From assembly GCA_964439975.1 (NCBI GenBank), contig CAYTPD010000003.1:764-64763 (forward strand): 64,000 nucleotides of DNA, given 5' to 3'. Of the stretch, positions 1-64,000 are shown piece after piece (the stretch's first letter is position 1; every line of letters starts with the position of its first letter). The position numbers and the translations under genes are program-made. The stretch is from an uncultured Candidatus Saccharibacteria bacterium (GTDB lineage: Bacteria > Patescibacteriota > Saccharimonadia > Saccharimonadales > Saccharimonadaceae). A model generated the notes under the pieces. The model made no database searches. It saw nothing but the letters and a program-made list of their open reading frames with translations, and was not told where the DNA came from.

Positions 1-366
1 CACCTCTATCGAGGTGTTCGTTTCTGTCGGGATGCTGAGAGCCACCATAACATCTTCCGCCACAGTCGCGGGGTCGCTGTTATGAACTGCTACGCGCAGA
101 AGCAAGCGCTGGCCGTTCTCGACGGTCAATGTCTTGGGCTGCTGACCCGGCTCATAGGCGACATGCTCTCCTCGCTCGGAGATCGGATATACTGCCATAA
201 AACTTGCCTCATTACCGAACGGTCCATCGCTCAGCGGATTCAGCGTCACCGCGCCCAGGCCTCCTGTTTTAAGTCAGAACGCGGTCATTACCAACACGAC
301 GGCAATGATTGTCAGGGCAATATTAACACGGAACAATTTTGCTCGGGAAGTCGGATTTTTCAACAT
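1..366 (-). pseudogene. 5' part of a membrane-anchored/secreted surface-protein gene (runs off the window), frame broken by an in-frame TGA at 274-276
   Basis: Own translation of the minus strand: GGAGGAG, 6 nt, then ATG at 366. The frame reads MLKNPTSRAKLFRVNIALTIIAVVLVMTAF-TGA-LKTGGLGAVTLNPLSDGPFGNEASFMAVYPISERGEHVAYEPGQQPKTLTVENGQRLLLRVAVHNSDPATVAEDVMVALSIPTETNTSIEV and stays open to position 1. It is absent from the ORF track because it is open-ended. Confidence 0.45.
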
Positions 367-519
367 GGCTATCTCCTCCAAAATAAATATGTTATAAGAA
401 TTGCGTCATCGTATATTCTTTGTCCTAAAATAAAGCACACACGAAATCCGCAATCCTTACCACAACAGAGAAGATTGCTAACTCATTCTCAAGGTACCTA
501 GCGCTGGGCTATACTACCA

Positions 520-547
520 TTGTAGCATACTTTACCTAAAAAGTCAA
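520..547 (-). promoter_or_regulatory. sigma70-type promoter for the minus-strand gene starting at 366
   Basis: Minus strand reads TTGACT (rc of 542-547), N16, TACAAT (rc of 520-525). Confidence 0.5.
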
Positions 548-585
548 TACTAATTATGCTTATTCTCGGGATGCGCAACTTTATC

Positions 586-613
586 TTGAACTACCAGTAA
601 AATCGTGTATGAT
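586..613 (+). promoter_or_regulatory. promoter of the HD-domain gene with leaderless geometry
   Basis: TTGAAC 586-591, N16 ending in TG, TATGAT 608-613. The ATG at 620 lies 6 nt after the -10 and there is no SD. Confidence 0.55.
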
Positions 614-619
614 ATACCT

Positions 620-2035
620 ATGCACACCTCCGAAAAACCTGCTAACACAGCCTCTCCCACCCTCGACCAGGTCGACCCTGGTCTGAAATCCTATATCGAG
701 ACTCACATCTTCCCAGAATACTCCAAAAATGATTGGGGTCATCAGCTCGGACACATCAATTATGTTATTCGTCGCAGTTTCGAGTTCGCCAAACTTGCTT
801 GGACATCAGAGAACGACGAGCTCTTCAACCCCAACATTATCTATACCGTCGCCACCTATCACGACCTTGGCCATCATATCGACGCCGCTCACCACGAAAA
901 GGTCTCCGCCAAGATGGTTTGCGAAGATCGGCAGCTCCGCCAATTTCTTTCTGCCGAAGAAATCGAGACCATCGCCGAGGCCATCGAAGACCATCGTTCT
1001 CATCGCGAGAAACCTCCGCGTAGCATCTATGGCCGGCTTGTCGCCTCCGCCGATTGTAACATTAATATCGACGTTATGCTTCGTCGCACCTATACCTATC
1101 GCCTACGCAATTTTAGCAACTTTTCTCTCGACGAAATTATCTGCGACGCCCGTCAACATCTCGCTAGCAAATACGGCAAGCAAGGTTATGCGCTCAAGAA
1201 GATGTTCTTCGACGACCCAGAGTTTTCTAATGCTTTGAAAGAACTTCAAGATCTCACCGCCGACGAACAACGTTTCCGCCAGCGTTTTCTCGAGGTTAAC
1301 CATCTCGAGCACTCTTACGCGCTCGAGCAACAACTCTCCCGCTATCTCGCGAAAGTTAATCCCGACTTAAAATCTTATGTCGAATCCACCATTCTCCCGC
1401 AATATGCCCAGAACGACCGCGCCCACGGCATCCTCCATATTTGCGAAGTCATCCGTCGCGCCTTCCTTCTCGACGAAGCCTTTTCTCTCCAGCTTGACCC
1501 GAACCTAATTTATACTATTGCCGCCTATCACGACCTCGGCAAGCATATTGATAGCGACCGTCATGAAATTATTTCCGCCGAACTTTTCCGCAAAGATGCG
1601 AAGGTTCGCGACTACCTTTCCCCCGAAGAAGCTAAGATCGTCGCCGAAGCCATCGAGGACCACCGCTCTTCTAAATCAGACGCCCCGCGCTCGACCTATG
1701 GCAAGCTCATTTCCTCCGCCGATCGCAACACCCGCGTCGAAATGGTTTTCATTCGCAGTTTCTTCGTCGGCAAAGACCGCCAGCCCGAAACTACCGTTGC
1801 TGATTTTCTCGATTTCACTTTTCATCGTCTCGCGAAGCGCTATAGTGAAACCGACCCCGAGAATATGTTTTATGCCGACCAAGAGTACCAAGATTTTCTC
1901 GCCGAAATACGCCAACTTCTCCAGGATAAAGTCGCTTTTGAAGACCGTTATTGTAATGTTAATCAAATCTCTTCGCGCGACCACGCTCTCGCCGAAGAGC
2001 CTGGCGTCGAAATCTCGCCCGTAATTTTAATCTAA
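620..2035 (+). CDS. HD-domain metal-dependent phosphohydrolase made of two tandem homologous modules
   Basis: ORF track 605..2035; ATG at 620 preferred. Both halves repeat DPxLKSY(I/V)E..I.P.Y, (T/A)YHDLG(H/K)HID and AEAIEDHRS motifs. Confidence 0.8.
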   Translation: MHTSEKPANTASPTLDQVDPGLKSYIETHIFPEYSKNDWGHQLGHINYVIRRSFEFAKLAWTSENDELFNPNIIYTVATYHDLGHHIDAAHHEKVSAKMVCEDRQLRQFLSAEEIETIAEAIEDHRSHREKPPRSIYGRLVASADCNINIDVMLRRTYTYRLRNFSNFSLDEIICDARQHLASKYGKQGYALKKMFFDDPEFSNALKELQDLTADEQRFRQRFLEVNHLEHSYALEQQLSRYLAKVNPDLKSYVESTILPQYAQNDRAHGILHICEVIRRAFLLDEAFSLQLDPNLIYTIAAYHDLGKHIDSDRHEIISAELFRKDAKVRDYLSPEEAKIVAEAIEDHRSSKSDAPRSTYGKLISSADRNTRVEMVFIRSFFVGKDRQPETTVADFLDFTFHRLAKRYSETDPENMFYADQEYQDFLAEIRQLLQDKVAFEDRYCNVNQISSRDHALAEEPGVEISPVILI

Positions 2036-2050
2036 AGGAGCAATACGCCT

Positions 2051-2239
2051 ATTGAATACGAACAAATCCCCCAACTTTCCGGCGTCAACCCCGATCTTCG
2101 CGCCTATGTTGAAGCCGAAATTTTCCCGCGCTATACTAAGTTTTTCTCGCATAGCATCAAACACATCCATCATGTCATCGCGAACGCCCTCATGCTCGCC
2201 GAGTTTTACCATAAAGATTTCGACATCGCCTATGTTGCC
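2051..2239 (+). pseudogene. N-terminal ~60 codons of a third HD-domain module with no canonical start, cut off just before the HD motif
   Basis: Same frame as 620..2035, separated only by TAA 2033-2035. Reads ...GVNPDLRAYVEAEIFPRYTKFFSHSIKHIHHVIANALMLAEFYHKDFDIAYVA, homologous to the module N-termini. No ATG/GTG/TTG in frame before 2192. Confidence 0.6.
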
Positions 2240-3268
2240 CCGCAAGGTTATCTAAACTCACGAGATGAAAATAATCAGCCAACGATCATCATTGACCCAG
2301 ACCGTTTTTATGTACTTCAACGGATGTTTAAGTTATATTTGACTGGAAATTATAGTGTACTAGATTTGCTCAGTATTTTGAACGACGATTATCACTTTAC
2401 TACATTGAAGCGTAAGAAAATTGGTGGTAAACCTTTAACTCTGGGTGGTCTACACGGTATTTTAGAAAACACATTTTACATGGGTAAGGTTAGAGATATT
2501 GAGGATAGAAATATCTTTCATCAAGGAGCATGGCAACCCATGATTACTGAAGATGAATACTGGAGGGTTCAACGTTTAAAAAGTAAGTATGCCGAAGATC
2601 ATAATTTGAGGTCAACAACACTTGTTAAATCTGCTCGCTATGAACTCAAAGGTTTGCTAAGTTGTGCGAGCTGTGGCTGTGCGATTATTGGAGAACACCA
2701 TGATCGTCCACTAGCTGACGGCACCTTTGCTGAGCATATGTATTATAAATGCACCAAGAAAAGCCCTTATCGTAAATGCAATATGCACGGAACTATCAGC
2801 GAGGAAGAAGCGTTTAGGCAAATCGACGCAATTCTTGACCACTATATACTCCATCCACTACTATATCAGTGGGCTATGAAAATCTTAGACAAGATTAGGG
2901 AAAAAGAACTTTTGGAAAGATATGACGTTGCTAAAATCAAAAATGCGAGCATGGATGATTGCGAAAAGCAGCTTCACGAACTCGTAAGTATGCGTACTCG
3001 TGGAATTATTGATGATGAGCTGTTTGCTAGAGGGTCTAAACGTATTCAGTCTTTAATGGAAGATATTAAACGTTCTACCGAAGACAATGAGGAACGTCAA
3101 CGTAAATGGTATGAGGTCATTGGCAAAACTCTCAACACCCTTACAAGCCCTAAAGAAAAGTTTGACCTAGCTGAAGATATTGGTGAACGTAGATCAATCC
3201 TGCTCGCTATTGGTCCAAAAGTCACTCTCCGCCAAGTTTACGATATTAGCGAACTAAACGAAGAATAA
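2240..3268 (+). pseudogene. large serine recombinase remnant (recombinase domain, zinc ribbon, coiled coil) lacking the N-terminal catalytic resolvase domain
   Basis: ORF 2192..3268 switches at codon 17 from HD-like sequence to PQGY...IIIDPDRFYVLQRMFKLYLTGNYSVLDLLSILN...GLLSCASCGCAIIGEHH...YYKCTKKSPYRKC. DNA becomes visibly AT-richer from about 2250. Fused in frame to the HD remnant. Confidence 0.65.
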
Positions 3269-3468
3269 TCGTCATTCCACAAAAAACCGCCAAGGCTATA
3301 ACGGCCAAAATTATAGAGGTAAAACCATACAAATGGGTTGAGATTATAGATAAAGGCAAAAGACAAATTAAGCAAGAATTGTTAGAAAACTCCCTCTCTG
3401 GGGCATTAACAAAAAATTCGCCCATTTTACAGGGGTCGAATTCACTAAAATCACATTTATATAAACTG

Positions 3469-3544
3469 TGGTCGGGGCGACCTGACTCGAACAGGCGACC
3501 TCGGCGTCCCAAACACCGCGCGCTACCAACTGTGCTACGCCCCG
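3469..3544 (-). tRNA. tRNA-Pro (anticodon TGG), CCA encoded
   Basis: Manual cloverleaf: CGGGGCG TA GCAC AGTTGGTA GCGC G CGGTG TTTGGGA CGCCG AGGTC GCCTG TTCGAGT CAGGT CGCCCCG A CCA. C1-G72 is typical of bacterial tRNA-Pro. One A-C mismatch in the D stem. Confidence 0.85.
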
Positions 3545-3736
3545 ATGATTACATTATATCATATAATTCCGATCTAGGAATAATTTATCGACGCAAAAAT
3601 CTTGCCACATCTTTGACTATTCCCTATCTAGTTATAGATGAGTCTACAGTTATATCTCAGCTCAGAAAAGACCTCTGACAATCTTTTATCTACACCCAGT
3701 TATTACACCTTGATCGTCCAAAAACCACGATAAATT

Positions 3737-3991
3737 TTACAGAAGTTCAGACACTGCGAGCGAAGCTAAGGTTAAGCCGTCTTGAATCAATCCTTCGTCA
3801 ACCATTCGTCGCAGTCGTTCTATGCTCACGAATTTGCGCTCCAAGATTTCATCAACCATCTCACTGAACCTCGCAGTTTTATCTGCTTGATTAGAGTTAA
3901 CCTCAGCGAGAAACGGATTTTCTCCCAGCTCAATGCCCTCCATAATAAGTTCCCAGGATTTTCTACCGATCGGGTAGCGATAAGATTGCAT
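3737..3991 (-). CDS. small hypothetical protein downstream of rsmD
   Basis: ORF track 3737..3997, with ATG at 3991. Helical-looking composition, same direction and 10 nt after the rsmD stop. No SD seen. Confidence 0.35.
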   Translation of the reverse strand: MQSYRYPIGRKSWELIMEGIELGENPFLAEVNSNQADKTARFSEMVDEILERKFVSIERLRRMVDEGLIQDGLTLASLAVSELL

Positions 3992-4001
3992 GATCAATAT
4001 C

Positions 4002-4697
4002 TCATATTTGAGGATTTGACCTAATAAAGTTCCGACTTTGATCAGCGTCTTTCTTTACTCGACGATAGAGAGTAATCTGTGCGCCAGCATAAGTTTTGTT
4101 ATTAATAATTGTCAAATTTGCTAATTCAGCTAAACTGTTTGCGCTTGACTTTTTTGGGTGAGACAAGGCAAGAATTCCATCGTCTTTTAGATAAGTCAAC
4201 AATTTAGCGATTTCCGCTGGATCAAAGTGTTCATATGGAGGATCAGCGATAATGAGGTCAAATTTTATATCAGCTTGGTCAGGAGCGCCAGTCTGGCTAG
4301 CGCTAATGTGAGTAAAATTACTATTCGCTGATAACTTAGCGACGTCGCCGACGATGATGCGTGCTAGTTGTTGCTCAAGTTGAAAAGTGGGCGGATTTTC
4401 GCTTTGCTTGAGGAAGCCAAGTTCGGTGAGGTTGTCGGAAATTAATCGCGCTACTGCTGGCACTTTTTCGACAAAAATTACTTCTTGTACGCCACGACTA
4501 AGTGCCTCGAGTCCGACTGCGCCACTCCCAGCGTAAGCATCCAGCACCTTAGTCTGGCTGGACAAATAAGGTTGAAGCATATTTAAAAGAGCGTTTTTCT
4601 CGCGAGACCCCATCGGATGAACACGTCGGTCTTGGGGTGAAGCCAGCTTCCGGCCACGAAATTTTCCACTGACGATCTGAATTGTGGGATTATACAT
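4002..4697 (-). CDS. rsmD: 16S rRNA (guanine966-N2)-methyltransferase RsmD
   Basis: IVSGKFRGRKL, VLDAYAGSGAVGLEALSRG and DLIIADPPY motifs. GAGGA SD upstream of the ATG. Confidence 0.85.
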   Translation of the reverse strand: MYNPTIQIVSGKFRGRKLASPQDRRVHPMGSREKNALLNMLQPYLSSQTKVLDAYAGSGAVGLEALSRGVQEVIFVEKVPAVARLISDNLTELGFLKQSENPPTFQLEQQLARIIVGDVAKLSANSNFTHISASQTGAPDQADIKFDLIIADPPYEHFDPAEIAKLLTYLKDDGILALSHPKKSSANSLAELANLTIINNKTYAGAQITLYRRVKKDADQSRNFIRSNPQI

Positions 4698-4814
4698 ATT
4701 TTATTCCTCGTATTTTAGGAGATCTTCGTAGATCTCGCGAAGCTTAGTTTACCTAATTATAACTCTAAATCTGCCGAACGGTCGCTCCGGAAGTACGGCA
4801 ATAGTTCAAAATCA

Positions 4815-5702
4815 TTATTTTTTGTCTTTATTCTTCGAAGTAGAGCGAAGACGCAAATTTGAGGGTCGCGTCAGATGATAAGCTTCTTCAACCGCTGAAA
4901 ACCAAAGTAGCGCAATCACTTTAGCAATAGTTGGGAGAAGAACTTTTTTAGTCTCGAGCGCAAGCTGTGTGGTCCAACCCTCCGTACGAAAGCGCTCATA
5001 CATTCTCAGGCCAGCAATTTTTTCCAAAGCATCCAAAAAAGCCTGCTCTGGATCAACATGCTTAAAGCTAGCTTTGGGGATTTTTGGCATTAAAGCGTGA
5101 CGTGGCAAGCTTGCCGCAATAATTACAATACCATATTCGAAGCCAACATGCTTCGTCATAACACCACCAGCCCCCCAATAAAGCCAGTTATTCCGAGCGG
5201 TTTCTAGACCATTTCGGCCGTGCATAATTCCCTTCACTGGCTCGCCGAAAACCTTGACAAATTCCTTATTAGTCATTAGTTCTTCTTTTGTATCAGAGAG
5301 AGGATAATGGTGCGCTGGCGTCAGACCGTCAGCTATGTAATGCGCCATCCAGGCCGCCTCAAAGGCTGCACGCAAGTCATCGTGTTTTTTTAGAGCTTGC
5401 ATTAAATTCCAACGATGGTCTAAAATGACTTGCAAGAGTTTCATGTCCTTATCTTGCGGTTGTAAACTTTCGTCCAATGTGAGCATATGAGACGGTTCAT
5501 CTTGTCCAGGACTTTTACGTTTCAGTCCGTCTGGACCCCGGACGCCTTCAAAATAAATAATCTCTTTACTGCTGGGGAAATAACGTCCTCGAGGTAGATG
5601 ACGCGCCAAAATTTGGCGAGCAGCCTGATCAAGTTGTTGGTGCGTGCCAATCAACTTACCGGAAAGCTTTGAATTTTTCACTAAGGCAGTAGTAGAATAC
5701 AT
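4815..5702 (-). CDS. hypothetical protein, possibly zinc-dependent phospholipase C / P1-nuclease-like fold
   Basis: 295-aa ORF. The GTHQQL...AA and HYIADGLTPAHH histidine motifs are reminiscent of that superfamily. This is from memory only. Confidence 0.5.
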   Translation of the reverse strand: MYSTTALVKNSKLSGKLIGTHQQLDQAARQILARHLPRGRYFPSSKEIIYFEGVRGPDGLKRKSPGQDEPSHMLTLDESLQPQDKDMKLLQVILDHRWNLMQALKKHDDLRAAFEAAWMAHYIADGLTPAHHYPLSDTKEELMTNKEFVKVFGEPVKGIMHGRNGLETARNNWLYWGAGGVMTKHVGFEYGIVIIAASLPRHALMPKIPKASFKHVDPEQAFLDALEKIAGLRMYERFRTEGWTTQLALETKKVLLPTIAKVIALLWFSAVEEAYHLTRPSNLRLRSTSKNKDKK

Positions 5703-5755
5703 AATAAAGTCTACTTATATTCTACCATATTTTGCCAAAAAATGGGGGTTTGTGG

Positions 5756-7822
5756 CTAGTTTAAGGTTGTAAGTTGCTGATATTTTTTAATTCGTCCGAG
5801 TAACTCTGGATAATCCTTGAGTTGCTCAGGCTTTTTAGCAAATTCGCCAGCATGATGACTAGCCTGAGCGATTAATTCTGCATCTGTCAAGTTGGCAACC
5901 TGGAGGTCTAATTCACCGTGTTGCATAGCGCCATAGATTTCGCCTGGTCCACGAATTTTTAGATCTACTTCGGCGAGGTGAAAGCCGTCGGTCGATTTTT
6001 CCATCTCCCGCAGTCGCTTCGATGGTTTTCCGTCCGCGGTTGTCAAGAGGTAACAACTAGCCGGTTGATCGCCTCGCCCGACTCGTCCGCGAAGCTGATG
6101 AAGTTGAGCTAGTCCATAGCCTTCCGCATCCTGAATAACAATCATATTGGCGTTTGGTACGTTTACACCCACTTCAACCACGGTAGTAGAAACTAAAATT
6201 TGGATCTTGTTTCGTGCAAATTCATCCATAATATGATCTTTTTCATCAGGTTTCATCTTGCCGTGCAACATAGCAACCGTCACGTCTGGGAAGAGTTTGG
6301 TGAGTTTTTCAGCCTGCTTCTTGACTGGCGTCGCTGTGTTGGTATTCTTTTCCTCAATGACTTGACAAATCCAATAAATTTGCTGGCCTTTAGCTAGAAT
6401 TTCGCGCATTTTCGGATATAATTCATCGGTCTGTGAGACTTCCGGCAAGATCTTAGTAGTGATCGGTTGACGGCCCGGTGGCAGTTCGTTAACAATCGAG
6501 ACATCGAGATCGCCAAAAATAGTCAATTGTAAAGAGCGGGGGATCGGCGTGGCAGTCATCGAAAGCAGATGTGGCGCAGTATCAGGCGGAGATTTTAGCA
6601 GTAATTTTTGGCGCTGACCAACACCAAAACGATGTTGTTCATCAATAATACAAAACGCTAAAGATTGAAAATGGGTATCATCGGTCAGTAGGGCGTGAGT
6701 ACCGATAACAACATCGATCTGCCCTTCCTGAATCAACTTCTTCAGCATGCGCTTACGGGGAGTCGATCCAATCAAAAGCGCAATGCGTGGCACACGTAGA
6801 TGAGAAAATTTTGCGACCAATTGGTCGAACAAGGTCTGCAAACTTTCGAAATGTTGCGTGGCAAGGATCGCGGTCGGCGCCAGGAGGGCAGTTTGGTGAC
6901 CGTCTTGGGTAGCTTGGGCCGCCGCAATCGCAGCGACAATAGTTTTTCCAGAGCCAACATCCCCCTGTAAGAGCCTATTCATTGGGGTGGGGCGCTCAAG
7001 ATCTTGGAGAATTTCCCAAGTTGCACGTCGCTGAGCATTCGTCAGGCGAAACGGCAGACTTTGCACTAATTTACGCACAAAATCTTGCTGAAATTTAATC
7101 GGTAGAGATTTTAGGCGGAGGTTTTCCTGTTGATTCAGCTTGGCCGCCAGAATTAGCTCAAACAATTCTTCGTAGGCGAGGTATTGGCGCGCAGTCTCTG
7201 CCTCCTCAGGGGTCTCAGGAAAATGCGAATTATACAAGGCTTCAGCGCGAGCGCCAGGATTGACAAAGTCGGGTCTCCCCTCCGTAAATGGCAATAAATC
7301 TGGGATTTTTGCAAAGTCAGGTCGGAGATTTTCGAGCAATTTTCGGAAAGTTTGGGGTTTAAGCGAACTTTTGGCGGAGTAAATCGGTTGAAAACCGTTG
7401 ACGCTTTCTGCCTCAACATCTTGCGCCAAGGTCGCGGAGGGCGAAGTCAGCTGATAGCGACCGGTTTTGAGCTCGTAGCGACCGGAAAAAAAGTACTCTC
7501 GCTTATCGTCAAATTGTTTGGCGCGATATGGTTGATTAAACCAGATTGTACGAATTGCGCCAGTATGATCACGAATCACACCTTCGGTAATTGTCAAACG
7601 CTTACGGCTAGTACGAATAACTCGCAAATCGCTAATTTTCCCTCGAACAATCACTTTCCCGGGGCGTAAATCTTCGATATTGACCGTGGTTTGATAATTC
7701 TCATAAATGCGAGGCAAAAGATAGACCAAATCGCCAATCGTACACAAGTTTACACGACGCAAAGCTTCGGCAGTGCGCGGTCCAACCCCTTTTACCTCCT
7801 CGATGGGCGCTAACAAATCCAT
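5756..7822 (-). CDS. recG: ATP-dependent DNA helicase RecG
   Basis: GDVGSGKT, DEQHRFGV and QLRGRVGRG motifs. Start moved to ATG 7822 (MDLLAPIEEVKGVG), which sits 7 nt after GTGCTATAAT. Confidence 0.9.
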   Translation of the reverse strand: MDLLAPIEEVKGVGPRTAEALRRVNLCTIGDLVYLLPRIYENYQTTVNIEDLRPGKVIVRGKISDLRVIRTSRKRLTITEGVIRDHTGAIRTIWFNQPYRAKQFDDKREYFFSGRYELKTGRYQLTSPSATLAQDVEAESVNGFQPIYSAKSSLKPQTFRKLLENLRPDFAKIPDLLPFTEGRPDFVNPGARAEALYNSHFPETPEEAETARQYLAYEELFELILAAKLNQQENLRLKSLPIKFQQDFVRKLVQSLPFRLTNAQRRATWEILQDLERPTPMNRLLQGDVGSGKTIVAAIAAAQATQDGHQTALLAPTAILATQHFESLQTLFDQLVAKFSHLRVPRIALLIGSTPRKRMLKKLIQEGQIDVVIGTHALLTDDTHFQSLAFCIIDEQHRFGVGQRQKLLLKSPPDTAPHLLSMTATPIPRSLQLTIFGDLDVSIVNELPPGRQPITTKILPEVSQTDELYPKMREILAKGQQIYWICQVIEEKNTNTATPVKKQAEKLTKLFPDVTVAMLHGKMKPDEKDHIMDEFARNKIQILVSTTVVEVGVNVPNANMIVIQDAEGYGLAQLHQLRGRVGRGDQPASCYLLTTADGKPSKRLREMEKSTDGFHLAEVDLKIRGPGEIYGAMQHGELDLQVANLTDAELIAQASHHAGEFAKKPEQLKDYPELLGRIKKYQQLTTLN

Positions 7823-7922
7823 GAATAATATTATAGCACTCTTCGAGATCAAAAAGGCTTTTTAGCAACTAGCCTTGACCTCTGTTTAGACCTTTATTCG
7901 GATTAGATTGAACTGGACTAAG

Positions 7923-8813
7923 TTAAGCTTCACCACTATGCTCGGCGCGCCACTGCGCGATTGCTGCATGGTTGCCCGATAACAAAACATCCGGTACTGT
8001 CATACCCCGAAAATCATAGGGCTTAGTATATTGAGGATATTCAAGGTTGTTTCCGGCAGAAAAACTCTCGGCGAGCGCTGAATTTTCTCCTCCTAGGACC
8101 CCTGGTAGAAGCCGTGTAACACTATCGATAATGATGAGAGCCGCCAATTCCCCGCCGGTGAGAATATAGGGTCCCAGCGAGATCTGATGGTCAATAATTG
8201 ACAAAATGCGCTGATCATAGCCTTCGTAATGTGGACAAATTATGATAAAATGGCGTTTTAGGGCATTTTCAGGCGTTTTTAGCAAGGTTTCGGGCTGGAG
8301 CTTACTGTTTAAGCCTTTTTCGTCACCGACGGCTGTGGTGAGACCTGAGCGGTGTCTCAGACAATTTGACGGATTTTCCAACTTTCCGGAGCGCGAAAAA
8401 TCGCCGTTTTGCCCTTCTGCGGTGCGTAGAGGGGCTTTGCCAGCGCTGACACTAATTTGAGCCACTTCGCGCGAATCTTGAGCTGAACTACAAACACCGG
8501 CGAACTGGCGCGCTAGGGTTTGATCCCAAGTCAAACCAACTGGGGTAGGCAGAATTGTCTCGGCCCCGGGATCTTGAGCCTTAACACGCTCGATAGCTGC
8601 AAAAACTGGTTCGCAACGCAGGAGCATACCGTCGCCACCACCGTACGGTGTATCATCAACTGATTTATGAGGACCAAGCCCAAAATCGCGCAGATTAAGA
8701 TATTCAATTTCAAGAATCTCGCGTCGTTGCGCCTTGTAGAGCATTGAGGAATCAAGATAAGGACGTAAAGCTTCGGGGAAAAGGGTAATGATAGTGAATT
8801 TAATTTTTTGCAT
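7923..8813 (-). CDS. trmD: tRNA (guanine37-N1)-methyltransferase TrmD with an ~80-aa internal insertion
   Basis: LFPE, DDTPYGGGDGM, CPHYEGYDQR, ILTGGELAALIIIDSVTRLLPGVLG and LLSGNHAAI motifs. Residues ~107-186 have no counterpart in E. coli TrmD (recalled sequence). Confidence 0.85.
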   Translation of the reverse strand: MQKIKFTIITLFPEALRPYLDSSMLYKAQRREILEIEYLNLRDFGLGPHKSVDDTPYGGGDGMLLRCEPVFAAIERVKAQDPGAETILPTPVGLTWDQTLARQFAGVCSSAQDSREVAQISVSAGKAPLRTAEGQNGDFSRSGKLENPSNCLRHRSGLTTAVGDEKGLNSKLQPETLLKTPENALKRHFIIICPHYEGYDQRILSIIDHQISLGPYILTGGELAALIIIDSVTRLLPGVLGGENSALAESFSAGNNLEYPQYTKPYDFRGMTVPDVLLSGNHAAIAQWRAEHSGEA

Positions 8814-8846
8814 AATTATGCTCTATTATAGCATATTTTTTAATAT

Positions 8847-8874
8847 AAAATCAGCCCCTTGCGAGGCTGATTTT
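8847..8874 (-). terminator. intrinsic terminator hairpin (bidirectional geometry)
   Basis: AAAATCAGCC (8847-8856), loop CCTTGCGA, GGCTGATTTT (8865-8874). T-runs follow on both strands. Confidence 0.65.
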
Positions 8875-8998
8875 AAAGCTGATCCGCGCCCACCCTATGG
8901 GGCACATTAGTTTTGTTTTAATCCGCTGTTTTTATTTTCGTTTCGTCTCCACACTCCACTATTTTTCAGTGGAACCCCTGTGAAGCGTACCAGCTTAT
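8847..8998 (-). ncRNA. candidate ~150-nt structured small RNA bounded by a promoter and a terminator (identity unknown)
   Basis: Minus-strand TTGACG-N15-TGTGC-TATAAA promoter (9005-9031). An 8-bp closing helix pairs 8989-8996 with 8876-8883. Internal hairpin CCACU-GAAAAAU-AGUGG at 8956-8972. Terminator at 8847-8874. No ORF. Confidence 0.35.
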
Positions 8999-9004
8999 GT
9001 TTAT

Positions 9005-9031
9005 TTTATAGCACAAACGTCAAGCCGTCAA
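9005..9031 (-). promoter_or_regulatory. extended -10 promoter driving the sRNA candidate
   Basis: rc of 9005-9015 is TGTGCTATAAA; TTGACG is the rc of 9026-9031. Confidence 0.45.
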
Positions 9032-9355
9032 TAATTTTGAGCAAAAAAGTTAAAATTACAACGTTTCGAGGTAGGTTAGGTGGTTTAGGTTACGATATGG
9101 CGACCGTGAAGGTTGATTTGTCTCATATTTTATACTATACTTAAGGGGTTGAGATTGATAATCTAGCTCATTAGAAATTTGCCCAGAAGCAAGCCTTTAG
9201 ATAGGAGCATGCGACAAAACGGGATGATGTTGCAAAACCGAATGACACGAAAAAGCAAAATAATGCCGAAAGTGGGGTAGGGGTCATCTCGGAGAACATG
9301 AGCGAAATGACAGTTAGTGAGCTAGATACGAACTTTGAAAGGGGGATTTATAAAA

Positions 9356-9883
9356 ATGTACAACATTCTAGAGAAGGTCGGGCGGAAATACCGCGAGATG
9401 GTAATAGTCGACCTTGAACGCAGGGTCGAGCCCACGCTAACGGAGAAAAATAATGGTTGGCTAGGTTTATTACACGGCAGTTTGTTTGGGGAGTCAATCC
9501 TATTTGTTCTAACATACTGTATAACACTAATGGTTAACGAGTCGAGCTCTGGGGTTTGGGTCCGTTTTTGTCTGTTTGGCTCAATATTCTGTGCTCTATT
9601 TTATACAGTAGCCGAAGCAATGCGTCAAATTATAAGTCTTTTTATACTGGACTGTCATCAAGACAGGCGAAGAGCCCCGAAATATACTATCTTGAAGGAT
9701 CTTTGTTTGATAATCGTAGCGCATATTATACTTTTGTGCTTTATGATAGCGCTACAAATTGATGAAAGCCAGGGTAGCTTAGCAAATTTTTGGATTGTCA
9801 TGTCCTTGCTTTGTAGCATAAGTCTATTCTGTAGCTTGATGTATTGGCACTATATTCGCCAAGATTATAAGCGGGCTTCTTGA
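9356..9883 (+). CDS. hypothetical integral membrane protein (about 4 TM segments), AT-rich gene
   Basis: ORF track 9335..9883. ATG 9356 preferred because GGGGGA lies 9 nt upstream. Hydrophobic stretches include SILFVLTYCITLMV, FCLFGSIFCALFY, LCLIIVAHIILLCFMIAL and WIVMSLLCSISLFCSLMYW. Confidence 0.6.
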   Translation: MYNILEKVGRKYREMVIVDLERRVEPTLTEKNNGWLGLLHGSLFGESILFVLTYCITLMVNESSSGVWVRFCLFGSIFCALFYTVAEAMRQIISLFILDCHQDRRRAPKYTILKDLCLIIVAHIILLCFMIALQIDESQGSLANFWIVMSLLCSISLFCSLMYWHYIRQDYKRAS

Positions 9884-9888
9884 GTGTC

Positions 9889-9915
9889 AAAGACTCTCCT
9901 TAGGGAGGGTCTTTT
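9889..9915. terminator. intrinsic terminator after the 9356..9883 gene
   Basis: AAGACTCTCC, loop TTAG, GGAGGGTCTT followed by TT. Confidence 0.6.
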
Positions 9916-10035
9916 GCTTGCTTGTGCTTAGTACCGTTAAGGTTGGTTGAGTTGGGAACTACAAGAATGACATAGCTATGCCTGATATTTCTGTTGTAGC
10001 ACAGATTAGCAAAAAAAGTCAATAGTTAGGCGGGT

Positions 10036-11454
10036 TTATTGCTCGACTAAGGTGAATTCACGATCAGCGATCGAGATAATCGAATCGGGTTGAGCGCCTT
10101 GGTTGGTTAGTTCAGCGCGGATGCCGAGTTTTTTAAGGATATCGCGCAGACGATTGACGGAAGCATAATTATTGAGGTCAGTGCGCCGCGCAAATTTTTC
10201 GATCTTTGGGCCAGTCACAATGAATTTTTCGCCCACTTTTTCAACTTTCCAAGCTTTACTGAGGTGCTCAGGACCAAGTGTGATAACCGGAATTGGTGCG
10301 GGTTGTTTAGTATCAGGACTTTCAGCTGGAATATCTTCCCTTTGGTTGTCTCTGTACTCGCCCCAATGAGCGTTTCGCAGGTCGCTCTCATGAGCATTTC
10401 TCTGCCTGCCGCCTAGCGTATTTCTTCTCTGAGAATTTGCTTCGACACCAACTTGAGCATCGGTCGAGCGGACGCTTTGTTTCAGCTTGACAAGCGTGCG
10501 TAATAATTCAGTAATCCCTTGATGACTAACAGCAGAAATAGCAAAGATTTTCGCGTCGGGATTGACTGTGCGGATTGAATTTTCTTGCATGGCGATAATT
10601 TCGTCGTCCACGCCTTCACATTTAGTCAAAGCAACTACTTCGGGACGTTCACTCAGCCCGTGGTAGCGCTCAAGCTCACCGCGAATAACCTGGTATGCCT
10701 GACCCGCGTCATCGTTGTAGACATCAACTAAGTGCAATAATACCGCTGTTCGTTCGACATGACGGAGAAAATCGTGACCAAGACCTTTTCCTTCGGCAGC
10801 TCCTTCGATTAGTCCGGGAATGTCAGCAATCAACAAATCTTGACTGTCGATGGTTGCAACGCCCAGTTGAGGTGTAAGCGTTGTGAAGGGATAGTCGGCG
10901 ATCTCCGGGCGAGCATTTGATACTACGCTTAGAAAAGTCGATTTGCCGGCGTTTGGCAATCCGACTAGACCAATATCGGCCATGGTTTTTAGTTCAAGCG
11001 CGACTTCGAAAGCTTCACCTTCTTCGCCAACCTCGGCGATTCGAGGAGTTTGGCGCGTAGAGGACTTAAAGTGAGCATTACCAAAGCCACCGTCGCCGCC
11101 TTTCGCAATCGTCGCCTGTTCGCCGTCGTGCGTGAGGTCGGCGAGGATCTGCCCGTCGTCGATCCGCGTCACTACGGTGCCGATTGGCACTTCAACGATC
11201 TTGTCGTGGCCACTGTGGCCAGCGGAACGCTGGCCAGCACCATTTTTTCCATTTTCGGCTTTAATCTCCGGATTAAAGCGAAAATCGAGCAGCGTATTGG
11301 TGTCCTTGTCGGCCCGAAAAATGATTGAGCCGCCTTTTCCACCGTCGCCGCCATCCGGTCCACCTTTTGGGATATAGATCTCGTGTCGGAAAGAAACCGC
11401 TCCGTCACCACCTTTTCCCGCCTGCAATCGTACTTTTGCTACATCAACAAACAT
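10036..11454 (-). CDS. obg: GTPase Obg/CgtA with a C-terminal Obg-CT (DUF1967-like) domain and a long linker
   Basis: MFVDVAKVRLQAGKGGDGAVSFRHE..GGPDGGDGGKGG Obg fold, then GLPNAGKST, DIPGLIEGA and TKCE G-motifs. Confidence 0.9.
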   Translation of the reverse strand: MFVDVAKVRLQAGKGGDGAVSFRHEIYIPKGGPDGGDGGKGGSIIFRADKDTNTLLDFRFNPEIKAENGKNGAGQRSAGHSGHDKIVEVPIGTVVTRIDDGQILADLTHDGEQATIAKGGDGGFGNAHFKSSTRQTPRIAEVGEEGEAFEVALELKTMADIGLVGLPNAGKSTFLSVVSNARPEIADYPFTTLTPQLGVATIDSQDLLIADIPGLIEGAAEGKGLGHDFLRHVERTAVLLHLVDVYNDDAGQAYQVIRGELERYHGLSERPEVVALTKCEGVDDEIIAMQENSIRTVNPDAKIFAISAVSHQGITELLRTLVKLKQSVRSTDAQVGVEANSQRRNTLGGRQRNAHESDLRNAHWGEYRDNQREDIPAESPDTKQPAPIPVITLGPEHLSKAWKVEKVGEKFIVTGPKIEKFARRTDLNNYASVNRLRDILKKLGIRAELTNQGAQPDSIISIADREFTLVEQ

Positions 11455-11455
11455 A

Positions 11456-11513
11456 ATTAGATTAGATTAGATTAGATTAGATTAGATTAGATTAGATTAG
11501 ATTAGATTAGATT
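11456..11513. repeat. pentanucleotide microsatellite (ATTAG)11 plus a partial unit, in the obg 5' leader
   Basis: Direct reading: 11 perfect ATTAG units at 11456-11510 plus ATT. It begins 1 nt upstream of the obg ATG (11454). Confidence 0.95.
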
Positions 11514-11530
11514 TTACTACTCCTATTTCT

Positions 11531-11541
11531 ATTATAGCACA
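11531..11541 (-). promoter_or_regulatory. extended -10 element (TGTGCTATAAT) of the obg promoter
   Basis: rc of 11531-11541 is TGTGCTATAAT. AGGAG (rc of 11520-11524) follows 6 nt later. Confidence 0.55.
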
Positions 11542-11599
11542 CATTTTCTAAGAAAGCAATAGCGAAATCGCAAATTGGCTAATTGGTGTACTGTTTCGG

Positions 11600-12730
11600 C
11601 TAGTGGATATAGCTAAAATTGCCTACGACATTAGCAGGAATGGTTGATTCGGTGATCACATAGGCCCGAAAACCGTAGTTCATTTCGCGCACTAAGATTG
11701 AGCCGTCGCCATTCACGGCTAAAACAACACCAACGTGACCATAATAGCTACCATACGGAGTCTGGAAGACCGCGCCAACTTCTGGATTACGGTCCACGCG
11801 AATACCCAGCGAACGAGCGCCTGAAGCCCAAGCGTTAGCGTTACCACGCAGGTTACTCGGCAACTTGCCCTGAGAGCGCGGGTTGGTCGCGCGCCACCAA
11901 TACGCATACCAGGTACATTGGCCTGGGGCGAATTTGTTGCCGTAGCCGCTATTAACAGCTTCGGAAACAACGCGGATGTTTTGACGATCGGAGGTCGAGC
12001 CGTAGTAGCTATAAGCGTAGCGATTTGAGCTCGTATTCTTGCGACGTGGCGCGACGTATTCTGGACGTTCGGTCTCTGGAGGCGTACCGCCTGGCAAAAT
12101 AATCTGCATGCCTTCGTAGATTTCGGTCGATTCGAGGTTGTTTTGGGCTACAGTACGCTCATACGACGAGCCGTAACGCCGGACGATTTCGTCGAGTTTG
12201 TCGCCTGATTTGACCGTATAGACTACACCGGACGACAATGGGACAGTCAAGATCTGGCCCGGATTCACTTCGGCAGTCTTAAGTCCATTTGACCAACGGA
12301 CCTGATCCACCGAAAGTCCGTATTTGCGAGCGATCGACTCGATCGACTCACCCTCTTGGACTTCATGCGAGCTAACGCCAGTCGATTCACTTGAAAAGCT
12401 GAGGTTTTTGTCAATCCGCTCGGTATTAGTCTGGCCAATCTCCTTCATCACCGAAGCGGTAACATAATTACTAGAAACTGTATCTGTACTAGCCAAGTCA
12501 AATGAGCTCGAGAGGCTGGCGACAACGTATAACTCCGAGATTTGGTCTGCAGAAACGCTATAATCGGCATCTTTCAAGACATTCATGTTAATCGTGCTGT
12601 CATTCGCAGCTACTTTTTGGTCGGTACCTGTTTTAGCTACACCGAAGATCAGCAAAAAGCTCATCAAATACGGCATAACCTTACCGATTGATGCGAAAAT
12701 ACCAGATTTTTGATGATTTTTTCTACTCAT
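11600..12730 (-). CDS. secreted peptidoglycan hydrolase: N-terminal TM/signal, two LysM domains, C-terminal CHAP domain
   Basis: LysM-like repeats HEVQEGESIESIARKYGLSVDQVRWSNGL...PGQILTVP and YTVKSGDKLDEIVRRYG...EGMQIILP. CHAP-like GQCTWYAYWWR...GHVGVV. Confidence 0.8.
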   Translation of the reverse strand: MSRKNHQKSGIFASIGKVMPYLMSFLLIFGVAKTGTDQKVAANDSTINMNVLKDADYSVSADQISELYVVASLSSSFDLASTDTVSSNYVTASVMKEIGQTNTERIDKNLSFSSESTGVSSHEVQEGESIESIARKYGLSVDQVRWSNGLKTAEVNPGQILTVPLSSGVVYTVKSGDKLDEIVRRYGSSYERTVAQNNLESTEIYEGMQIILPGGTPPETERPEYVAPRRKNTSSNRYAYSYYGSTSDRQNIRVVSEAVNSGYGNKFAPGQCTWYAYWWRATNPRSQGKLPSNLRGNANAWASGARSLGIRVDRNPEVGAVFQTPYGSYYGHVGVVLAVNGDGSILVREMNYGFRAYVITESTIPANVVGNFSYIH

Positions 12731-12758
12731 AATGATTGTTTGTCGCTATTTATCCCCC

Positions 12759-14330
12759 TTATAGCGCTACGTTACAGAGGTCCTGACAATGTTCATCTCG
12801 ATTCTGTTGATGCCCTTCCTCTGTACTACTATAATACATCATTCCGTCGTCTCCTGTCAAGAAGAATAGATATTCACTGGCGTTTTCACTATCAGGGCTA
12901 GCCGTGGCGACCAAAGCTTCTTTCCCAGGGTTAGAAATCGGCCCGTAAGGTAGGCCAGGGTGCTTACGAGTATTATAGGGCGAGTCAATTTCGAGCGCCG
13001 CTAGGTTGTCTTTATAAGTTTCGCGATTGGGGTCGACTAAATCGACTGCATATTGCGTCGTCACATCACTTCCGAGATTCATATCTTGGGCAAGACGATT
13101 ATAGAAGACCTGGGCGATTTTTGCCCAATCGGCAGCATTATTGCCCTCTTTTTGGACAACCGAAGCTAGAGTAATACCTTGGTAGAGATTGAAGCCACGT
13201 TCAGCAAATTTGTCTTGCAGATGATTTTCTTTAATCACTTTAGCCATTTCGCTCAACATACGCTTAACAATAGTGGTCGGCGTATCAGATTGGAGAAATT
13301 CATAAGTTTCACCAAACAAATAACCTTCGAGGCTCGCGCCTTCTGGACGCCCTTCGAAGATCCAGGCGAAGTCGTCCTCGCTATAATCAGTTGCGAGAGC
13401 CTCATCGATCGCCTGCTCAGCATAACCGTTCTTTTGCAACTCTGATTTGATTTCGCGCAGAGTCGCGCCAGGAAGAACCGTCAAGGAGAAGACATTTTTA
13501 TCCTTGCTACCGCCAACCATAATGTCGATGATCTGCTCAGGTGTCATGGTTTTATTGAATTGATAATCACCGGATTTAATTGTGTCGATACTAGAATAAT
13601 TAAGACGAAAATACAGCTGAAAAACAATCGAATTACGGATCAAATCGGCATTTTTGAGATTCAAAGCAATCTCGCTGGTGCTTTGGCCGTCAGCAACCGT
13701 AAAGTCAACCATTTGGCAGGGCGAGTCAACACCGGTATTCGCAGAGCAGTCAGCATCTTTTGCAACAGGTTGGAGACTGTAAAGATAAAAGCCGTATGCT
13801 CCGCCGCACGCCACCAACAAAGTTAAGATAATGACAATTACTGCGGTCAAAAGATGGTGTGTACGGGGTTGTTTACGTCCTTTGACAGATTGACGTTTAG
13901 CAGAAGTCGCTTTAGTAATTGATTTACCACTGCTATGTTGCTCGAGAAAATCTTGAAGGATAATGGTCGCAGCTTCTGAATCGATATCGCCTTTTTTGTA
14001 GCTTTTCTTGCGCTTTTTCAGACGTTTTTCGGCCTCTACTGAAGTCAGAGACTCATCTTGGAAGCAAAGCTTAGCGTCGGGCATGGCCTGTTTGAGCGCT
14101 TGGGCAAATTGACGGACATAGGCGGTCTGTTTGGTTTCATTGCCTTCGTTGCTACGGGGCAACCCCAAGACAAAACAATTAATATCCCAGGCGCGTGCTA
14201 AGGAAGCAATTTTTTTGAATTCCTCGCCGTCAACTTCAATAGCCGAATAAGGTACTGCGACGCGGACATTGGAATCTGCCTTCGCGACACCGATACGCTT
14301 TGTCCCAACATCAAGTCCGATTAATTTCAT
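12759..14330 (-). CDS. ruvX-mltG: fusion protein: RuvX/YqgF nuclease domain, TM helix, then MltG/YceG endolytic transglycosylase
   Basis: N-terminus MKLIGLDVGTKRIGVAKAD...GLPRSNEGNET..DESLTSVEAE (YqgF). TM HLLTAVIVIILTLLVACGGAYGFYLY. C-terminus LEGYLFGETYEF, ASVVQKEG, FYNRL, YNTRKHPGLPYGPISNPG (YceG). Confidence 0.8.
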   Translation of the reverse strand: MKLIGLDVGTKRIGVAKADSNVRVAVPYSAIEVDGEEFKKIASLARAWDINCFVLGLPRSNEGNETKQTAYVRQFAQALKQAMPDAKLCFQDESLTSVEAEKRLKKRKKSYKKGDIDSEAATIILQDFLEQHSSGKSITKATSAKRQSVKGRKQPRTHHLLTAVIVIILTLLVACGGAYGFYLYSLQPVAKDADCSANTGVDSPCQMVDFTVADGQSTSEIALNLKNADLIRNSIVFQLYFRLNYSSIDTIKSGDYQFNKTMTPEQIIDIMVGGSKDKNVFSLTVLPGATLREIKSELQKNGYAEQAIDEALATDYSEDDFAWIFEGRPEGASLEGYLFGETYEFLQSDTPTTIVKRMLSEMAKVIKENHLQDKFAERGFNLYQGITLASVVQKEGNNAADWAKIAQVFYNRLAQDMNLGSDVTTQYAVDLVDPNRETYKDNLAALEIDSPYNTRKHPGLPYGPISNPGKEALVATASPDSENASEYLFFLTGDDGMMYYSSTEEGHQQNRDEHCQDLCNVAL

Positions 14331-16090
14331 TTACCCTCCTCGACCGTCAGCTCGACATGTACTTTGTTGCGGTCGTTCGGGATTGAGGTAACCCAGAAGA
14401 AAGAAGTTCGTATATCGACGGTACTGACGCCAGTGATACGTTTCAGATCAGATTGGACTTGACCAATTTTCTGACCTTTGGAACGATCAAAAATCTCTTC
14501 TTCAGTCACGGTCGGACCAGATTCAGTGATCGCTTTTAGACGTGCTGGCTGATCAATATTCTCGAAATGCTCAAAGTATGGCTCACCATAAGAATAAATT
14601 CGCTGATCATCTGCTAAATTAGATTTCTTTTTAATATACTCTTCGATTTTGGTCTTATCGACGACATAGATGCTGTATTTTTTGGTTGCTGTAACCGTGG
14701 GTTTTGTACCGTCGGAGACTTCTTCGCCAATCGCAGGACTAGAGGTCGCATCGGGTGTTTCAGATTGATAGCTGGCTTCGATGGGCAACATAGTGTCTTT
14801 AATATCTTTATAAAGCATTTCTTTACCATCGGCTGATTCACGCTCGTTGATCTCATTCTTAGCTTTATCCACGTCGGAATGGGTAACGATCGAGACGATT
14901 TTGGTCGATCCACCAGAGATTGAGCCGGTATTGACTACTGTGTTGCCTTCAAAGCTTCCCCAGCTACTGCCAGCATCGAGATTAAATTCTGCGCCGGGAT
15001 TCGAAGCTTGAATATTTACCGTGACCGACAATTCGCAAGGTTTGGCTTTGGAAATTTCTTTGTTTGAGGAATAGGTTTTGCCACTGCAGGTCAGAGGTGG
15101 CTCACCGTTCCAACCTGGAGCAGCGCCACCAGAGGTCGCGACGTAAGTTTTGCCACCGCTGATAAACTGATCCCCCTCGTTGACACTAATGCCGGCGACT
15201 TCTTTGCCTAAATAATCGTCTGGCTTGAAGCTTTTGCTAATCGTAACCTCACCGCGGGCTTTTTCACCCCGGTCTTCTTGTCCGGTAGCGCTAAAGTTGA
15301 CTTCTTGCTTTTCTTCGTAAGTGATTTTTTCGGCGTAAAGCTTCCCTTCGTCGATGTTTTCGTCGGCCATATTGGTGGTGAAATTCACACTTTCGGAGAA
15401 GTTATTCGAAATAGTATTAATCGCTACGACGATATCGGTAGCTGGGGCAAAAACTAAGGCCCATACCACAAAAACGATCAACAATACACCCGCTACAGCG
15501 CCGATAATGATTTTTTTTCGTTGTTTGGCAAAATTCGGCACTTTTTTGTTTTTTGCGCCTTTTTGACCCTTTTTACCACCATTTTTAGCATCCTTAGAGC
15601 CTTTTTCAAGCGTTTCGTCGGTAAACTCGAGATTATCCCCACTTTTTCCGGAAGTACCCTGAGAAGCGCTTTTAGATGTCTCAGGAGACGTTTTAGCGCG
15701 ATTTTTTTCATCATTATCAGATTTTTTGGCATTTTTGGCCGATTGACTGGAAGTTGAATCGTTGTTTTCGTCAATGACCTGCTCAGCCGCCTCAGATTCG
15801 CGCAAGCTCTCTTCGGTCGGTACAACTGGACGAGATTGGAGATTTTTTGCGACGGGGATCTTCGCCGCCATAGCGAGTTTTAAGATAGCGGGGTCAGAAG
15901 TCACCACCACGGCGACTTTTTCGCCTTCTTTGGCTGCTTTCGCGACCAATTTCATATTTACCGCACTGCGGAGAATGGTAGCCTTCTTGGGCGGGACAAG
16001 GGCGACCAATTTTTCTTTCGCCTGTTGGAGCTTAGTCAAGATGTCGGTAATGTCGTCATCCGGCTCCAAATAAATAACTTCCTTGTTCAT
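14327..16090 (-). CDS. hypothetical single-pass membrane protein with a conserved-looking N-terminal cytoplasmic domain, a K/S-rich linker and a large extracytoplasmic part
   Basis: 587-aa ORF, ATGA overlap with the downstream gene. TM IIIGAVAGVLLIVFVVWALVF. TGTGCTATATT lies 9 nt upstream of the ATG. Confidence 0.6.
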   Translation of the reverse strand: MNKEVIYLEPDDDITDILTKLQQAKEKLVALVPPKKATILRSAVNMKLVAKAAKEGEKVAVVVTSDPAILKLAMAAKIPVAKNLQSRPVVPTEESLRESEAAEQVIDENNDSTSSQSAKNAKKSDNDEKNRAKTSPETSKSASQGTSGKSGDNLEFTDETLEKGSKDAKNGGKKGQKGAKNKKVPNFAKQRKKIIIGAVAGVLLIVFVVWALVFAPATDIVVAINTISNNFSESVNFTTNMADENIDEGKLYAEKITYEEKQEVNFSATGQEDRGEKARGEVTISKSFKPDDYLGKEVAGISVNEGDQFISGGKTYVATSGGAAPGWNGEPPLTCSGKTYSSNKEISKAKPCELSVTVNIQASNPGAEFNLDAGSSWGSFEGNTVVNTGSISGGSTKIVSIVTHSDVDKAKNEINERESADGKEMLYKDIKDTMLPIEASYQSETPDATSSPAIGEEVSDGTKPTVTATKKYSIYVVDKTKIEEYIKKKSNLADDQRIYSYGEPYFEHFENIDQPARLKAITESGPTVTEEEIFDRSKGQKIGQVQSDLKRITGVSTVDIRTSFFWVTSIPNDRNKVHVELTVEEGK

Positions 16091-16171
16091 ATATTACTTA
16101 ATATAGCACACATTGTTTTGCTTGTGCTAAACATTTTTGTTTTGATAATTATTATGTTAAAATGGAAGGTG

Positions 16172-17743
16172 ATGAGTTTATTCAATTTTAATAAAAAACG
16201 TAGCCCAGCGACCAATGGTATGGGACAGAACAATACCGCGATGTTGGCCGAGCTGGCGCTCGATACGATTACTGACGGCGTGATAATCGTCGACAGCCGT
16301 GGCACGATTAAATACGCTAATCCCGCGGCAGCTAACTTGACGGGATACGATAGCCCTAATAATATTGTCGGTCTCGATTATCAGTTGGTCATTAAATTAG
16401 AAAATACCGAGGGAGCGCCGATTGTACCCGAGGACAACCAATTAACCAAAGCCCTGGAGCGTAATCAAGCCATGTCTACGCGGGATTACCTGCTTGTGGC
16501 AGCAAAGACTGGTCGAAAAGTTGCAGTAGCCTTGAGTTGTGTTCCGGCAAATGGCTTAAATTCTGACCGAATTATTACTTTCCGCGACATTGCGAAGGAG
16601 CTGGAAGAGGCGGGCGCGCAGACCGAGTTTATTTCGACTGCTAGCCATGAGATGCGTACGCCAGTGGCCTCGATTGAAGGCTATTTAGGATTAGCGCTCA
16701 ACCCGCAGACCGCGACAATTGACGATCGCGCGCGTCAATATCTCGAGGCCGCACATTCTTCTAGTCAACATCTAGGACATCTTTTTAAGGACCTTCTGGA
16801 CGTCACAAAATTGGACGACGGTCGGATGCGTATCCATCTCGTGCCGGTTGAGATCGTCTCAGTCGTGAAAAAATTTGCCGATGAAAGGCAACCAGATATT
16901 CTAAAAAAGCGCCTAAAATACAGCTTTGGTACGACAGGACCTGTGAATAATGGTACCCAAGTCGAGCCTTTGGTTTATGCTGCGGTTGATTTGGACTTTT
17001 TGCGAGAAATCTTGGATAACTTGATTGGTAATGCGATTAAATACACTCCAGAAGGGGGTGAAATTTGGGTCAATGCTCGCGGAGATGGTGATAAAGTTTT
17101 GATTAATGTTACGGACACAGGGATCGGTGTAGCGCCGGACGATTTGACGCATATTTTCCAGAAGTTTTATCGCGTTGATAACTCCCAGACTCGACAAATC
17201 GGTGGTACTGGCTTGGGACTTTATCTAGTCAAACAACGCGTCGAAGCAATGAACGGGCGAGTTTGGTGCGAGAGTTCGTTCGGCGACGGTTCAACTTTCT
17301 TTGTCAGCCTACCTCGCTTGAGCGATCAAGAATATGGACGCATGCGGATCGCTTATGAGAACGAACAGGCCGTGCAAGCCTTCGAAAGCGCTAATATGCA
17401 ACGCTCAGCCCTCCAGACGCCCAGCTCGATCAGTAGTAGTGCGGTGCAGAACCCTCTGGCAGAAAATACTCCGGCAAATACCGTAGAGGCGCAAGACTCT
17501 GCGCCGATGCAACCGCAGGCTCAACCATCGATGCCAACACAGATTCAGTCGCAGACGCAACCGCAGATGTCGCCCCAGACTCAGCCACAGATACCAATGC
17601 CAACGCAAGCTCCAGCGCAAATGCCGATGCCTCCGACACAAGTTTCAGCGCCAGTGCAGCCGATGCCAACCGTAAATAATGTCAACCCTCCACAAACGCT
17701 TAGTTCTAATGGTATAATGGATCAAAATAAGGAGTCTGTATGA
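16172..17743 (+). CDS. sensor histidine kinase (PAS, HisKA, HATPase) with a P/Q-rich C-terminal tail
   Basis: PAS-like ITDGVIIVDSRGTIKYANPAAANLTGY. H-box FISTASHEMRTPVASIEGYL. N/G boxes LIGNAIKYTPEGG, DTGIGV and GGTGLGLYLV. Start set to ATG 16172 after GGAAGGTG. Confidence 0.85.
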   Translation: MSLFNFNKKRSPATNGMGQNNTAMLAELALDTITDGVIIVDSRGTIKYANPAAANLTGYDSPNNIVGLDYQLVIKLENTEGAPIVPEDNQLTKALERNQAMSTRDYLLVAAKTGRKVAVALSCVPANGLNSDRIITFRDIAKELEEAGAQTEFISTASHEMRTPVASIEGYLGLALNPQTATIDDRARQYLEAAHSSSQHLGHLFKDLLDVTKLDDGRMRIHLVPVEIVSVVKKFADERQPDILKKRLKYSFGTTGPVNNGTQVEPLVYAAVDLDFLREILDNLIGNAIKYTPEGGEIWVNARGDGDKVLINVTDTGIGVAPDDLTHIFQKFYRVDNSQTRQIGGTGLGLYLVKQRVEAMNGRVWCESSFGDGSTFFVSLPRLSDQEYGRMRIAYENEQAVQAFESANMQRSALQTPSSISSSAVQNPLAENTPANTVEAQDSAPMQPQAQPSMPTQIQSQTQPQMSPQTQPQIPMPTQAPAQMPMPPTQVSAPVQPMPTVNNVNPPQTLSSNGIMDQNKESV

Positions 17744-18435
17744 CCAAAATCATGTTAGTCGAAGATGATAACAGTCTTCGGGAGATTTATAGTATTCGTT
17801 TAACGGCGGAAGGTTACACGATTGTTGCGGCTGGAGACGGTGAGGAGGCGCTGGCCATGGCAGTGCGCGAACGCCCTGACTTGATCATCTCTGATGTTAT
17901 GATGCCGAAAATTTCAGGTTTTGACATGTTGGATATTCTTCGCTCAACGCCCGAAACGAAGGATATTCGAGTCATCATGATGACAGCTTTGTCGAGTGAG
18001 GATCAACGCAATCGGGGCGAAAATCTAGGCGCTGATCGCTATTTAGTCAAGTCACAGGTCGGGATAGAGGACGTTGTGAACGCCGTGCATGAAGTTTTGG
18101 GCGATCGCAATACGGACGGAACAATTAACGCAAGCGTGAACTTAAATGAAACTTCGCAAAATGTGCCCCAGCCAGCACAGCAAGGTGTCGGACAAACTGT
18201 ACCTCAAGCTTCACCGATCCCGGTCGGCCCAGCTCAAGGAATGCCTGCGCAGGCGAGCTCGATTCCGCCAATGCCAGCGCCTGTCGCGGGAGCACCGATC
18301 GCTCCAAACCAGATTCAAGCTAGCGAACAAGTCAGTGTCGGTCCGCAAGTTCAAAGTGAGGCGCCAGCCGTACCAGAGCCGGCAAGTTTCGTGGCGCCGA
18401 TCACGAATAGCGTTGAGCCTGGTCAGCCATCTTAG
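17740..18435 (+). CDS. single-domain response regulator (REC only) with a P/Q/A-rich tail and no recognisable output domain
   Basis: MLVEDD...DLIISDVMMPKISGFD...MMTAL...YLVKS receiver motifs. Residues ~125-231 are low complexity. ATGA overlap with the kinase. Confidence 0.8.
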   Translation: MTKIMLVEDDNSLREIYSIRLTAEGYTIVAAGDGEEALAMAVRERPDLIISDVMMPKISGFDMLDILRSTPETKDIRVIMMTALSSEDQRNRGENLGADRYLVKSQVGIEDVVNAVHEVLGDRNTDGTINASVNLNETSQNVPQPAQQGVGQTVPQASPIPVGPAQGMPAQASSIPPMPAPVAGAPIAPNQIQASEQVSVGPQVQSEAPAVPEPASFVAPITNSVEPGQPS

Positions 18436-18468
18436 GCTTTAACATATCAGTCATGGTATAATGAGACC

Positions 18469-19278
18469 ATGGAGAAGAAAGCGGTTCGGCTGAATAAGTT
18501 TTTGGCGCAAAAATTGGGAATTTCACGACGCTTGGCGGATGATTTGATCGTTTTTGGAGCGGTAAAAGTCAACCAAAATGTGGCAAAATTAGGCCAACGT
18601 ATTGACTTTTCTGACAATGTGTGCTATAATGAAGAGATGGGCGCGATTTCTAGCATCCGAGGGAGGCTGTGTCGCGAAATAAAGAAGAGAGGCGAGAATT
18701 TTGTAGCTTTGTCGGAGGATTTTGAAGAAAAGTTGGAATTATTGGTGGCTGGCTTGCGACCGGAAAAACTGAAATATACCTATGTCGCCCTCAACAAACC
18801 CGTCGGCTATGTTTGTTCAAAGCGTCAACAAGCAGAAGCGCCGACGATTTTTGCTTTATTGCCGAAAAAATGGCAAGATCTCAAGACGGTTGGCAGGCTG
18901 GATAAGGACTCTTCGGGCTTGATTTTGTTGACAAATGATGGTGACTTTACGTTTAGAATGACTCATCCGAGCTTTACCAAAACCAAAATTTATGAGGTTG
19001 AACTTGATCGTCCCCTTTCGCCCCTACATCAGCAAGAAATCGCTGAGTTCGGCATCGAGATTGGTGACGGAGTCTCGAAATTGGGGCTGGAACGCGAGGA
19101 TGAGACGCGTAAGCGCTGGGAGGTTAGTATGCATGAAGGTCGAAATCGGCAGATCCGTCGCACCTTTGGAGCGCTTGGCTACACTGTGGTCGCTTTGAAG
19201 CGGATACAATTCGGGCCATACCAATTGACTGGACTCAAGGAAGGCGAGGCAGTCGAGGTGCCTCTTGTATTGGTTTAG
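18469..19278 (+). CDS. pseudouridine synthase, RsuA/RluB family (S4 domain plus catalytic domain)
   Basis: S4-like VRLNKFLAQKLGISRRLADDLI. YVALNKPVGYVCS and GRLDKDSSGLILLTNDGDF catalytic motifs, plus GRNRQIRR. TGGTATAAT lies 6 nt upstream of the ATG. Confidence 0.85.
   Translation: MEKKAVRLNKFLAQKLGISRRLADDLIVFGAVKVNQNVAKLGQRIDFSDNVCYNEEMGAISSIRGRLCREIKKRGENFVALSEDFEEKLELLVAGLRPEKLKYTYVALNKPVGYVCSKRQQAEAPTIFALLPKKWQDLKTVGRLDKDSSGLILLTNDGDFTFRMTHPSFTKTKIYEVELDRPLSPLHQQEIAEFGIEIGDGVSKLGLEREDETRKRWEVSMHEGRNRQIRRTFGALGYTVVALKRIQFGPYQLTGLKEGEAVEVPLVLV
18602..18630 (+). promoter_or_regulatory. near-consensus promoter nested inside the pseudouridine synthase ORF
   Basis: TTGACT 18602-18607, N17 ending TGTGC, TATAAT 18625-18630. 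An in-frame ATG at 18637 lies exactly 6 nt downstream. Confidence 0.45.
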
Positions 19279-19423
19279 GTAGTCTTTCTGAGTTTACTCT
19301 TCTTCTAGGATTAGTAAAGTATCTTCCATGCACATAGTACTAGTTGCTGTAAATCTAGGAGAACGTTCTATTTGCCATTTTCTACTTTCGTTTCTAACAA
19401 GAGGATTCTTTTTCGTAGTAGTA

Positions 19424-19528
19424 CTAGCTTGCCTTTCTTCGAGACCCACTCCAGCGCCCGTCTTCACGGGGCTGTCGTTCCTCGTGCCGAGCTTCGGCAC
19501 TCTTTTAATCTCTTGAAAGGCAAGCTAG
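19424..19528. other. 105-nt palindromic structured element (14-bp perfect outer stem enclosing two GC-rich hairpins)
   Basis: CTAGCTTGCCTTTC 19424-19437 pairs with GAAAGGCAAGCTAG 19515-19528. Inner hairpins are CCCG-TCTTCA-CGGG (19457-19470) and GTGCCGA-GCT-TCGGCAC (19484-19500), the latter followed by TCTTTTAAT. Confidence 0.5.
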
Positions 19529-19623
19529 CACTATTACAAATCGATGCATATTCTTAGAAAAGAAAAGTAGAAGAAAATATCAAATAATATTATTCGAGAG
19601 TTAATATTATTTCTCTCCTAATT

Positions 19624-19804
19624 ATCCTATGTGCGGAGCGGGTATATTTATTTGCATGAATATGTTTTATGGAATTCTAATTTTGAAGGATATTATTGGC
19701 TAAATATGACTAATTCTGGAATATGGAGTGCTTATAGCTTTGGTATGAATATGTTATATACTAATTCGTTATTTCCTACTAATCGTTACAATGCTTTCCC
19801 CGTC
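19624..19804 (+). other. cassette A: 181-bp truncated coding module (58 codons from an internal GTG), Asn-rich
   Basis: Starts with ATCCTATGTGCGGAGCGGGTAT and ends with GCTTTCCCCGTC. An in-frame stop lies 4 codons upstream of the GTG. No RBS. Confidence 0.7.
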
Positions 19805-19837
19805 AAGCTAAACAAAGATAGTATTCTTTCCTCTATA

Positions 19838-20018
19838 ATCCTATGTGCGGAGCGGGTATGCAACGCCATTGCTTGGCACATTGAGATTTGCGGGTATTGA
19901 TGGCTATAATTGGTCACAATTTGCCAGAACAGAGGATGAATATGCCTACGCTTTTAGCTTAAACCATCAAGAAACTTACGCATCCCGCTATGGTGATCGA
20001 TTTGTTGCTTCCCCCGTC
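19838..20018 (+). other. cassette B: 181-bp truncated coding module
   Basis: Identical 22-bp 5' box; 3' box GCTTCCCCCGTC. TATAAT lies 5 nt upstream of the GTG. An in-frame stop lies 3 codons upstream. Confidence 0.7.
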
Positions 20019-20026
20019 ATGCATTG

Positions 20027-20207
20027 GACGAGCAAAGCAGTGTAGCGGCTGCGATAATTGAATGAGTAGATCCTTTGATTATCCATGACGAGGTAGTGAG
20101 CGTAATACGTCTCCAGTCGAGCCATGCCCGACCAATTATAAGCATTAGCGCCAGCGTTCCTCACGGTATTATAGTCCAAATCAATATTTCCGCTCCGCAC
20201 ATAGGAT
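20027..20207 (-). other. cassette C: 181-bp truncated coding module, inverted, tail-to-tail with B
   Basis: 5' box matches 20/22 (ATCCTATGTGCGGAGCGGAAAT). 3' box GCTTTGCTCGTC. Only 8 nt separate the B and C 3' boxes. Confidence 0.7.
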
Positions 20208-20251
20208 AGTAAAAGAGAGATAATGTAGCTAAATTAGAGGTTTGCTAGCGT

Positions 20252-21949
20252 TTAGAAAAGCGAAGAATTGAGATAGTAATAATATTCTAGAAGTTCGGGG
20301 GAATAATTTTTGACGATCGCGAGCTGAGGGTTCGATGTGCTGGCTCTGTTTGTGGGTGAATTTGAGCGACGAGCTGTCTGATTCTGCGTTTGGTTGCGGG
20401 AAGGGACGATAAGCATGCGTGTAATACCGATTTGCTCAACGAAGGCGGGATTATGACTAACCATGATAATCGTGCCACTATATTCGCGCAAGTTCTCGCC
20501 GATGATTTTCTGAGTTTCAGGGTCAAAATGATTGGTTGGCTCATCCAGGACGACCAGGTTAGCGCGCTGCAGAAGCGTTTTACAGAGCGCGACCCGAGCT
20601 TTTTCGCCAGGCGACAAAACACTAACTTTCTTATAAATATCGTCGTCATAGAAGAGAAAATTGGCTAACATAGCGCGCAATTCCGTCTGAGTAAAATCAT
20701 ACGAAGTAATATTTTCGAGAATCGTGCGTCGTTCGTCAAGAATCTCGAGCTCTTGCGCATAATATGCAATCGAGGTGTGCGCTCCGAGGATGATTGATCC
20801 TGCTTGAGGTTGCAATTCGCCGACAATAAGTTTAAGCAACGTCGATTTACCGGCACCGTTTTCGCCAACAACAAGAAATTTTTCGCCCCGCGTCAGGCTA
20901 AAGGAAAGGTTATGATAAATCTCCGGTCCTTCGTCATAAGCGAAGGATAGATTTTGTACTTCGAGCGGAGTTTTACTGCTGAACTGAGCAGGTGCAAGAT
21001 TCAAGTTCACTCGAGCGTATTCGCGTTCGCGTTCGCCTAGTTCAGCCAGCTTTTTGGCTAAAACTTTTTCACGTTGATGCCCCATGCCGATCAGGGCAGT
21101 ATTGGAACGCTTTGTGGCGCGCGCCCGAGCGACAAATTCGCTCAAGCGTTTTATTTCACGCTCTTGCTCAGAAATTCGCATATCGGCAGCAGCTTTTTCC
21201 TCAGCATATTGACGACGGAAATCGCTATACGATCCGGGGTAGACTTTCATCTTATGCGTGACTTTGTTGAGAAAAAGGGTATGATCAGTGACAGCATCGA
21301 GAAATTCTACGTCATGCGAGATGACTAATACCGTACCTTGGTAATGCTTGAGAAAATTGATGACGAATTGTTTAGTGGCGACGTCGAGGTGGTTGGTGGG
21401 CTCATCCAACAATAATAACCCAGCATTCTCAAACAATACGCGCGCGAAAGCAACTTTTGATTTTTGCCCACCCGAAAGTTCCGACATGGGTTGATCCATG
21501 ATCGACGAAAGTTGCATTTTTTCGAGAATTTTGAGCAACTCATAATCAAAATTGGCGAAATCGTAAGAATCAATTAAATCTTGCAACTTTGTAATACGCT
21601 CAAGAATAGTTGCACTATCAGGATACCGGGCTAGTTTTTCATACTCAGTGTTCAATTTCGCCTGAAGCTCATCAATAGGTCGACCGAGCGCCACATATTC
21701 CCAAACCGTCACTGTGCTTTGGTCGGGCGGAATAATGATCTCTTGGGGCAAATAGCCAATCCGCAGGCTAGAAGTGTCAATTTTGCCATCATCCAACGGT
21801 TGTTGACCAAGGATAATCCGAAAAAGCGTCGTCTTCCCTGCGCCGTTTACGCCTACCACCCCGACTTTGGCGTGGTTCTCAAAATGAAAATCACAGTCAT
21901 CATAAATGACTTTTGCACCATAAGACAAGTTGAGATGTGTAGCTTTCAT
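20252..21949 (-). CDS. ABC-F family ATPase (two ABC domains, no TM) with a low-complexity C-terminal tail
   Basis: Two Walker A motifs (GVNGAGKTT, GENGAGKST), LSGGQK / LSPGEK signatures and LLLDEPTNHLD / VVLDEPTNHFD. ATG 21949 lies 6 nt after TGTTATAAT. Confidence 0.85.
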   Translation of the reverse strand: MKATHLNLSYGAKVIYDDCDFHFENHAKVGVVGVNGAGKTTLFRIILGQQPLDDGKIDTSSLRIGYLPQEIIIPPDQSTVTVWEYVALGRPIDELQAKLNTEYEKLARYPDSATILERITKLQDLIDSYDFANFDYELLKILEKMQLSSIMDQPMSELSGGQKSKVAFARVLFENAGLLLLDEPTNHLDVATKQFVINFLKHYQGTVLVISHDVEFLDAVTDHTLFLNKVTHKMKVYPGSYSDFRRQYAEEKAAADMRISEQEREIKRLSEFVARARATKRSNTALIGMGHQREKVLAKKLAELGEREREYARVNLNLAPAQFSSKTPLEVQNLSFAYDEGPEIYHNLSFSLTRGEKFLVVGENGAGKSTLLKLIVGELQPQAGSIILGAHTSIAYYAQELEILDERRTILENITSYDFTQTELRAMLANFLFYDDDIYKKVSVLSPGEKARVALCKTLLQRANLVVLDEPTNHFDPETQKIIGENLREYSGTIIMVSHNPAFVEQIGITRMLIVPSRNQTQNQTARRSNSPTNRASTSNPQLAIVKNYSPELLEYYYYLNSSLF

Positions 21950-22075
21950 TATCACATTATAACATATTTTCTTTGGTTTTACTGGTGGCTGGATACGTAG
22001 CGACTTGATACCACTTCACTGTAATTGTTTGACCGTTTAGTGAAATTTTGTGGTATAATTGAAATATCATGGCGT

Positions 22076-22152
22076 GCACTCGTAGCTCAGTGGATTAGAG
22101 CACTGGTCTTCGGAACCAGGTGTCGTAGGTTCGAATCCTATCGAGTGCGCCA
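22076..22152 (+). tRNA. tRNA-Arg (anticodon TCG), CCA encoded
   Basis: GCACTCG TA GCTC AGTGGATTA GAGC A CTGGT CTTCGGA ACCAG GTGTC GTAGG TTCGAAT CCTAT CGAGTGC G CCA. TGTGGTATAAT promoter about 20 nt upstream. Confidence 0.9.
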
Positions 22153-22158
22153 CACGAT

Positions 22159-22179
22159 CGACTCAGGGAGTCGTTTTTT
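22159..22179 (+). terminator. intrinsic terminator after tRNA-Arg(TCG)
   Basis: CGACTC-AGG-GAGTCG followed by TTTTTT. Confidence 0.75.
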
Positions 22180-22290
22180 GTTCGGAGGCTTCGAGGTTAC
22201 CTCCAAACAACATGATCTATTCTCTATTTCTTGTTTGGTTTCAGCCGATTAAAGCTCACGATGCTCTAAATATATTATCCCTCTTCCACT

Positions 22291-22471
22291 ATCCTATGTG
22301 CGGAGCGGGTATATTGATCCTCGATATCAAACTTTGCCTTACGGAGGTATTTCCATTTTTAATTGGTTGGGCGTGGCTCGGCCAGAACATACCTACGCCG
22401 ATGGTCTCGGCATAGATGATCAGAATATTTATTCGCGTGCACACTATGATCGCTATATTGCTTTCCCCGTC
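22291..22471 (+). other. cassette D: fourth 181-bp truncated coding module
   Basis: Identical 22-bp 5' box at 22291-22312. 3' box GCTTTCCCCGTC at 22460-22471. Stop 3 codons later. An in-frame stop lies 10 codons upstream of the GTG. Confidence 0.7.
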
Positions 22472-22510
22472 TCGCGTAGCTAAAATTCTCATAAGCTTCG
22501 CTTGGTTTGT

Positions 22511-22790
22511 AAAATTTGGAATGAAAATTTCTCGTAACTGAAAAATTCGAAAGGAAATTGTTTTTCTAACCTGGAATTCGGAACAGGATTTTTTCCTGCC
22601 TTAAAAATTCGGAATTAATTTTTGGCATTTTTATGATTTTTCATCCCTATAAAGGCTCGAAAAATCGGAATTTGAAATTATAATTCTGAAGTTGGGAAAA
22701 ATTCGAAACTGGTTCCGCTAACTGGATGAAATTTTGAAATGGGAATTTCTTGTCTGCTAAAATTTTGAATGAGCAAAGGATTAAGTTTAT
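22511..22790. repeat. degenerate tandem array, about 8 units of ~30-33 bp with core AAAAWTYGRAAW
   Basis: Cores start at 22511, 22541, 22574, 22603, 22660, 22697, 22729 and 22759. Examples: AAAAATTCGAAAGGAAATTG, AAAAATTCGGAATTAATTT, AAAAATCGGAATTTGAAATT, AAAAATTCGAAACTGG. Confidence 0.6.
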
Positions 22791-22808
22791 ATTTCACGAT
22801 AGCGAATG

Positions 22809-22883
22809 TGGTACGCTTGGCCGGAGTCGAACCGACATTACTGGCTCCGGAGGCCAGCGTTCTATCCATTGAACTACAAGCGC
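22809..22883 (-). tRNA. tRNA-Arg (anticodon CCG), CCA encoded
   Basis: GCGCTTG TA GTTC AATGGATA GAAC G CTGGC CTCCGGA GCCAG TAAT GTCGG TTCGACT CCGGC CAAGCGT A CCA. G1-U72 wobble. Confidence 0.8.
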
Positions 22884-22964
22884 AGGTTGTAAGATTAGTT
22901 TAGCATAAAATAGCCCCGGACGCTACTCTGGGGAGCAAAGTAATAATTCTCAAGCCTGTAAAAA

Positions 22965-23438
22965 TTAGGTTTTGAGGCGCTGTTGGAGCCAATCGGCGAA
23001 ACCGTCTAGGGTCGTGTAGGCTTTTGCGTCTTCGCTAGCATCGGCACGCAAAAAATCTTTGACCTTGCCGTTCTGGAAAATAATAACTGAGGGATAGAAT
23101 TTGACTTCGGGTGCTAAATTACTCGTTTTGAGCTCGGAAAAAGCAGTCTCGAAGACAGTCAATTTAGATTGGCTAAGATATTCTTGAATAATCTTACGCA
23201 GATCATCCGCCGTACGACAATTTGGCTGGCTGACGAAGACGAGGAAGGATTTTTTCTGTTCGGCGAGTTGGCCTAAATCGTCAGCGGAAATTTGCTCAAG
23301 CTTGCTCTGCTGGTAAAATTCTGGACTGAGTTTGACTCGCGTAGCTTTTTGCCAGGCGAAAATACCAACTCCAGCTATTAGAACTAGGGCGAGAAGCGCG
23401 AGGGTAATAATAATGATCGAGCGATGAGATTTTTTCAT
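22965..23438 (-). CDS. membrane-anchored thioredoxin-fold protein lacking a CxxC motif
   Basis: N-terminal TM IIIITLALLALVLIAGVGIFAW. SFLVFVSQPNCRTAD ... YPSVIIFQNGKV resembles a thioredoxin fold with a single Cys. Confidence 0.5.
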   Translation of the reverse strand: MKKSHRSIIIITLALLALVLIAGVGIFAWQKATRVKLSPEFYQQSKLEQISADDLGQLAEQKKSFLVFVSQPNCRTADDLRKIIQEYLSQSKLTVFETAFSELKTSNLAPEVKFYPSVIIFQNGKVKDFLRADASEDAKAYTTLDGFADWLQQRLKT

Positions 23439-24193
23439 TTTTGTAGAGCGTGCAAGGTCGTAAAATTAATATCATGGTAGGGCACTTTCCAGAAATCATA
23501 AGAAACATCACCATAGGTTGTATTTTTCACTTCGACCTTATGATCGCCATCGTAGCTCCAATAGGCACCCACGTTGTAGATTTTGTTGGCATCCCAACCC
23601 AGCTTAGTCAACAATTCTTTAGTCATGCCAGCATAGCCACCTCCGCCACACATGAGAAAAATGTTTTTGTCCTGCGGAAAGAGATATTCAAGAATGGCCA
23701 TTGATTCGGCATAATTGGGCGAATAATTACCATTTTCATCCAGGGTAAACAAGGTCGGGCCGGTATAAGTTGCGCCAACCTCGGGCGGGAGATTTGTCGT
23801 ATTGACTAGATAAGGATACGGCACGACTTCAAAACCGTCAACAAAGCCCGAAAGGTAAGAATCTCCGCCAATTGCAGCATAGTTGGCTGGGTCGACGAGC
23901 AAGCGCATATCACGATAAACCGAGTCGGTCCGGCCGAGATATTGATCGATCGTGGCTTCGTTAATATTAGCATCAATACCAAATTGCTCACCCCGAATCC
24001 CCTCGGATCGCTCTGGCGCTGGAAGAACAGGGAGCGTCGTCTCGGCTAAAGAATCGTCACTGGCGCTCGGCGAAGCTCGAAAGGTCGAGTCCCAAAGTGC
24101 GACCGGAACAATCACACAGGCCGAAAGAATAATAATTGCGAGAATAGTGGCGCCAAGAATTTTTAAAATTTGATGTGTATTTTTGCCAGTCAT
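23435..24193 (-). CDS. membrane-anchored rhodanese-like domain protein
   Basis: TM ILGATILAIIILSACVIVPVAL. VYRDMRLLVD ... DKNIFLMCGGGGYAGMTKELLTKLGWDANKIYNVG matches the rhodanese-homology layout (recalled). ATGA overlap with the downstream gene. Confidence 0.5.
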   Translation of the reverse strand: MTGKNTHQILKILGATILAIIILSACVIVPVALWDSTFRASPSASDDSLAETTLPVLPAPERSEGIRGEQFGIDANINEATIDQYLGRTDSVYRDMRLLVDPANYAAIGGDSYLSGFVDGFEVVPYPYLVNTTNLPPEVGATYTGPTLFTLDENGNYSPNYAESMAILEYLFPQDKNIFLMCGGGGYAGMTKELLTKLGWDANKIYNVGAYWSYDGDHKVEVKNTTYGDVSYDFWKVPYHDINFTTLHALQK

Positions 24194-24261
24194 ATGCTTC
24201 CTAAGTTACTTGTTCTTATTATAGCATAAGACGACAGAAAGCGGAGAGGAGATAAACAAGA

Positions 24262-25860
24262 TTAATAATTGAAGACGACGCGCGCATCGGAGAGGAACTC
24301 AGTAGTCAGCGAGTTGTTTTTCCAACGCCAGGAAACCATATCTTGGCCAACGTTTTGTTTCAAGTTGGGTAATTTGGCGCCATAGATAATTTCGGCCCGA
24401 TCGCTCGACATTAGGGCGCTTTGTTCGTCGATAACTAGGCTGGAGCTAGAGACTGCGGGGCGACAAATTCCGTTCACCCAGGCCATTTTAGCAGCACCGG
24501 TCGAGCTAGCCGCGAAATGGCCGGTCGAGACCTGAACTTGACCGTTTTCCCAGTGTGCGAGATAAATTGCTTTGGGGCCAATACGATGTTCACAGGCGAT
24601 CTGCTCTGCGGACTTGACCTCTTCGGCTGGCCGATCGGGAGCGGGATCGGATGTTGTGGGATTTTCCGAGGCGACAGGAGTCTCGATTGTTGTCGTAGTG
24701 TCGTGACTTGGCGTTTGGGGTTTTGTTGGGTTAGAACGCTGAGCGTCCTTTTTTGCTTCGGGGTCTTTGACGCAGGTGTCGCCGTCCATTTTTTCTCCTT
24801 CTCCACAAGTCGGAGATTCGTCAATCGTTAAGCGAAAACCAACCCGCTCATTCGTGCCCTGATTGTTGAGTTCGATTTCAACATCATGTTCGCCAGGCGC
24901 GAGATTCTCCAAAAAGGTTGCGAAGAAAATGACCTGAAAGGGCGCTTCCCGAAAATCGTAAGTTTCGTCGTTTATTTCTGAGTCGTCGATGATAATTTGT
25001 TGTAGATGATAACAATTTTCATTCCCCTCTGCACAGTTTAAATCCGGGAAAAAGAGGCTGAGGTCCTCTTGCCTACCACGCTGATAACGAGGAGAAAACG
25101 GATTATTATCTTTGTCAAGAATAACTTGATCATAGCTTAGGGGCTGGACAGATTGGTTTTCTTCAATTGGGCTCGCTGGCTGGTTGACTGGAGCGGAATG
25201 ATTAAAATACCAAGTCGCAATCCCGATAATACTAGCCGTGAGCAGAAGAATGATGATTAAGATCGCCCAGATCAGCTTTCTGTGAGACTTTTTAGGCTTA
25301 GCTTGCAGTTCGAGCGCCACTTCTTGGAGCTTTAATTCGGCCTGTTTCTTTTCGTATTCTTCTTTAATAATATCACGTTGCTTGGCTTGCCAATCTTCAA
25401 GTGTAGGCCGCGCTTTAGGCAAGTTAGTACTGGGTTCAGACACGCGGACGACTGGTTGTGGGGCTTTTTGAGTAAGCAAGGTGCTGGGTTCGGGGGCGTT
25501 CTGGATTGGAGTGTTAACCGGCTTAGGTTTAGCAATCGCGAGATTAATGCGGTCCTGATATTTCTCACGCAAATCACGTAATTGTTCGGTGGCTTTAGCT
25601 GGTTTGGTGGAAGGCGTTCCTGACGTAGCCTTTTCTGTCGAGGAAGCACTCGTCTGTGATACTGGTGTTAACTTAGCGCTCGAAGTTTCCCCAGTAGGCA
25701 GATTAGCCTTGATCGATCTAGCTGATGCAGCCGGCTGTTTGTGCGCTGAGCTTGCTTTAATTGCAGTTTTCTGCTTTGACTGTATAGTTTGTGGCGACTT
25801 GCGCTTCGCCTTGTGTTGTGTCCCTTTATGTCGATTACGTGATTTCTTTGATTTACCCAT
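24262..25860 (-). CDS. hypothetical single-pass membrane protein with a basic low-complexity N-terminus
   Basis: 532-aa ORF. K/S/T/P-rich first 190 aa, TM LIWAILIIILLLTASIIGIATWYF, Cys-containing extracytoplasmic part. Confidence 0.6.
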   Translation of the reverse strand: MGKSKKSRNRHKGTQHKAKRKSPQTIQSKQKTAIKASSAHKQPAASARSIKANLPTGETSSAKLTPVSQTSASSTEKATSGTPSTKPAKATEQLRDLREKYQDRINLAIAKPKPVNTPIQNAPEPSTLLTQKAPQPVVRVSEPSTNLPKARPTLEDWQAKQRDIIKEEYEKKQAELKLQEVALELQAKPKKSHRKLIWAILIIILLLTASIIGIATWYFNHSAPVNQPASPIEENQSVQPLSYDQVILDKDNNPFSPRYQRGRQEDLSLFFPDLNCAEGNENCYHLQQIIIDDSEINDETYDFREAPFQVIFFATFLENLAPGEHDVEIELNNQGTNERVGFRLTIDESPTCGEGEKMDGDTCVKDPEAKKDAQRSNPTKPQTPSHDTTTTIETPVASENPTTSDPAPDRPAEEVKSAEQIACEHRIGPKAIYLAHWENGQVQVSTGHFAASSTGAAKMAWVNGICRPAVSSSSLVIDEQSALMSSDRAEIIYGAKLPNLKQNVGQDMVSWRWKNNSLTTEFLSDARVVFNY

Positions 25861-26091
25861 AAACTTGCCTTTCTAAAAATAGGATGATGCAGGGGTTGAT
25901 ATGATTTGGTATTATTTTTATCTAAAACATATCCTGCTGTTTTTACCACCAAGTGGCATTTGGCAACAAAAATCCTCTGCAACCCTAGATTTTCGTAATT
26001 ATAGCATAAAATTTTATTTTTGTGAAGTATTAAATACTATTTTTACATAGGATTGTGTGAAAGGCAAAAGCAACTTCGTGTAAAAAGTCGC

Positions 26092-27525
26092 TTAATTTTG
26101 TAGCAACTTAGCAAGTTTGGCGCGGAGCCCTGTTTCCTCGGGAGCGCCAGCGAGCGTATCGAGGGCGACGCGCAACAAACCGAGTGCGGTGACGAAGGAA
26201 TGATCAATACGGGTCTGGGTGAGATTGGTAACGTCGGGAATATCGTTAGCTTCGACGACATGCACGATTGGTCGACGCGAGAATGGTAGTTCTTTAAACC
26301 AATCGGTAGTCGCAAGGACTTCTTGGAGATCATTAAGTCCAGCGCCACCTCCACAGAGCAGAATACGACTTGGCAACATGTCGGAAAGTTTAAATTCTTC
26401 CAAAGTAATACTGACGCCAGAGAGCCAAACAGCTAAATTGCGCTGAATAGCGAAATCAATTTTTTCGCGCATTTCAGCGGGAATCCGTGTCGGATTGTTA
26501 TAATTAAGCTTGTAGCGCTCGGCGGTATCAAAATCAACTCCTAGAACTTCGGCGATTTGATGCGTAAAGCTACGACCGCCAATACTAAACATTTTTGTTC
26601 CCTCAACGCCGCCGTCATCGACTACGGCAATATCCGTCGTGCCACCGCCAATATCCATGACGATACCAGAAAAACCGCTATCGAGGTTGTCGCCCAGGCA
26701 GGCACGACATACAGCGAAAGGCTCGACCGCTACAGCCAATAACTCGAGCGACAACTCCGCACAAACCTTTTCGATGGCCGAGATGTGAACTAGCGGCGCG
26801 TAGGCGGTGTAGAATTGGATTACGATATCCGTACCTTTGAAGCCAATCGGATTAGAAATTTTGTAACCGTCAATAGTAATGCTAACGATCGCCGAATTAA
26901 TCAAGCGAACCTCGACGTTTGGATTATTTGTTTCGTCAGCAATTTCTTTGCGCGCAATTTCTCCTGCTCGTTCTTGGACGCGTTGGATAATGAGCGACAT
27001 TTCTTGTTCTGTCAAAGGTTTATTACCGTTTTTTCGCCGATAACGGATCGTCGTAGTGTTCCCCTTGACCAGTTCACCAGCAATCCCGACTACGGTCAGA
27101 CGGCTTGTGACGCCGGCGGTCTTTTCGGCCTGGCTCAGGGCTTTTTCACAAACTCGCACGACGCTTGGAATATCTGCGATCGCGCCAGCATACATATTGC
27201 TTGAATCTTGATGAGCGCGACCAATACCGATAATTTCCAGTTGCTCACCCTGGCTACGTCGCGCAATTACAGCTTTTACATTTTCTGTACCAATATCTAG
27301 CGCTAAGAAAGTGTTATTGTCAGCGTTGACTGGATTTTGATGCATTACGTCATCTTTATGAGCGTCTACACGAGGCGCTAGTTCGGGATCAGCCGAACGC
27401 CTAGGATCGACTCCCGATTTTATAGCTGGCTCGGGGGTATTGGTAGTTTTATGCTCGCGAGCTAGCTTGAGCGCTTTGTTTGCCTTTGCTAGACCGGTTT
27501 CTTTAACGTTTTTGAATAGCCCCAT
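26092..27525 (-). CDS. actin-fold ATPase of the FtsA/PilM family
   Basis: FLALDIGTENVKAVI, VVGIAGELV, IVMDIGGGTTDIAVV and FSIGGRSFTHQIA phosphate/adenosine motifs. Confidence 0.7.
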   Translation of the reverse strand: MGLFKNVKETGLAKANKALKLAREHKTTNTPEPAIKSGVDPRRSADPELAPRVDAHKDDVMHQNPVNADNNTFLALDIGTENVKAVIARRSQGEQLEIIGIGRAHQDSSNMYAGAIADIPSVVRVCEKALSQAEKTAGVTSRLTVVGIAGELVKGNTTTIRYRRKNGNKPLTEQEMSLIIQRVQERAGEIARKEIADETNNPNVEVRLINSAIVSITIDGYKISNPIGFKGTDIVIQFYTAYAPLVHISAIEKVCAELSLELLAVAVEPFAVCRACLGDNLDSGFSGIVMDIGGGTTDIAVVDDGGVEGTKMFSIGGRSFTHQIAEVLGVDFDTAERYKLNYNNPTRIPAEMREKIDFAIQRNLAVWLSGVSITLEEFKLSDMLPSRILLCGGGAGLNDLQEVLATTDWFKELPFSRRPIVHVVEANDIPDVTNLTQTRIDHSFVTALGLLRVALDTLAGAPEETGLRAKLAKLLQN

Positions 27526-27534
27526 GCGAATTCC

Positions 27535-29220
27535 TTATAATTGTCCTTGTTCACCCTTGATCTGTGGTTCCAAACTCTCAGATAGGTCCTCATCGATAGC
27601 TTGCGAGAGCCAAATTTCTTGACTAACTTCTTCTAGTCGCTCATCATCGATTAGGTCGGTCAGCGGTTGATAATCGCTAGGTGGGTTAACCAAAGCTTTG
27701 CGATAATCAAGGTTGAGATTGAAAGATAGATTCATGATGTCTTTTTCATAATACGTGGCAATAACTTTCTCCAGGCGATGACTCAAGTCGGCAATTTGAA
27801 GATATAATTTAAATTCTTCGGGAATTTTTATATCATAAGCTGAAATTTCATCAATATCGTCTGGATCAATCAAATTATCCGCCGGCTTTGTGCTACTATA
27901 CGACGAGGACATACCTTTGGCATAATCGCGCCAAGCCTCATTCACGCAGTCCACAAAGGTAGTCGCAACCTTCGTCTCGGGAAGATAATTAATAAAATCT
28001 GCGAGTTTATGTTTATCCAGCGTGACTTCGTACAAACTTTCGCCAAAGCCAGCTTGGTATGAGAACCAATGGCCGTCAGTATCGATTTGGGAAACTTTTT
28101 GAATATCGACAAACTTGTATTGATCCTGGAGATATAAATCTGCTAGTTCTTTCCCGTATTCGCTACTACCCAAATCGGTCGCACAGGTATAGAGTTGATC
28201 GCTAAAATCTGCCGTCGTTCGATCAACCTCTAGCGCTTTCAAAACATCGACAATTGAGACTTCCCACCATTCACCGTCGACATCCTCAATCAATTCAAAA
28301 GTCGTTGTTAGACTATCTTTTTGTTCTTTCGTCAAACCAGCACGATCCATGATTTCCATGAGACCGTCCATACGGAGATAAAAGATACCGTCGGCTTTTT
28401 GCATATATTCAACTTCAAGATCAAAATCAGGATCTTTGCGCATATCGATCGCGACTTTTACCTTACCTTGGCTAGGAATGCGGGTGGAAGCAGTATTAAA
28501 ATCAAAAGCGATTCGTTGTACTTCGGAATCCTTGTTGTTTGGATCGGCATTCATGACTACTTCACCATCAAGCGCAAGATTTTCGGTAGCTAAGGCTCCG
28601 TGTATGGCATCAAAGGCAATTTTATCGACATTATTATAATAGAGGAAATACCAAAGCGCCAGACCAACCAAGCTAAAAACGACAACCAGGGCAATGATAA
28701 TCGCAACGATCCGTCCGGTACGGGGCTTTTTCTTCGTAGCGGTCTGCATTGTTTGGCTAGTGGCCGGTGAAAATGTTGAGCCAGAATTAGTAGCTGGTTG
28801 AGACTTGAGCTCGGACTGGTCATCTGCTTGGCTAGCTTTCGCTTTTCGATTTTTAGATTTTTTAGCGGGCTTTGTATTACTAGTGATCGTGGCGCTGGAG
28901 AGAGCAGGGGATTCTGAATTAGCTAAATCTGACACGGCAGCTTGTATTTCGGGCGTAGGTTCAGCTGGGATGGACTCAATTTCGGCGGTGGGCTCGGCTG
29001 GCGCGGATGCGATTTCTGGCGTAGGCGAAGTCTCTTCCGAAACAGGTGTAAGCGGTGTTTCTGGAGCTATGGTCGACTCGAGGACTTGAGTCGGTTCGGG
29101 TGCCTGGCTGACAGAATCTACGACCTCCATAGTGCTAGAATTTACTTCCGGCAATTCAGTGTTTGTTTGTGGTATATCGGTATTTTGGTTCGTAGAATCT
29201 TGAGAATCCTGTCCGTCCAT
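27535..29220 (-). CDS. hypothetical membrane protein with an acidic P/E/T-rich repetitive N-terminus
   Basis: 561-aa ORF with a GGAGGG SD. Repeats TPEIASAPAEPTAEIESIPAEPTPEIQ. TM IVAIIIALVVVFSLVGLALWYFLYY. 10 nt upstream of the FtsA-like gene. Confidence 0.6.
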   Translation of the reverse strand: MDGQDSQDSTNQNTDIPQTNTELPEVNSSTMEVVDSVSQAPEPTQVLESTIAPETPLTPVSEETSPTPEIASAPAEPTAEIESIPAEPTPEIQAAVSDLANSESPALSSATITSNTKPAKKSKNRKAKASQADDQSELKSQPATNSGSTFSPATSQTMQTATKKKPRTGRIVAIIIALVVVFSLVGLALWYFLYYNNVDKIAFDAIHGALATENLALDGEVVMNADPNNKDSEVQRIAFDFNTASTRIPSQGKVKVAIDMRKDPDFDLEVEYMQKADGIFYLRMDGLMEIMDRAGLTKEQKDSLTTTFELIEDVDGEWWEVSIVDVLKALEVDRTTADFSDQLYTCATDLGSSEYGKELADLYLQDQYKFVDIQKVSQIDTDGHWFSYQAGFGESLYEVTLDKHKLADFINYLPETKVATTFVDCVNEAWRDYAKGMSSSYSSTKPADNLIDPDDIDEISAYDIKIPEEFKLYLQIADLSHRLEKVIATYYEKDIMNLSFNLNLDYRKALVNPPSDYQPLTDLIDDERLEEVSQEIWLSQAIDEDLSESLEPQIKGEQGQL

Positions 29221-29327
29221 TTACCCTCCTTTTTTTGTTGGCTTATGCTTTATCACATTGTAACATATTTTGTAGAAAAAAGTGTTTTTTCGGCGAAACA
29301 AAATACTTCTTATGATATAATTCTCTT

Positions 29328-30614
29328 ATGGATAAAATCACGATTAAGAATATTAAAGCTCGTCAAGTCCTCGACAGTCGAGGAAATCCGACGGTTGAGG
29401 CGGATGTTTTTTTGTCGTCTGGTCAGGCTGGTCGTGCAATTGTGCCATCAGGAGCCTCGACGGGGAGCGGTGAGGCATTGGAGCTACGCGATAACGATAA
29501 GAAGTTTTATAATGGCAAGGGTGTCTCGCGGGCAGTTTGGCACGTCAATCATGAAATTGCCGATGTTTTAGTAGGTAATTCTGTTAATCAAGCTCAGGTT
29601 GATCGTTTGATGCTGGAGCTTGACGGGACGACCGATAAGTCTAAATTGGGCGCTAATGCAATCCTGGCGGTCTCGCTAGCCGTGGCTCGAGCGACAGCCA
29701 AGGCGAAGGGCTTGCCTTTTTATCGATATGTGGCAGCGATCGCCGGGACGACGCAGGAAATGTCGATGCCGATGCCGATGATGAACGTCATGAATGGTGG
29801 CATGCATGCAGATTGGTGCACGGATTTTCAGGAATATATGATTGTGCCCCGTAGCGCTGGGACTATGAACGAAGCGGTGCGAATGGGCGCAGAAGTCTTC
29901 CATGCTTTAAAAAACGTTTTAAAAAATCGTGACTATCCAGTAACCGTAGGCGATGAAGGGGGCTACGGTCCGAAGGTCCGTGAAGGCAACAATGAGCCAT
30001 TAGATTGCATCATGGAAGCCATTGAAGTGGCTGGATATAAACCGGGACAAGACGTAGCAATCGCGCTTGACGTAGCGGCTTCTGAATTCTGGAAGGAAGA
30101 CCATTACGAGCTAAGGACCGACGGTTCATGGAAAACTGCAGCAGATATGATTGACTGGTATGAGTGGATTATTGAGAATTATCCACTCATTTCGATTGAA
30201 GACGGGCTAAACGAAGATGATTGGGAGGGTTGGAAGGCGCTGACTGAGCGACTAGGTGAGCGCGTACAGCTGGTCGGTGATGATTTGTTCGTCACAAATA
30301 CCAAGTTACTTGACAAAGGGATTAAAGCAAAAGCGGGTAATGCGATCTTAGTCAAACCAAACCAAATTGGTACTTTGACCGAAACGATTGATGTGGTACT
30401 GATGGCGAAACAGGCTAGCTATCGCACAGTCATGTCGCATCGTTCTGGTGAGACCGAAGATACTTCGATTGCGCATCTGGCGGTCGGATTAGGCACAGGC
30501 CAAATTAAGACTGGTTCCCTTTCGCGCTCAGAACGTATTGCTAAATATAATGAGCTCATGCGAATTGCCGAGGATCGGCCTGATTTAAAGCTCATAGATC
30601 CATTCGAACGCTAA
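29328..30614 (+). CDS. eno: enolase (phosphopyruvate hydratase)
   Basis: [34 protein letters not shown] and [14 protein letters not shown] motifs. TATAAT lies 6 nt upstream of the ATG. Confidence 0.95.
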
Positions 30615-30667
30615 AATTCAGACCCTCACTTTCGTGGGGGTCTTTCGTTTAAAGAACATTAGCACTG

Positions 30668-31330
30668 TTATTCTTTTTTGAAGGGGATGCAACGTTGCAA
30701 TCCTAAAGTCAGATCGAATAGCCCGGTCTCTTCGTTGCCGTCCTGGTCAGTAATCGTGATTAATACTTGTGGTGCAACTCGCTGATAGATCGGAATCGCA
30801 ACCAGGTCGATTGTTGAAGGCGTCATTTTGAGCGTTTTGTCGTACTGGAACATATAATACATTTCCTGCCAACCATTGGTGTAGACAAATTTGACCTTGG
30901 TTTGTTTGTCTGTTAGCGACCGTTTAAGCGCGTCCAGTAGCTTGTCTTGAACTTCTCCGCCATTTTCGCCAAAGCTAATCAGTTGATCCAGCTCTATCGG
31001 GTCAATTTCTGTGCGGTTGCTATGCTTAGTGCGAACCCCCTCAGCATAGACGATTGACGGAAAAGCCGAAATCGTCGCCGCCAAAGTCTCTGGCTGGAGA
31101 TAGCAAATTTTGTAAAGCTCCTCCAAGACTTGGTCGGGCTGACCCCAGAGTTCGCCATAATCCTTTCCGCTCGGGTCGACATTCATGGCCCCAGCATCGA
31201 ATTCCATTTTTAGGCCAGCCGACTTTTTAGTCTCCTGGTCGGACTTTGGTGCTGATTCAGTTTTGGCGCTACATGCGCTAAGCGCTAAACAGACTATAAA
31301 AAATCCGGTCGCTAATTTATTTTTCTGCAT
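30668..31330 (-). CDS. hypothetical lipoprotein
   Basis: MQKNKLATGFFIVCLALSAC lipobox. GGAGGG SD upstream of ATG 31330. Confidence 0.65.
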   Translation of the reverse strand: MQKNKLATGFFIVCLALSACSAKTESAPKSDQETKKSAGLKMEFDAGAMNVDPSGKDYGELWGQPDQVLEELYKICYLQPETLAATISAFPSIVYAEGVRTKHSNRTEIDPIELDQLISFGENGGEVQDKLLDALKRSLTDKQTKVKFVYTNGWQEMYYMFQYDKTLKMTPSTIDLVAIPIYQRVAPQVLITITDQDGNEETGLFDLTLGLQRCIPFKKE

Positions 31331-31453
31331 ATTAATCCCTCCTTTTTTGCGCAGAAAAGTCACCTGATGCGAGCCTCTTCACAGGGCTTACTTCTATTGT
31401 AGCACACATTGATAAAAATGTCAAGCTTAGCGTGATATTTGACGGTTAGGAGG

Positions 31454-34400
31454 CTATTTTACCTTTACGCACTGTTCGCCGAGGAGGTTAGTAAGCGGTT
31501 TAGTCAGGTCTTCGTCAATTTCAACCTTGAAGGGTAGGCGAACTGGGCGCTTACCATGAGCATCTTTCAAAACTAGAATGATTTCTTGGACGCCATGATG
31601 TTGCTCGCAGAGATGGCGGATCTCGCTCAACATTTCGGCGTTAGTCGGATCTTCAATTAGGACGTAGAGCTTTTCCTGACGAGGATCTTTTGGTGGCGTG
31701 ACGACACGGTGGATTGGCTCGTCTTTTGCGTCCGTTGCGTCAGGATCCTTCGATTCGGCTTGAGCTTTGGACGCTTCTTGATTAGGCGTAGGACGCCTAC
31801 GGCGTGGCGGTCGTGGGGCGTCTTCGGGGATCGGTAGCTTTTCGCCAGTGGGTTGATAGTTCTCTAGCGTCTCATCGGGGATGACGTCGATGTGATCAGC
31901 GATAATCTTCGCCTCACCAGAAAGTTTGCCGTCCCGATCGCGAGCGTTAACCCGTCCTGTCACCCGGATCACGGCATCCTGCTCAAGCTTCGCGCCAACT
32001 TCGGTGTATAGTTTGGGAAAAACAATGATCTCCAGCTCAGAAATTTTGTTTTCAATCTTTACGAAGGCCATTCGAGTATTACTCTTCGTGATTATGGTTC
32101 GCACATCGCTAATGATCCCGCCCACGCTGAGTAGTTTATTGTCGTTTTCGGCAGTCACTAAATCATAGCTATGAGTCTGTTCGGTAAAATATGTCTCGTA
32201 ACGATCAAGCGGATGGCTCGAAATGTAGAGACCCATGAGATCGCGTTCCCAAAGCAGGCGTTCTTTCTCGGGAACCTTACTAGGAGCTGGTTTGATTTCT
32301 GGCTCGGGAATGATGCCCGCCTCACCCATGGCGCCGAAAAGGTCGGTCTGACCCGAAGCAGCGTCTTTTTGACGTTTCGCGCCATAAGCTTGAATGCTCT
32401 CGAGATTAAATAATAGATCGCTCCGATCGGCAAAGCGATCAAAGGCGCCAGTTTTAATCGCTGCTTCCCAAGATTTCTTATTGAATTTAGCGGAATTAAC
32501 CCGAGCGGCAAAGTCACAAACACTCTTAAACGGTCCATTTTGATCCCGCTCAGGAATGACAAATTCTTCCACCAGTGCTTTGCCCATGCTCTTGATGCCC
32601 GACAAACCGAAACGAATCGTCTTTTCGCCACCGACAATACCAAAATCGCCGTAGGATTCATTAATATCTGGTCCAAGTACTTTGAGTCCCATGCGTTTAC
32701 ATTCGGCAATTTCGATTGCTAAACGGTCCGTCCAGCGCATGTCGGAAGTCATCAAGGCCGCCATAAAGGCGTCGGGGTAATGCGCCTTAAGATAGGCCGT
32801 CCAGTATGCGACGAGACCGTAACACGCTGCATGGCTCTTGTTAAAACAATAATTCGCGAAGTCGAGTAGCTCGACCCAGAATTGTTCGGCGATCTCCTTA
32901 GTCGCGCCACCAACGTTGATTGCACCGTTGATAAACTCTGGCTTGACTTTATTCATGAGATCGACTTTTTTCTTACCGACTGCTTTGCGCAATGTATCGG
33001 CTTGACCGCCCGTGAAGCCACACCATTCGCGCGAGATCTGCATAAACTGCTCCTGGTAAATCATAATACCGTAAGTGTCTCTCAAGGAATTTTCGAGACC
33101 AGGATGAAGATAGGTGATCGGTTCTTCGCCGTGTTTGCGACGAATAAATTGATCGATAAATTGCATTGGTCCCGGGCGATACAGCGCCACCATAGCGATA
33201 ATATCTTCGAAACGGTTTGCTTTGAGATCTTTTAGGTAACGCTTCATACCGGCAGATTCAAGCTGGAAGACGCCCGTCGTCTCGGCACGCTGGAGGAGAG
33301 CATAAGTCAGTTCGTCGTCCAGCGGAATATGGACAAGGTCAACATCGTCGTGATAAACTTTACGAATCATACGCAAAGCGTTATTAATAACACTAAGGTT
33401 GCTGAGGCCCAGGAAGTCCATTTTGAGTAGGCCTAGTTCCTCGACCTGGGTCATGGGGAATTGGGCTGCAATCGGACCCTTAGCGGAAACTTCAAGCGGG
33501 AGGAATTTGTCTAGCTCATCCGGAGCGATAATCACACCACAAGCATGTACACCGTGGTTACGAATTGTACCCTCGAGACGGCTAGCGAAATCTAAAACGT
33601 CCTTGGCGACCGGATTAGTTTCGTATTCATGTCGCAAATCTGGAACATCACGAATGGCGTCGGGAAGGTGCACATGGTGCCCCTGAATAGGGTCAGGTAC
33701 CAATTTTGCCAGCCGATCTGCTTCCGCATATGGCACTTCGAGAACCCGAGAAACGTCTCGCACGGCGTTTTTAGCCATCATTTTACCAAAAGTCGCAATG
33801 TTCGACACCCGACCTGCACCATATTTTTGGGTACAATATTCAATTACTTCATCGCGACGAGTATCTTGGATATCAGTATCAATATCTGGCATTGAGATAC
33901 GATCGGGATTTAGGAAACGCTCAAACAGAAGATCATATTTCAAGGGGTCCAATTCGGTAATCCTGAGCGCGTAGGCCAAAATGCTTCCAGCCGCCGAACC
34001 ACGCCCAGGACCAAAAACGATTCGTTGACTCTTGCCCCAGTTGATAAAATCTTGAACGATCAAGAAATAGCCATTATATCCCATTTTGTCAACCACGCCG
34101 AGTTCATAATCAATCCTAGGCAGGATTTTGAGTTTTTCTGCTTCACGTTCAGGCGATTGATCAGCTTTCTCAAGCATCTTGCGACATTCGTCGACGCTCA
34201 GATTAACCGTATCGTCCAGCTTTTTGCCACAATAGCGATAGACTAGCCCCTGAAAAACCAATTTATCGAGGTAGGATTTTTCATTTTCGCCTTCTGGTAG
34301 CGGAAATTTTGGAATCAGAATTCGCCCAAGTTGCAAGTCGACATCGCAACGGTCAGCAATGCGTCGTGTATTGCGCACGGCTTCAGGGCAGACTTTTTCC

Positions 34401-35218
34401 CAGCGATTAATAATTTCTTGAGGCGGAATAACATGGAGCTCGAAGTCTTTGAGCGACATGCGATTCGGATTGGAAAGATTAGAAGCCGTTCCGACGCAAA
34501 GCAAAACTTCGTGTGCATCTTGGTCTTCATGATTGAGGTAATGTGCATCACAGGTAACAACGAGCGGGATACCCGTTTCGTCGTGGATTTTCATCAGCTC
34601 CTGATTAACTTTGTTTTGCTCGTCCCAATGCGTGGGCGAATCGGGATGACCGTGATCCTGCATTTCAAGATAAAATCGATCGCCATAAAGGTCATGGTAC
34701 CATGCGACTAATTCCCGAGCTTTTTTAGGATCATCAGCACGAATAGCCTCGGAGATTTCAGATCCTGCGCAGCCAGACAGACAGATCACGCCCTCGGCAA
34801 ACTCGGTCATACAATCATGATCAATACGCGGGCGGTAATATTTGCCCCGAATCTCGGCTTGCGACATCATATGACAAAGGTTTTCGAAACCTTGATTATT
34901 CATAGCGAGAAGAGTGATATGAAAACGGCGTTTATCGTGCGCTGGATCACGATCTTCCATACGCCTAGCAGCAACATAAGCCTCGAGACCGAGAATTGGT
35001 TTAATTCCGTGGTCATGACAAGTCTTATAAAGCTCGACTAATCCGCTCATCGTGCCATGATCAGTCACAGCTACAGCTTCCATGCCCTGCTCCTTTACGA
35101 AGTCGACTAACTCTGGTACTTTGGTCAAGCCGTCGAGAAGAGAATAATGGGTATGATTATGCAAATGCACAAAATCGCTAGGTTTCAGGGGTTCGTTGTC
35201 TTTGGTTACCTCCGTCAT
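31454..35218 (-). CDS. dnaE: DNA polymerase III alpha subunit DnaE
   Basis: PHP motif FVHLHNHTHYSLLDG, then GRGSAAGS, PDIDTD and FNKSHAACY. Start set to ATG 35218, 6 nt after TGTGTTATAAT. Confidence 0.95.
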   Translation of the reverse strand: MTEVTKDNEPLKPSDFVHLHNHTHYSLLDGLTKVPELVDFVKEQGMEAVAVTDHGTMSGLVELYKTCHDHGIKPILGLEAYVAARRMEDRDPAHDKRRFHITLLAMNNQGFENLCHMMSQAEIRGKYYRPRIDHDCMTEFAEGVICLSGCAGSEISEAIRADDPKKARELVAWYHDLYGDRFYLEMQDHGHPDSPTHWDEQNKVNQELMKIHDETGIPLVVTCDAHYLNHEDQDAHEVLLCVGTASNLSNPNRMSLKDFELHVIPPQEIINRWEKVCPEAVRNTRRIADRCDVDLQLGRILIPKFPLPEGENEKSYLDKLVFQGLVYRYCGKKLDDTVNLSVDECRKMLEKADQSPEREAEKLKILPRIDYELGVVDKMGYNGYFLIVQDFINWGKSQRIVFGPGRGSAAGSILAYALRITELDPLKYDLLFERFLNPDRISMPDIDTDIQDTRRDEVIEYCTQKYGAGRVSNIATFGKMMAKNAVRDVSRVLEVPYAEADRLAKLVPDPIQGHHVHLPDAIRDVPDLRHEYETNPVAKDVLDFASRLEGTIRNHGVHACGVIIAPDELDKFLPLEVSAKGPIAAQFPMTQVEELGLLKMDFLGLSNLSVINNALRMIRKVYHDDVDLVHIPLDDELTYALLQRAETTGVFQLESAGMKRYLKDLKANRFEDIIAMVALYRPGPMQFIDQFIRRKHGEEPITYLHPGLENSLRDTYGIMIYQEQFMQISREWCGFTGGQADTLRKAVGKKKVDLMNKVKPEFINGAINVGGATKEIAEQFWVELLDFANYCFNKSHAACYGLVAYWTAYLKAHYPDAFMAALMTSDMRWTDRLAIEIAECKRMGLKVLGPDINESYGDFGIVGGEKTIRFGLSGIKSMGKALVEEFVIPERDQNGPFKSVCDFAARVNSAKFNKKSWEAAIKTGAFDRFADRSDLLFNLESIQAYGAKRQKDAASGQTDLFGAMGEAGIIPEPEIKPAPSKVPEKERLLWERDLMGLYISSHPLDRYETYFTEQTHSYDLVTAENDNKLLSVGGIISDVRTIITKSNTRMAFVKIENKISELEIIVFPKLYTEVGAKLEQDAVIRVTGRVNARDRDGKLSGEAKIIADHIDVIPDETLENYQPTGEKLPIPEDAPRPPRRRRPTPNQEASKAQAESKDPDATDAKDEPIHRVVTPPKDPRQEKLYVLIEDPTNAEMLSEIRHLCEQHHGVQEIILVLKDAHGKRPVRLPFKVEIDEDLTKPLTNLLGEQCVKVK

Positions 35219-35479
35219 AGTATGATTATAACACAGGTCAATGCGTGGGAAAAATGCGTTCGGGAGGAACTGGAAGCAGGCGGAGCGTGCAGCGCTAGCA
35301 TCGAGAGAAGCTTTTCCCTTACTGCAAACTGGGCGATCCACGCCGACACCAACGAGGAAGGGCAATGGTCAGATACTAAATGTCGGTCAGGTATCGAATG
35401 CTAAGCATATTGCTACTTGTTCGCAAACCGCAAAATAATAACATAAGATCCGTCCTGAAAAGGGGCGGATTTTTGCGAG

Positions 35480-35974
35480 CTATTTCTGTTTTTTCAGGCG
35501 AGCGCCTAGACTAGTTTTCTTGGTCCTTGAGGTAGGAGTTTTTGGCGTAGATTTCGCACGGCTATTCGAGCGACTAGCACTCCCCGCGTGACTAGCTCTG
35601 GCAGTACTACGCGCAGTTGATCCAGTTTCAGCCCGTCGGATTGCTTCGCGCACGGCTTTTTCTTCTGCTTCATGACGAGCCTCTTCGGCCTCCTTGGCTT
35701 CATCGCGCGCGGCGTCTTCTTCGGCATAGCGTCGCTCTTGGTTTTCCATAACACGGCTGGCAAAAGTCTTTACGATCCCGCCGACCGAAGTCATACCTTT
35801 GACATTGTCGACAATATCGTCGGCTTTAGCTGCGATGCCTTGGCCAGTGGCAACGATTTTACTCGCCTCGTCAGCTAGTTTAATCAGGCGAATAGTCAAG
35901 ACGATAGCAGTTACCAGGAAAATAAATAGGGTAACTGCCAAAATAACCACTAATATCCACTCTGCAATATTCAT
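35480..35974 (-). CDS. DUF948-like membrane-anchored protein with a charged coiled tail
   Basis: N-terminal TM WILVVILAVTLFIFLVTAIVLTI, followed by LIKLADEASKIV...DDIVDNVKGMT. GGAGG SD. Confidence 0.5.
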   Translation of the reverse strand: MNIAEWILVVILAVTLFIFLVTAIVLTIRLIKLADEASKIVATGQGIAAKADDIVDNVKGMTSVGGIVKTFASRVMENQERRYAEEDAARDEAKEAEEARHEAEEKAVREAIRRAETGSTARSTARASHAGSASRSNSRAKSTPKTPTSRTKKTSLGARLKKQK

Positions 35975-35998
35975 CTTACCTCCTATATTGCTTTAAGC

Positions 35999-36883
35999 TT
36001 AGTTCTGTTTTGCGTTGATAGCTTCGCGCACATCGTCGGCAAATTTTTCGTAGTCTAAAACGTATTTCAAGTGGGCGAGGAAATAGTTTTTCGGATCTCC
36101 AGTCGTCATCCATTCGCCACGGGTTTTTTCGACAAAGACATCACCGGTTTTGGCCATTTTGGTAATAGCATCGACGGTCCAAAGTTCATTATCGAGACCA
36201 GTGTTGCTAGGATTAAGGTATTCAAAAACTTCCGGCGTGAGTAGATAGCGACCATAGCTAGTCAAGTTTGACGGCGCATCCTCGATTTTGGGCTTTTCGA
36301 CAATATCGTGCAGAGTTTGCGTTTTTCCATCTTTCATCTTGATGACACCGTATTTGTCCAACACTTCGCGAGGCATTTCTTGAGCAATAATGATCGCTTT
36401 CGCTTCGGGGTGTTTTTCGTAACTATCGATCAAAGTTTTTACGTCAGAGCTACCAAACACTACATCGTCCGAGTAAACGACAATGAAGGCCTCGTCGTCA
36501 CGAATAAATTTATGCGCGGAAGCAATGGGCGAACCATTGCCGTAAGGATAAGATGGATCCTGTTCGATGACGGTGATTTTGGGAAAATCGAGGACCTTTT
36601 GAACTGAGGCATAGCGATCTTCTTTACCTTGCGAGGCGAGCTGTTTGCGAATACGGTTGACGGAATTATTAAAGTAATCTTCGTAGATCGGCTTCCCTTC
36701 TGCCGTAGCCACAATAATAATTTCCTTAATTCCAGCCTCGACACATTCTTCAACGATCAATTGCATAATAGGGCGATTGCCGAGAGGCAACATGGCTTTT
36801 GGGATAGTTTTTGTGATTGGTAAATAACGACTAGCGAATCCTGCATCGGTAATAATAGCTTTAGTCGGTTTACGATATTTCAT
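35999..36883 (-). CDS. galU: UTP--glucose-1-phosphate uridylyltransferase
   Basis: KAIITDAGFASRYLPITKTIPKAMLPL... and VEKPK motifs. Confidence 0.85.
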   Translation of the reverse strand: MKYRKPTKAIITDAGFASRYLPITKTIPKAMLPLGNRPIMQLIVEECVEAGIKEIIIVATAEGKPIYEDYFNNSVNRIRKQLASQGKEDRYASVQKVLDFPKITVIEQDPSYPYGNGSPIASAHKFIRDDEAFIVVYSDDVVFGSSDVKTLIDSYEKHPEAKAIIIAQEMPREVLDKYGVIKMKDGKTQTLHDIVEKPKIEDAPSNLTSYGRYLLTPEVFEYLNPSNTGLDNELWTVDAITKMAKTGDVFVEKTRGEWMTTGDPKNYFLAHLKYVLDYEKFADDVREAINAKQN

Positions 36884-36953
36884 AAATTCTCCTTTGGGAA
36901 CTGATTATAACACACTCTAACGATAAGCAATAGAGGGGCGTCTGGTTTTTCGT

Positions 36954-37559
36954 CTATTTCTTTGCTTTCGCGCTCTTTACCGTCGCTTTCTTAGAATGAG
37001 AAGCACGGTATTCAAGTTGTTGCGTGCGGTTATGAAAACCGTAATTCAGGCTCGAAACTCCCAAGATGAGCATATACGCACCGAAGAATCGGATGAAGTT
37101 CACGCCACCGAGATGTCCTGAGTTAAGGATGACAATTCCGAAAATCAAACCACAAATTCCACAAAGGACCCAAATAAACTGGTCGGTGGGATCAATCGTG
37201 GTCCGAAAACCGATTAAGATTTCAAAGAAACCACGGATGAGTGTGTAGCTGGCAAGAATAGTCATGCGCCAAACCGCGCCCTCTCCCCCTTTGCAGAGCA
37301 TTAAGACGCCAAACAGTACGTCAAAAAGTACCACGAGGACCGAAACTAGCCAACCTTGACGATGAAAACTGCGATGAATTAAATTAGCCATCTCGACCAC
37401 GCCCAGCGCGAGGAGCGAAATCCCAACCACCGCCGTCAAATCGCTTGACGATTGGTCACCGGTAAAGAGAGTAATGCAACCGAAGAACATTGCTACTAAT
37501 CCCTGGAACATAAAGACTAACCAATGACTATCAATATATTTACGCTTATCTTGCGCCAT
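36954..37559 (-). CDS. HdeD/DUF308-family membrane protein
   Basis: Six hydrophobic segments. WLVFMFQGLVAMFFGCITLF pattern. AGGAGG SD. Confidence 0.55.
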   Translation of the reverse strand: MAQDKRKYIDSHWLVFMFQGLVAMFFGCITLFTGDQSSSDLTAVVGISLLALGVVEMANLIHRSFHRQGWLVSVLVVLFDVLFGVLMLCKGGEGAVWRMTILASYTLIRGFFEILIGFRTTIDPTDQFIWVLCGICGLIFGIVILNSGHLGGVNFIRFFGAYMLILGVSSLNYGFHNRTQQLEYRASHSKKATVKSAKAKK

Positions 37560-37634
37560 GTTTTCCTCCTAATGTTTATTCCATTATAGCATATTGAATG
37601 TTAAAAACTAAATTTATGTAGAGATTTCGGTCCG

Positions 37635-38666
37635 CTAGACATGGCGAATTTTGCGTCGGATAGTTTCGATGATCCAATCGAAAGCATAGCCGAGCGGATT
37701 GATCACTAGATCATGGGCTGGGGTATAGCGTAGTTCGGTTACACCAAAACCCCGCTTAAAGCAGGATACGCCATAGAAACGATGTTTGGTTTCATTTTCC
37801 TCGACAATTCCCCAAAAATTATAGCGTTTAATCCCGCGTCGACGTGCATCACGCATCGCTTCGACGTGCAAGAGTGGCGCGCCGGAGAGTTTAGTTCCGA
37901 GCTCAGAGCTAACACCATAATGATAGGAGGCTTCGTTGCCGTAAAAAATCATAAAGTTCTGAGCTAGAATTTCACCATTATATTTGGCCGTATAGAGGAC
38001 CGCTTCATTATGTTTGGCGAAGGCGCTAAACTGTTTGGTCAGAAAATCTTCCGAGAAGGCTACGAATTTGTGCCTCCCTGCGGTTTGCAACTCAATTTGG
38101 TAAAATTCGTGAATATCGTCTGGATTAGTCGATTTTTCAATTTCAATACCATTTTTTGCTCCTTTCCGTAAAGCGCGTCGCAGACGTTGACGCATACCTT
38201 TCAAGATTTCGTCCTCAGATTTTTCCAAATCAAGTATCCCAGCAAATTCGGTCGAGAGATACATGGGAGCTTTATGGAGATGAAGCTTTTTATCCGCTTT
38301 CAATTTCGCCATAAGTGGTAAGCCACGCTCACGTTCAAGTTGCGGACGCACGCGGACAAATGCGCAATGATGTTTCTTTCCTTCGGTCGACAAATCTTGA
38401 AAAATTGACTTTACTAATTCTTCGTTCGTCCAATCGAGGATTGGACCACCGGCGACTGCTAAATAACGTCCACGTTTAGCATTTTCGACCACTCCAGCAT
38501 AAGCTGCAATAATTTGTTCACCCTGACGAACGATTCGCCGAACGATTTGATTGCCACGACTTCGATAAAATTCATAAAAATCCCAAGATTGCAAGAAATT
38601 TGCTTCGGGGTGACTAGTCACGAAAGTATCCCATGCTTTACGATCGGTTGCGTCGATGATCTCCAT
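37635..38666 (-). CDS. FemAB-family peptidoglycan cross-bridge aminoacyltransferase (paralog 1)
   Basis: ANFLQSWDFYEF... and RYNFWGI family pattern. The ORF track start is 38714; ATG 38666 is preferred because GGAG lies 4 nt upstream. Confidence 0.75.
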   Translation of the reverse strand: MEIIDATDRKAWDTFVTSHPEANFLQSWDFYEFYRSRGNQIVRRIVRQGEQIIAAYAGVVENAKRGRYLAVAGGPILDWTNEELVKSIFQDLSTEGKKHHCAFVRVRPQLERERGLPLMAKLKADKKLHLHKAPMYLSTEFAGILDLEKSEDEILKGMRQRLRRALRKGAKNGIEIEKSTNPDDIHEFYQIELQTAGRHKFVAFSEDFLTKQFSAFAKHNEAVLYTAKYNGEILAQNFMIFYGNEASYHYGVSSELGTKLSGAPLLHVEAMRDARRRGIKRYNFWGIVEENETKHRFYGVSCFKRGFGVTELRYTPAHDLVINPLGYAFDWIIETIRRKIRHV

Positions 38667-38720
38667 AGTGCTCCTTTTTTGGTTTTTAACCTTGTTTGAC
38701 AAGATTTTAAGCATAATCTA

Positions 38721-38749
38721 TTGACTTTTTAAGCTGAGTGTGCTATAAT
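38721..38749 (+). promoter_or_regulatory. consensus promoter on the plus strand between two minus-strand genes (antisense orientation)
   Basis: TTGACT 38721-38726, N17 ending TGTGC, TATAAT 38744-38749. Confidence 0.45.
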
Positions 38750-38771
38750 TAGAGGATAGACTAGGCTCAAG

Positions 38772-39806
38772 CTATAAATTACGGGTTTTACGCCGAATTG
38801 TCTCAACTGCCCAATCTTTTAGATAGCCAGCTCTATTAATAATTATATCTTGTGCGGGGACAAATTCAACTATTTCGCCACCAAAACCAGTTTTAAAAGT
38901 CGTGACGCCGGAATAGCGATGATTAACGGCGCCTTGGGGAGCGATACCCCAGAGATTATAGCGTTTAAGGTTGAGCGATTTTAAATCCTGCATGACTTGC
39001 CACTGCAAAGCATAAGCGCCGGGCATTTTGCGATTTAGGTCAGTCGAGGCCGCTTCAAAATATTCGGCTTCCAGACCGGACCAGAAAATTAAACCATAAG
39101 CAATCGGCTGGCCGTCGGTAGTTCGCGCGGTATAGAGACGGATTTGATCGCCAAAAGCTTCGCGCTCGGCCAGCAAGGTGTCGAGATCGGGCGGGACAAA
39201 ACCTTGACGTTTGGCAGTTGCGACTTGAGCATCATGAAATTCAGAGAATCTCTCGAGGTCGTCCGACCATTCAACCGTAATTGCTTGTTTTTTGCTTCGT
39301 CGCACCTCATAACGAGTCTGACGACGCATATCGGCTAGCAGTTCGTCCTCGGTTTTGGTCAAATCGATCATTACGGTATGCTCGGCGTGGAGGTGCATAG
39401 GAGCTTTTTTGCAACCCAGATTAGCTAATAAATCTAGGTGCGCGTGAGTGGCAAAAAGTTGTGGCCGTAGACGGATAAAGACACATTTTTCCTGTCGCGC
39501 GACTTTGCGAATGGTCACAAAAGCTTCTTCGACTAAGGCTTTATTTTGCCAATCGAGCAAAGGTCCGCCTGGAACCTCGAGATAACGCCCACGCTTGGCA
39601 TTTTTGACAATCATCAGACACCAACCGCGGTCGCCAAAGTCGTTAAAACAGATTTTGTGGCCAATGGCGCGATTAGTTTCGGCCCAGGCGGGAGATTGAA
39701 GGAAATTAGCCTCTGGATAAGCCTCGACGATCGTCGACCATTTTTCGGTCGAAATGTCGGTCGGAAGCTCCGCACTGGAATTAGTCGCTGGATTAGTCTT
39801 CATCAT
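38772..39806 (-). CDS. FemAB-family peptidoglycan cross-bridge aminoacyltransferase (paralog 2)
   Basis: ANFLQSPAWAE... and RYNLWGI. Start moved to ATG 39806/39803 (MMKTNP), overlapping the stop of the upstream gene. Confidence 0.75.
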   Translation of the reverse strand: MMKTNPATNSSAELPTDISTEKWSTIVEAYPEANFLQSPAWAETNRAIGHKICFNDFGDRGWCLMIVKNAKRGRYLEVPGGPLLDWQNKALVEEAFVTIRKVARQEKCVFIRLRPQLFATHAHLDLLANLGCKKAPMHLHAEHTVMIDLTKTEDELLADMRRQTRYEVRRSKKQAITVEWSDDLERFSEFHDAQVATAKRQGFVPPDLDTLLAEREAFGDQIRLYTARTTDGQPIAYGLIFWSGLEAEYFEAASTDLNRKMPGAYALQWQVMQDLKSLNLKRYNLWGIAPQGAVNHRYSGVTTFKTGFGGEIVEFVPAQDIIINRAGYLKDWAVETIRRKTRNL

Positions 39807-40932
39807 CGCGTTTTGCTTCCTTAAGCTCATACCAATTAACAATCTCTCGTGCGCGGACAACTTTTTCGGCGCTATACCAAGTCGGCAAATTCACAATTGT
39901 TTTTGCAACCTTGACGGTATTGGGGCAGTCTTTGGTCGGAAAAGCGACCTCTTTTTTGTATCGCGCTGGCGAAACTGGCGTATCGTACCAAATTTCGTCC
40001 AGTTTAAAGCCCGCGTGCAAGAGTTCCTCGAGAACTTTTTCGCGTTGGCCGACGAAATATGGTTCGCGCAGGGGGGTAGTCGGAAGTTTTTCGAGTTGCT
40101 CAAGAGCCAGCTTAGCTTGCCAATCCGTCAGACGGACGTCGAGATTCAACTCGGCGTCGGCAGAACGCTGGATAAAATGAAGCTTTAGAAGCGCGCCAGC
40201 AACGAATTTCCCGATCGAGAGGTCGTAGCCTAGCCGCATAAGGGCGCCGAAGATAGGATAAAATCGATCGCGTCGCTGGTCAGACTTTGGCGTCGGCAGA
40301 GCTGGTTGATTGACCATAGGGTATTTTGGCTCGCGCAATACTAGTGCGCCACCGGAGATCGTGTCAATGGCTTTGCCTTTACCAAAGGATAACGCGCAAG
40401 CCACGCCAACCGTCCCAACTTCGCGTCCGTCGGGATAAAAACGGCCGGCGCAATGCGCTAGATCTTCAATAATACGAATCTTGTATTTCTTAGTCAGTTT
40501 TTCAACTTCCGCGATATCAATGGTTAGTCCTAAGGTATTTTGCACAATAATCGCGCTGACATTATCGGTAGTTGCTAAAGTCTGAGCAAGCTTGTCTAGG
40601 TCATATTGTAGTCGATAATCTGACCCGATATCGACAAAGACTGGCTCGCAACCGGCAGCCTTCACTGCTCGCACTACAGCAATACAAGTCAGTCCCTGAA
40701 TGATTACTCGACTTCCTTTTGGTACTGTCGCAATCAGAGCCGCCGTAAGAGCCGAACGCCCAGTATGATACAACGCGATGCGCGAGATCAGATCGCCGTC
40801 GTTTGATTCGACATGATAGCGGTTTGCTAGAGCAATGCGCAGTTGTTGGCTATACTTCGGCTTCCCACGGGTAAAAAGGTGTTTCAACGCATGAGGAAAA
40901 GTATAATTTGAAGCCTGTCCAAGAAAAATCAT
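39793..40932 (-). CDS. DegT/DnrJ/EryC1/StrS-family PLP-dependent aminotransferase
   Basis: LSFGKGKAIDTISGGALV lysine motif. DLAHCAG, IIQGLTC. Confidence 0.7.
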   Translation of the reverse strand: MIFLGQASNYTFPHALKHLFTRGKPKYSQQLRIALANRYHVESNDGDLISRIALYHTGRSALTAALIATVPKGSRVIIQGLTCIAVVRAVKAAGCEPVFVDIGSDYRLQYDLDKLAQTLATTDNVSAIIVQNTLGLTIDIAEVEKLTKKYKIRIIEDLAHCAGRFYPDGREVGTVGVACALSFGKGKAIDTISGGALVLREPKYPMVNQPALPTPKSDQRRDRFYPIFGALMRLGYDLSIGKFVAGALLKLHFIQRSADAELNLDVRLTDWQAKLALEQLEKLPTTPLREPYFVGQREKVLEELLHAGFKLDEIWYDTPVSPARYKKEVAFPTKDCPNTVKVAKTIVNLPTWYSAEKVVRAREIVNWYELKEAKRDDED

Positions 40933-42092
40933 TTTTTCTTCCCCTTTACCTTGCGTTTGAGTTGGTTAATTTTGCTGACTTTCGGGACTGTGGCGGAGCT
41001 AATGGGTACAAAATCAATTGGTTTTTCCAGATCTTCAGACATCTCTGCTAGAAGGCCAGTGCTGTTGGATTTTGAAGGGTTTTTTGCATTACCGGACTGC
41101 GAGACGACTTTTTTGAGGACCTGGGAGGCGGATTTAGCCTGCACATTCGTTACGGGGCGCGGTTTTTGCTCAAGATTTTTATTGTATCTTACAGCCGCAC
41201 CTTCGGCGTCACTCACAACCATGCCCTTAGTGATTTGCTCGCCTTTTTTAAACACTAACTTTGTCGGCACATCCGCGACCACTTTACTACCAGATTTTTT
41301 TGACTTAAGTTCGGGTCCGCTAGCCTTTTTGAGCGCCAGAGAAGCGGATTTTTTGACCATTTCGTTAGGATCAGCAGGAATGACTGGGGGATTTTTATAA
41401 GCTTTGGCAATCGCCTTGGCAAGCTCGAGAGGATGAGAGATGTATGGCGCATGAGTCCAGTCTGGGTAAATCGACATAACGTTGTGCGGAATTACCCGAT
41501 GCATGACTTCGGCTTGACGCGGAGGAGTAATAGTGTCATTAGCACCCCAAAGGATAGAAGTCGGGACAGCAATCCGAGTCAAGTCAAGATCCTTGTCGGA
41601 GTCGAGCATATTCGCAAGGGTCTTTTTCATGTTTTCCGGCGCTCGCGCATAATCTGTCGCCCCAGTCAGCTTATGCCAAACCTTAGTCAAACCGGGAATC
41701 TTCTTCAAAAATCCCAGCTTCTTTGACAAACCCCGAGCTAGATCGCGTTTCGAATCATTTTCATAAACGCCAGCGCTGTCAAGAAGGATAAGATGTTGAA
41801 GTTTATGAGGCTTCGCGCTGCAGAGGTTCAATAGAATCCGTCCGCCATTGCTATGACCGAGCGCAACCGCCCCCTTCGGAATCTTACGATCCGCCCAGCG
41901 CACATAATCGTCAATTGTCCAAACTTTCTTGGAATTCGAAGTTAAACCAGGCACGTGGAGCATTTCAACTTCAAAGCCTTGTTGTTCTAGCGAAGCAATG
42001 GTTTTGGTCCAAGGGGCAGTTGTATAAGTCCAGCCGTGTATAATATATAGCTTATCTGCTTTTTTGGCCTGGGTTTTCGTAGCGCGAGACAT
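40929..42092 (-). CDS. alpha/beta hydrolase with a long K/S-rich C-terminal tail
   Basis: LYIIHGW, ALGHSNGG nucleophile elbow, WGANDTITP. Confidence 0.65.
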   Translation of the reverse strand: MSRATKTQAKKADKLYIIHGWTYTTAPWTKTIASLEQQGFEVEMLHVPGLTSNSKKVWTIDDYVRWADRKIPKGAVALGHSNGGRILLNLCSAKPHKLQHLILLDSAGVYENDSKRDLARGLSKKLGFLKKIPGLTKVWHKLTGATDYARAPENMKKTLANMLDSDKDLDLTRIAVPTSILWGANDTITPPRQAEVMHRVIPHNVMSIYPDWTHAPYISHPLELAKAIAKAYKNPPVIPADPNEMVKKSASLALKKASGPELKSKKSGSKVVADVPTKLVFKKGEQITKGMVVSDAEGAAVRYNKNLEQKPRPVTNVQAKSASQVLKKVVSQSGNAKNPSKSNSTGLLAEMSEDLEKPIDFVPISSATVPKVSKINQLKRKVKGKKK

Positions 42093-43363
42093 TATTTAAG
42101 CCCCCATTTTTCGCGTCGTTTGACGGCGGCTTTTTCGCGTCGAGGCAGTTTTTCGGCATCTTTGGGGTCAGCCAACAGTTGCTCAATAATCCACTCGAGA
42201 TATTGGCTCCCCTTAAAGATAATCGTCTCTTCACCTGAGGTATGTTGCTGAATAAACTCTAGGGCTTTATGCGGATCGAGCGTAGTACGAACGGTTATAC
42301 CAAGCTCTTTGAGCCGAGGTGCGGTGTATTTTTTTGTTCGCCGACCTACTAAAATAACCATTTCAGGCTCAACCGTAGCAATCAATTCCGCCAACTTTTC
42401 GTGCTCGGCTTGTTCGGTCGAACCTTGCTCAACGATGTCGCCGATGACCAGCCATTTATGTCCGGCATGCATACTTTTAGCCATATCCAGAATACTCGCC
42501 ATACTAATCATATGAGCGTTATAACTACTATCAATCAGTTTTAAGCCACGTTGCCCTGCAAAATAAGAACTCCGCCCGGCGGGCATTTTTAGATTAGCGA
42601 AATCAGTCTTAAGAGAGAGATCGAGAGACTTGGCGGCTTCGAGAAGCATAGCAAGTTGTATGGCTAGGTCACGCGGTTGGGGTTGAGCAAAGTGAAAAGC
42701 GATCGATTCGAAGACGAAATCGGTACGCGTTGGATAGACGTCGTAGCGTTTGAGTTGTTTCTTACTAACTTTAACCACTTCCGCGGAAATATCGCGCGTG
42801 GCCTCGACCATGAGCGGATTATCACCGTCGATATAGACTCGTTTGGTTGTGTTTTCTGGCAAAGTAGCAAATTCGTGCGCAATTGCTAGGTCTAAACTTG
42901 GATACTTCCCTTCGGCTACCTCACGCTCAAACTGAATCGCGTGTGAACGCCCCAAAGATACCCAAAAGGTTACCTCTGGCCGAAGCCACGAAGCCAAAAA
43001 TTCGGTTTCATGCGGCCGTTCACCATCAATCTCTACGACGTAAAATTCACCACGGCGGGCGTAATACAGAGCCCGAAACGGAGCCATAAAGATCAGCTTC
43101 AACCAGCGCCACTTCGAGCCACGTACTCCTTCTAGGCCCAAAAGGTCGAAGGCGACGCCAAAAGCTGAATTGGCATTATGAGAATAATGAGCGCGATCGC
43201 CTAGTTCGAACTCTAAAAGATGAAGCATGGTCGTCTTGCCGGCTGACCCGGTGATCGTGATAATGCGCGGGTGCCAGCGACGGAGGGCGAAATTTGCGAA
43301 AAAGCGGAAATATCCAGCCGCCACAAAATAAAAACGTTTTTTTAGTCGCGCTACCACAGTCAT
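42092..43363 (-). CDS. Mur ligase family protein (MurF-like)
   Basis: ITITGSAGKTTMLHLLE P-loop and VVEIDGERPHETEF. ATG 43363 lies 6 nt after TGCTATAAT. Confidence 0.7.
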   Translation of the reverse strand: MTVVARLKKRFYFVAAGYFRFFANFALRRWHPRIITITGSAGKTTMLHLLEFELGDRAHYSHNANSAFGVAFDLLGLEGVRGSKWRWLKLIFMAPFRALYYARRGEFYVVEIDGERPHETEFLASWLRPEVTFWVSLGRSHAIQFEREVAEGKYPSLDLAIAHEFATLPENTTKRVYIDGDNPLMVEATRDISAEVVKVSKKQLKRYDVYPTRTDFVFESIAFHFAQPQPRDLAIQLAMLLEAAKSLDLSLKTDFANLKMPAGRSSYFAGQRGLKLIDSSYNAHMISMASILDMAKSMHAGHKWLVIGDIVEQGSTEQAEHEKLAELIATVEPEMVILVGRRTKKYTAPRLKELGITVRTTLDPHKALEFIQQHTSGEETIIFKGSQYLEWIIEQLLADPKDAEKLPRREKAAVKRREKWGLK

Positions 43364-43400
43364 AAGGTCATTATAGCAAAAACTGAGCCAAAAATATACT

Positions 43401-43428
43401 ACAAAAACCACCCCGTCTAGTGGGGTGG
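43401..43428 (-). terminator. intrinsic terminator after rpsJ
   Basis: CCACCCC-GTCTAGT-GGGGTGG. On the minus strand it is followed by TTTTTGT. Confidence 0.7.
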
Positions 43429-43452
43429 TCTGGATAAATATGAATCGATCGA

Positions 43453-43785
43453 TTAGCCTTGCATTTTGATCTCAGCATCGACGCCAGCTGGCAAAGCAAG
43501 ATTCTGAAGCGAATCAATGGTCTTTGGGGTAGCGTTAGAAATGTCGATCAAACGCTTGTGGACTTTCATTTCGAAAGCTTCACCACCGGTTTTGTAGACG
43601 TGTGGCGACTTCACGACTGTAAAAGTGCTACGCTTAGTCGGCAACGGGACTGGTCCGGAAACCGTCGCTCCAGTGCGAATCGCGGTGTCGACAATTTGTT
43701 TTGCACTTTGGTCAATAATGCGATGGTCATACGCTTTGAGGCGGATGCGAATTTTAAGACCTTCATTTTTCTTGGCTTCAGCCAT
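43453..43785 (-). CDS. rpsJ: 30S ribosomal protein S10
   Basis: [37 protein letters not shown]...HKRLIDI. Confidence 0.95.
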
Positions 43786-43971
43786 GTTTTCCTTTCTTCG
43801 CCCTATAATCTCAGATGACCTCTAGACGGGACGTCGATGAGTTTTTAGGGCAATGTTTAATACCTTATATCTTCATTGTATCATACTCAAGCTGAAAAGT
43901 CAATAGTTTTTTTGACCAATTGACCTGCCAGAATTGCCTATTGCTGTTTCCATTGCTGATTTAGCGTAGAG

Positions 43972-44000
43972 AAAAAAACAACCCCGCCGAAGCAGGGTTG
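43972..44000 (-). terminator. intrinsic terminator after the 44051..44416 gene
   Basis: CAACCC(C)GC-CGAA-GC(A)GGGTTG. On the minus strand it is followed by T7. Confidence 0.65.
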
Positions 44001-44050
44001 ATTGTATAATGCGAGTAAGCTTGGAAATCGGTGTCCAAACCTCTAAAGAA

Positions 44051-44416
44051 CTAAAGGATCATGACGCCTAATTCATAGCGCAGACTAGCGAGGCTGGCAT
44101 ATTCTGCCTCAGGATTATATGCGTGTTTTGAAAGATAATCCTGCTCCTCTGCAATGCGGCGCTTAATGAAGCGTTCGATCGGGCTAAGAAAATTGTCTGG
44201 TAGGCTTGACTGCTTCAGGCAGTCGAGCAGAGCCCCGCCAACTTCCATGAAATCATCGTTTTCGTCAAAAACTTTTTCGATCTTGTCGAAGAGCGGGTAA
44301 GAATCTTGAGCTTCTCTAAGACCTTCCCTTTGGTCAGCTTGAACGTGTTGCGCGCGACCTTTCTCTCTTCTTGTGTTTGCCCAGGCTTTCCCGGACTTGG
44401 CGTGTTGTTTTGACAT
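44051..44416 (-). CDS. hypothetical protein (121 aa)
   Basis: ORF track 44051..44425. ATG 44416 lies after a GAGGAGG SD. Own TTGACA-N17-TACTAT promoter. Confidence 0.55.
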   Translation of the reverse strand: MSKQHAKSGKAWANTRREKGRAQHVQADQREGLREAQDSYPLFDKIEKVFDENDDFMEVGGALLDCLKQSSLPDNFLSPIERFIKRRIAEEQDYLSKHAYNPEAEYASLASLRYELGVMIL

Positions 44417-44590
44417 AAAACACACCTCCTCTCTTAAAGTACTCTAACTCTGTAGCTAAAGTCTGTCTCTATAGTATCATTCATGGGGTATTTTGTCAAT
44501 AGCAAAATACCTTCCTGCTCTATGAAGTCCAAAAAGGCATTGTTTTAATCGTCAAAATATTGAATTTGGCAGAGTTTAGAAGATATAAGC

Positions 44591-44619
44591 TTGACTTTTT
44601 TGACAATGTGTGCTACAAT
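44591..44619 (+). promoter_or_regulatory. consensus promoter of the 44.6-45.0 kb transcription unit
   Basis: TTGACT 44591-44596, N17 ending TGTGC, TACAAT 44614-44619. Confidence 0.6.
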
Positions 44620-44625
44620 AGAGGT

Positions 44626-44700
44626 ATGCCCTTGTGTTTTCCAAACAGGGGTAGCACGGTTTCAACCGTTGAAATTTTGGTAGCTCACACCAAAAGTTGA
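44626..44700 (+). CDS. possible leaderless 24-codon upstream ORF
   Basis: ATG lies exactly 6 nt after the -10. MPLCFPNRGSTVSTVEILVAHTKS, with stop TGA 44698-44700 abutting the SD of the main ORF. Confidence 0.3.
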   Translation: MPLCFPNRGSTVSTVEILVAHTKS

Positions 44701-44716
44701 GCAGAGGAGGTACATT

Positions 44717-45043
44717 ATGAATGAATTAAAAGACCAGGATTGCGATGAGATGAGAGTCGCTTACGCATCAATAGCCGCCGATAACCATGCTGTCAACTCA
44801 ATGTTGAGATGGTGCTGTTCGACGGAATACATGCGGATGGGTCGTAGCTTACATGCGCTGGGTGGCGAATTAACCATCGTTGGGTCTGACGTTAATGTTT
44901 ATATGCCGATTGGCAAACTAGTAGCGACCTACGAATTGATCTCTTCCAGTGATTTGCTGAACTGTCGGGCTTTAGTACAGAGCTTCGACGACGAACATAG
45001 CAAAAAGTCTACTTCGGCGACTTCGGAGTATTACGGGCTGTGA
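44717..45043 (+). CDS. hypothetical protein (108 aa)
   Basis: AGAGGAGG SD 7 nt upstream. Terminator downstream. Confidence 0.6.
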   Translation: MNELKDQDCDEMRVAYASIAADNHAVNSMLRWCCSTEYMRMGRSLHALGGELTIVGSDVNVYMPIGKLVATYELISSSDLLNCRALVQSFDDEHSKKSTSATSEYYGL

Positions 45044-45076
45044 TCCAGACGGGAAGGCAAAATGTTTGCTGGTCAT

Positions 45077-45105
45077 AAAAAGTCCCCTAGAAAGGGGACT
45101 TTTTT
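45077..45105. terminator. bidirectional terminator between the 44717 ORF and tuf
   Basis: AAAAAGTCCCC-TAGAAA-GGGGACTTTTT. Confidence 0.75.
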
Positions 45106-45125
45106 AACGTCTATTTGGAGACTGG

Positions 45126-46310
45126 CTATTTGATGATTTTGGTAACCACACCAGAACCAACAGTCTTACCACCTTCACGGATAGCGAAGCGATCGTTATC
45201 GTTCATAGCAATTGGCTCGAGAAGCTTAACGTTGAAAGTGACAGTATCGCCAGGCATGACGATTTCCTTGTCAGCTGGAAGCTCAACTTCGCCAGTTACG
45301 TCCGTAGTGCGGAAGTAGAACTGAGGTTTATAACCCTTGGAGAATGGCGTATGGCGTCCGCCTTCTTCTTTCTTCAAGATGTAAACTTGGGCTTCAAACT
45401 CGGTGTGTGGAGTAATTGTGCCTGGAGCAGCCACGACTTGGCCACGCTCGATCTGATCGCGCTCAATACCGCGAAGCAGAAGACCTGCGTTGTCGCCAGC
45501 TTGACCTTGATCGAGAGTCTTATGGAAGGCTTCAATACCAGTGACGACGGATTTCTGAGTGTCTTTCAAACCGACAATTTCAACTTCGTCGTTCAATTTA
45601 ACAACACCGCGCTCAATACGACCGGTTGCGACTGTACCACGACCCTTGATCGAGAAGACGTCCTCAACAGGCATCAAGAATGGTTTGTCGAGATCGTGTT
45701 CAGGAATGTCGAAGTATTCGTCCATAGCCTTAACGAGGTCCATGATAGCTTGTTCGTTTTCAGCATCACCTTCAAGCGCCTTAGCTGCGGAACCCTTGAT
45801 GATTGGAGCGTTGTCGCCGTCGAAACCATATTTATTCAAAAGTTCGCGAACATCCATTTCAACTAGCTCGACGAGCTCAGGATCAGCAAGATCCATTTTG
45901 TTCAGGAAGACGATAATCTTCGGAACGTTCACCTGGTGAGCCAAGAGAACGTGCTCTTGAGTCTGAGGCAAAGGACCATCGTTCGCAGCAACCACGAGGA
46001 TCGCACCGTCGACCTGAGCAGCACCGGTAATCATGTTTTTAATGTAGTCGGCGTGACCAGGCATATCAACGTGAGCATAGTGTCGCTTGTCAGATTCATA
46101 CTCTTGGTGTGAGGTTGCGATCGTAATACCACGAGCTTTTTCCTCAGGGGCATTATCGATTTGGTCGTAAGCAACAGCTTTGTTGACTTCTGATGGGAGT
46201 TTTTTCGCGAGAACATTCGTAATCGCAGCCGTCAAGGTTGTTTTACCGTGGTCAACGTGGCCCATCGTACCAACGTTGATATGTGGCTTGGAACGGTCAA
46301 ATTCTGCCAT
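45126..46310 (-). CDS. tuf: elongation factor Tu
   Basis: [27 protein letters not shown]. Confidence 0.97.
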
Positions 46311-46555
46311 TCTTTCTCCTTTTATGTATTATTTTGTCGGCGCACTAATAATAACCAGCTCCGACCCTACTCTATTATAGTATATGATTATTCTTGGATT
46401 GTAAAGAGGAAAACCTGGCAACCTGAAAATAACTTTGTGTCTATCGACGCGATATATGCACCGAGGCCTCTAAAATGCTTTAGACCCCAAGAAACTTGGG
46501 GTCATGAAAAAATGTTGTCTTGCACGAAGCGTATTAGGCAAACGAAGTAACTTCC

Positions 46556-46702
46556 TCAGCTCAAGAAGTAGGATAGGACCTTAACACTGAGTGCGACGCT
46601 TTGCTTGACTAAGAATGAGCCAAGGCTAATCAGGAGCAATAGCGCCAAGATTGAAATCACCAAAACAAGGAGACGTCGGAGCAAATCGAGAAAAAAATCC
46701 AT
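46556..46702 (-). CDS. small 48-aa single-TM protein (below the ORF-track size cut-off)
   Basis: Own translation: GGAGGTG, 5 nt, ATG. MDFFLDLLRRLLVLVISILALLLLISLGSFLVKQSVALSVKVLSYFLS. Starts 16 nt after the phosphoesterase stop. A GACCCCAAG/CTTGGGGTC terminator follows. Confidence 0.5.
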   Translation of the reverse strand: MDFFLDLLRRLLVLVISILALLLLISLGSFLVKQSVALSVKVLSYFLS

Positions 46703-46718
46703 AAATTCACCTCCGTTA

Positions 46719-47303
46719 CTAGAAAATGATGCTGGTGTAGTAGCCTTCCTTCACTGCGCGATATTCGTGCGCGATCAGTTCTTCGGAAACTAGCCGACCC
46801 CAAGCATCAATGCCGACGTTAATAAGTGGCGAATCGAAATTGATGATTTGGGTGCGCCAAACACCATGAACGTGACCGCAGAAAGCTGGCATCGACAGGC
46901 TAAAGCCGATCAATTCGGCTGGACGATGTGAAGCTCGCCAGGTGCCGAAATTTGGAATCTCGATAAACTCAACTGAATGATCATGCTCACCAAAAATCTC
47001 AAGGCGATTGCGACGTTTCTTTGCGTGAAGAAAAACTTGTTCGGTGAAATGAGGAATTTTCATCTCGCGATTGCCAGGCATGTAGTGAATACGACAATCT
47101 GGGAGTTCATCCAAAAACTCCAAACTACAAGAATGACTAACCATGTCGCCGAGCAGATAGAGATCGTCGTCGGGCTGAATCAGCCGGTGACACTCCGCCA
47201 GCCACTCTTCCTTGAGCTGATCGGTCGGCTTCGGTCGCAGGTAGATATGCGAGCCTGGCGCGTATGGATCATCGAGGTGCCAATCCGATGTTAGATAAAT
47301 CAT
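46719..47303 (-). CDS. calcineurin-like metallophosphoesterase
   Basis: LTSDWHLDD, LLGDMVSH, GNRE and GHVHG motifs. GGAGGGG SD. Confidence 0.75.
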   Translation of the reverse strand: MIYLTSDWHLDDPYAPGSHIYLRPKPTDQLKEEWLAECHRLIQPDDDLYLLGDMVSHSCSLEFLDELPDCRIHYMPGNREMKIPHFTEQVFLHAKKRRNRLEIFGEHDHSVEFIEIPNFGTWRASHRPAELIGFSLSMPAFCGHVHGVWRTQIINFDSPLINVGIDAWGRLVSEELIAHEYRAVKEGYYTSIIF

Positions 47304-47557
47304 TTAATACCCCTCCTTTTAAATGTTGCGTGCAAGTTTTCCAAAGAACCTAAGGTCAAAAAATCGCTCCGAACCTTATTAGAAAACTTGGGCGCTGGTT
47401 TAATACCTTATCCTTCTATTGTAGCACACCTTGTTAAAAAAGTCAAGGTTTTCTGGCGAAATTCGGTCTTGTTTTTCTTCCGGACAAAGACAGTAAAGCA
47501 GAATAGTGCTATGCTTGACATTTTTCGTATGCTTTAGTATAATTATAAGTAGTTATT

Positions 47558-48682
47558 ATGTTGCGTGTGTGGAAAAATCGGCAACTTGGCGTGAAGTTCG
47601 TGAATCCAATCATCGGGATTGTGACGATGATTTTGATCGCTCAAGGATCGCTGGTTGCGCTGGCGGAGGGCCGTTCACTCGAACCAGGATCATCGGGTCT
47701 CCAACCGACAGACAATGTGGACACCACGGAGGCTACTGAAGCTGGAGAGTTGGGCGATTTGGAGCCTGAGGATGAAAGTGACGCCGGGAAGGACGGTGAG
47801 GACGATGAACAGCTGGCGGGTGGCCAGGATAAAACCGAACCGACGCTCGAGGAAGAACAAAGCAGTGAAGTTGGTTTTGTCCAGCAAGCACAAATCGAGG
47901 AGCGGGAGTTAGCACAATTAGCGGAAAAGCGGACGCCGCCAGTTTTGCGTAATAATAGTGGATATATTGATTTGCAGGCTACGGTCGAGAGCTGGGCGAG
48001 CAACACCGCAGGAAAGGTTGCCGTGGAGGTTTTTGATCTGGATTATGGTCGGGTGGTAGCGAGTTATCAGGCGAGTAGCGCCATGCGTCCGAAATCACTC
48101 TATAAATTGTTTTATGCTTATGACGGATATACGCAAGTGAGTAAGGGCGCGGAAGATGCGAATCAGCCATATCTAGGCGAGACGAGCCTAGGGCATTGCT
48201 TGGATATTATGATTCGGAACTCGGACAATCCCTGCGCAGAGGCGATGCTTGATGATCCGGTCCGCGCGAGTAGAGTCGGAGCGTTGGTGAGCGGTCTAGG
48301 TTTGAGCCAGACCCAGGCGGACGGGCTATTAACTTCAGCACACGACGTATCGCGACTATTACAACAATATTGGGTGCACCCTGGCTGGTCGAGTGAGGCA
48401 TGGACAAAATTCTTAAATTCGGCGTTAAGCCAGCCTGCACGTTTGCGCAGAGGTCTGCCGAGCGGACTACAAAGCGCAACGGTCTATAACAAAGCGGGTT
48501 TTGGACCGAGTGAGAGCGGTTATGTTTATAATGATGCAGCAATTGTCAGCTTTCCGGGTAATGGCGCGAACGGGGGTCGCGCGCGACATTATATCGTAGT
48601 AGTTATGACGGCGGGGGCGTCGCAGGCTAGTCTTGCAGATCTAGGCGCAAGGCTGGAGCGCGCAATTATGTATAATCAATAA
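47558..48682 (+). CDS. membrane-anchored serine hydrolase of the class-A beta-lactamase / DD-peptidase type with an acidic linker
   Basis: SxxK (KSLYKLF), SDN (RNSDNPCAE) and KxG (YNKAGFG) motifs. N-terminal TM IIGIVTMILIAQGSLVALA. Confidence 0.7.
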   Translation: MLRVWKNRQLGVKFVNPIIGIVTMILIAQGSLVALAEGRSLEPGSSGLQPTDNVDTTEATEAGELGDLEPEDESDAGKDGEDDEQLAGGQDKTEPTLEEEQSSEVGFVQQAQIEERELAQLAEKRTPPVLRNNSGYIDLQATVESWASNTAGKVAVEVFDLDYGRVVASYQASSAMRPKSLYKLFYAYDGYTQVSKGAEDANQPYLGETSLGHCLDIMIRNSDNPCAEAMLDDPVRASRVGALVSGLGLSQTQADGLLTSAHDVSRLLQQYWVHPGWSSEAWTKFLNSALSQPARLRRGLPSGLQSATVYNKAGFGPSESGYVYNDAAIVSFPGNGANGGRARHYIVVVMTAGASQASLADLGARLERAIMYNQ

Positions 48683-48833
48683 AATGGGAGGGACAGATTA
48701 GACAAACAGAGCAAGTCCAGCCTCAAAGTATCGAGGTTTTTGAGCCAGAGCTTGAATTCATCTTGCGCTGATAGGCAGGTTTCGCGGAGAGAACTCCGCC
48801 GGTAAGGCTGGCGGAGTTTTAGTGTGGCGCAGC

Positions 48834-49229
48834 TCAGCGCAAGTGATAAATCCGGTTTCTTAGACGGTCGATTTGGTCTTGCAGAAATGCCATATCACTG
48901 ATTGAGAAAAAGCTGAGTGAGTTATTTTTGCAACAAGCGGGTATAGCTAACGCTACCATGAGCATTAATAAGCCAAGAAAGATTATGACATCGGATATAA
49001 TTCTAAGATCGGGGTTTTGCGATGCGCCAAATTCTTGACCTAATGTACCAAAAATCAGAGTAAAGCCACCGCCAAAAGCCATGAGCAATATCGCTACTAC
49101 ACCAGGAGTAAACCACGCTAGACGATAACTTGGGTAAGCAATGTCAGAATACTCGGATGCCTCTATCCTCAAGGTGTCATATTCGGCAAGCATATCCCGA
49201 AATTTCCGCTGTCGTTTCTTGAAGAACAT
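48834..49229 (-). CDS. hypothetical membrane protein (2-3 TM)
   Basis: ATG 49229 lies after GGAGGTG with a 9-nt gap. TM VVAILLMAFGGGFTLIFG and VIIFLGLLMLMVALAIPA. Confidence 0.55.
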   Translation of the reverse strand: MFFKKRQRKFRDMLAEYDTLRIEASEYSDIAYPSYRLAWFTPGVVAILLMAFGGGFTLIFGTLGQEFGASQNPDLRIISDVIIFLGLLMLMVALAIPACCKNNSLSFFSISDMAFLQDQIDRLRNRIYHLR

Positions 49230-49318
49230 GGAATACTGCACCTCCTTTCTATTTAAGGATCATTATGAATAATTACATAACAGTTACCCAGTATTATACT
49301 CGGAAATCACGCTATGCG

Positions 49319-49627
49319 TCAATCTTCATCGAGAAGCGAGATGATCTGGGCGCCGTATTTTTCGAAGTCGGCTTTGACGTCGGGGCGGTCGAGCCAGTCG
49401 AAGGCACTGGTTTTGCCGACATAGCCAACCTTTTTACGAATTTGGCGCCCCGTCGGGTGGCGATGCGCGGTATCGGCATAACCGTTTTCATAAACCCATT
49501 CCTCAAGTACGAGGATGTCGCCCGGCTCACAAGCAAAATCATTAATTCTATATTCGAAAGTTTTCTGACCGCTAGCGATGAGGTCGAAGTATTCGGAGCT
49601 GATTTTCTTATGGATTTCCTTCGACAT
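49319..49627 (-). CDS. ASCH/DUF3850-like small protein
   Basis: EYFDLIASGQKTFEYRINDFACEPGDILVLEE pattern. 2 nt after the uvrB stop. Confidence 0.55.
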   Translation of the reverse strand: MSKEIHKKISSEYFDLIASGQKTFEYRINDFACEPGDILVLEEWVYENGYADTAHRHPTGRQIRKKVGYVGKTSAFDWLDRPDVKADFEKYGAQIISLLDED

Positions 49628-49629
49628 GG

Positions 49630-51741
49630 TTAATTCCCTTTCTTGGATTGTTTCTTGTTTTGTTGGTTAGCTTTGATCTCTTCAATCTGGTCGCGGAGGA
49701 GGGCGGCCTGCTCGAAGTCAAGATTGGCGGCCGCAAGTTGCATTTGCGACTGTAGTTCTTTGATCAGGCTGGGTAGCTCCTCGGGCGGAATGCGCTTAAG
49801 GTCGAGTTTCGTCACTTCTTCCTTCTCGGGAATAATCGCCCGCAAGCCGGCGCCAATTTCTTTCTTGACGGAGCGGGGGGTGATGTTGTGCTCGATGTTG
49901 TACTGCATTTGGATTTCGCGGCGACGGTTGGTTTCGGTGATGGCGCGCTCCATACTTTCAGTAATCTGGTCCGCATACATGATAACTTTGCCGTGTTCGT
50001 GACGGGCAGCGCGACCGACGGTCTGGATCAAGGCGCTCTCCGAGCGCAAAAATCCTTCCTTGTCGGCATCGAGAATGGCGACCAGCGAAACTTCAGGGAG
50101 ATCGAGTCCTTCGCGCAAGAGGTTGATGCCGACAAGGACATCATAAACTCCAGACCGGAGGTCGCGCAGAATATCACCTCTTTCCAACGTATCGATGTCG
50201 GAATGAATATACGCTACTTTAATGTCGCGCTCTTTGAGATAATCTGTCAAATCTTCGGCCATGCGCTTGGTCAAGGTTGTGACTAGGGTGCGCTGATTTT
50301 TTGCGATACGTTGCTCGATTTCTTGCATAAGATCGTCGATTTGACCCTCAGAGCCACGCACCTCGATCTCTGGATCGAGGAGGCCAGTAGGTCGAATGAC
50401 CTGCTGGGCGGGCTCGGGCGAGTTTTCTAACTCGTACGAGCCCGGCGTGGCGGAGACATAAATGGCCTGGGAAATGTGTTTTTGGAACTCGGGAAAGGTC
50501 AAGGGACGATTATCCAAAGCACTGGGCAGGCGGAAACCATATTCGACAAGGGTAGACTTGCGAGCATGATCACCATTATACATGCCCCGAACTTGAGGCA
50601 AGGTCATGTGGCTTTCGTCGACCAAGAGCAGGAAATCCTTCGGAAAGAAATCAAGCAAAGTGGCTGGCGGTTGACCAGGGCGACGACCATCGAGATGACG
50701 CGAATAGTTCTCAATTCCCTTCACGAAGCCAGTTTCTTTAAGCATTTCGAGATCATATTTCGTACGTTGCGACAAACGTTGTGCTTCTAATAGCTTATCG
50801 TGGCGCTCGAAATATTTTAAACGCTCCTGATATTCGTGTTCGATACCGATGATGGCACGCTCGAGCTGGTCTTTCGGAGTGGCGTAGTGGGTGTTTGGAA
50901 AGATGTGGATCCGATCAGGTTTTTCGCGCGTTTCACCGGTCAAAGGATCAATGATCCGCACTTCTTCCAAGGTATCAAACGCGAATTCAAAGCGATAGGC
51001 CCATTCCCCGCTAGCTGGAAAAACATCGACAGTATCACCCCGCACACGAAAATTTCCTCGCTCGAACGCAAGATCGTTACGATGATATTGCATAGCGACT
51101 AGATAAATCAAGAAATTCTGTTGGCTAAGCGAATTATCGGCCTGCGTCAGCGAATCAACCAATAACTTAGGCGAAAAAATCCCGCCGTCATTGTCGCGCG
51201 TCCCTAGATCTCCCCACCAATTTCCAGAGCCAGCAATTCGCCACCGACCGTCAAGTTTAATGAGGGGTAGGGACATTTCGGTATAGTGATCAGGCGAACC
51301 AATACCATAAATACAAGACACTGAAGCCACGACAATCGTGTCGGGTCTCGTCAATAGAGCGACTGTGGCGGCATGACGCAAACGATCGATCTCGTCGTTA
51401 ATCGCGGAGTCTTTTTCAATATAAGTGTCGGTCGAAGCAATGTAGGCTTCGGGTTGATAATAATCAAAATAGCTGACGAAATAATGCACTTCATTTTTAG
51501 GAAAAAACTCACGAAATTCGGCATATAACTGCGCAGCTAGGGTCTTATTATGCGCAAGAATCAAGGTCGGTTTCTGAGCGTTTTGGATAATATTCGCCAT
51601 GGTAAAAGTTTTTCCCGAACCAGTCACGCCCAGCAAAGTCTGTTCACGCACGCCAGCTTTCAGTCCTTCGGTCAACTGTTTGATCGCGAAAGGCTGGTCG
51701 CCGGTGGGCTGATATTTTGAGACTAGTTCAAATTTCGGCAT
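49630..51741 (-). CDS. uvrB: excinuclease ABC subunit B
   Basis: [25 protein letters not shown] and C-terminal UVR ([14 protein letters not shown]). ATG lies 6 nt after TGGTATAAT. Confidence 0.95.
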
Positions 51742-51899
51742 GGATATATTATACCATATCTTACTTCTGATTGTAAAATTGGCGCGTGGTGAAATATTTT
51801 CTCTTAAGTAGACTTCTCAAAGGTTCGTTAAATATGATAAAAGTAGCCCTACGAGGCTACTTTTACGTGGTCAGCCATGAGTCCCATTACGAATTATCG

Positions 51900-52427
51900 T
51901 TATTGAACACCGTACGTCTGATTAGCTTCAGCATAAATATCCTCATCATGCTCAATCCATGCTTCGACCAGAGCAAGCTCGTCTTTTTGAAAAAGATAAC
52001 AGTGACCCGGTCGGAAGTGAGGCTGTTTTGGATTCAGAGCGTTGGTGACCAAAAAATAAAATTTATACCGCGTGCCTGGGATAAGATAGCGACGTCTCAA
52101 ATATTGGAATCTATTGCCGTCGTCTGTTAGTGAATTCCCGATTCTTTCCGCTCGCGTTCGTAGCTTGTCAAAATCAGGTGCTGTCTCTTTTGGCGCAGCT
52201 TGTACGTAGCTTTCACTTTCTTCATCCTTTATAGGTATCATCTTGAGTTTTCTAGTCAAGAATAGGAAAGTCAATAGCTTCGCAGTATCCTCAGTAACCA
52301 AAACTTCCTCCCCTGCAGAAGAATTGTGGTCAAAGAAACTAATTTTTGTACCTTCTTTGTCTGTGAAAACATTACAGTCGTAGCCAATATTCTTTAGAAT
52401 TGTTGTCATCTGTTCGCATTGTCTCAT
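51900..52427 (-). CDS. hypothetical protein (175 aa)
   Basis: GGAGGT SD. Own TTGACT-N17-TACAAT promoter about 130 nt upstream. Confidence 0.55.
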   Translation of the reverse strand: MRQCEQMTTILKNIGYDCNVFTDKEGTKISFFDHNSSAGEEVLVTEDTAKLLTFLFLTRKLKMIPIKDEESESYVQAAPKETAPDFDKLRTRAERIGNSLTDDGNRFQYLRRRYLIPGTRYKFYFLVTNALNPKQPHFRPGHCYLFQKDELALVEAWIEHDEDIYAEANQTYGVQ

Positions 52428-52693
52428 AACCCATACCTCCTTTTGGATAGTCGAAGACTACTACTTGATAATAAGATAGTCTTCTTTCTATCCAAAAAGC
52501 GTAAAACTAACCGTAAGATTCGATAAGTCACATATAAGTAGATTCTTATGGTACTTATCTTTTCATTGTATCATAGATAAACGAAAAAGTCAATATTTAC
52601 AAAAGAAATTTAGGTATTTTGTCGAGTTTTGAGTGAAATTTGTATATTTTCGTAGCTTTAAACCCCCGATGAACGGGGGTTTAGGATTAGAGA

Positions 52694-53323
52694 TTAGACT
52701 AGTCCATCAGGCAAGGCTTCTAAGCCAAAAAAGACCAGATAGGTCGCGCCGGCGGGAACTTCTACCTCAATCGTCAATTTTGAGCCCTCAGGCGCTTCAG
52801 TAACACGCGAGCGAAAAGGGACGTCCTGACGCGAGGTTTGGTCATGGATCGAAATTTCGCCTTCGCTGGAATAGAGACTGAGACTAGTGGAGGGAGCAAT
52901 CAAGCTGAGGCGTGAGGTTAATTCGCCAGAATCCCAGGCGATCCGTGCCTCGGCAAAGCTGGTGGGATGATCAACTTCAAAATCACTCGATTCGGCTAAT
53001 TTCGCCGGATGTGAAACTTCGACTTGGGCAGTTTGATTTTCGGAAGAAGTGTTATGGCAATAGACAACTAGGGTATAATAATGTTCTCCTTCAAGCTCTG
53101 CTTCTCCACTCTGAAATTCCGAAACATTTGCCATGCTAGTCGTAAAATCCGCCAAGCGAAAGAAATCAGCTTCGTTTCCCCACTCTTCGGCCTCGACCTC
53201 TGTATTAAAAGGGGAGTCCTCTGGGATCACGGGTGTTTCGATCGGGGTTTTCTTGGCCTCACAACCAGGTAATAAAATGGCGCACGACAGAATAATAGCT
53301 ATGACTTTTGAGATATTTTTCAT
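52694..53323 (-). CDS. hypothetical lipoprotein
   Basis: MKNISKVIAIILSCAILLPGC lipobox. AGGAGGAG SD. Terminator AAACCCCCG-ATGAA-CGGGGGTTT downstream. Confidence 0.65.
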   Translation of the reverse strand: MKNISKVIAIILSCAILLPGCEAKKTPIETPVIPEDSPFNTEVEAEEWGNEADFFRLADFTTSMANVSEFQSGEAELEGEHYYTLVVYCHNTSSENQTAQVEVSHPAKLAESSDFEVDHPTSFAEARIAWDSGELTSRLSLIAPSTSLSLYSSEGEISIHDQTSRQDVPFRSRVTEAPEGSKLTIEVEVPAGATYLVFFGLEALPDGLV

Positions 53324-53584
53324 GATATCTCCTCCTTTCTAAAAAGAACTACTCTGCTATTTTGAAAAAATAAACAAGGCTACTCCTTCTATTGTATCAC
53401 AGATTTACATAAATGTCAATAGATTGCGCCGAAAAATGGTATATGTATTGACTTTTTTGATGTGATAGATTCCTGCTAGCCCATTGGAGGGCTGTGGCTT
53501 TAGTTACGGCTCCTTGTCGTTTGTCATGCTATTGTCACTTTCGTTTTGTAAAATCGGAGATATAATCTAAACAAGGAATTAAAA

Positions 53585-54262
53585 ATGAAGATACTTGAGG
53601 TGAATCACCTATGCAAGATCTATGGTAAGGGCGATAATGTCGTCAATGCCGTGGACGACGTCAGTTTTTCGATCGATGAGGGAGAGTTTGTGGCGATTGT
53701 CGGCGCTAGTGGCTCTGGAAAATCGACACTTTTGCATCTCCTGGGAGGGGTGGATCGGCCGACTAGTGGTAAAGTTTTGATCGATGGGCGCGACATCTAT
53801 AAGATGTCAGACGATGCCTTGGCGATTTTTCGACGGCGACAAATCGGCATTATCTATCAGTTTTATAATTTAATTCCAATCCTCGATGTGCGTGAAAATA
53901 TTACTTTGCCCCAAGATCTTGATGGTAAACCGGTGAACGAAAAACGGCTAAGCGAGCTGATTAATATTCTGGGGCTCGAAGAACGGATTGAGCATCTACC
54001 TAATCAGCTTTCGGGTGGACAACAGCAACGCGTCTCGATCGGTCGAGCCTTGATTAATGATCCGGCAATTATTCTGGCAGACGAGCCGACGGGTAACTTA
54101 GACTCGAAGGCGGGAGACGAAATCGTTTCCCTGCTCAAATTGTCGAACCAAAAATATCATCAAACGATCGTGATCATTACGCATGATCTTGAGATTGCGA
54201 AACAAGCAGACCGCGTCATTACCTTCGAGGATGGACGCATCGCCAAAGATGAGCAAATTTAA
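53585..54262 (+). CDS. ABC transporter ATP-binding protein (MacB/BceA-type)
   Basis: [37 protein letters not shown]. Confidence 0.9.
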
Positions 54263-54278
54263 GGGCGGAGGAGAAAAA

Positions 54279-56471
54279 ATGAAGGTTTTACAACGCCTGA
54301 CAATGGAAAATTTACAAAAGAATAAGCGACGGACGCTAGTGACGGTCGTGGGCGTCGTGCTGGCTTCGGCGCTGATTCTGGCGGTGGCGGGAATGGTAAC
54401 CAGTTTTCAACAGATGATGATAAATTATGCGAAGACTAACGTCGGCGATTATCATGATATGTACGAATCGGTACCAGCGGAAGATTTAAAATATATTGAA
54501 AATAATAATTATGTCGACAGTTTCTTCTATTCAAAAGTGATTACGAAGGAAGCGCTTGGCGACGATTATGAATTTTATCAAAACAAATATGCGCATGCGC
54601 CTTATGATCAAGAGTTGTACGAAAAGCTAGACAGTCTGCCAACGGGAGAAAAAGGCGCAGAATATAACATTTTTGTTCGCTATAAACAGCCGAAGGAATA
54701 TGCTGTGGCGGAGGAAAATATTTTGCAGGCCATGATGAACGCGAGCGGACGCGATATTAACGTACGGACGAACAACGAACTGTTGCGATATGAAGGCATG
54801 GTGATGGCGGATGCAGCGCTGGCATCGCTATATTCCGTGGCGACGATTGTGATTGGTATTATTGTCGTGACCAGCGTTTTTGTTATTCGGAATAGTTTTA
54901 GTATTTCTGCGACGGAACGGGCGCGCCAATTTGGTATGCTGGCGAGCATTGGCGCAACGCCACGGCAGATTCGACATAGTGTGATTTTTGAAGGACTAGT
55001 CATCGCAGGGATCGGAATTCCTTTGGGCATGATTTGTGGGGTTGTAGCGGTGATCATTTTAGTCGGCGTGGTGAATTATTTGCTCGGCGACATGATCGTA
55101 ACCGCGGTAGAATTCTCAATGCCTTTGTGGGTCTTTGGCGTAGCGATCATCTTGGGATTATCGACGGTTTTGCTAGCGAGTTTAATGCCGGCAATCCGAG
55201 CGGCGCGAATGTCACCGATCGAAGCGATTCGTGGCAACCAGGATTTGAAAATTAAGCCGAAGAAATTACATAGCTCAAAAATTGTGCACCGAATGTTCGG
55301 TATCGGTGGCGTGATCGCGGATAAAAACATTAAACGAAGCCGAAAGAAATATCGCACAACGGTGATTTCGATCGTTATCTCAGTCGCAACCTTTATCGGT
55401 CTGTCAAGTTTCATGGGCTATGGTGAAAAAACTTTGGATCTGCAATTCCGCGATGCCGGCTATGACTTTACCGTTGGCAACGCACCGCGCAAACTTTGCG
55501 ACGAGATTGTCCAAAAATTCGACATTAAGGATTATGCTTATTATTGGGCAGCCAAATCAGTGAATAGTGAAGTCCTGATCATGAACGAAAAAGCGTTTGA
55601 AGATTATGCTAAATCACTACATATTTACACAAAAGACTATAGTAAAGTCGCGATCATGAATGATTATGCGCTGACCCTTAATGAGGACGGTAGTTACGCG
55701 GTTGAGCGATTGCATGATACTAAAGACGGCGATAACTATGCGGTCGAAATTTATACAAAAACCAAAGCTGATGGAAAAGTCGACTTTGACTCGGTTCATA
55801 AAGTCGACCTGCCGATCACAAAAATAACAGAAGATGCGCCGCTAGGATTAAAGGGGATACCTGGAATCTATGTGTCGGAGAAATATTATCAACTAGATCA
55901 ATTAGGTCCGCAGTTTGAGCTTACAACGATGTATGCGCGAGAGCTAAAGGATTTGGAGGCGGCAACAAAATACACTGAGGACTTAGTACAGAATACTCCG
56001 GAATATAGTGGTGTATTTGTAAAAAATGTGGCAGAGCTTATGGAACAGCAACGACGTATGTATCTAATGATTGCGATTTTTCTCTATGGGTTTGTGATAG
56101 TGGTCGTGTTGATTGGGATTACTAACATCTTTAATACGATTACAACCAACATTGCATTGCGTTCGAAAGAGTTTGCAATGTTGAAATCGATCGGTATGAC
56201 CAGCCACGAGTTTAATCGTATGATACGGTTGGAGAGTTTAATGTATAGCGGAAAAGCTTTGCTGATTGGTCTGCCACTGGGTCTCCTCTTATCCTTCGGG
56301 TTTTATAAATCATTGACGGGGACGATTGACTTTGGCTTCATCGTACCCTGGGGGTCAATCTTTATCGCCATTCTGGCCGTGGGAATCTTGATTTGGGCAA
56401 TCATGAATTATTCCGTCCGCCAGGTCGAGAAACAGAACATTATTGAAGCGATTCGAGATGAAAACATCTAG
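54279..56471 (+). CDS. FtsX-family ABC permease (BceB/MacB-like, two FtsX modules with a large extracytoplasmic domain)
   Basis: ATG 54279 lies after GGAGGAG. MPAIRAARMSPIEAIRG and ALRSKEFAMLKSIGMT FtsX signatures. Confidence 0.8.
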   Translation: MKVLQRLTMENLQKNKRRTLVTVVGVVLASALILAVAGMVTSFQQMMINYAKTNVGDYHDMYESVPAEDLKYIENNNYVDSFFYSKVITKEALGDDYEFYQNKYAHAPYDQELYEKLDSLPTGEKGAEYNIFVRYKQPKEYAVAEENILQAMMNASGRDINVRTNNELLRYEGMVMADAALASLYSVATIVIGIIVVTSVFVIRNSFSISATERARQFGMLASIGATPRQIRHSVIFEGLVIAGIGIPLGMICGVVAVIILVGVVNYLLGDMIVTAVEFSMPLWVFGVAIILGLSTVLLASLMPAIRAARMSPIEAIRGNQDLKIKPKKLHSSKIVHRMFGIGGVIADKNIKRSRKKYRTTVISIVISVATFIGLSSFMGYGEKTLDLQFRDAGYDFTVGNAPRKLCDEIVQKFDIKDYAYYWAAKSVNSEVLIMNEKAFEDYAKSLHIYTKDYSKVAIMNDYALTLNEDGSYAVERLHDTKDGDNYAVEIYTKTKADGKVDFDSVHKVDLPITKITEDAPLGLKGIPGIYVSEKYYQLDQLGPQFELTTMYARELKDLEAATKYTEDLVQNTPEYSGVFVKNVAELMEQQRRMYLMIAIFLYGFVIVVVLIGITNIFNTITTNIALRSKEFAMLKSIGMTSHEFNRMIRLESLMYSGKALLIGLPLGLLLSFGFYKSLTGTIDFGFIVPWGSIFIAILAVGILIWAIMNYSVRQVEKQNIIEAIRDENI

Positions 56472-56495
56472 GCAAAATATTGTATAATATATATT

Positions 56496-57182
56496 ATGTC
56501 GGTAGAGATTCTGTTGGTTGAGGATAATTTGTTAACCGCGCGGGGTTTACAGTACCTATTGGAGCGAGAAAAATATCGGGTCGATAATGCTCCAGATGCC
56601 AAAACTGCTCGTGAGTTCGCGCTGAAGACATACGATTTAATCTTGCTAGATGTTAGCCTGCCAGATAGTAATGGTTTTGAGCTCGCGCAGTTTCTTAAAA
56701 ATACTCAACCATCGACCCCGATTATCTTCTTAACGGCAAAAGATGAGGCGCACAATATTATCCATGGTTTAGAGTTAGGAGCGGATGATTATATTATTAA
56801 ACCTTTTCATAATCGTGAATTGTTGCTCAGGATCCAAAATGTTTTGCGACGATTTAATAAAGGTACGAAGTTGGTCAAATTCGACAATCTGGAACTGGAC
56901 GTCGATCAATCGATTGTAAAGGTCGACGGTCGGATTGTCGACCTGACGGCGCTAGAATATAAAATCTTTACGACCTTGCTCGAGCAGGCTGAGAAAATTG
57001 TCCCGCGAGAAAAGATCTTAGACGAAATTTGGGTTGCTTCGGGCCGGGTCGTAAATGATAACACAGTTTCGGTGTACGTGAAGCGTTTGCGCCAGAAAAT
57101 TGGCACTAATCATATCCAGACCGTAAAATGTCTCGGTTATCGTCTCGTGAAAATAAATGCTAAAAGTGGGCGGACAGAATAA
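56496..57182 (+). CDS. OmpR-family response regulator
   Basis: ILLVEDN...DLILLDVSLPDSNGFE receiver, plus winged-helix LTALEYKIFTTLL...GYRL. ATG lies 7 nt after TGTATAAT. Confidence 0.9.
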   Translation: MSVEILLVEDNLLTARGLQYLLEREKYRVDNAPDAKTAREFALKTYDLILLDVSLPDSNGFELAQFLKNTQPSTPIIFLTAKDEAHNIIHGLELGADDYIIKPFHNRELLLRIQNVLRRFNKGTKLVKFDNLELDVDQSIVKVDGRIVDLTALEYKIFTTLLEQAEKIVPREKILDEIWVASGRVVNDNTVSVYVKRLRQKIGTNHIQTVKCLGYRLVKINAKSGRTE

Positions 57183-57185
57183 ATC

Positions 57186-58406
57186 ATGTGGCGCAGAATT
57201 CGACAGATTTTCCTGCCCGTTTTAGCGATCATAGCGCTAGTAACGCTAATCTGTCTGGGAGCTTTTCGGCATATTACGCAGGCTTATCATGACCAAGCCA
57301 ATCTGGAGCTGAGTGGCTTAGTAGGGGCTGTTGCGGAAAAATATCCTGAAATTGACTCGGCGGATCTAATCCGTGCGCTCGATGATCAAAGTACTGAAGC
57401 TCAACAACAAGCTGGACGGAAAATTTTCCAACAATATGGCTATGTCGGCGACGATTTTTTTGCTTCGAGTACGTACAATTTAATAAAAGAGTTTGCCCTC
57501 TTAGGCTTATCCTTTATCGTATTATTAGCGATCGGACTGATACTGTATTTTATCTGGCGTGATTGGCGAAGAACGCGTCGAATTAAAGAGTTAGTGGGTT
57601 ATTTGCAAGATTTAAGCAATCAAATTTATGATTTAAAGCTTGAGAAAAATTCGGAAGATGAATTATCAATTTTGACCAATGAACTTTATAAAATTACCGT
57701 GGTGCTCAAAGAAGCAGCCGAAAATAATCGTAAATTGGCCGAAAATTTGGAAAAAGCTTTGGCAGATATTTCACATCAGTTGCGCACACCATTAACATCA
57801 CTCCAAATTATGGCGGATAGCTTGTATGAAGATCCGGAAATGGCAGTAACTTTGCGACAGGATTTTCTGCGTTCAATGAGCCAACAAGTCGAGACAATGT
57901 CGGAATTAGTCGCTACCCTACTTCATCTCGCGCAGCTCGACAATGGTTCGTTGGAGATGAATAATCAGTGGCTGAAAATTGGCGATTTGCTGAACAAGGT
58001 AAAGGAGAGGCTGGCAGTTTTGGCCGATTTGCAGGAAGTCAAGATCGAAATAGTCGGTTCACAATCAGCGATGATCAAGCTGGATGAAAATTGGCAAAGC
58101 GAAGCACTATCGAATATCGTAAAGAATGCGATCGAACATAGCAAGGTTGGTCAGACTGTAACTATTCGAGTAGAAGACTGTCCGCTGTTCTTGCGGATTG
58201 AGGTTATTGATACTGGCGAGGGGATGTCGCTCAGCGATCAAAAACATATTTTTGAGCGGTTTTATCGCGTGGCGGATTCCAAAAAGGATAGCGTGGGGAT
58301 CGGATTGGCGTTTGCTAAGGCAGTAATTTTGGCAAATAATGGGCAGATTTCGGTCGATTCAGAGTTAGGAAAAGGTACGAAATTTATTATTAAATATTTC
58401 AAGTAA
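57186..58406 (+). CDS. sensor histidine kinase (2 TM, HisKA, HATPase)
   Basis: DISHQLRTPLTSL H-box. NAIEHS, DTGEGM and GIGLAFAK boxes. Confidence 0.85.
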   Translation: MWRRIRQIFLPVLAIIALVTLICLGAFRHITQAYHDQANLELSGLVGAVAEKYPEIDSADLIRALDDQSTEAQQQAGRKIFQQYGYVGDDFFASSTYNLIKEFALLGLSFIVLLAIGLILYFIWRDWRRTRRIKELVGYLQDLSNQIYDLKLEKNSEDELSILTNELYKITVVLKEAAENNRKLAENLEKALADISHQLRTPLTSLQIMADSLYEDPEMAVTLRQDFLRSMSQQVETMSELVATLLHLAQLDNGSLEMNNQWLKIGDLLNKVKERLAVLADLQEVKIEIVGSQSAMIKLDENWQSEALSNIVKNAIEHSKVGQTVTIRVEDCPLFLRIEVIDTGEGMSLSDQKHIFERFYRVADSKKDSVGIGLAFAKAVILANNGQISVDSELGKGTKFIIKYFK

Positions 58407-58412
58407 ATGGGA

Positions 58413-59057
58413 CTACGCACACTTTTTAATTGGGTGTCGAATAACCGTTCGGAGTTTCTCGGCTTGGCATTTTCGTGGGTCGCTGAGATAAATTTCGTGA
58501 TGATAACGCGGGTTTTGAATGTCCAGCTCATAACCTTTTTCACTCATGTAGCTATGCATGAGTTGGATGGTTGCCGGTTCATCATCATAGGAACCGTGGT
58601 GCATACACTGAACACATAATCCTTCGTCATAAGTAAAAAATTCAACGCGAGAAAAATCTTGTTGTTTCTTTTTCGTCGCTTCCTCAATCGCCCAAGCAAA
58701 CTCAGCTTTCGTAATGAAATCTGGTAAACGAATAAGAGAAATAAAATTAAAATCTTCTTTTCTGGCATAATCTAGCTCTCCTGCCTGTGATTTTTCCTGC
58801 CACCAAAGCCCTTCTAACGGCGGGACAACAAACTGGTAAAAGCCATCAATCTTATGATCACCTTTATAGCTCATTTTAATCGTGTAGGCGACGGCATATA
58901 ATAAACCAAGGGTCTTTTTATAGTCGCCGTTTTCCAGGTTGGGGTCACCTTGACCCCTGACCGCGAGATAATTTACGCTTGGCATTTCCACCACGCCGGG
59001 CGTCTTCTTTGGTAAATAAAATTCTTTATATGCTTGTTTAAAATCTAGTTTTTCCAT
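58413..59057 (-). CDS. GyrI-like small-molecule-binding domain protein
   Basis: YLAVRGQGDPN...PPLEGLWW pattern (recalled family signature). Confidence 0.65.
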   Translation of the reverse strand: MEKLDFKQAYKEFYLPKKTPGVVEMPSVNYLAVRGQGDPNLENGDYKKTLGLLYAVAYTIKMSYKGDHKIDGFYQFVVPPLEGLWWQEKSQAGELDYARKEDFNFISLIRLPDFITKAEFAWAIEEATKKKQQDFSRVEFFTYDEGLCVQCMHHGSYDDEPATIQLMHSYMSEKGYELDIQNPRYHHEIYLSDPRKCQAEKLRTVIRHPIKKCA

Positions 59058-59065
59058 AATATTTT

Positions 59066-59395
59066 CTATCCTGAAGTTGCCTTTCTTCTTTTAAGTTTTG
59101 GTAACGGTGTAACCTTTTCGAGCTCGCTAATAATATCTCTACAAAAAGCTAGATTATCAATATCTAGGATATAATGTTCCCTTGCGCCGTCGTAGGGATA
59201 ACCTTTTTTCGCGTCTTGCATTTTGGCTTTAATACAATCAAGCTGTTTAACGAAGGGTATATTGTCGCAAACGATGATAATTGGTTTATCGTTAACGTAA
59301 ACCATGTATTCGCCGAACATTTTGCGAAATCTAACTTCTCCGACGTCCTTGATTTGTTCGCAGACGTATTCGGCATATTCTTTTGTCGTAGCCAT
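59066..59395 (-). CDS. TfoX N-terminal domain protein
   Basis: RFRKMFGEYMVYVNDKPIIIVCDN pattern. Confidence 0.65.
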   Translation of the reverse strand: MATTKEYAEYVCEQIKDVGEVRFRKMFGEYMVYVNDKPIIIVCDNIPFVKQLDCIKAKMQDAKKGYPYDGAREHYILDIDNLAFCRDIISELEKVTPLPKLKRRKATSG

Positions 59396-59431
59396 GGAAT
59401 AACGCTCCTATTTGTTTAATTGTAACATTTT

Positions 59432-59977
59432 TTAGAAATCATATTCGCGCGCTTCGGCATTGCCATATTCTACGCTCCACCAATCAGTGTCGTCGGTATA
59501 GCCCATAATGTTGTGGTGAAGTCCACGCGCGACTTGGCCGTGGGCCACGATTAAAATCGTTTCGTCATTAGAATGCTTGGATTTAATATCGTCCAAAACG
59601 GCTTTGGTGCGGACCAGGATATCTTTGACTGACTCAATGTTGCCGACATTGGTATTTAATTTCAAATCGCCGATGTCATAACCAGTGGCTTCAATCCAAC
59701 TATTTACCACCTTGCCTTCAAAATCGCCAAACGACCGCTCCATGAGCCGATCGTCAAACTGGATTTTATATTTGCCGTCTGTAGCGATTTCAGCCGTTTC
59801 ACGAGCGCGCTTCAAAGGTGAAGCATAAACCGCGTCAAACTTAATATCTTTGATTCTATCGCGCAGGGCTTCGGCTTGTTTAAGACCAGTTGCGTTGAGT
59901 GGAATATCAGGGCGACCCTGTGCTTTGTGCTGAACATTCCAGTCGGTTAAGCCGTGGCGAGCGATGTAGAGCTTCAT
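59432..59977 (-). CDS. histidine phosphatase family protein (PGM-like), copy a
   Basis: LYIARHGLTDWN RHG motif. LVAHG. Confidence 0.8.
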   Translation of the reverse strand: MKLYIARHGLTDWNVQHKAQGRPDIPLNATGLKQAEALRDRIKDIKFDAVYASPLKRARETAEIATDGKYKIQFDDRLMERSFGDFEGKVVNSWIEATGYDIGDLKLNTNVGNIESVKDILVRTKAVLDDIKSKHSNDETILIVAHGQVARGLHHNIMGYTDDTDWWSVEYGNAEAREYDF

Positions 59978-60381
59978 TGTTTTATTTTCTCCAAATTACC
60001 ATTTAGAATTGTTGCACCAAATGATTGTAATTCTTCATTAATATAAGGCTGGTCGGGTAGCGGGTTTAAGCAATAAATTGGCTTGTTAAAATACTGCGCT
60101 ACAAACATTTCGCAAAAACTATTTGCGCCAATATAGTTCTCAATGCCATTTTTGGTGTAATTACAAACCAGTACGACGTCAGCCTCGCGTATTTTGTCGG
60201 TATGCTTATGGCAAGAGTCGGTATTAATTTTGGCTTGAATTGGATCAAAATCGGGTTGCTCGGTTAGCCGATTAATCACGCCGTTCGGAAGTAATACTTC
60301 ATGCCCTAATGCTTCTAGTTGTTTGGCGATTTCGCGGACTTCATCGCCGAATTTTAGACTACAACAAATACAGATTTTCAT
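59974..60381 (-). CDS. nucleoside 2-deoxyribosyltransferase-like fold protein (tentative)
   Basis: ATG 60381 (MKICICCSL). IREADVVLVCN...GANSFCEMFVAQYFNKPIYCL resembles the family layout. Recalled only. Confidence 0.4.
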   Translation of the reverse strand: MKICICCSLKFGDEVREIAKQLEALGHEVLLPNGVINRLTEQPDFDPIQAKINTDSCHKHTDKIREADVVLVCNYTKNGIENYIGANSFCEMFVAQYFNKPIYCLNPLPDQPYINEELQSFGATILNGNLEKIKQ

Positions 60382-60388
60382 ATTTATC

Positions 60389-60829
60389 CTAATACAAATT
60401 AACAATTTCTAGCGGTGCGACTATACCAATTTTGATATTATTGATCGCGCCAAGCATTAGAACTTCGTTTCTGATTTCGGTTTTCATAGCGACAATTTCA
60501 TCATAAGAAAACCATTTTACATCTAAGATCTCGTTAGCGTCAAAAGCGATTTCTCCGCGCAGAAGTTTCGCGACAAAAATTACCGACACAAATAATCCGT
60601 CTTCCAAAACTCTGTTGCCAATCTGACAAACTGCGGTTGGTTCAACTTCACAGCCGGTTTCTTCTTTCGCTTCGCGCTTCGCCCCATCGATGATGGTTTC
60701 GTTCGGATCGAGATGTCCGGCCGGAAGATTCCATTTACCGTGGCAGCTCGCTTTTGCTTCTTGGACAAGTAGATATTTGCCATCTTTCTCTACGACAACT
60801 CCTACAATGATATTTGCGTTAGAACTCAT
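60389..60829 (-). CDS. NUDIX hydrolase
   Basis: Nudix box GHLDPNETIIDGAKREAKEETG. Confidence 0.85.
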   Translation of the reverse strand: MSSNANIIVGVVVEKDGKYLLVQEAKASCHGKWNLPAGHLDPNETIIDGAKREAKEETGCEVEPTAVCQIGNRVLEDGLFVSVIFVAKLLRGEIAFDANEILDVKWFSYDEIVAMKTEIRNEVLMLGAINNIKIGIVAPLEIVNLY

Positions 60830-61527
60830 AACTTGTTAACTCCTTTTATTTCTTTAAGGATTCTCCTATCTTCACCGTCAACCATAAAAGCATCCGCATC
60901 GTTTAAGCAAATTGCTTCTGCGCCGACCTGTGCAATTTTATCCAAGGCATTGCGTGCTGTGTTGACAGGACCATTCATGTCCATATGTGGCACAACATAC
61001 TCCGGAATTAAGCCAAGGTCTTGTTTATATGGGGTAATTCCGTAGATTTCCTTCGTTACATCAGGTATACGATGTAACGGCTGTTCTTCTCCCGGTTTTG
61101 TATCAATTTGGTATAATGACAAATCATGCGATGCTATCATTGAGCCCGCACTATAACCGCCATAGACAAATCTATCTTCGGCTACACCTTGCCGAATGAT
61201 CTCGTCCATGCCACTTTCGTGCAAAGCCGTAGCTAGACAGATTACATTACCACCGATAGAAAAGATTAACCCAGGTTGATTTTCTTCAATATATTGCGCA
61301 AGTTCTGATTGCTTGCCGAAATATGGTCGGAGATCTAATCTTTCGGCTTTAATCCCAATTTTGCTAAGATTCACGACTGTTTTCTCTACACTTTTGGCAA
61401 TTCGCGCTTCGTCGTCGTAATAGTCTCTAGCATTGCCAATAACAAACGCGTGTCTTTTCTCGCCAACCATTTCTTGCAGAGTAGTGGCGAAATTACCCAA
61501 ATCCTGACTGGCTAAAAATAATTTCAT
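60826..61527 (-). CDS. peptidase S51 (dipeptidase E-like), copy a
   Basis: IFSIGGN...YGGYSAGSMIAS serine-nucleophile context. Confidence 0.65.
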   Translation of the reverse strand: MKLFLASQDLGNFATTLQEMVGEKRHAFVIGNARDYYDDEARIAKSVEKTVVNLSKIGIKAERLDLRPYFGKQSELAQYIEENQPGLIFSIGGNVICLATALHESGMDEIIRQGVAEDRFVYGGYSAGSMIASHDLSLYQIDTKPGEEQPLHRIPDVTKEIYGITPYKQDLGLIPEYVVPHMDMNGPVNTARNALDKIAQVGAEAICLNDADAFMVDGEDRRILKEIKGVNKL

Positions 61528-61887
61528 GATTTCTCCTGTTTCTTACTTTCTACTTCACCACCTTTGGCAAATTTTACTTCGTCCATGTAGCCGACAATGG
61601 ATGCGACTAGCAAAAATGGCTTCCAAAACCACACCGAAGATAATTAAAGACTTCCTCCATAATTCTCCTTATAGACTACTAAGCTCGAGTTTCTTAGTTC
61701 ATAGAACTAAGAAACGGCTAGCCGTTTGTCGTGCATATTATCTTTATCCAATCGCCAGTATTCGTTTTTATGAAAACTAACAACTCAGATATTTTTATTG
61801 TAACATATTTAGGATATAGTCTGCCCTTACGAGCTTAAGTCATTATTATATTCAAAGTACATTATTATCAATGCATTGCATAACTTC

Positions 61888-62442
61888 TTAATGTTTCTTT
61901 ATCTCAAAAATGTAATAGGTTGCGTGCTTTGCTGGCACATTTAATAATTCTTGCATAGTGATTTCGCCGTTAAGCATGCGCAATTGTTTGATAACGTGGC
62001 TACTAGTGACAATTAAAATCGTTTCGTCATCCTTATGATGTCGTTTCAGATAATCCAAAAACTCACGCACGCGCTCCGTCATATCACTTACAGACTCATA
62101 TTTGTCCAAATATCTTGCAGAAATTGGGTCAGACTGCGCATCGCGCCAACCTTTGGCTTCGCTATACGGTCGACCTTCAAAGCCATTGCGCGTATCGTCC
62201 AGCAATTCATTTACTATCAAATCTTGTCCGTGATAACGGTTGATAACATCGGCGGTCTGCCTAGTGCGTTTCAATCTAGAAATGTAGATTTTATCGAACT
62301 TAAAGTCTTTCAGTTGCTCGGCCAAATCCTCGGCTTGCTTAATGCCTTTGTCGGTCAAATGTACATCTATTTCCGGATCATAATTGACCAAATCTTTGAC
62401 ATTATAGTTAGTTTCGGCATGGCGAGTGGCGATTAGTTTCAT
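61888..62442 (-). CDS. histidine phosphatase family protein, copy b
   Basis: LIATRHAETNYN RHA motif. IVTSSH. Confidence 0.75.
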   Translation of the reverse strand: MKLIATRHAETNYNVKDLVNYDPEIDVHLTDKGIKQAEDLAEQLKDFKFDKIYISRLKRTRQTADVINRYHGQDLIVNELLDDTRNGFEGRPYSEAKGWRDAQSDPISARYLDKYESVSDMTERVREFLDYLKRHHKDDETILIVTSSHVIKQLRMLNGEITMQELLNVPAKHATYYIFEIKKH

Positions 62443-62556
62443 ACAAACTCCAATAATTCCGGGAATTCGCGGTAGCCACTTTCGGAATTAAGATGTCCGC
62501 CGTCCTTAATGCGACTTGTTTGGTGGCAATAGTATCAGCAAATTCCTTTTTGCTCA

Positions 62557-63201
62557 TCATATTTCAATACTCTCTCCGACCTCTAACGGCATGAACTTTA
62601 TTCCGAGTTCATCGCAAACATTTTGTAGCCAATTGTTATTAATACTGTTACCAAGCTGAGAAAGCACTGCGTTATGCACCGGTACGGCAATTTGTGGTTG
62701 TATAGCTTGAATGTAGTTCATACTTTCTGAAATTTTACTCCATGGTGCAGCGCTTGGAACAAGTAATAAGGTGGGATTTTCTATATCATTCGGTTCGTCA
62801 AATGAATCACCAGGATTAACAATCTTGTCGTTAATGATGACGCCGAGATTAGCGCAAGAAATTTTGTCCGGCACGATGGAGGCGTGATTCTTTCCGAAAA
62901 ACTTTAGATTAAAATCACTTAAATTCCACTCAACGTTGTCTGCAACTTTTTCTACTGAATGTCCAGAAATTTCTGATAGCTCAAAATCTTGTGGCACAAA
63001 AATTCGGGCGTTTGGATTGTCGACCAGGACCTTTGCTAAAACTTCGGGCTGGAAATGATCACCGTGTTTATGGGTGATAATAATCACTTCAACATTAGCT
63101 AGCTGAGGTAATTTTACTTCGAATTCGACTGGATCGCAAAGAAGTTTCTTACCATTATGCTCAATAATACATCCAGAATGCTCTAATTTTGTAAATTTCA
63201 T
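62557..63201 (-). CDS. MBL-fold metallo-hydrolase
   Basis: IIITHKHGDHF (HxHxDH). Confidence 0.8.
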   Translation of the reverse strand: MKFTKLEHSGCIIEHNGKKLLCDPVEFEVKLPQLANVEVIIITHKHGDHFQPEVLAKVLVDNPNARIFVPQDFELSEISGHSVEKVADNVEWNLSDFNLKFFGKNHASIVPDKISCANLGVIINDKIVNPGDSFDEPNDIENPTLLLVPSAAPWSKISESMNYIQAIQPQIAVPVHNAVLSQLGNSINNNWLQNVCDELGIKFMPLEVGESIEI

Positions 63202-63275
63202 TGTATGTCCTCCAATAGTATGCGATTTACTGATTGCATTTTCTAAAAATTTGACCTGATCGTAAGTTGATATAT

Positions 63276-63944
63276 TTATTTGCCTTCTTTAGTTATACTA
63301 CCGTTTTGGGCTACGATGTAGTCGGTGCCGAGAATGACGGGCGGATCGCTATCAACAACTTTTAATGCGCATTGGTCAGAAACAGCATACACTGGCAGAG
63401 CAGTAAACTTTGAAGCCTCAATAACTTCTGGTTGATCGAATTTGTACCAACCGTGAAAATGTGGTAAAAACACAATCGGCACCAGCTCCATAAAATGGTC
63501 GGCTGTGCGTTTTTCTTTATAGACCGCAGATTGAATTTCCTCGGATTCTTTTTGGCAGAGAACACAAGAACCAGCGGAACTACCTACCCAAACTTTCTCA
63601 CTTAAGATTTTTGGCAATAACTTATCAAATCCAGTCTTGATAAAAGTATTGGCGAGATAATCGGTATTACCACCAAAACAGAAAACCATGTCGGCAAGGT
63701 CAATGCGTTCCCAAATATAATCCAAGTCGTGCGCCTGTAAATCAATGAACTCAAGATTCCCGCCTACAACTTGAGTTAGATTCGCTAACTCTTCAGTAAA
63801 CCAGCGCATATCGCCAGTCTCGGCTTTGATGGCTTCGTTGATGACTACGACATTAATCTTATCGCGTGATTTACCAACCATTTTTTCGAGAGCCGTGATA
63901 ATTTCTTCGTTAGCTAACCCGGATGAGGCGAGAATTAGTTTCAT
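63276..63944 (-). CDS. peptidase S51 (dipeptidase E-like), copy b
   Basis: FCFGGNT...WVGSSAGSCVLC. Confidence 0.65.
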   Translation of the reverse strand: MKLILASSGLANEEIITALEKMVGKSRDKINVVVINEAIKAETGDMRWFTEELANLTQVVGGNLEFIDLQAHDLDYIWERIDLADMVFCFGGNTDYLANTFIKTGFDKLLPKILSEKVWVGSSAGSCVLCQKESEEIQSAVYKEKRTADHFMELVPIVFLPHFHGWYKFDQPEVIEASKFTALPVYAVSDQCALKVVDSDPPVILGTDYIVAQNGSITKEGK

Positions 63945-64000
63945 ACAAACTCCTTAAATTATGATGATTTTTTCTTCAGTGCAGAATTCAACAATTCGAG

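Follow-up and report, generated by a model that had tools for sequence, protein, structure and literature searches.

Free-standing FISUMP-like C-terminal modules between conserved sequence boxes in a Saccharibacteria contig

Four intergenic units of 181 bp lie in the window, the 64,000-nucleotide stretch of an uncultured Candidatus Saccharibacteria contig that was analysed here, and the genes within 10 kb on either side of them are housekeeping genes. Units A (19624..19804) and B (19838..20018) are arranged head-to-tail on the + strand, unit C (20027..20207) lies on the - strand, tail-to-tail with B and 44 nt downstream of an ABC-F gene on its own strand, and unit D (22291..22471, +) stands alone between tRNA-Arg(TCG) (22076-22152) and tRNA-Arg(CCG) (22809-22883). 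All four are assigned to the same detached FISUMP C-terminal module (HMM E=4e-29, 2e-31, 3e-30 and 3e-32 for A, B, C and D, respectively). Each unit is delimited by a 5' box of 22-24 nt and a 3' box of 12-13 nt. The 22-mer ATCCTATGTGCGGAGCGGGTAT of the 5' box is exact at 19624+, 19838+ and 22291+ and has 2 mismatches at 20186-20207 on the minus strand, giving 4 copies in the window against 0 expected (100 shuffles). An earlier, sequence-only reading of this DNA had listed these positions, the 22-mer copies and the 3' 12-mers, all of which proved correct on re-check.

That reading had also confined DNA conservation to the borders of the units. The borders are indeed conserved, synonymous sites included, and a pyrimidine-rich tract extends them by a further ~10-20 nt upstream. 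The resulting 5' boundary of A, tract plus 22-nt box, spans 19604..19645 (+; clade consensus cCACTATCCTATGTGCGGAGCGG), with those of B, C and D at 19818-19859 (+), 20186-20227 (-) and 22271-22312 (+), together making up repeat family D1 and inverted repeats I1-I3. The counterpart of the tract in full-length FISUMP genes is the SSP-F/L-x-Y codons ahead of the unit, and the units hold a few remnant codons of the upstream strand. The 3' box of A, TGCTTTCCCCGTC (19792..19804, +), is without adenine and codes for A-F-P-V, and its counterparts in B, C and D lie at 20006-20018 (+), 20027-20039 (-) and 22459-22471 (+). A and B are separated by a spacer of 33 nt (19805..19837, +) that reads KLNKDSILSS in the frame of A, and a spacer like it, KLNKQTISFLL, links two units in P0153. 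The junction between B and C is only 8 nt long (ATGCATTG, 20019..20026), and the two tail-to-tail 3' boxes that flank it together form an imperfect 12-bp palindrome.

The frame of the GTG within the 5' box is the sole frame open in all four units, the remaining five containing stops save for one reverse frame in D. When the interiors are shuffled, the probability of such an open frame is 0.011, 0.044, 0.059 and 0.064 (joint ~2e-6). The four peptides align without a gap and share the invariant residues listed by the sequence-only reading, both as it had claimed, and interior DNA identity among the units is 37-56% with no indels, as against 20-22/22 in the 5' box and 9-12/12 in the 3' box. Its statement that every copy stays open for exactly 58 codons does not hold, as the frames run 3-31 codons past codon 58 (unit ORFs of 89, 66, 70 and 61 aa); the ORF of unit A continues into unit B, but out of frame, and a near-counterpart of unit A likewise occurs out of frame in P0086. 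In-frame stops do precede every box, at 2-16 codons upstream of the GTG rather than the 3-16 given. No SD is present at the boxes, in agreement with the claimed lack of an RBS, and no sigma-70-like promoter was found there (8 sites in the scan, 7.5 expected).

Scanned directly against Pfam and NCBIfam (E<=10), the four peptides have no match, and their homology to FISUMP is reached only through a profile. Built from the units, this profile retrieves 356 cluster representatives, including P0142, a complete 3x FISUMP protein that matches the whole TIGR02145 model (E=6.8e-46). An exhaustive profile search places the unit at TIGR02145 positions ~116-175, the C-terminal third of the FISUMP domain, and the array proteins P0113 and P0004 match the 176 positions of the model only at 116-175 and 111-173/175. 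At the level of sequence homology these comparisons show the unit to be a copy, standing by itself, of the final ~58 codons in the FISUMP (TIGR02145/'CLec2', DUF1566-like) lectin-type domain. The likeness to FISUMP/DUF1566 C-termini that the sequence-only reading had pointed out was correct, and of the comparison with TIGR02145 that it proposed, the direct search with the four peptides was blank and the indirect one, through family members found with the unit profile, succeeded. In the window a complete FISUMP domain (TIGR02145/PF09603 Fib_succ_major; WMaeNL ... CPxGWrlP) was sought by tblastn with five N-terminal queries and nothing was found, and P0142 itself matches the window at the units only. 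That N-terminal FISUMP sequence is absent throughout the 64 kb agrees with the earlier view of precisely truncated fragments, not decayed whole genes. A PDB sequence search with a FISUMP domain gave no match.

The units keep a common scaffold (G4, L13, A16-G17, Y21, W23-S24, A34-Y35, R52 and A55-F-P-V), and the positions occupied by Asn in the template repeat (TR) of a relative, L034, have a higher entropy than the others (3.19 vs 2.16 bits, p=6e-6; p=0.03 for the window units alone). The protein-level constraint that had been suggested for the interiors is borne out in this form, the scaffold being kept and variability gathered at ligand-binding positions. Variable regions (VRs) overlapping Fib_succ_major/DUF1566 constitute DGR target category 'd' (CLec2) in Wu et al. 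2018 (PMC5758913), and 43 FISUMP DGR targets are recorded in PMC11661182.

Across ten units from five contigs with 34-48% GC, the 5' box is conserved at >=90% and the 3' box at about 80-90%, synonymous sites included, although the 3' box is shifted or degraded in two of the ten copies. Conservation at synonymous sites over contigs of such different composition places the boxes under constraint at the nucleic-acid level. The constant length that had been noted is true of all four window units and fails in the L002 copy, which is 6 nt longer. Among the best 150 family members, 149 are unit-only ORFs, and gene callers place the start at the box in 64 of the 150. The units occur singly or head-to-tail, the longest array among the recovered ORFs having five of them, and no fewer than seven ORFs with units (P0003, P0152, P0010, P0015, P0019, P0025 and P0104) are found on one contig of 68,493 bp. 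In relatives the arrays mostly run head-to-tail throughout, and their successive units are frequently mutually out of frame (PMCGAG and ILCAER readings). None of 113 ungapped units exceeds 43% interior identity to any window unit. There are hints of mosaicism between units at the sequence level: unit D and P0003.2 share 65% identity over the N-terminal half and 19% over the C-terminal half. Scanning one genome per species with 18-mers returned chance matches and two Lachnospiraceae MAG contigs only, and the 24 matches of a metagenome scan included no genuine unit, being due to chance or to an unrelated conserved gene. The searchable literature yielded no account of tandem arrays made up of free-standing VRs only. 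A gene beside the L036 array, suspected of encoding a serine recombinase, has coiled-coil matches only.

In descriptions of DGRs a single template rewrites one variable region, or a few, at the ends of complete target genes; the diversifiable module stands alone in the window and likewise in 149 of the best 150 family members. Its connection to a DGR is evident in L034, which holds an RT (GNLTSQ...YVDDF, RVT_1 E=2e-8), a FISUMP target gene and an AAC-rich TR, and in which the unit-type segment is present as template repeat, as variable repeat and as free-standing tandem and solo copies. The L034 VR differs from the TR at 15 of 53 TR adenines and at 0 of 120 other bases. In the array of five in-frame units and in the solo copies, 32-50% of TR adenines are changed vs 2-13% of other bases (each p<=1.5e-4), the adenine bias being seen in all seven other copies besides the VR, and no N-terminal domain lies alongside the detached copies. 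The detached arrays of L034 are demonstrably DGR products, adenine-mutagenised copies of the template, and DGR cDNA or VR copies can therefore land outside target genes and accumulate there. The two ends of the L034 TR share the motif GTRCGCKGCG, through which concatemeric TR cDNAs, if they form, could give rise to arrays. That the segment corresponds exactly to a DGR variable/template-repeat module had been overlooked in the sequence-only reading. The DGR that L002 itself carries has a DUF6273-type TR/VR pair, which is unrelated to the unit.

The window itself offers a different picture from L034. Six-frame translation of the 64 kb reveals no RT, Avd similarity or GxxxSQ...YxDD motif, a search of the window for recombinases found none, and neither a recombinase nor an RT was detected next to the units, as had been claimed. 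A TR/VR relation among the window units was rejected, as mismatch rates (0.34-0.79) are similar for all four bases in each of the 12 ordered pairs, with 25 of 147 interior columns invariant. Nothing IMH-like is conserved 3' of the 3' box in the ten units compared, and no target gene ends in one of the window units, which are detached and have stops upstream. What these units show is a compositional footprint only, consisting of a putative NNY-codon bias at the canonical variable positions, a lack of Lys and an excess of Tyr and Asn. Codons aligned with Asn codons of the L034 TR end in a pyrimidine in 61/72 cases vs 78/132 elsewhere in the window units (p=1e-4) and in 131/144 vs 172/264 in eight clade units (p=2e-9); counting four-fold-degenerate codons alone weakens the signal to 13/17 vs 40/62 (p=0.27) for the window and 33/38 vs 96/138 (p=0.023) for the clade, and the NNY signal may come in part from a preference for Tyr, Asn and Asp. 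Lys codons number 0 of 232 in the window units vs a background of 6.4% (p=3e-7), and Tyr makes up 12.5% vs 3.1%, with Asn also in excess. The Asn-rich unit A, AT-rich with an interior GC of 26%, has 8 Asn codons, of which 5 are at L034 TR-Asn positions.

The closest known systems include the DGR repeats of the CLec2 class (DUF1566/DUF823/Fib_succ_major targets, Legionella LdtA type). The window units share with them the domain segment, the scaffold and variable positions, the Asn/Tyr-rich, Lys-free composition, perhaps with NNY codons, and the adenine-free 3' end, and the homologous units of L034 are bona fide TR, VR and adenine-mutagenised copies. They differ in having no RT/Avd, no adenine-specific TR/VR pair, no place at a target gene's 3' end and no IMH-like flank in the window, and in interiors that diverge at all bases.

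We tentatively favour a reading in which the units are silent, box-delimited hypervariable modules that act as a donor or template reservoir. They would constitute a repertoire of alternative binding-surface modules, and the adenine-poor 5' box (~24 nt) and the adenine-free 3' box (13 nt) would serve as anchors for copying a unit into a complete gene for a FISUMP surface protein at another place in the genome, namely one bearing CTATCCTATGTGCGGAGCGG...GCTTTCCCCGTC. Copying could proceed by short-homology gene conversion, or through a cDNA step of DGR type in which the unit serves as an alternative template. Diversity would come from the interiors, scaffold residues staying in place and the canonical DGR-variable positions being scrambled. 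To judge from L034, detached solo and tandem units would arise as DGR products, and the window copies would be old and diverged ones whose ends are still maintained where the DGR machinery is absent. A further, unlikely elaboration sees a second tier of diversification, in which lectin binding-site modules generated by or compatible with a DGR would be archived as silent solo or tandem cassettes within adenine-poor boxes and later drawn on, as recombination donors or as alternative templates for reverse transcription, to bring entire binding-site scaffolds into FISUMP surface proteins by exchange. Such a system would combine cassette shuffling with adenine mutagenesis, and here the cassette tier would persist without a nearby RT.

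Silent donor cassettes for gene conversion are known from Borrelia vls, the Anaplasma msp2 pseudogenes, Neisseria pilS and the Treponema tprK donors. The window units resemble these in being promoterless, truncated copies whose flanks are short and conserved and whose in-frame core is hypervariable, in their mixed orientation and in their kept scaffold residues, and they are tandem in relatives and dispersed in the window. They differ in that no expression site was found and in that the homology boxes are very short; with 24 and 13 nt they offer little length for recombination of the RecA type, which speaks against the reservoir. Moreover, contigs that differ widely in composition have the same boxes, as would not be predicted from vertical maintenance of a single organism's cassette system. 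An acceptor gene joining the box to N-terminal FISUMP sequence was found neither in the window nor among the retrieved family members, as none of the four members with N-terminal FISUMP-type sequence bears the window's box (P0142, the only complete one; P0143, with SPLSFVRSG; P0101, of L034 type; and P0113, a Bacteroidetes-like multi-unit ORF). An att site carrying a replacement 3' gene end was also considered and dismissed, as no array has the 5' part of a FISUMP gene in front of it.

A serious rival, which we judge somewhat less likely, holds that the units are purposeless by-products in decay, fossil retro-copies or remnants of DGR TR/VR or of FISUMP gene ends that earlier DGR activity, or elements acquired by horizontal transfer, left between genes. 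The detached copies of L034, clearly DGR products with no attached domain, are what this account expects, as is a window without RT, acceptor gene or promoter. The window units lie at a synteny break and beside tRNA genes, and close relatives with a 77-80% identical ABC-F have no units at this locus, where their gene order differs; the L002 unit adjoins a phage-type integrase in a phage-like context, the L003 copy is frameshifted with its 3' box lost or degraded, and the heterogeneous GC of the units (26-50%), which does not follow that of the host, suggests mixed origins. Nor do the open frames in themselves require selection, since AAY->NNY mutagenesis cannot make stops and frames would be open at birth. 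Neutral decay, however, would be expected to erode the boxes as much as the interiors, which differ at 44-63% over all bases and codon positions while the boxes remain at 20-22/22 and 9-12/12, and despite such divergence there are neither indels nor stops (joint P ~2e-6). If instead the copies were born recently, four to six distinct source templates would be required in one small genome, and a search of IMG/VR, phage and plasmid collections for a box-bearing source gave no match. It is improbable, in our view, that the units are live parts of a DGR beyond the window, remote VRs or alternative TRs served by an RT in trans, although remote DGR targets are known in Treponema (PMC5758913) and the unit is the TR/VR module of L034; the adenine-free 3' box, the Lys-free and Asn/Tyr-rich composition and the Asn codons of the AT-rich unit A would all suit such a role. 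Copies of one TR would nevertheless share all non-adenine positions, which is at odds with the few invariant interior columns and the base-independent mismatches seen here, and the units lack a place at target-gene 3' ends and a conserved IMH/hairpin or TR spacer 3' of the box, in 64 kb without RT or Avd.

The remaining readings concern expression or inversion of the units where they stand, and both had been raised in the sequence-only reading. Stand-alone small proteins of about 60-90 aa, translated from leaderless mRNAs starting at the GTG in the box behind a -10-like element, would explain the open frames, the TAnnAT-like hexamer that ends 5 nt upstream of each GTG and the frequency with which family ORFs are called from the box. 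We consider them very unlikely, as the promoter scan is blank at every box, with counts equal to the shuffled expectation, and SD is absent; the C-terminal tails of 3-31 aa are variable and not conserved, neighbouring units in relatives are often mutually out of frame, the unit makes up the last third of a beta-rich domain, the N-terminal two-thirds being absent, and a peptide has no need of a 3' box conserved at synonymous sites. Shufflons and invertible tail-fibre segments, such as the R64 Rci shufflon and the Mu Gin/G segment, likewise have alternative C-terminal coding segments with short repeat borders, and the boxes of B and C, inverted repeats (I3) around a tail-to-tail pair, resemble the Mu G segment and shufflons in geometry. 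That the boxes are recombinase sites of a multi-inversion shufflon, with B and C as an invertible pair, is nonetheless scarcely credible. There is no tyrosine or serine recombinase within +-10 kb and no Phage_integrase or resolvase-type match among the neighbours, no constant N-terminal coding region runs in frame into any box, the boxes have no internal palindrome and the related arrays are mostly direct, head-to-tail repeats. A structured ncRNA was also rejected: Rfam matches are tRNAs only, at gathering scores and at E<=1, and the RNAalifold structure over 221 columns reaches -5.8 kcal/mol and shows no covariation of note.

If the units are re-used, as the reservoir reading supposes, they would link retro-mutagenesis with cassette exchange, two mechanisms of programmed variation that are normally handled apart. 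Were they by-products only, they would form a genomic fossil record of DGR activity and a source of spurious small-ORF annotations, which is relevant to DGR surveys. The parent contig (70,319 bp) carries P0156 and probably two further units (P0005), and a unit recovered from two samples (L008/L009) is identical in both over 1221 bp.

The four units of the window occupy the positions assigned to them by the sequence-only reading, A at 19624-19804 (+), B at 19838-20018 (+), C at 20027-20207 (-) and D at 22291-22471 (+). Allowing ≤3 mismatches, the 22-mer 5' box occurs four times in the window, where none is expected by chance, and the related 3' 12-mers are present as quoted there. The GTG-containing frame is the only one free of stops in each of the four units; with shuffled interiors, a frame would stay open with a probability of 0.011, 0.044, 0.059 and 0.064 (jointly ~2e-6). 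The gapless alignment of the four peptides was reproduced, with S1, Y2, V3, R4, S5, G6, W25, A36, R54, A57 and V60 invariant (numbered from the 'SY' preceding the GTG), and DNA identity is 37-56% in the interior, 20-22/22 in the 5' boxes and 9-12/12 in the 3' boxes. The frames are not open for exactly 58 codons, as had been proposed, since the ORFs extend 3-31 codons beyond codon 58. Conservation of the borders stands, not its confinement to them, as a pyrimidine-rich tract reaching 10-20 nt upstream of the box is conserved as well; similarly the constant length of 181 bp applies to A-D and not strictly across the wider clade. Eight nucleotides separate the opposing 3' boxes of B and C (20007-20038: GCTTCCCCCGTC ATGCATTG GACGAGCAAAGC), which together make an imperfect 12-bp palindrome with no T-run after it.

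Direct scans of the unit peptides against Pfam and NCBIfam gave no match. A profile of six sequences, the four window units plus P0001 and P0002 (the sole matches of an initial word-indexed search), identified 356 proteins at E≤1e-3 among 1.84 billion representatives scored. The complete protein P0142 (1062 aa) carries the FISUMP domain in three copies (TIGR02145 E=6.8e-46, profile positions 1-175), and the unit aligns with the C-terminal ~58 residues of every copy; in the array proteins P0004 and P0113 the TIGR02145 match is limited to positions 111/116-175 of 176. The proposed resemblance to FISUMP/DUF1566 C-terminal strands is thereby borne out. In full-length genes '...SSP-F-F-F-T-R-S-G' (TCT CCA TTC TTC TTT ACG CGA AGC GGA) leads into the unit, indicating that the pyrimidine tract upstream of each window box is a remnant of these codons. 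As the units in the window number exactly four and nothing of the domain's N-terminal two-thirds is present there, their description as precisely truncated domain fragments is correct. FISUMP/DUF1566-type C-termini are a recognised variable-region class of diversity-generating retroelements (DGRs), category 'd' (CLec2) (PMC5758913), and 43 FISUMP DGR targets have been reported (PMC11661182). There is good support for identifying the unit as a detached hypervariable module, of DGR type, from a FISUMP domain.

Among the best 150 of the 356 family members, 92 proteins have one unit, 43 two, ten three, three four and two five, and the only complete FISUMP protein is P0142; P0143 (TIGR02145 positions 38-175) and P0101 (43-176), both below the curated cut-off, keep part of the N-terminal region. 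Successive units are often traversed in differing frames within one ORF: 'PMCGAG' and 'ILCAER' are the box translated in its two other frames, and 'CISSVVA' is 'MYFVRSG' in shifted frame. At least seven ORFs with units (P0003, P0152, P0010, P0015, P0019, P0025 and P0104) are encoded on a separate NCBI contig (68,493 bp). Window-type 'SYVRSG...AFPV' ends are common to a subclade of 27 proteins, for which we compared the DNA of units from four contigs besides the window: L008/L009, with a single unit ~250 nt beyond a tRNA 3' end, L002 and L003, from Lachnospiraceae MAGs, and L036 (34% GC, with Agr/LytTR genes), with three units. The same pair of DNA boxes, cCACTATCCTATGTGCGGAGCGG and TGCTTTCCCCGTC, is present on all of these, with a conservation of 80-90% or more that extends to synonymous positions; the interiors have just scattered codon-level conservation. 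This indicates constraint on the boxes at the nucleic-acid level, beyond that on the protein. Units do decay, as seen on L003, where the unit is interrupted by one frameshift and its 3' box is degraded. On L002 (CAJTYN010000162, region 2003-6498) a phage-type integrase (2003-2650, Pfam E=3e-24) and the unit ORF (2661-3011, -) are arranged tail-to-tail, and the contig also carries an unrelated DGR with a DUF6273-type target (VR 5740-5782, Avd-like ORF 5930-6343, TR 6456-6498).

A real, complete DGR is present in contig L034 (ENA ERZ1948694 contig_3270), the ENA sibling of the contig encoding the five-unit array protein P0004. It comprises a reverse transcriptase (RT; 4543-5566, -; GNLTSQ...YVDDF, RVT_1 E=2e-8), beside it a possible accessory (Avd-like) ORF with no Pfam match, a FISUMP target gene (about 8282-7100, -), and a template repeat (TR; 4249-4422, +, convergent with the RT), which is an AAC-rich unit copy adjoining the RT. 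Over the unit core the target's variable repeat (VR) departs from the TR at 15/53 TR adenines and 0/120 other positions. Elsewhere on L034, five units stand free as an in-frame VR-only array (10007-10864), preceded by a partial unit (9834-9944), and a solo unit occurs at a distance of 6 kb (17155-17286); no N-terminal FISUMP sequence adjoins any of them. Relative to the TR, these copies are changed at 32-50% of its adenines and at 2-13% of the remaining bases, and the adenine bias of each detached copy is significant (p≤1.5e-4). At the array junctions the unit 3' end (GFSV-RC) overlaps the next 5' start (V-RGG) in GTRCGCKGCG, a motif found at both ends of the TR. Arrays may arise at this short terminal repeat, either because resolution is misaligned or because the template is switched. 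The array protein is the same unit for unit, frameshifts aside, in two independent assemblies (P0004, NCBI; P0151, ENA), so the array is not visibly being rewritten. DGR VRs of the FISUMP fold are already known. In the open-access full-text literature, searched with a few phrases, we found no description of free-standing VR-only copies, solo or tandem, either of the adenine-mutagenised kind seen in L034 or of the deeply diverged kind with conserved boxes seen in the window.

Neither RT nor Avd was detected by tblastn, phmmer or motif search anywhere in the 64-kb window, and the genes within ±10 kb of the units are all housekeeping (an RluB-type pseudouridine synthase, a RuvX-YceG fusion, an FtsA-like and a LysM-CHAP protein), in agreement with the reported lack of an adjacent RT or recombinase. 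The fusion joins Holliday-junction-resolvase-like RuvX to YceG/MltG (523 aa, 12759-14330, -), and a histidine kinase and response regulator pair (16025-18435, +) has long Pro/Gln-rich C-terminal tails on both proteins. Mismatch rates between window units are 0.34-0.79 across the four bases, and no more than 25/147 interior columns are invariant, which means that the units do not make up a live TR/VR set derived from a single template. Where the L034 TR encodes Asn, entropy over 113 ungapped units is 3.19 bits, versus 2.16 elsewhere (p=6e-6), and variability is concentrated there in the four window units alone (p=0.03). Codons at these positions have a pyrimidine third base in 61/72 cases versus 78/132 elsewhere in the window units (background 0.58, p=1e-4), and in 131/144 versus 172/264 in eight ungapped clade units (p=2e-9). 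Limited to four-fold-degenerate codons (background 0.64) the signal is weaker, 13/17 versus 40/62 in the window (p=0.27) and 33/38 versus 96/138 in the clade (p=0.023), so that the AAY->NNY footprint is suggestive only. The window units lack Lys codons (0/232 versus 6.4% background, p=3e-7) and are enriched in Tyr (12.5% versus 3.1%) and Asn (8.2% versus 4.3%). Unit A is compositionally aberrant, with an interior GC of 26% (43-46% in B-D, 45% in the window), and five of its eight Asn (AAT) codons fall at L034 TR-Asn positions, making it template-like; no variable copy matching it was found.

The window's ABC-F protein is P0156, on a 70,319-bp NCBI contig. This parent contig probably carries at least six units, P0005, a two-unit ORF outside the window, being assigned to it by inference, which suggests at least two further units in the ~6 kb beyond the window. 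In relatives whose ABC-F is 77-80% identical, units are missing and the gene order there differs, indicating that the units are lineage-specific and lie at a synteny break. Unit D is bracketed by two tRNA-Arg genes, 22076-22152 (+, anticodon TCG) and 22809-22883 (-, CCG), and, as with the L008 unit near a tRNA, units may prefer intergenic DNA that flanks tRNA genes or terminators. The 113 units include no close counterpart of any window unit (best interior identity 37-43%), and there are hints of mosaic similarity, D matching the unit P0003.2 at 65% in the N-terminal half and 19% in the C-terminal half; A has a near-counterpart in P0086, out of frame there. Interior GC ranges from 26 to 50% without correlation to the host contig. 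IMG/VR does not contain the box 18-mer, and searches of phage and plasmid collections with the units gave no match.

The present function of the units is less secure than their identity, and is not well supported. We tentatively favour a maintained silent repertoire of donor cassettes or alternative templates, as indels and stops are absent from interiors in which substitutions at all bases have reached saturation, scaffold residues are kept although their fold depends on the N-terminal part that is missing, and both boxes are conserved at synonymous sites. Against such a repertoire count the short homology boxes, the decaying copies, the absence of units from close relatives, and the lack of machinery in the window and of an acceptor gene with window boxes, either there or among the best 150 of 356 family members. 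These same observations, the box length apart, speak for the only slightly less likely view that the units are fossils or by-products; neutral debris would however be expected to lose boxes and frames as fast as interior identity. It is unlikely that a remote DGR serves the units. Leaderless GTG mini-genes, the alternative offered earlier, are more unlikely still, given the lack of promoter and SD at the units, the variable tails, the out-of-frame arrays and the synonymous constraint in the 3' box, and a shufflon, with neither recombinase nor constant region, is very improbable. Rfam and RNAalifold excluded an RNA element as the nature of the units.

A separate, very stable three-way-junction element of ~140 nt lies between the rluB stop and unit A (19405-19548), closed by a stem of 25 bp (19412-19437 / 19515-19540) that encloses two hairpins, of which one is GTGCCGAGCTTCGGCAC followed by TCTTTT. 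Its RNA folding energy is -62 kcal/mol on the + strand (z=-8.8) and -73 kcal/mol on the - strand (z=-10), and Rfam contains no match even at E≤1. The translation of the element (SRPTPAPVFTGLSF...) is found again at the N-terminus of P0088, where a different unit follows after ~50 aa, indicating that the adjacency of element and unit is conserved in another genome. It could be an unknown kind of ncRNA, a terminator, or a component of one module together with the units.
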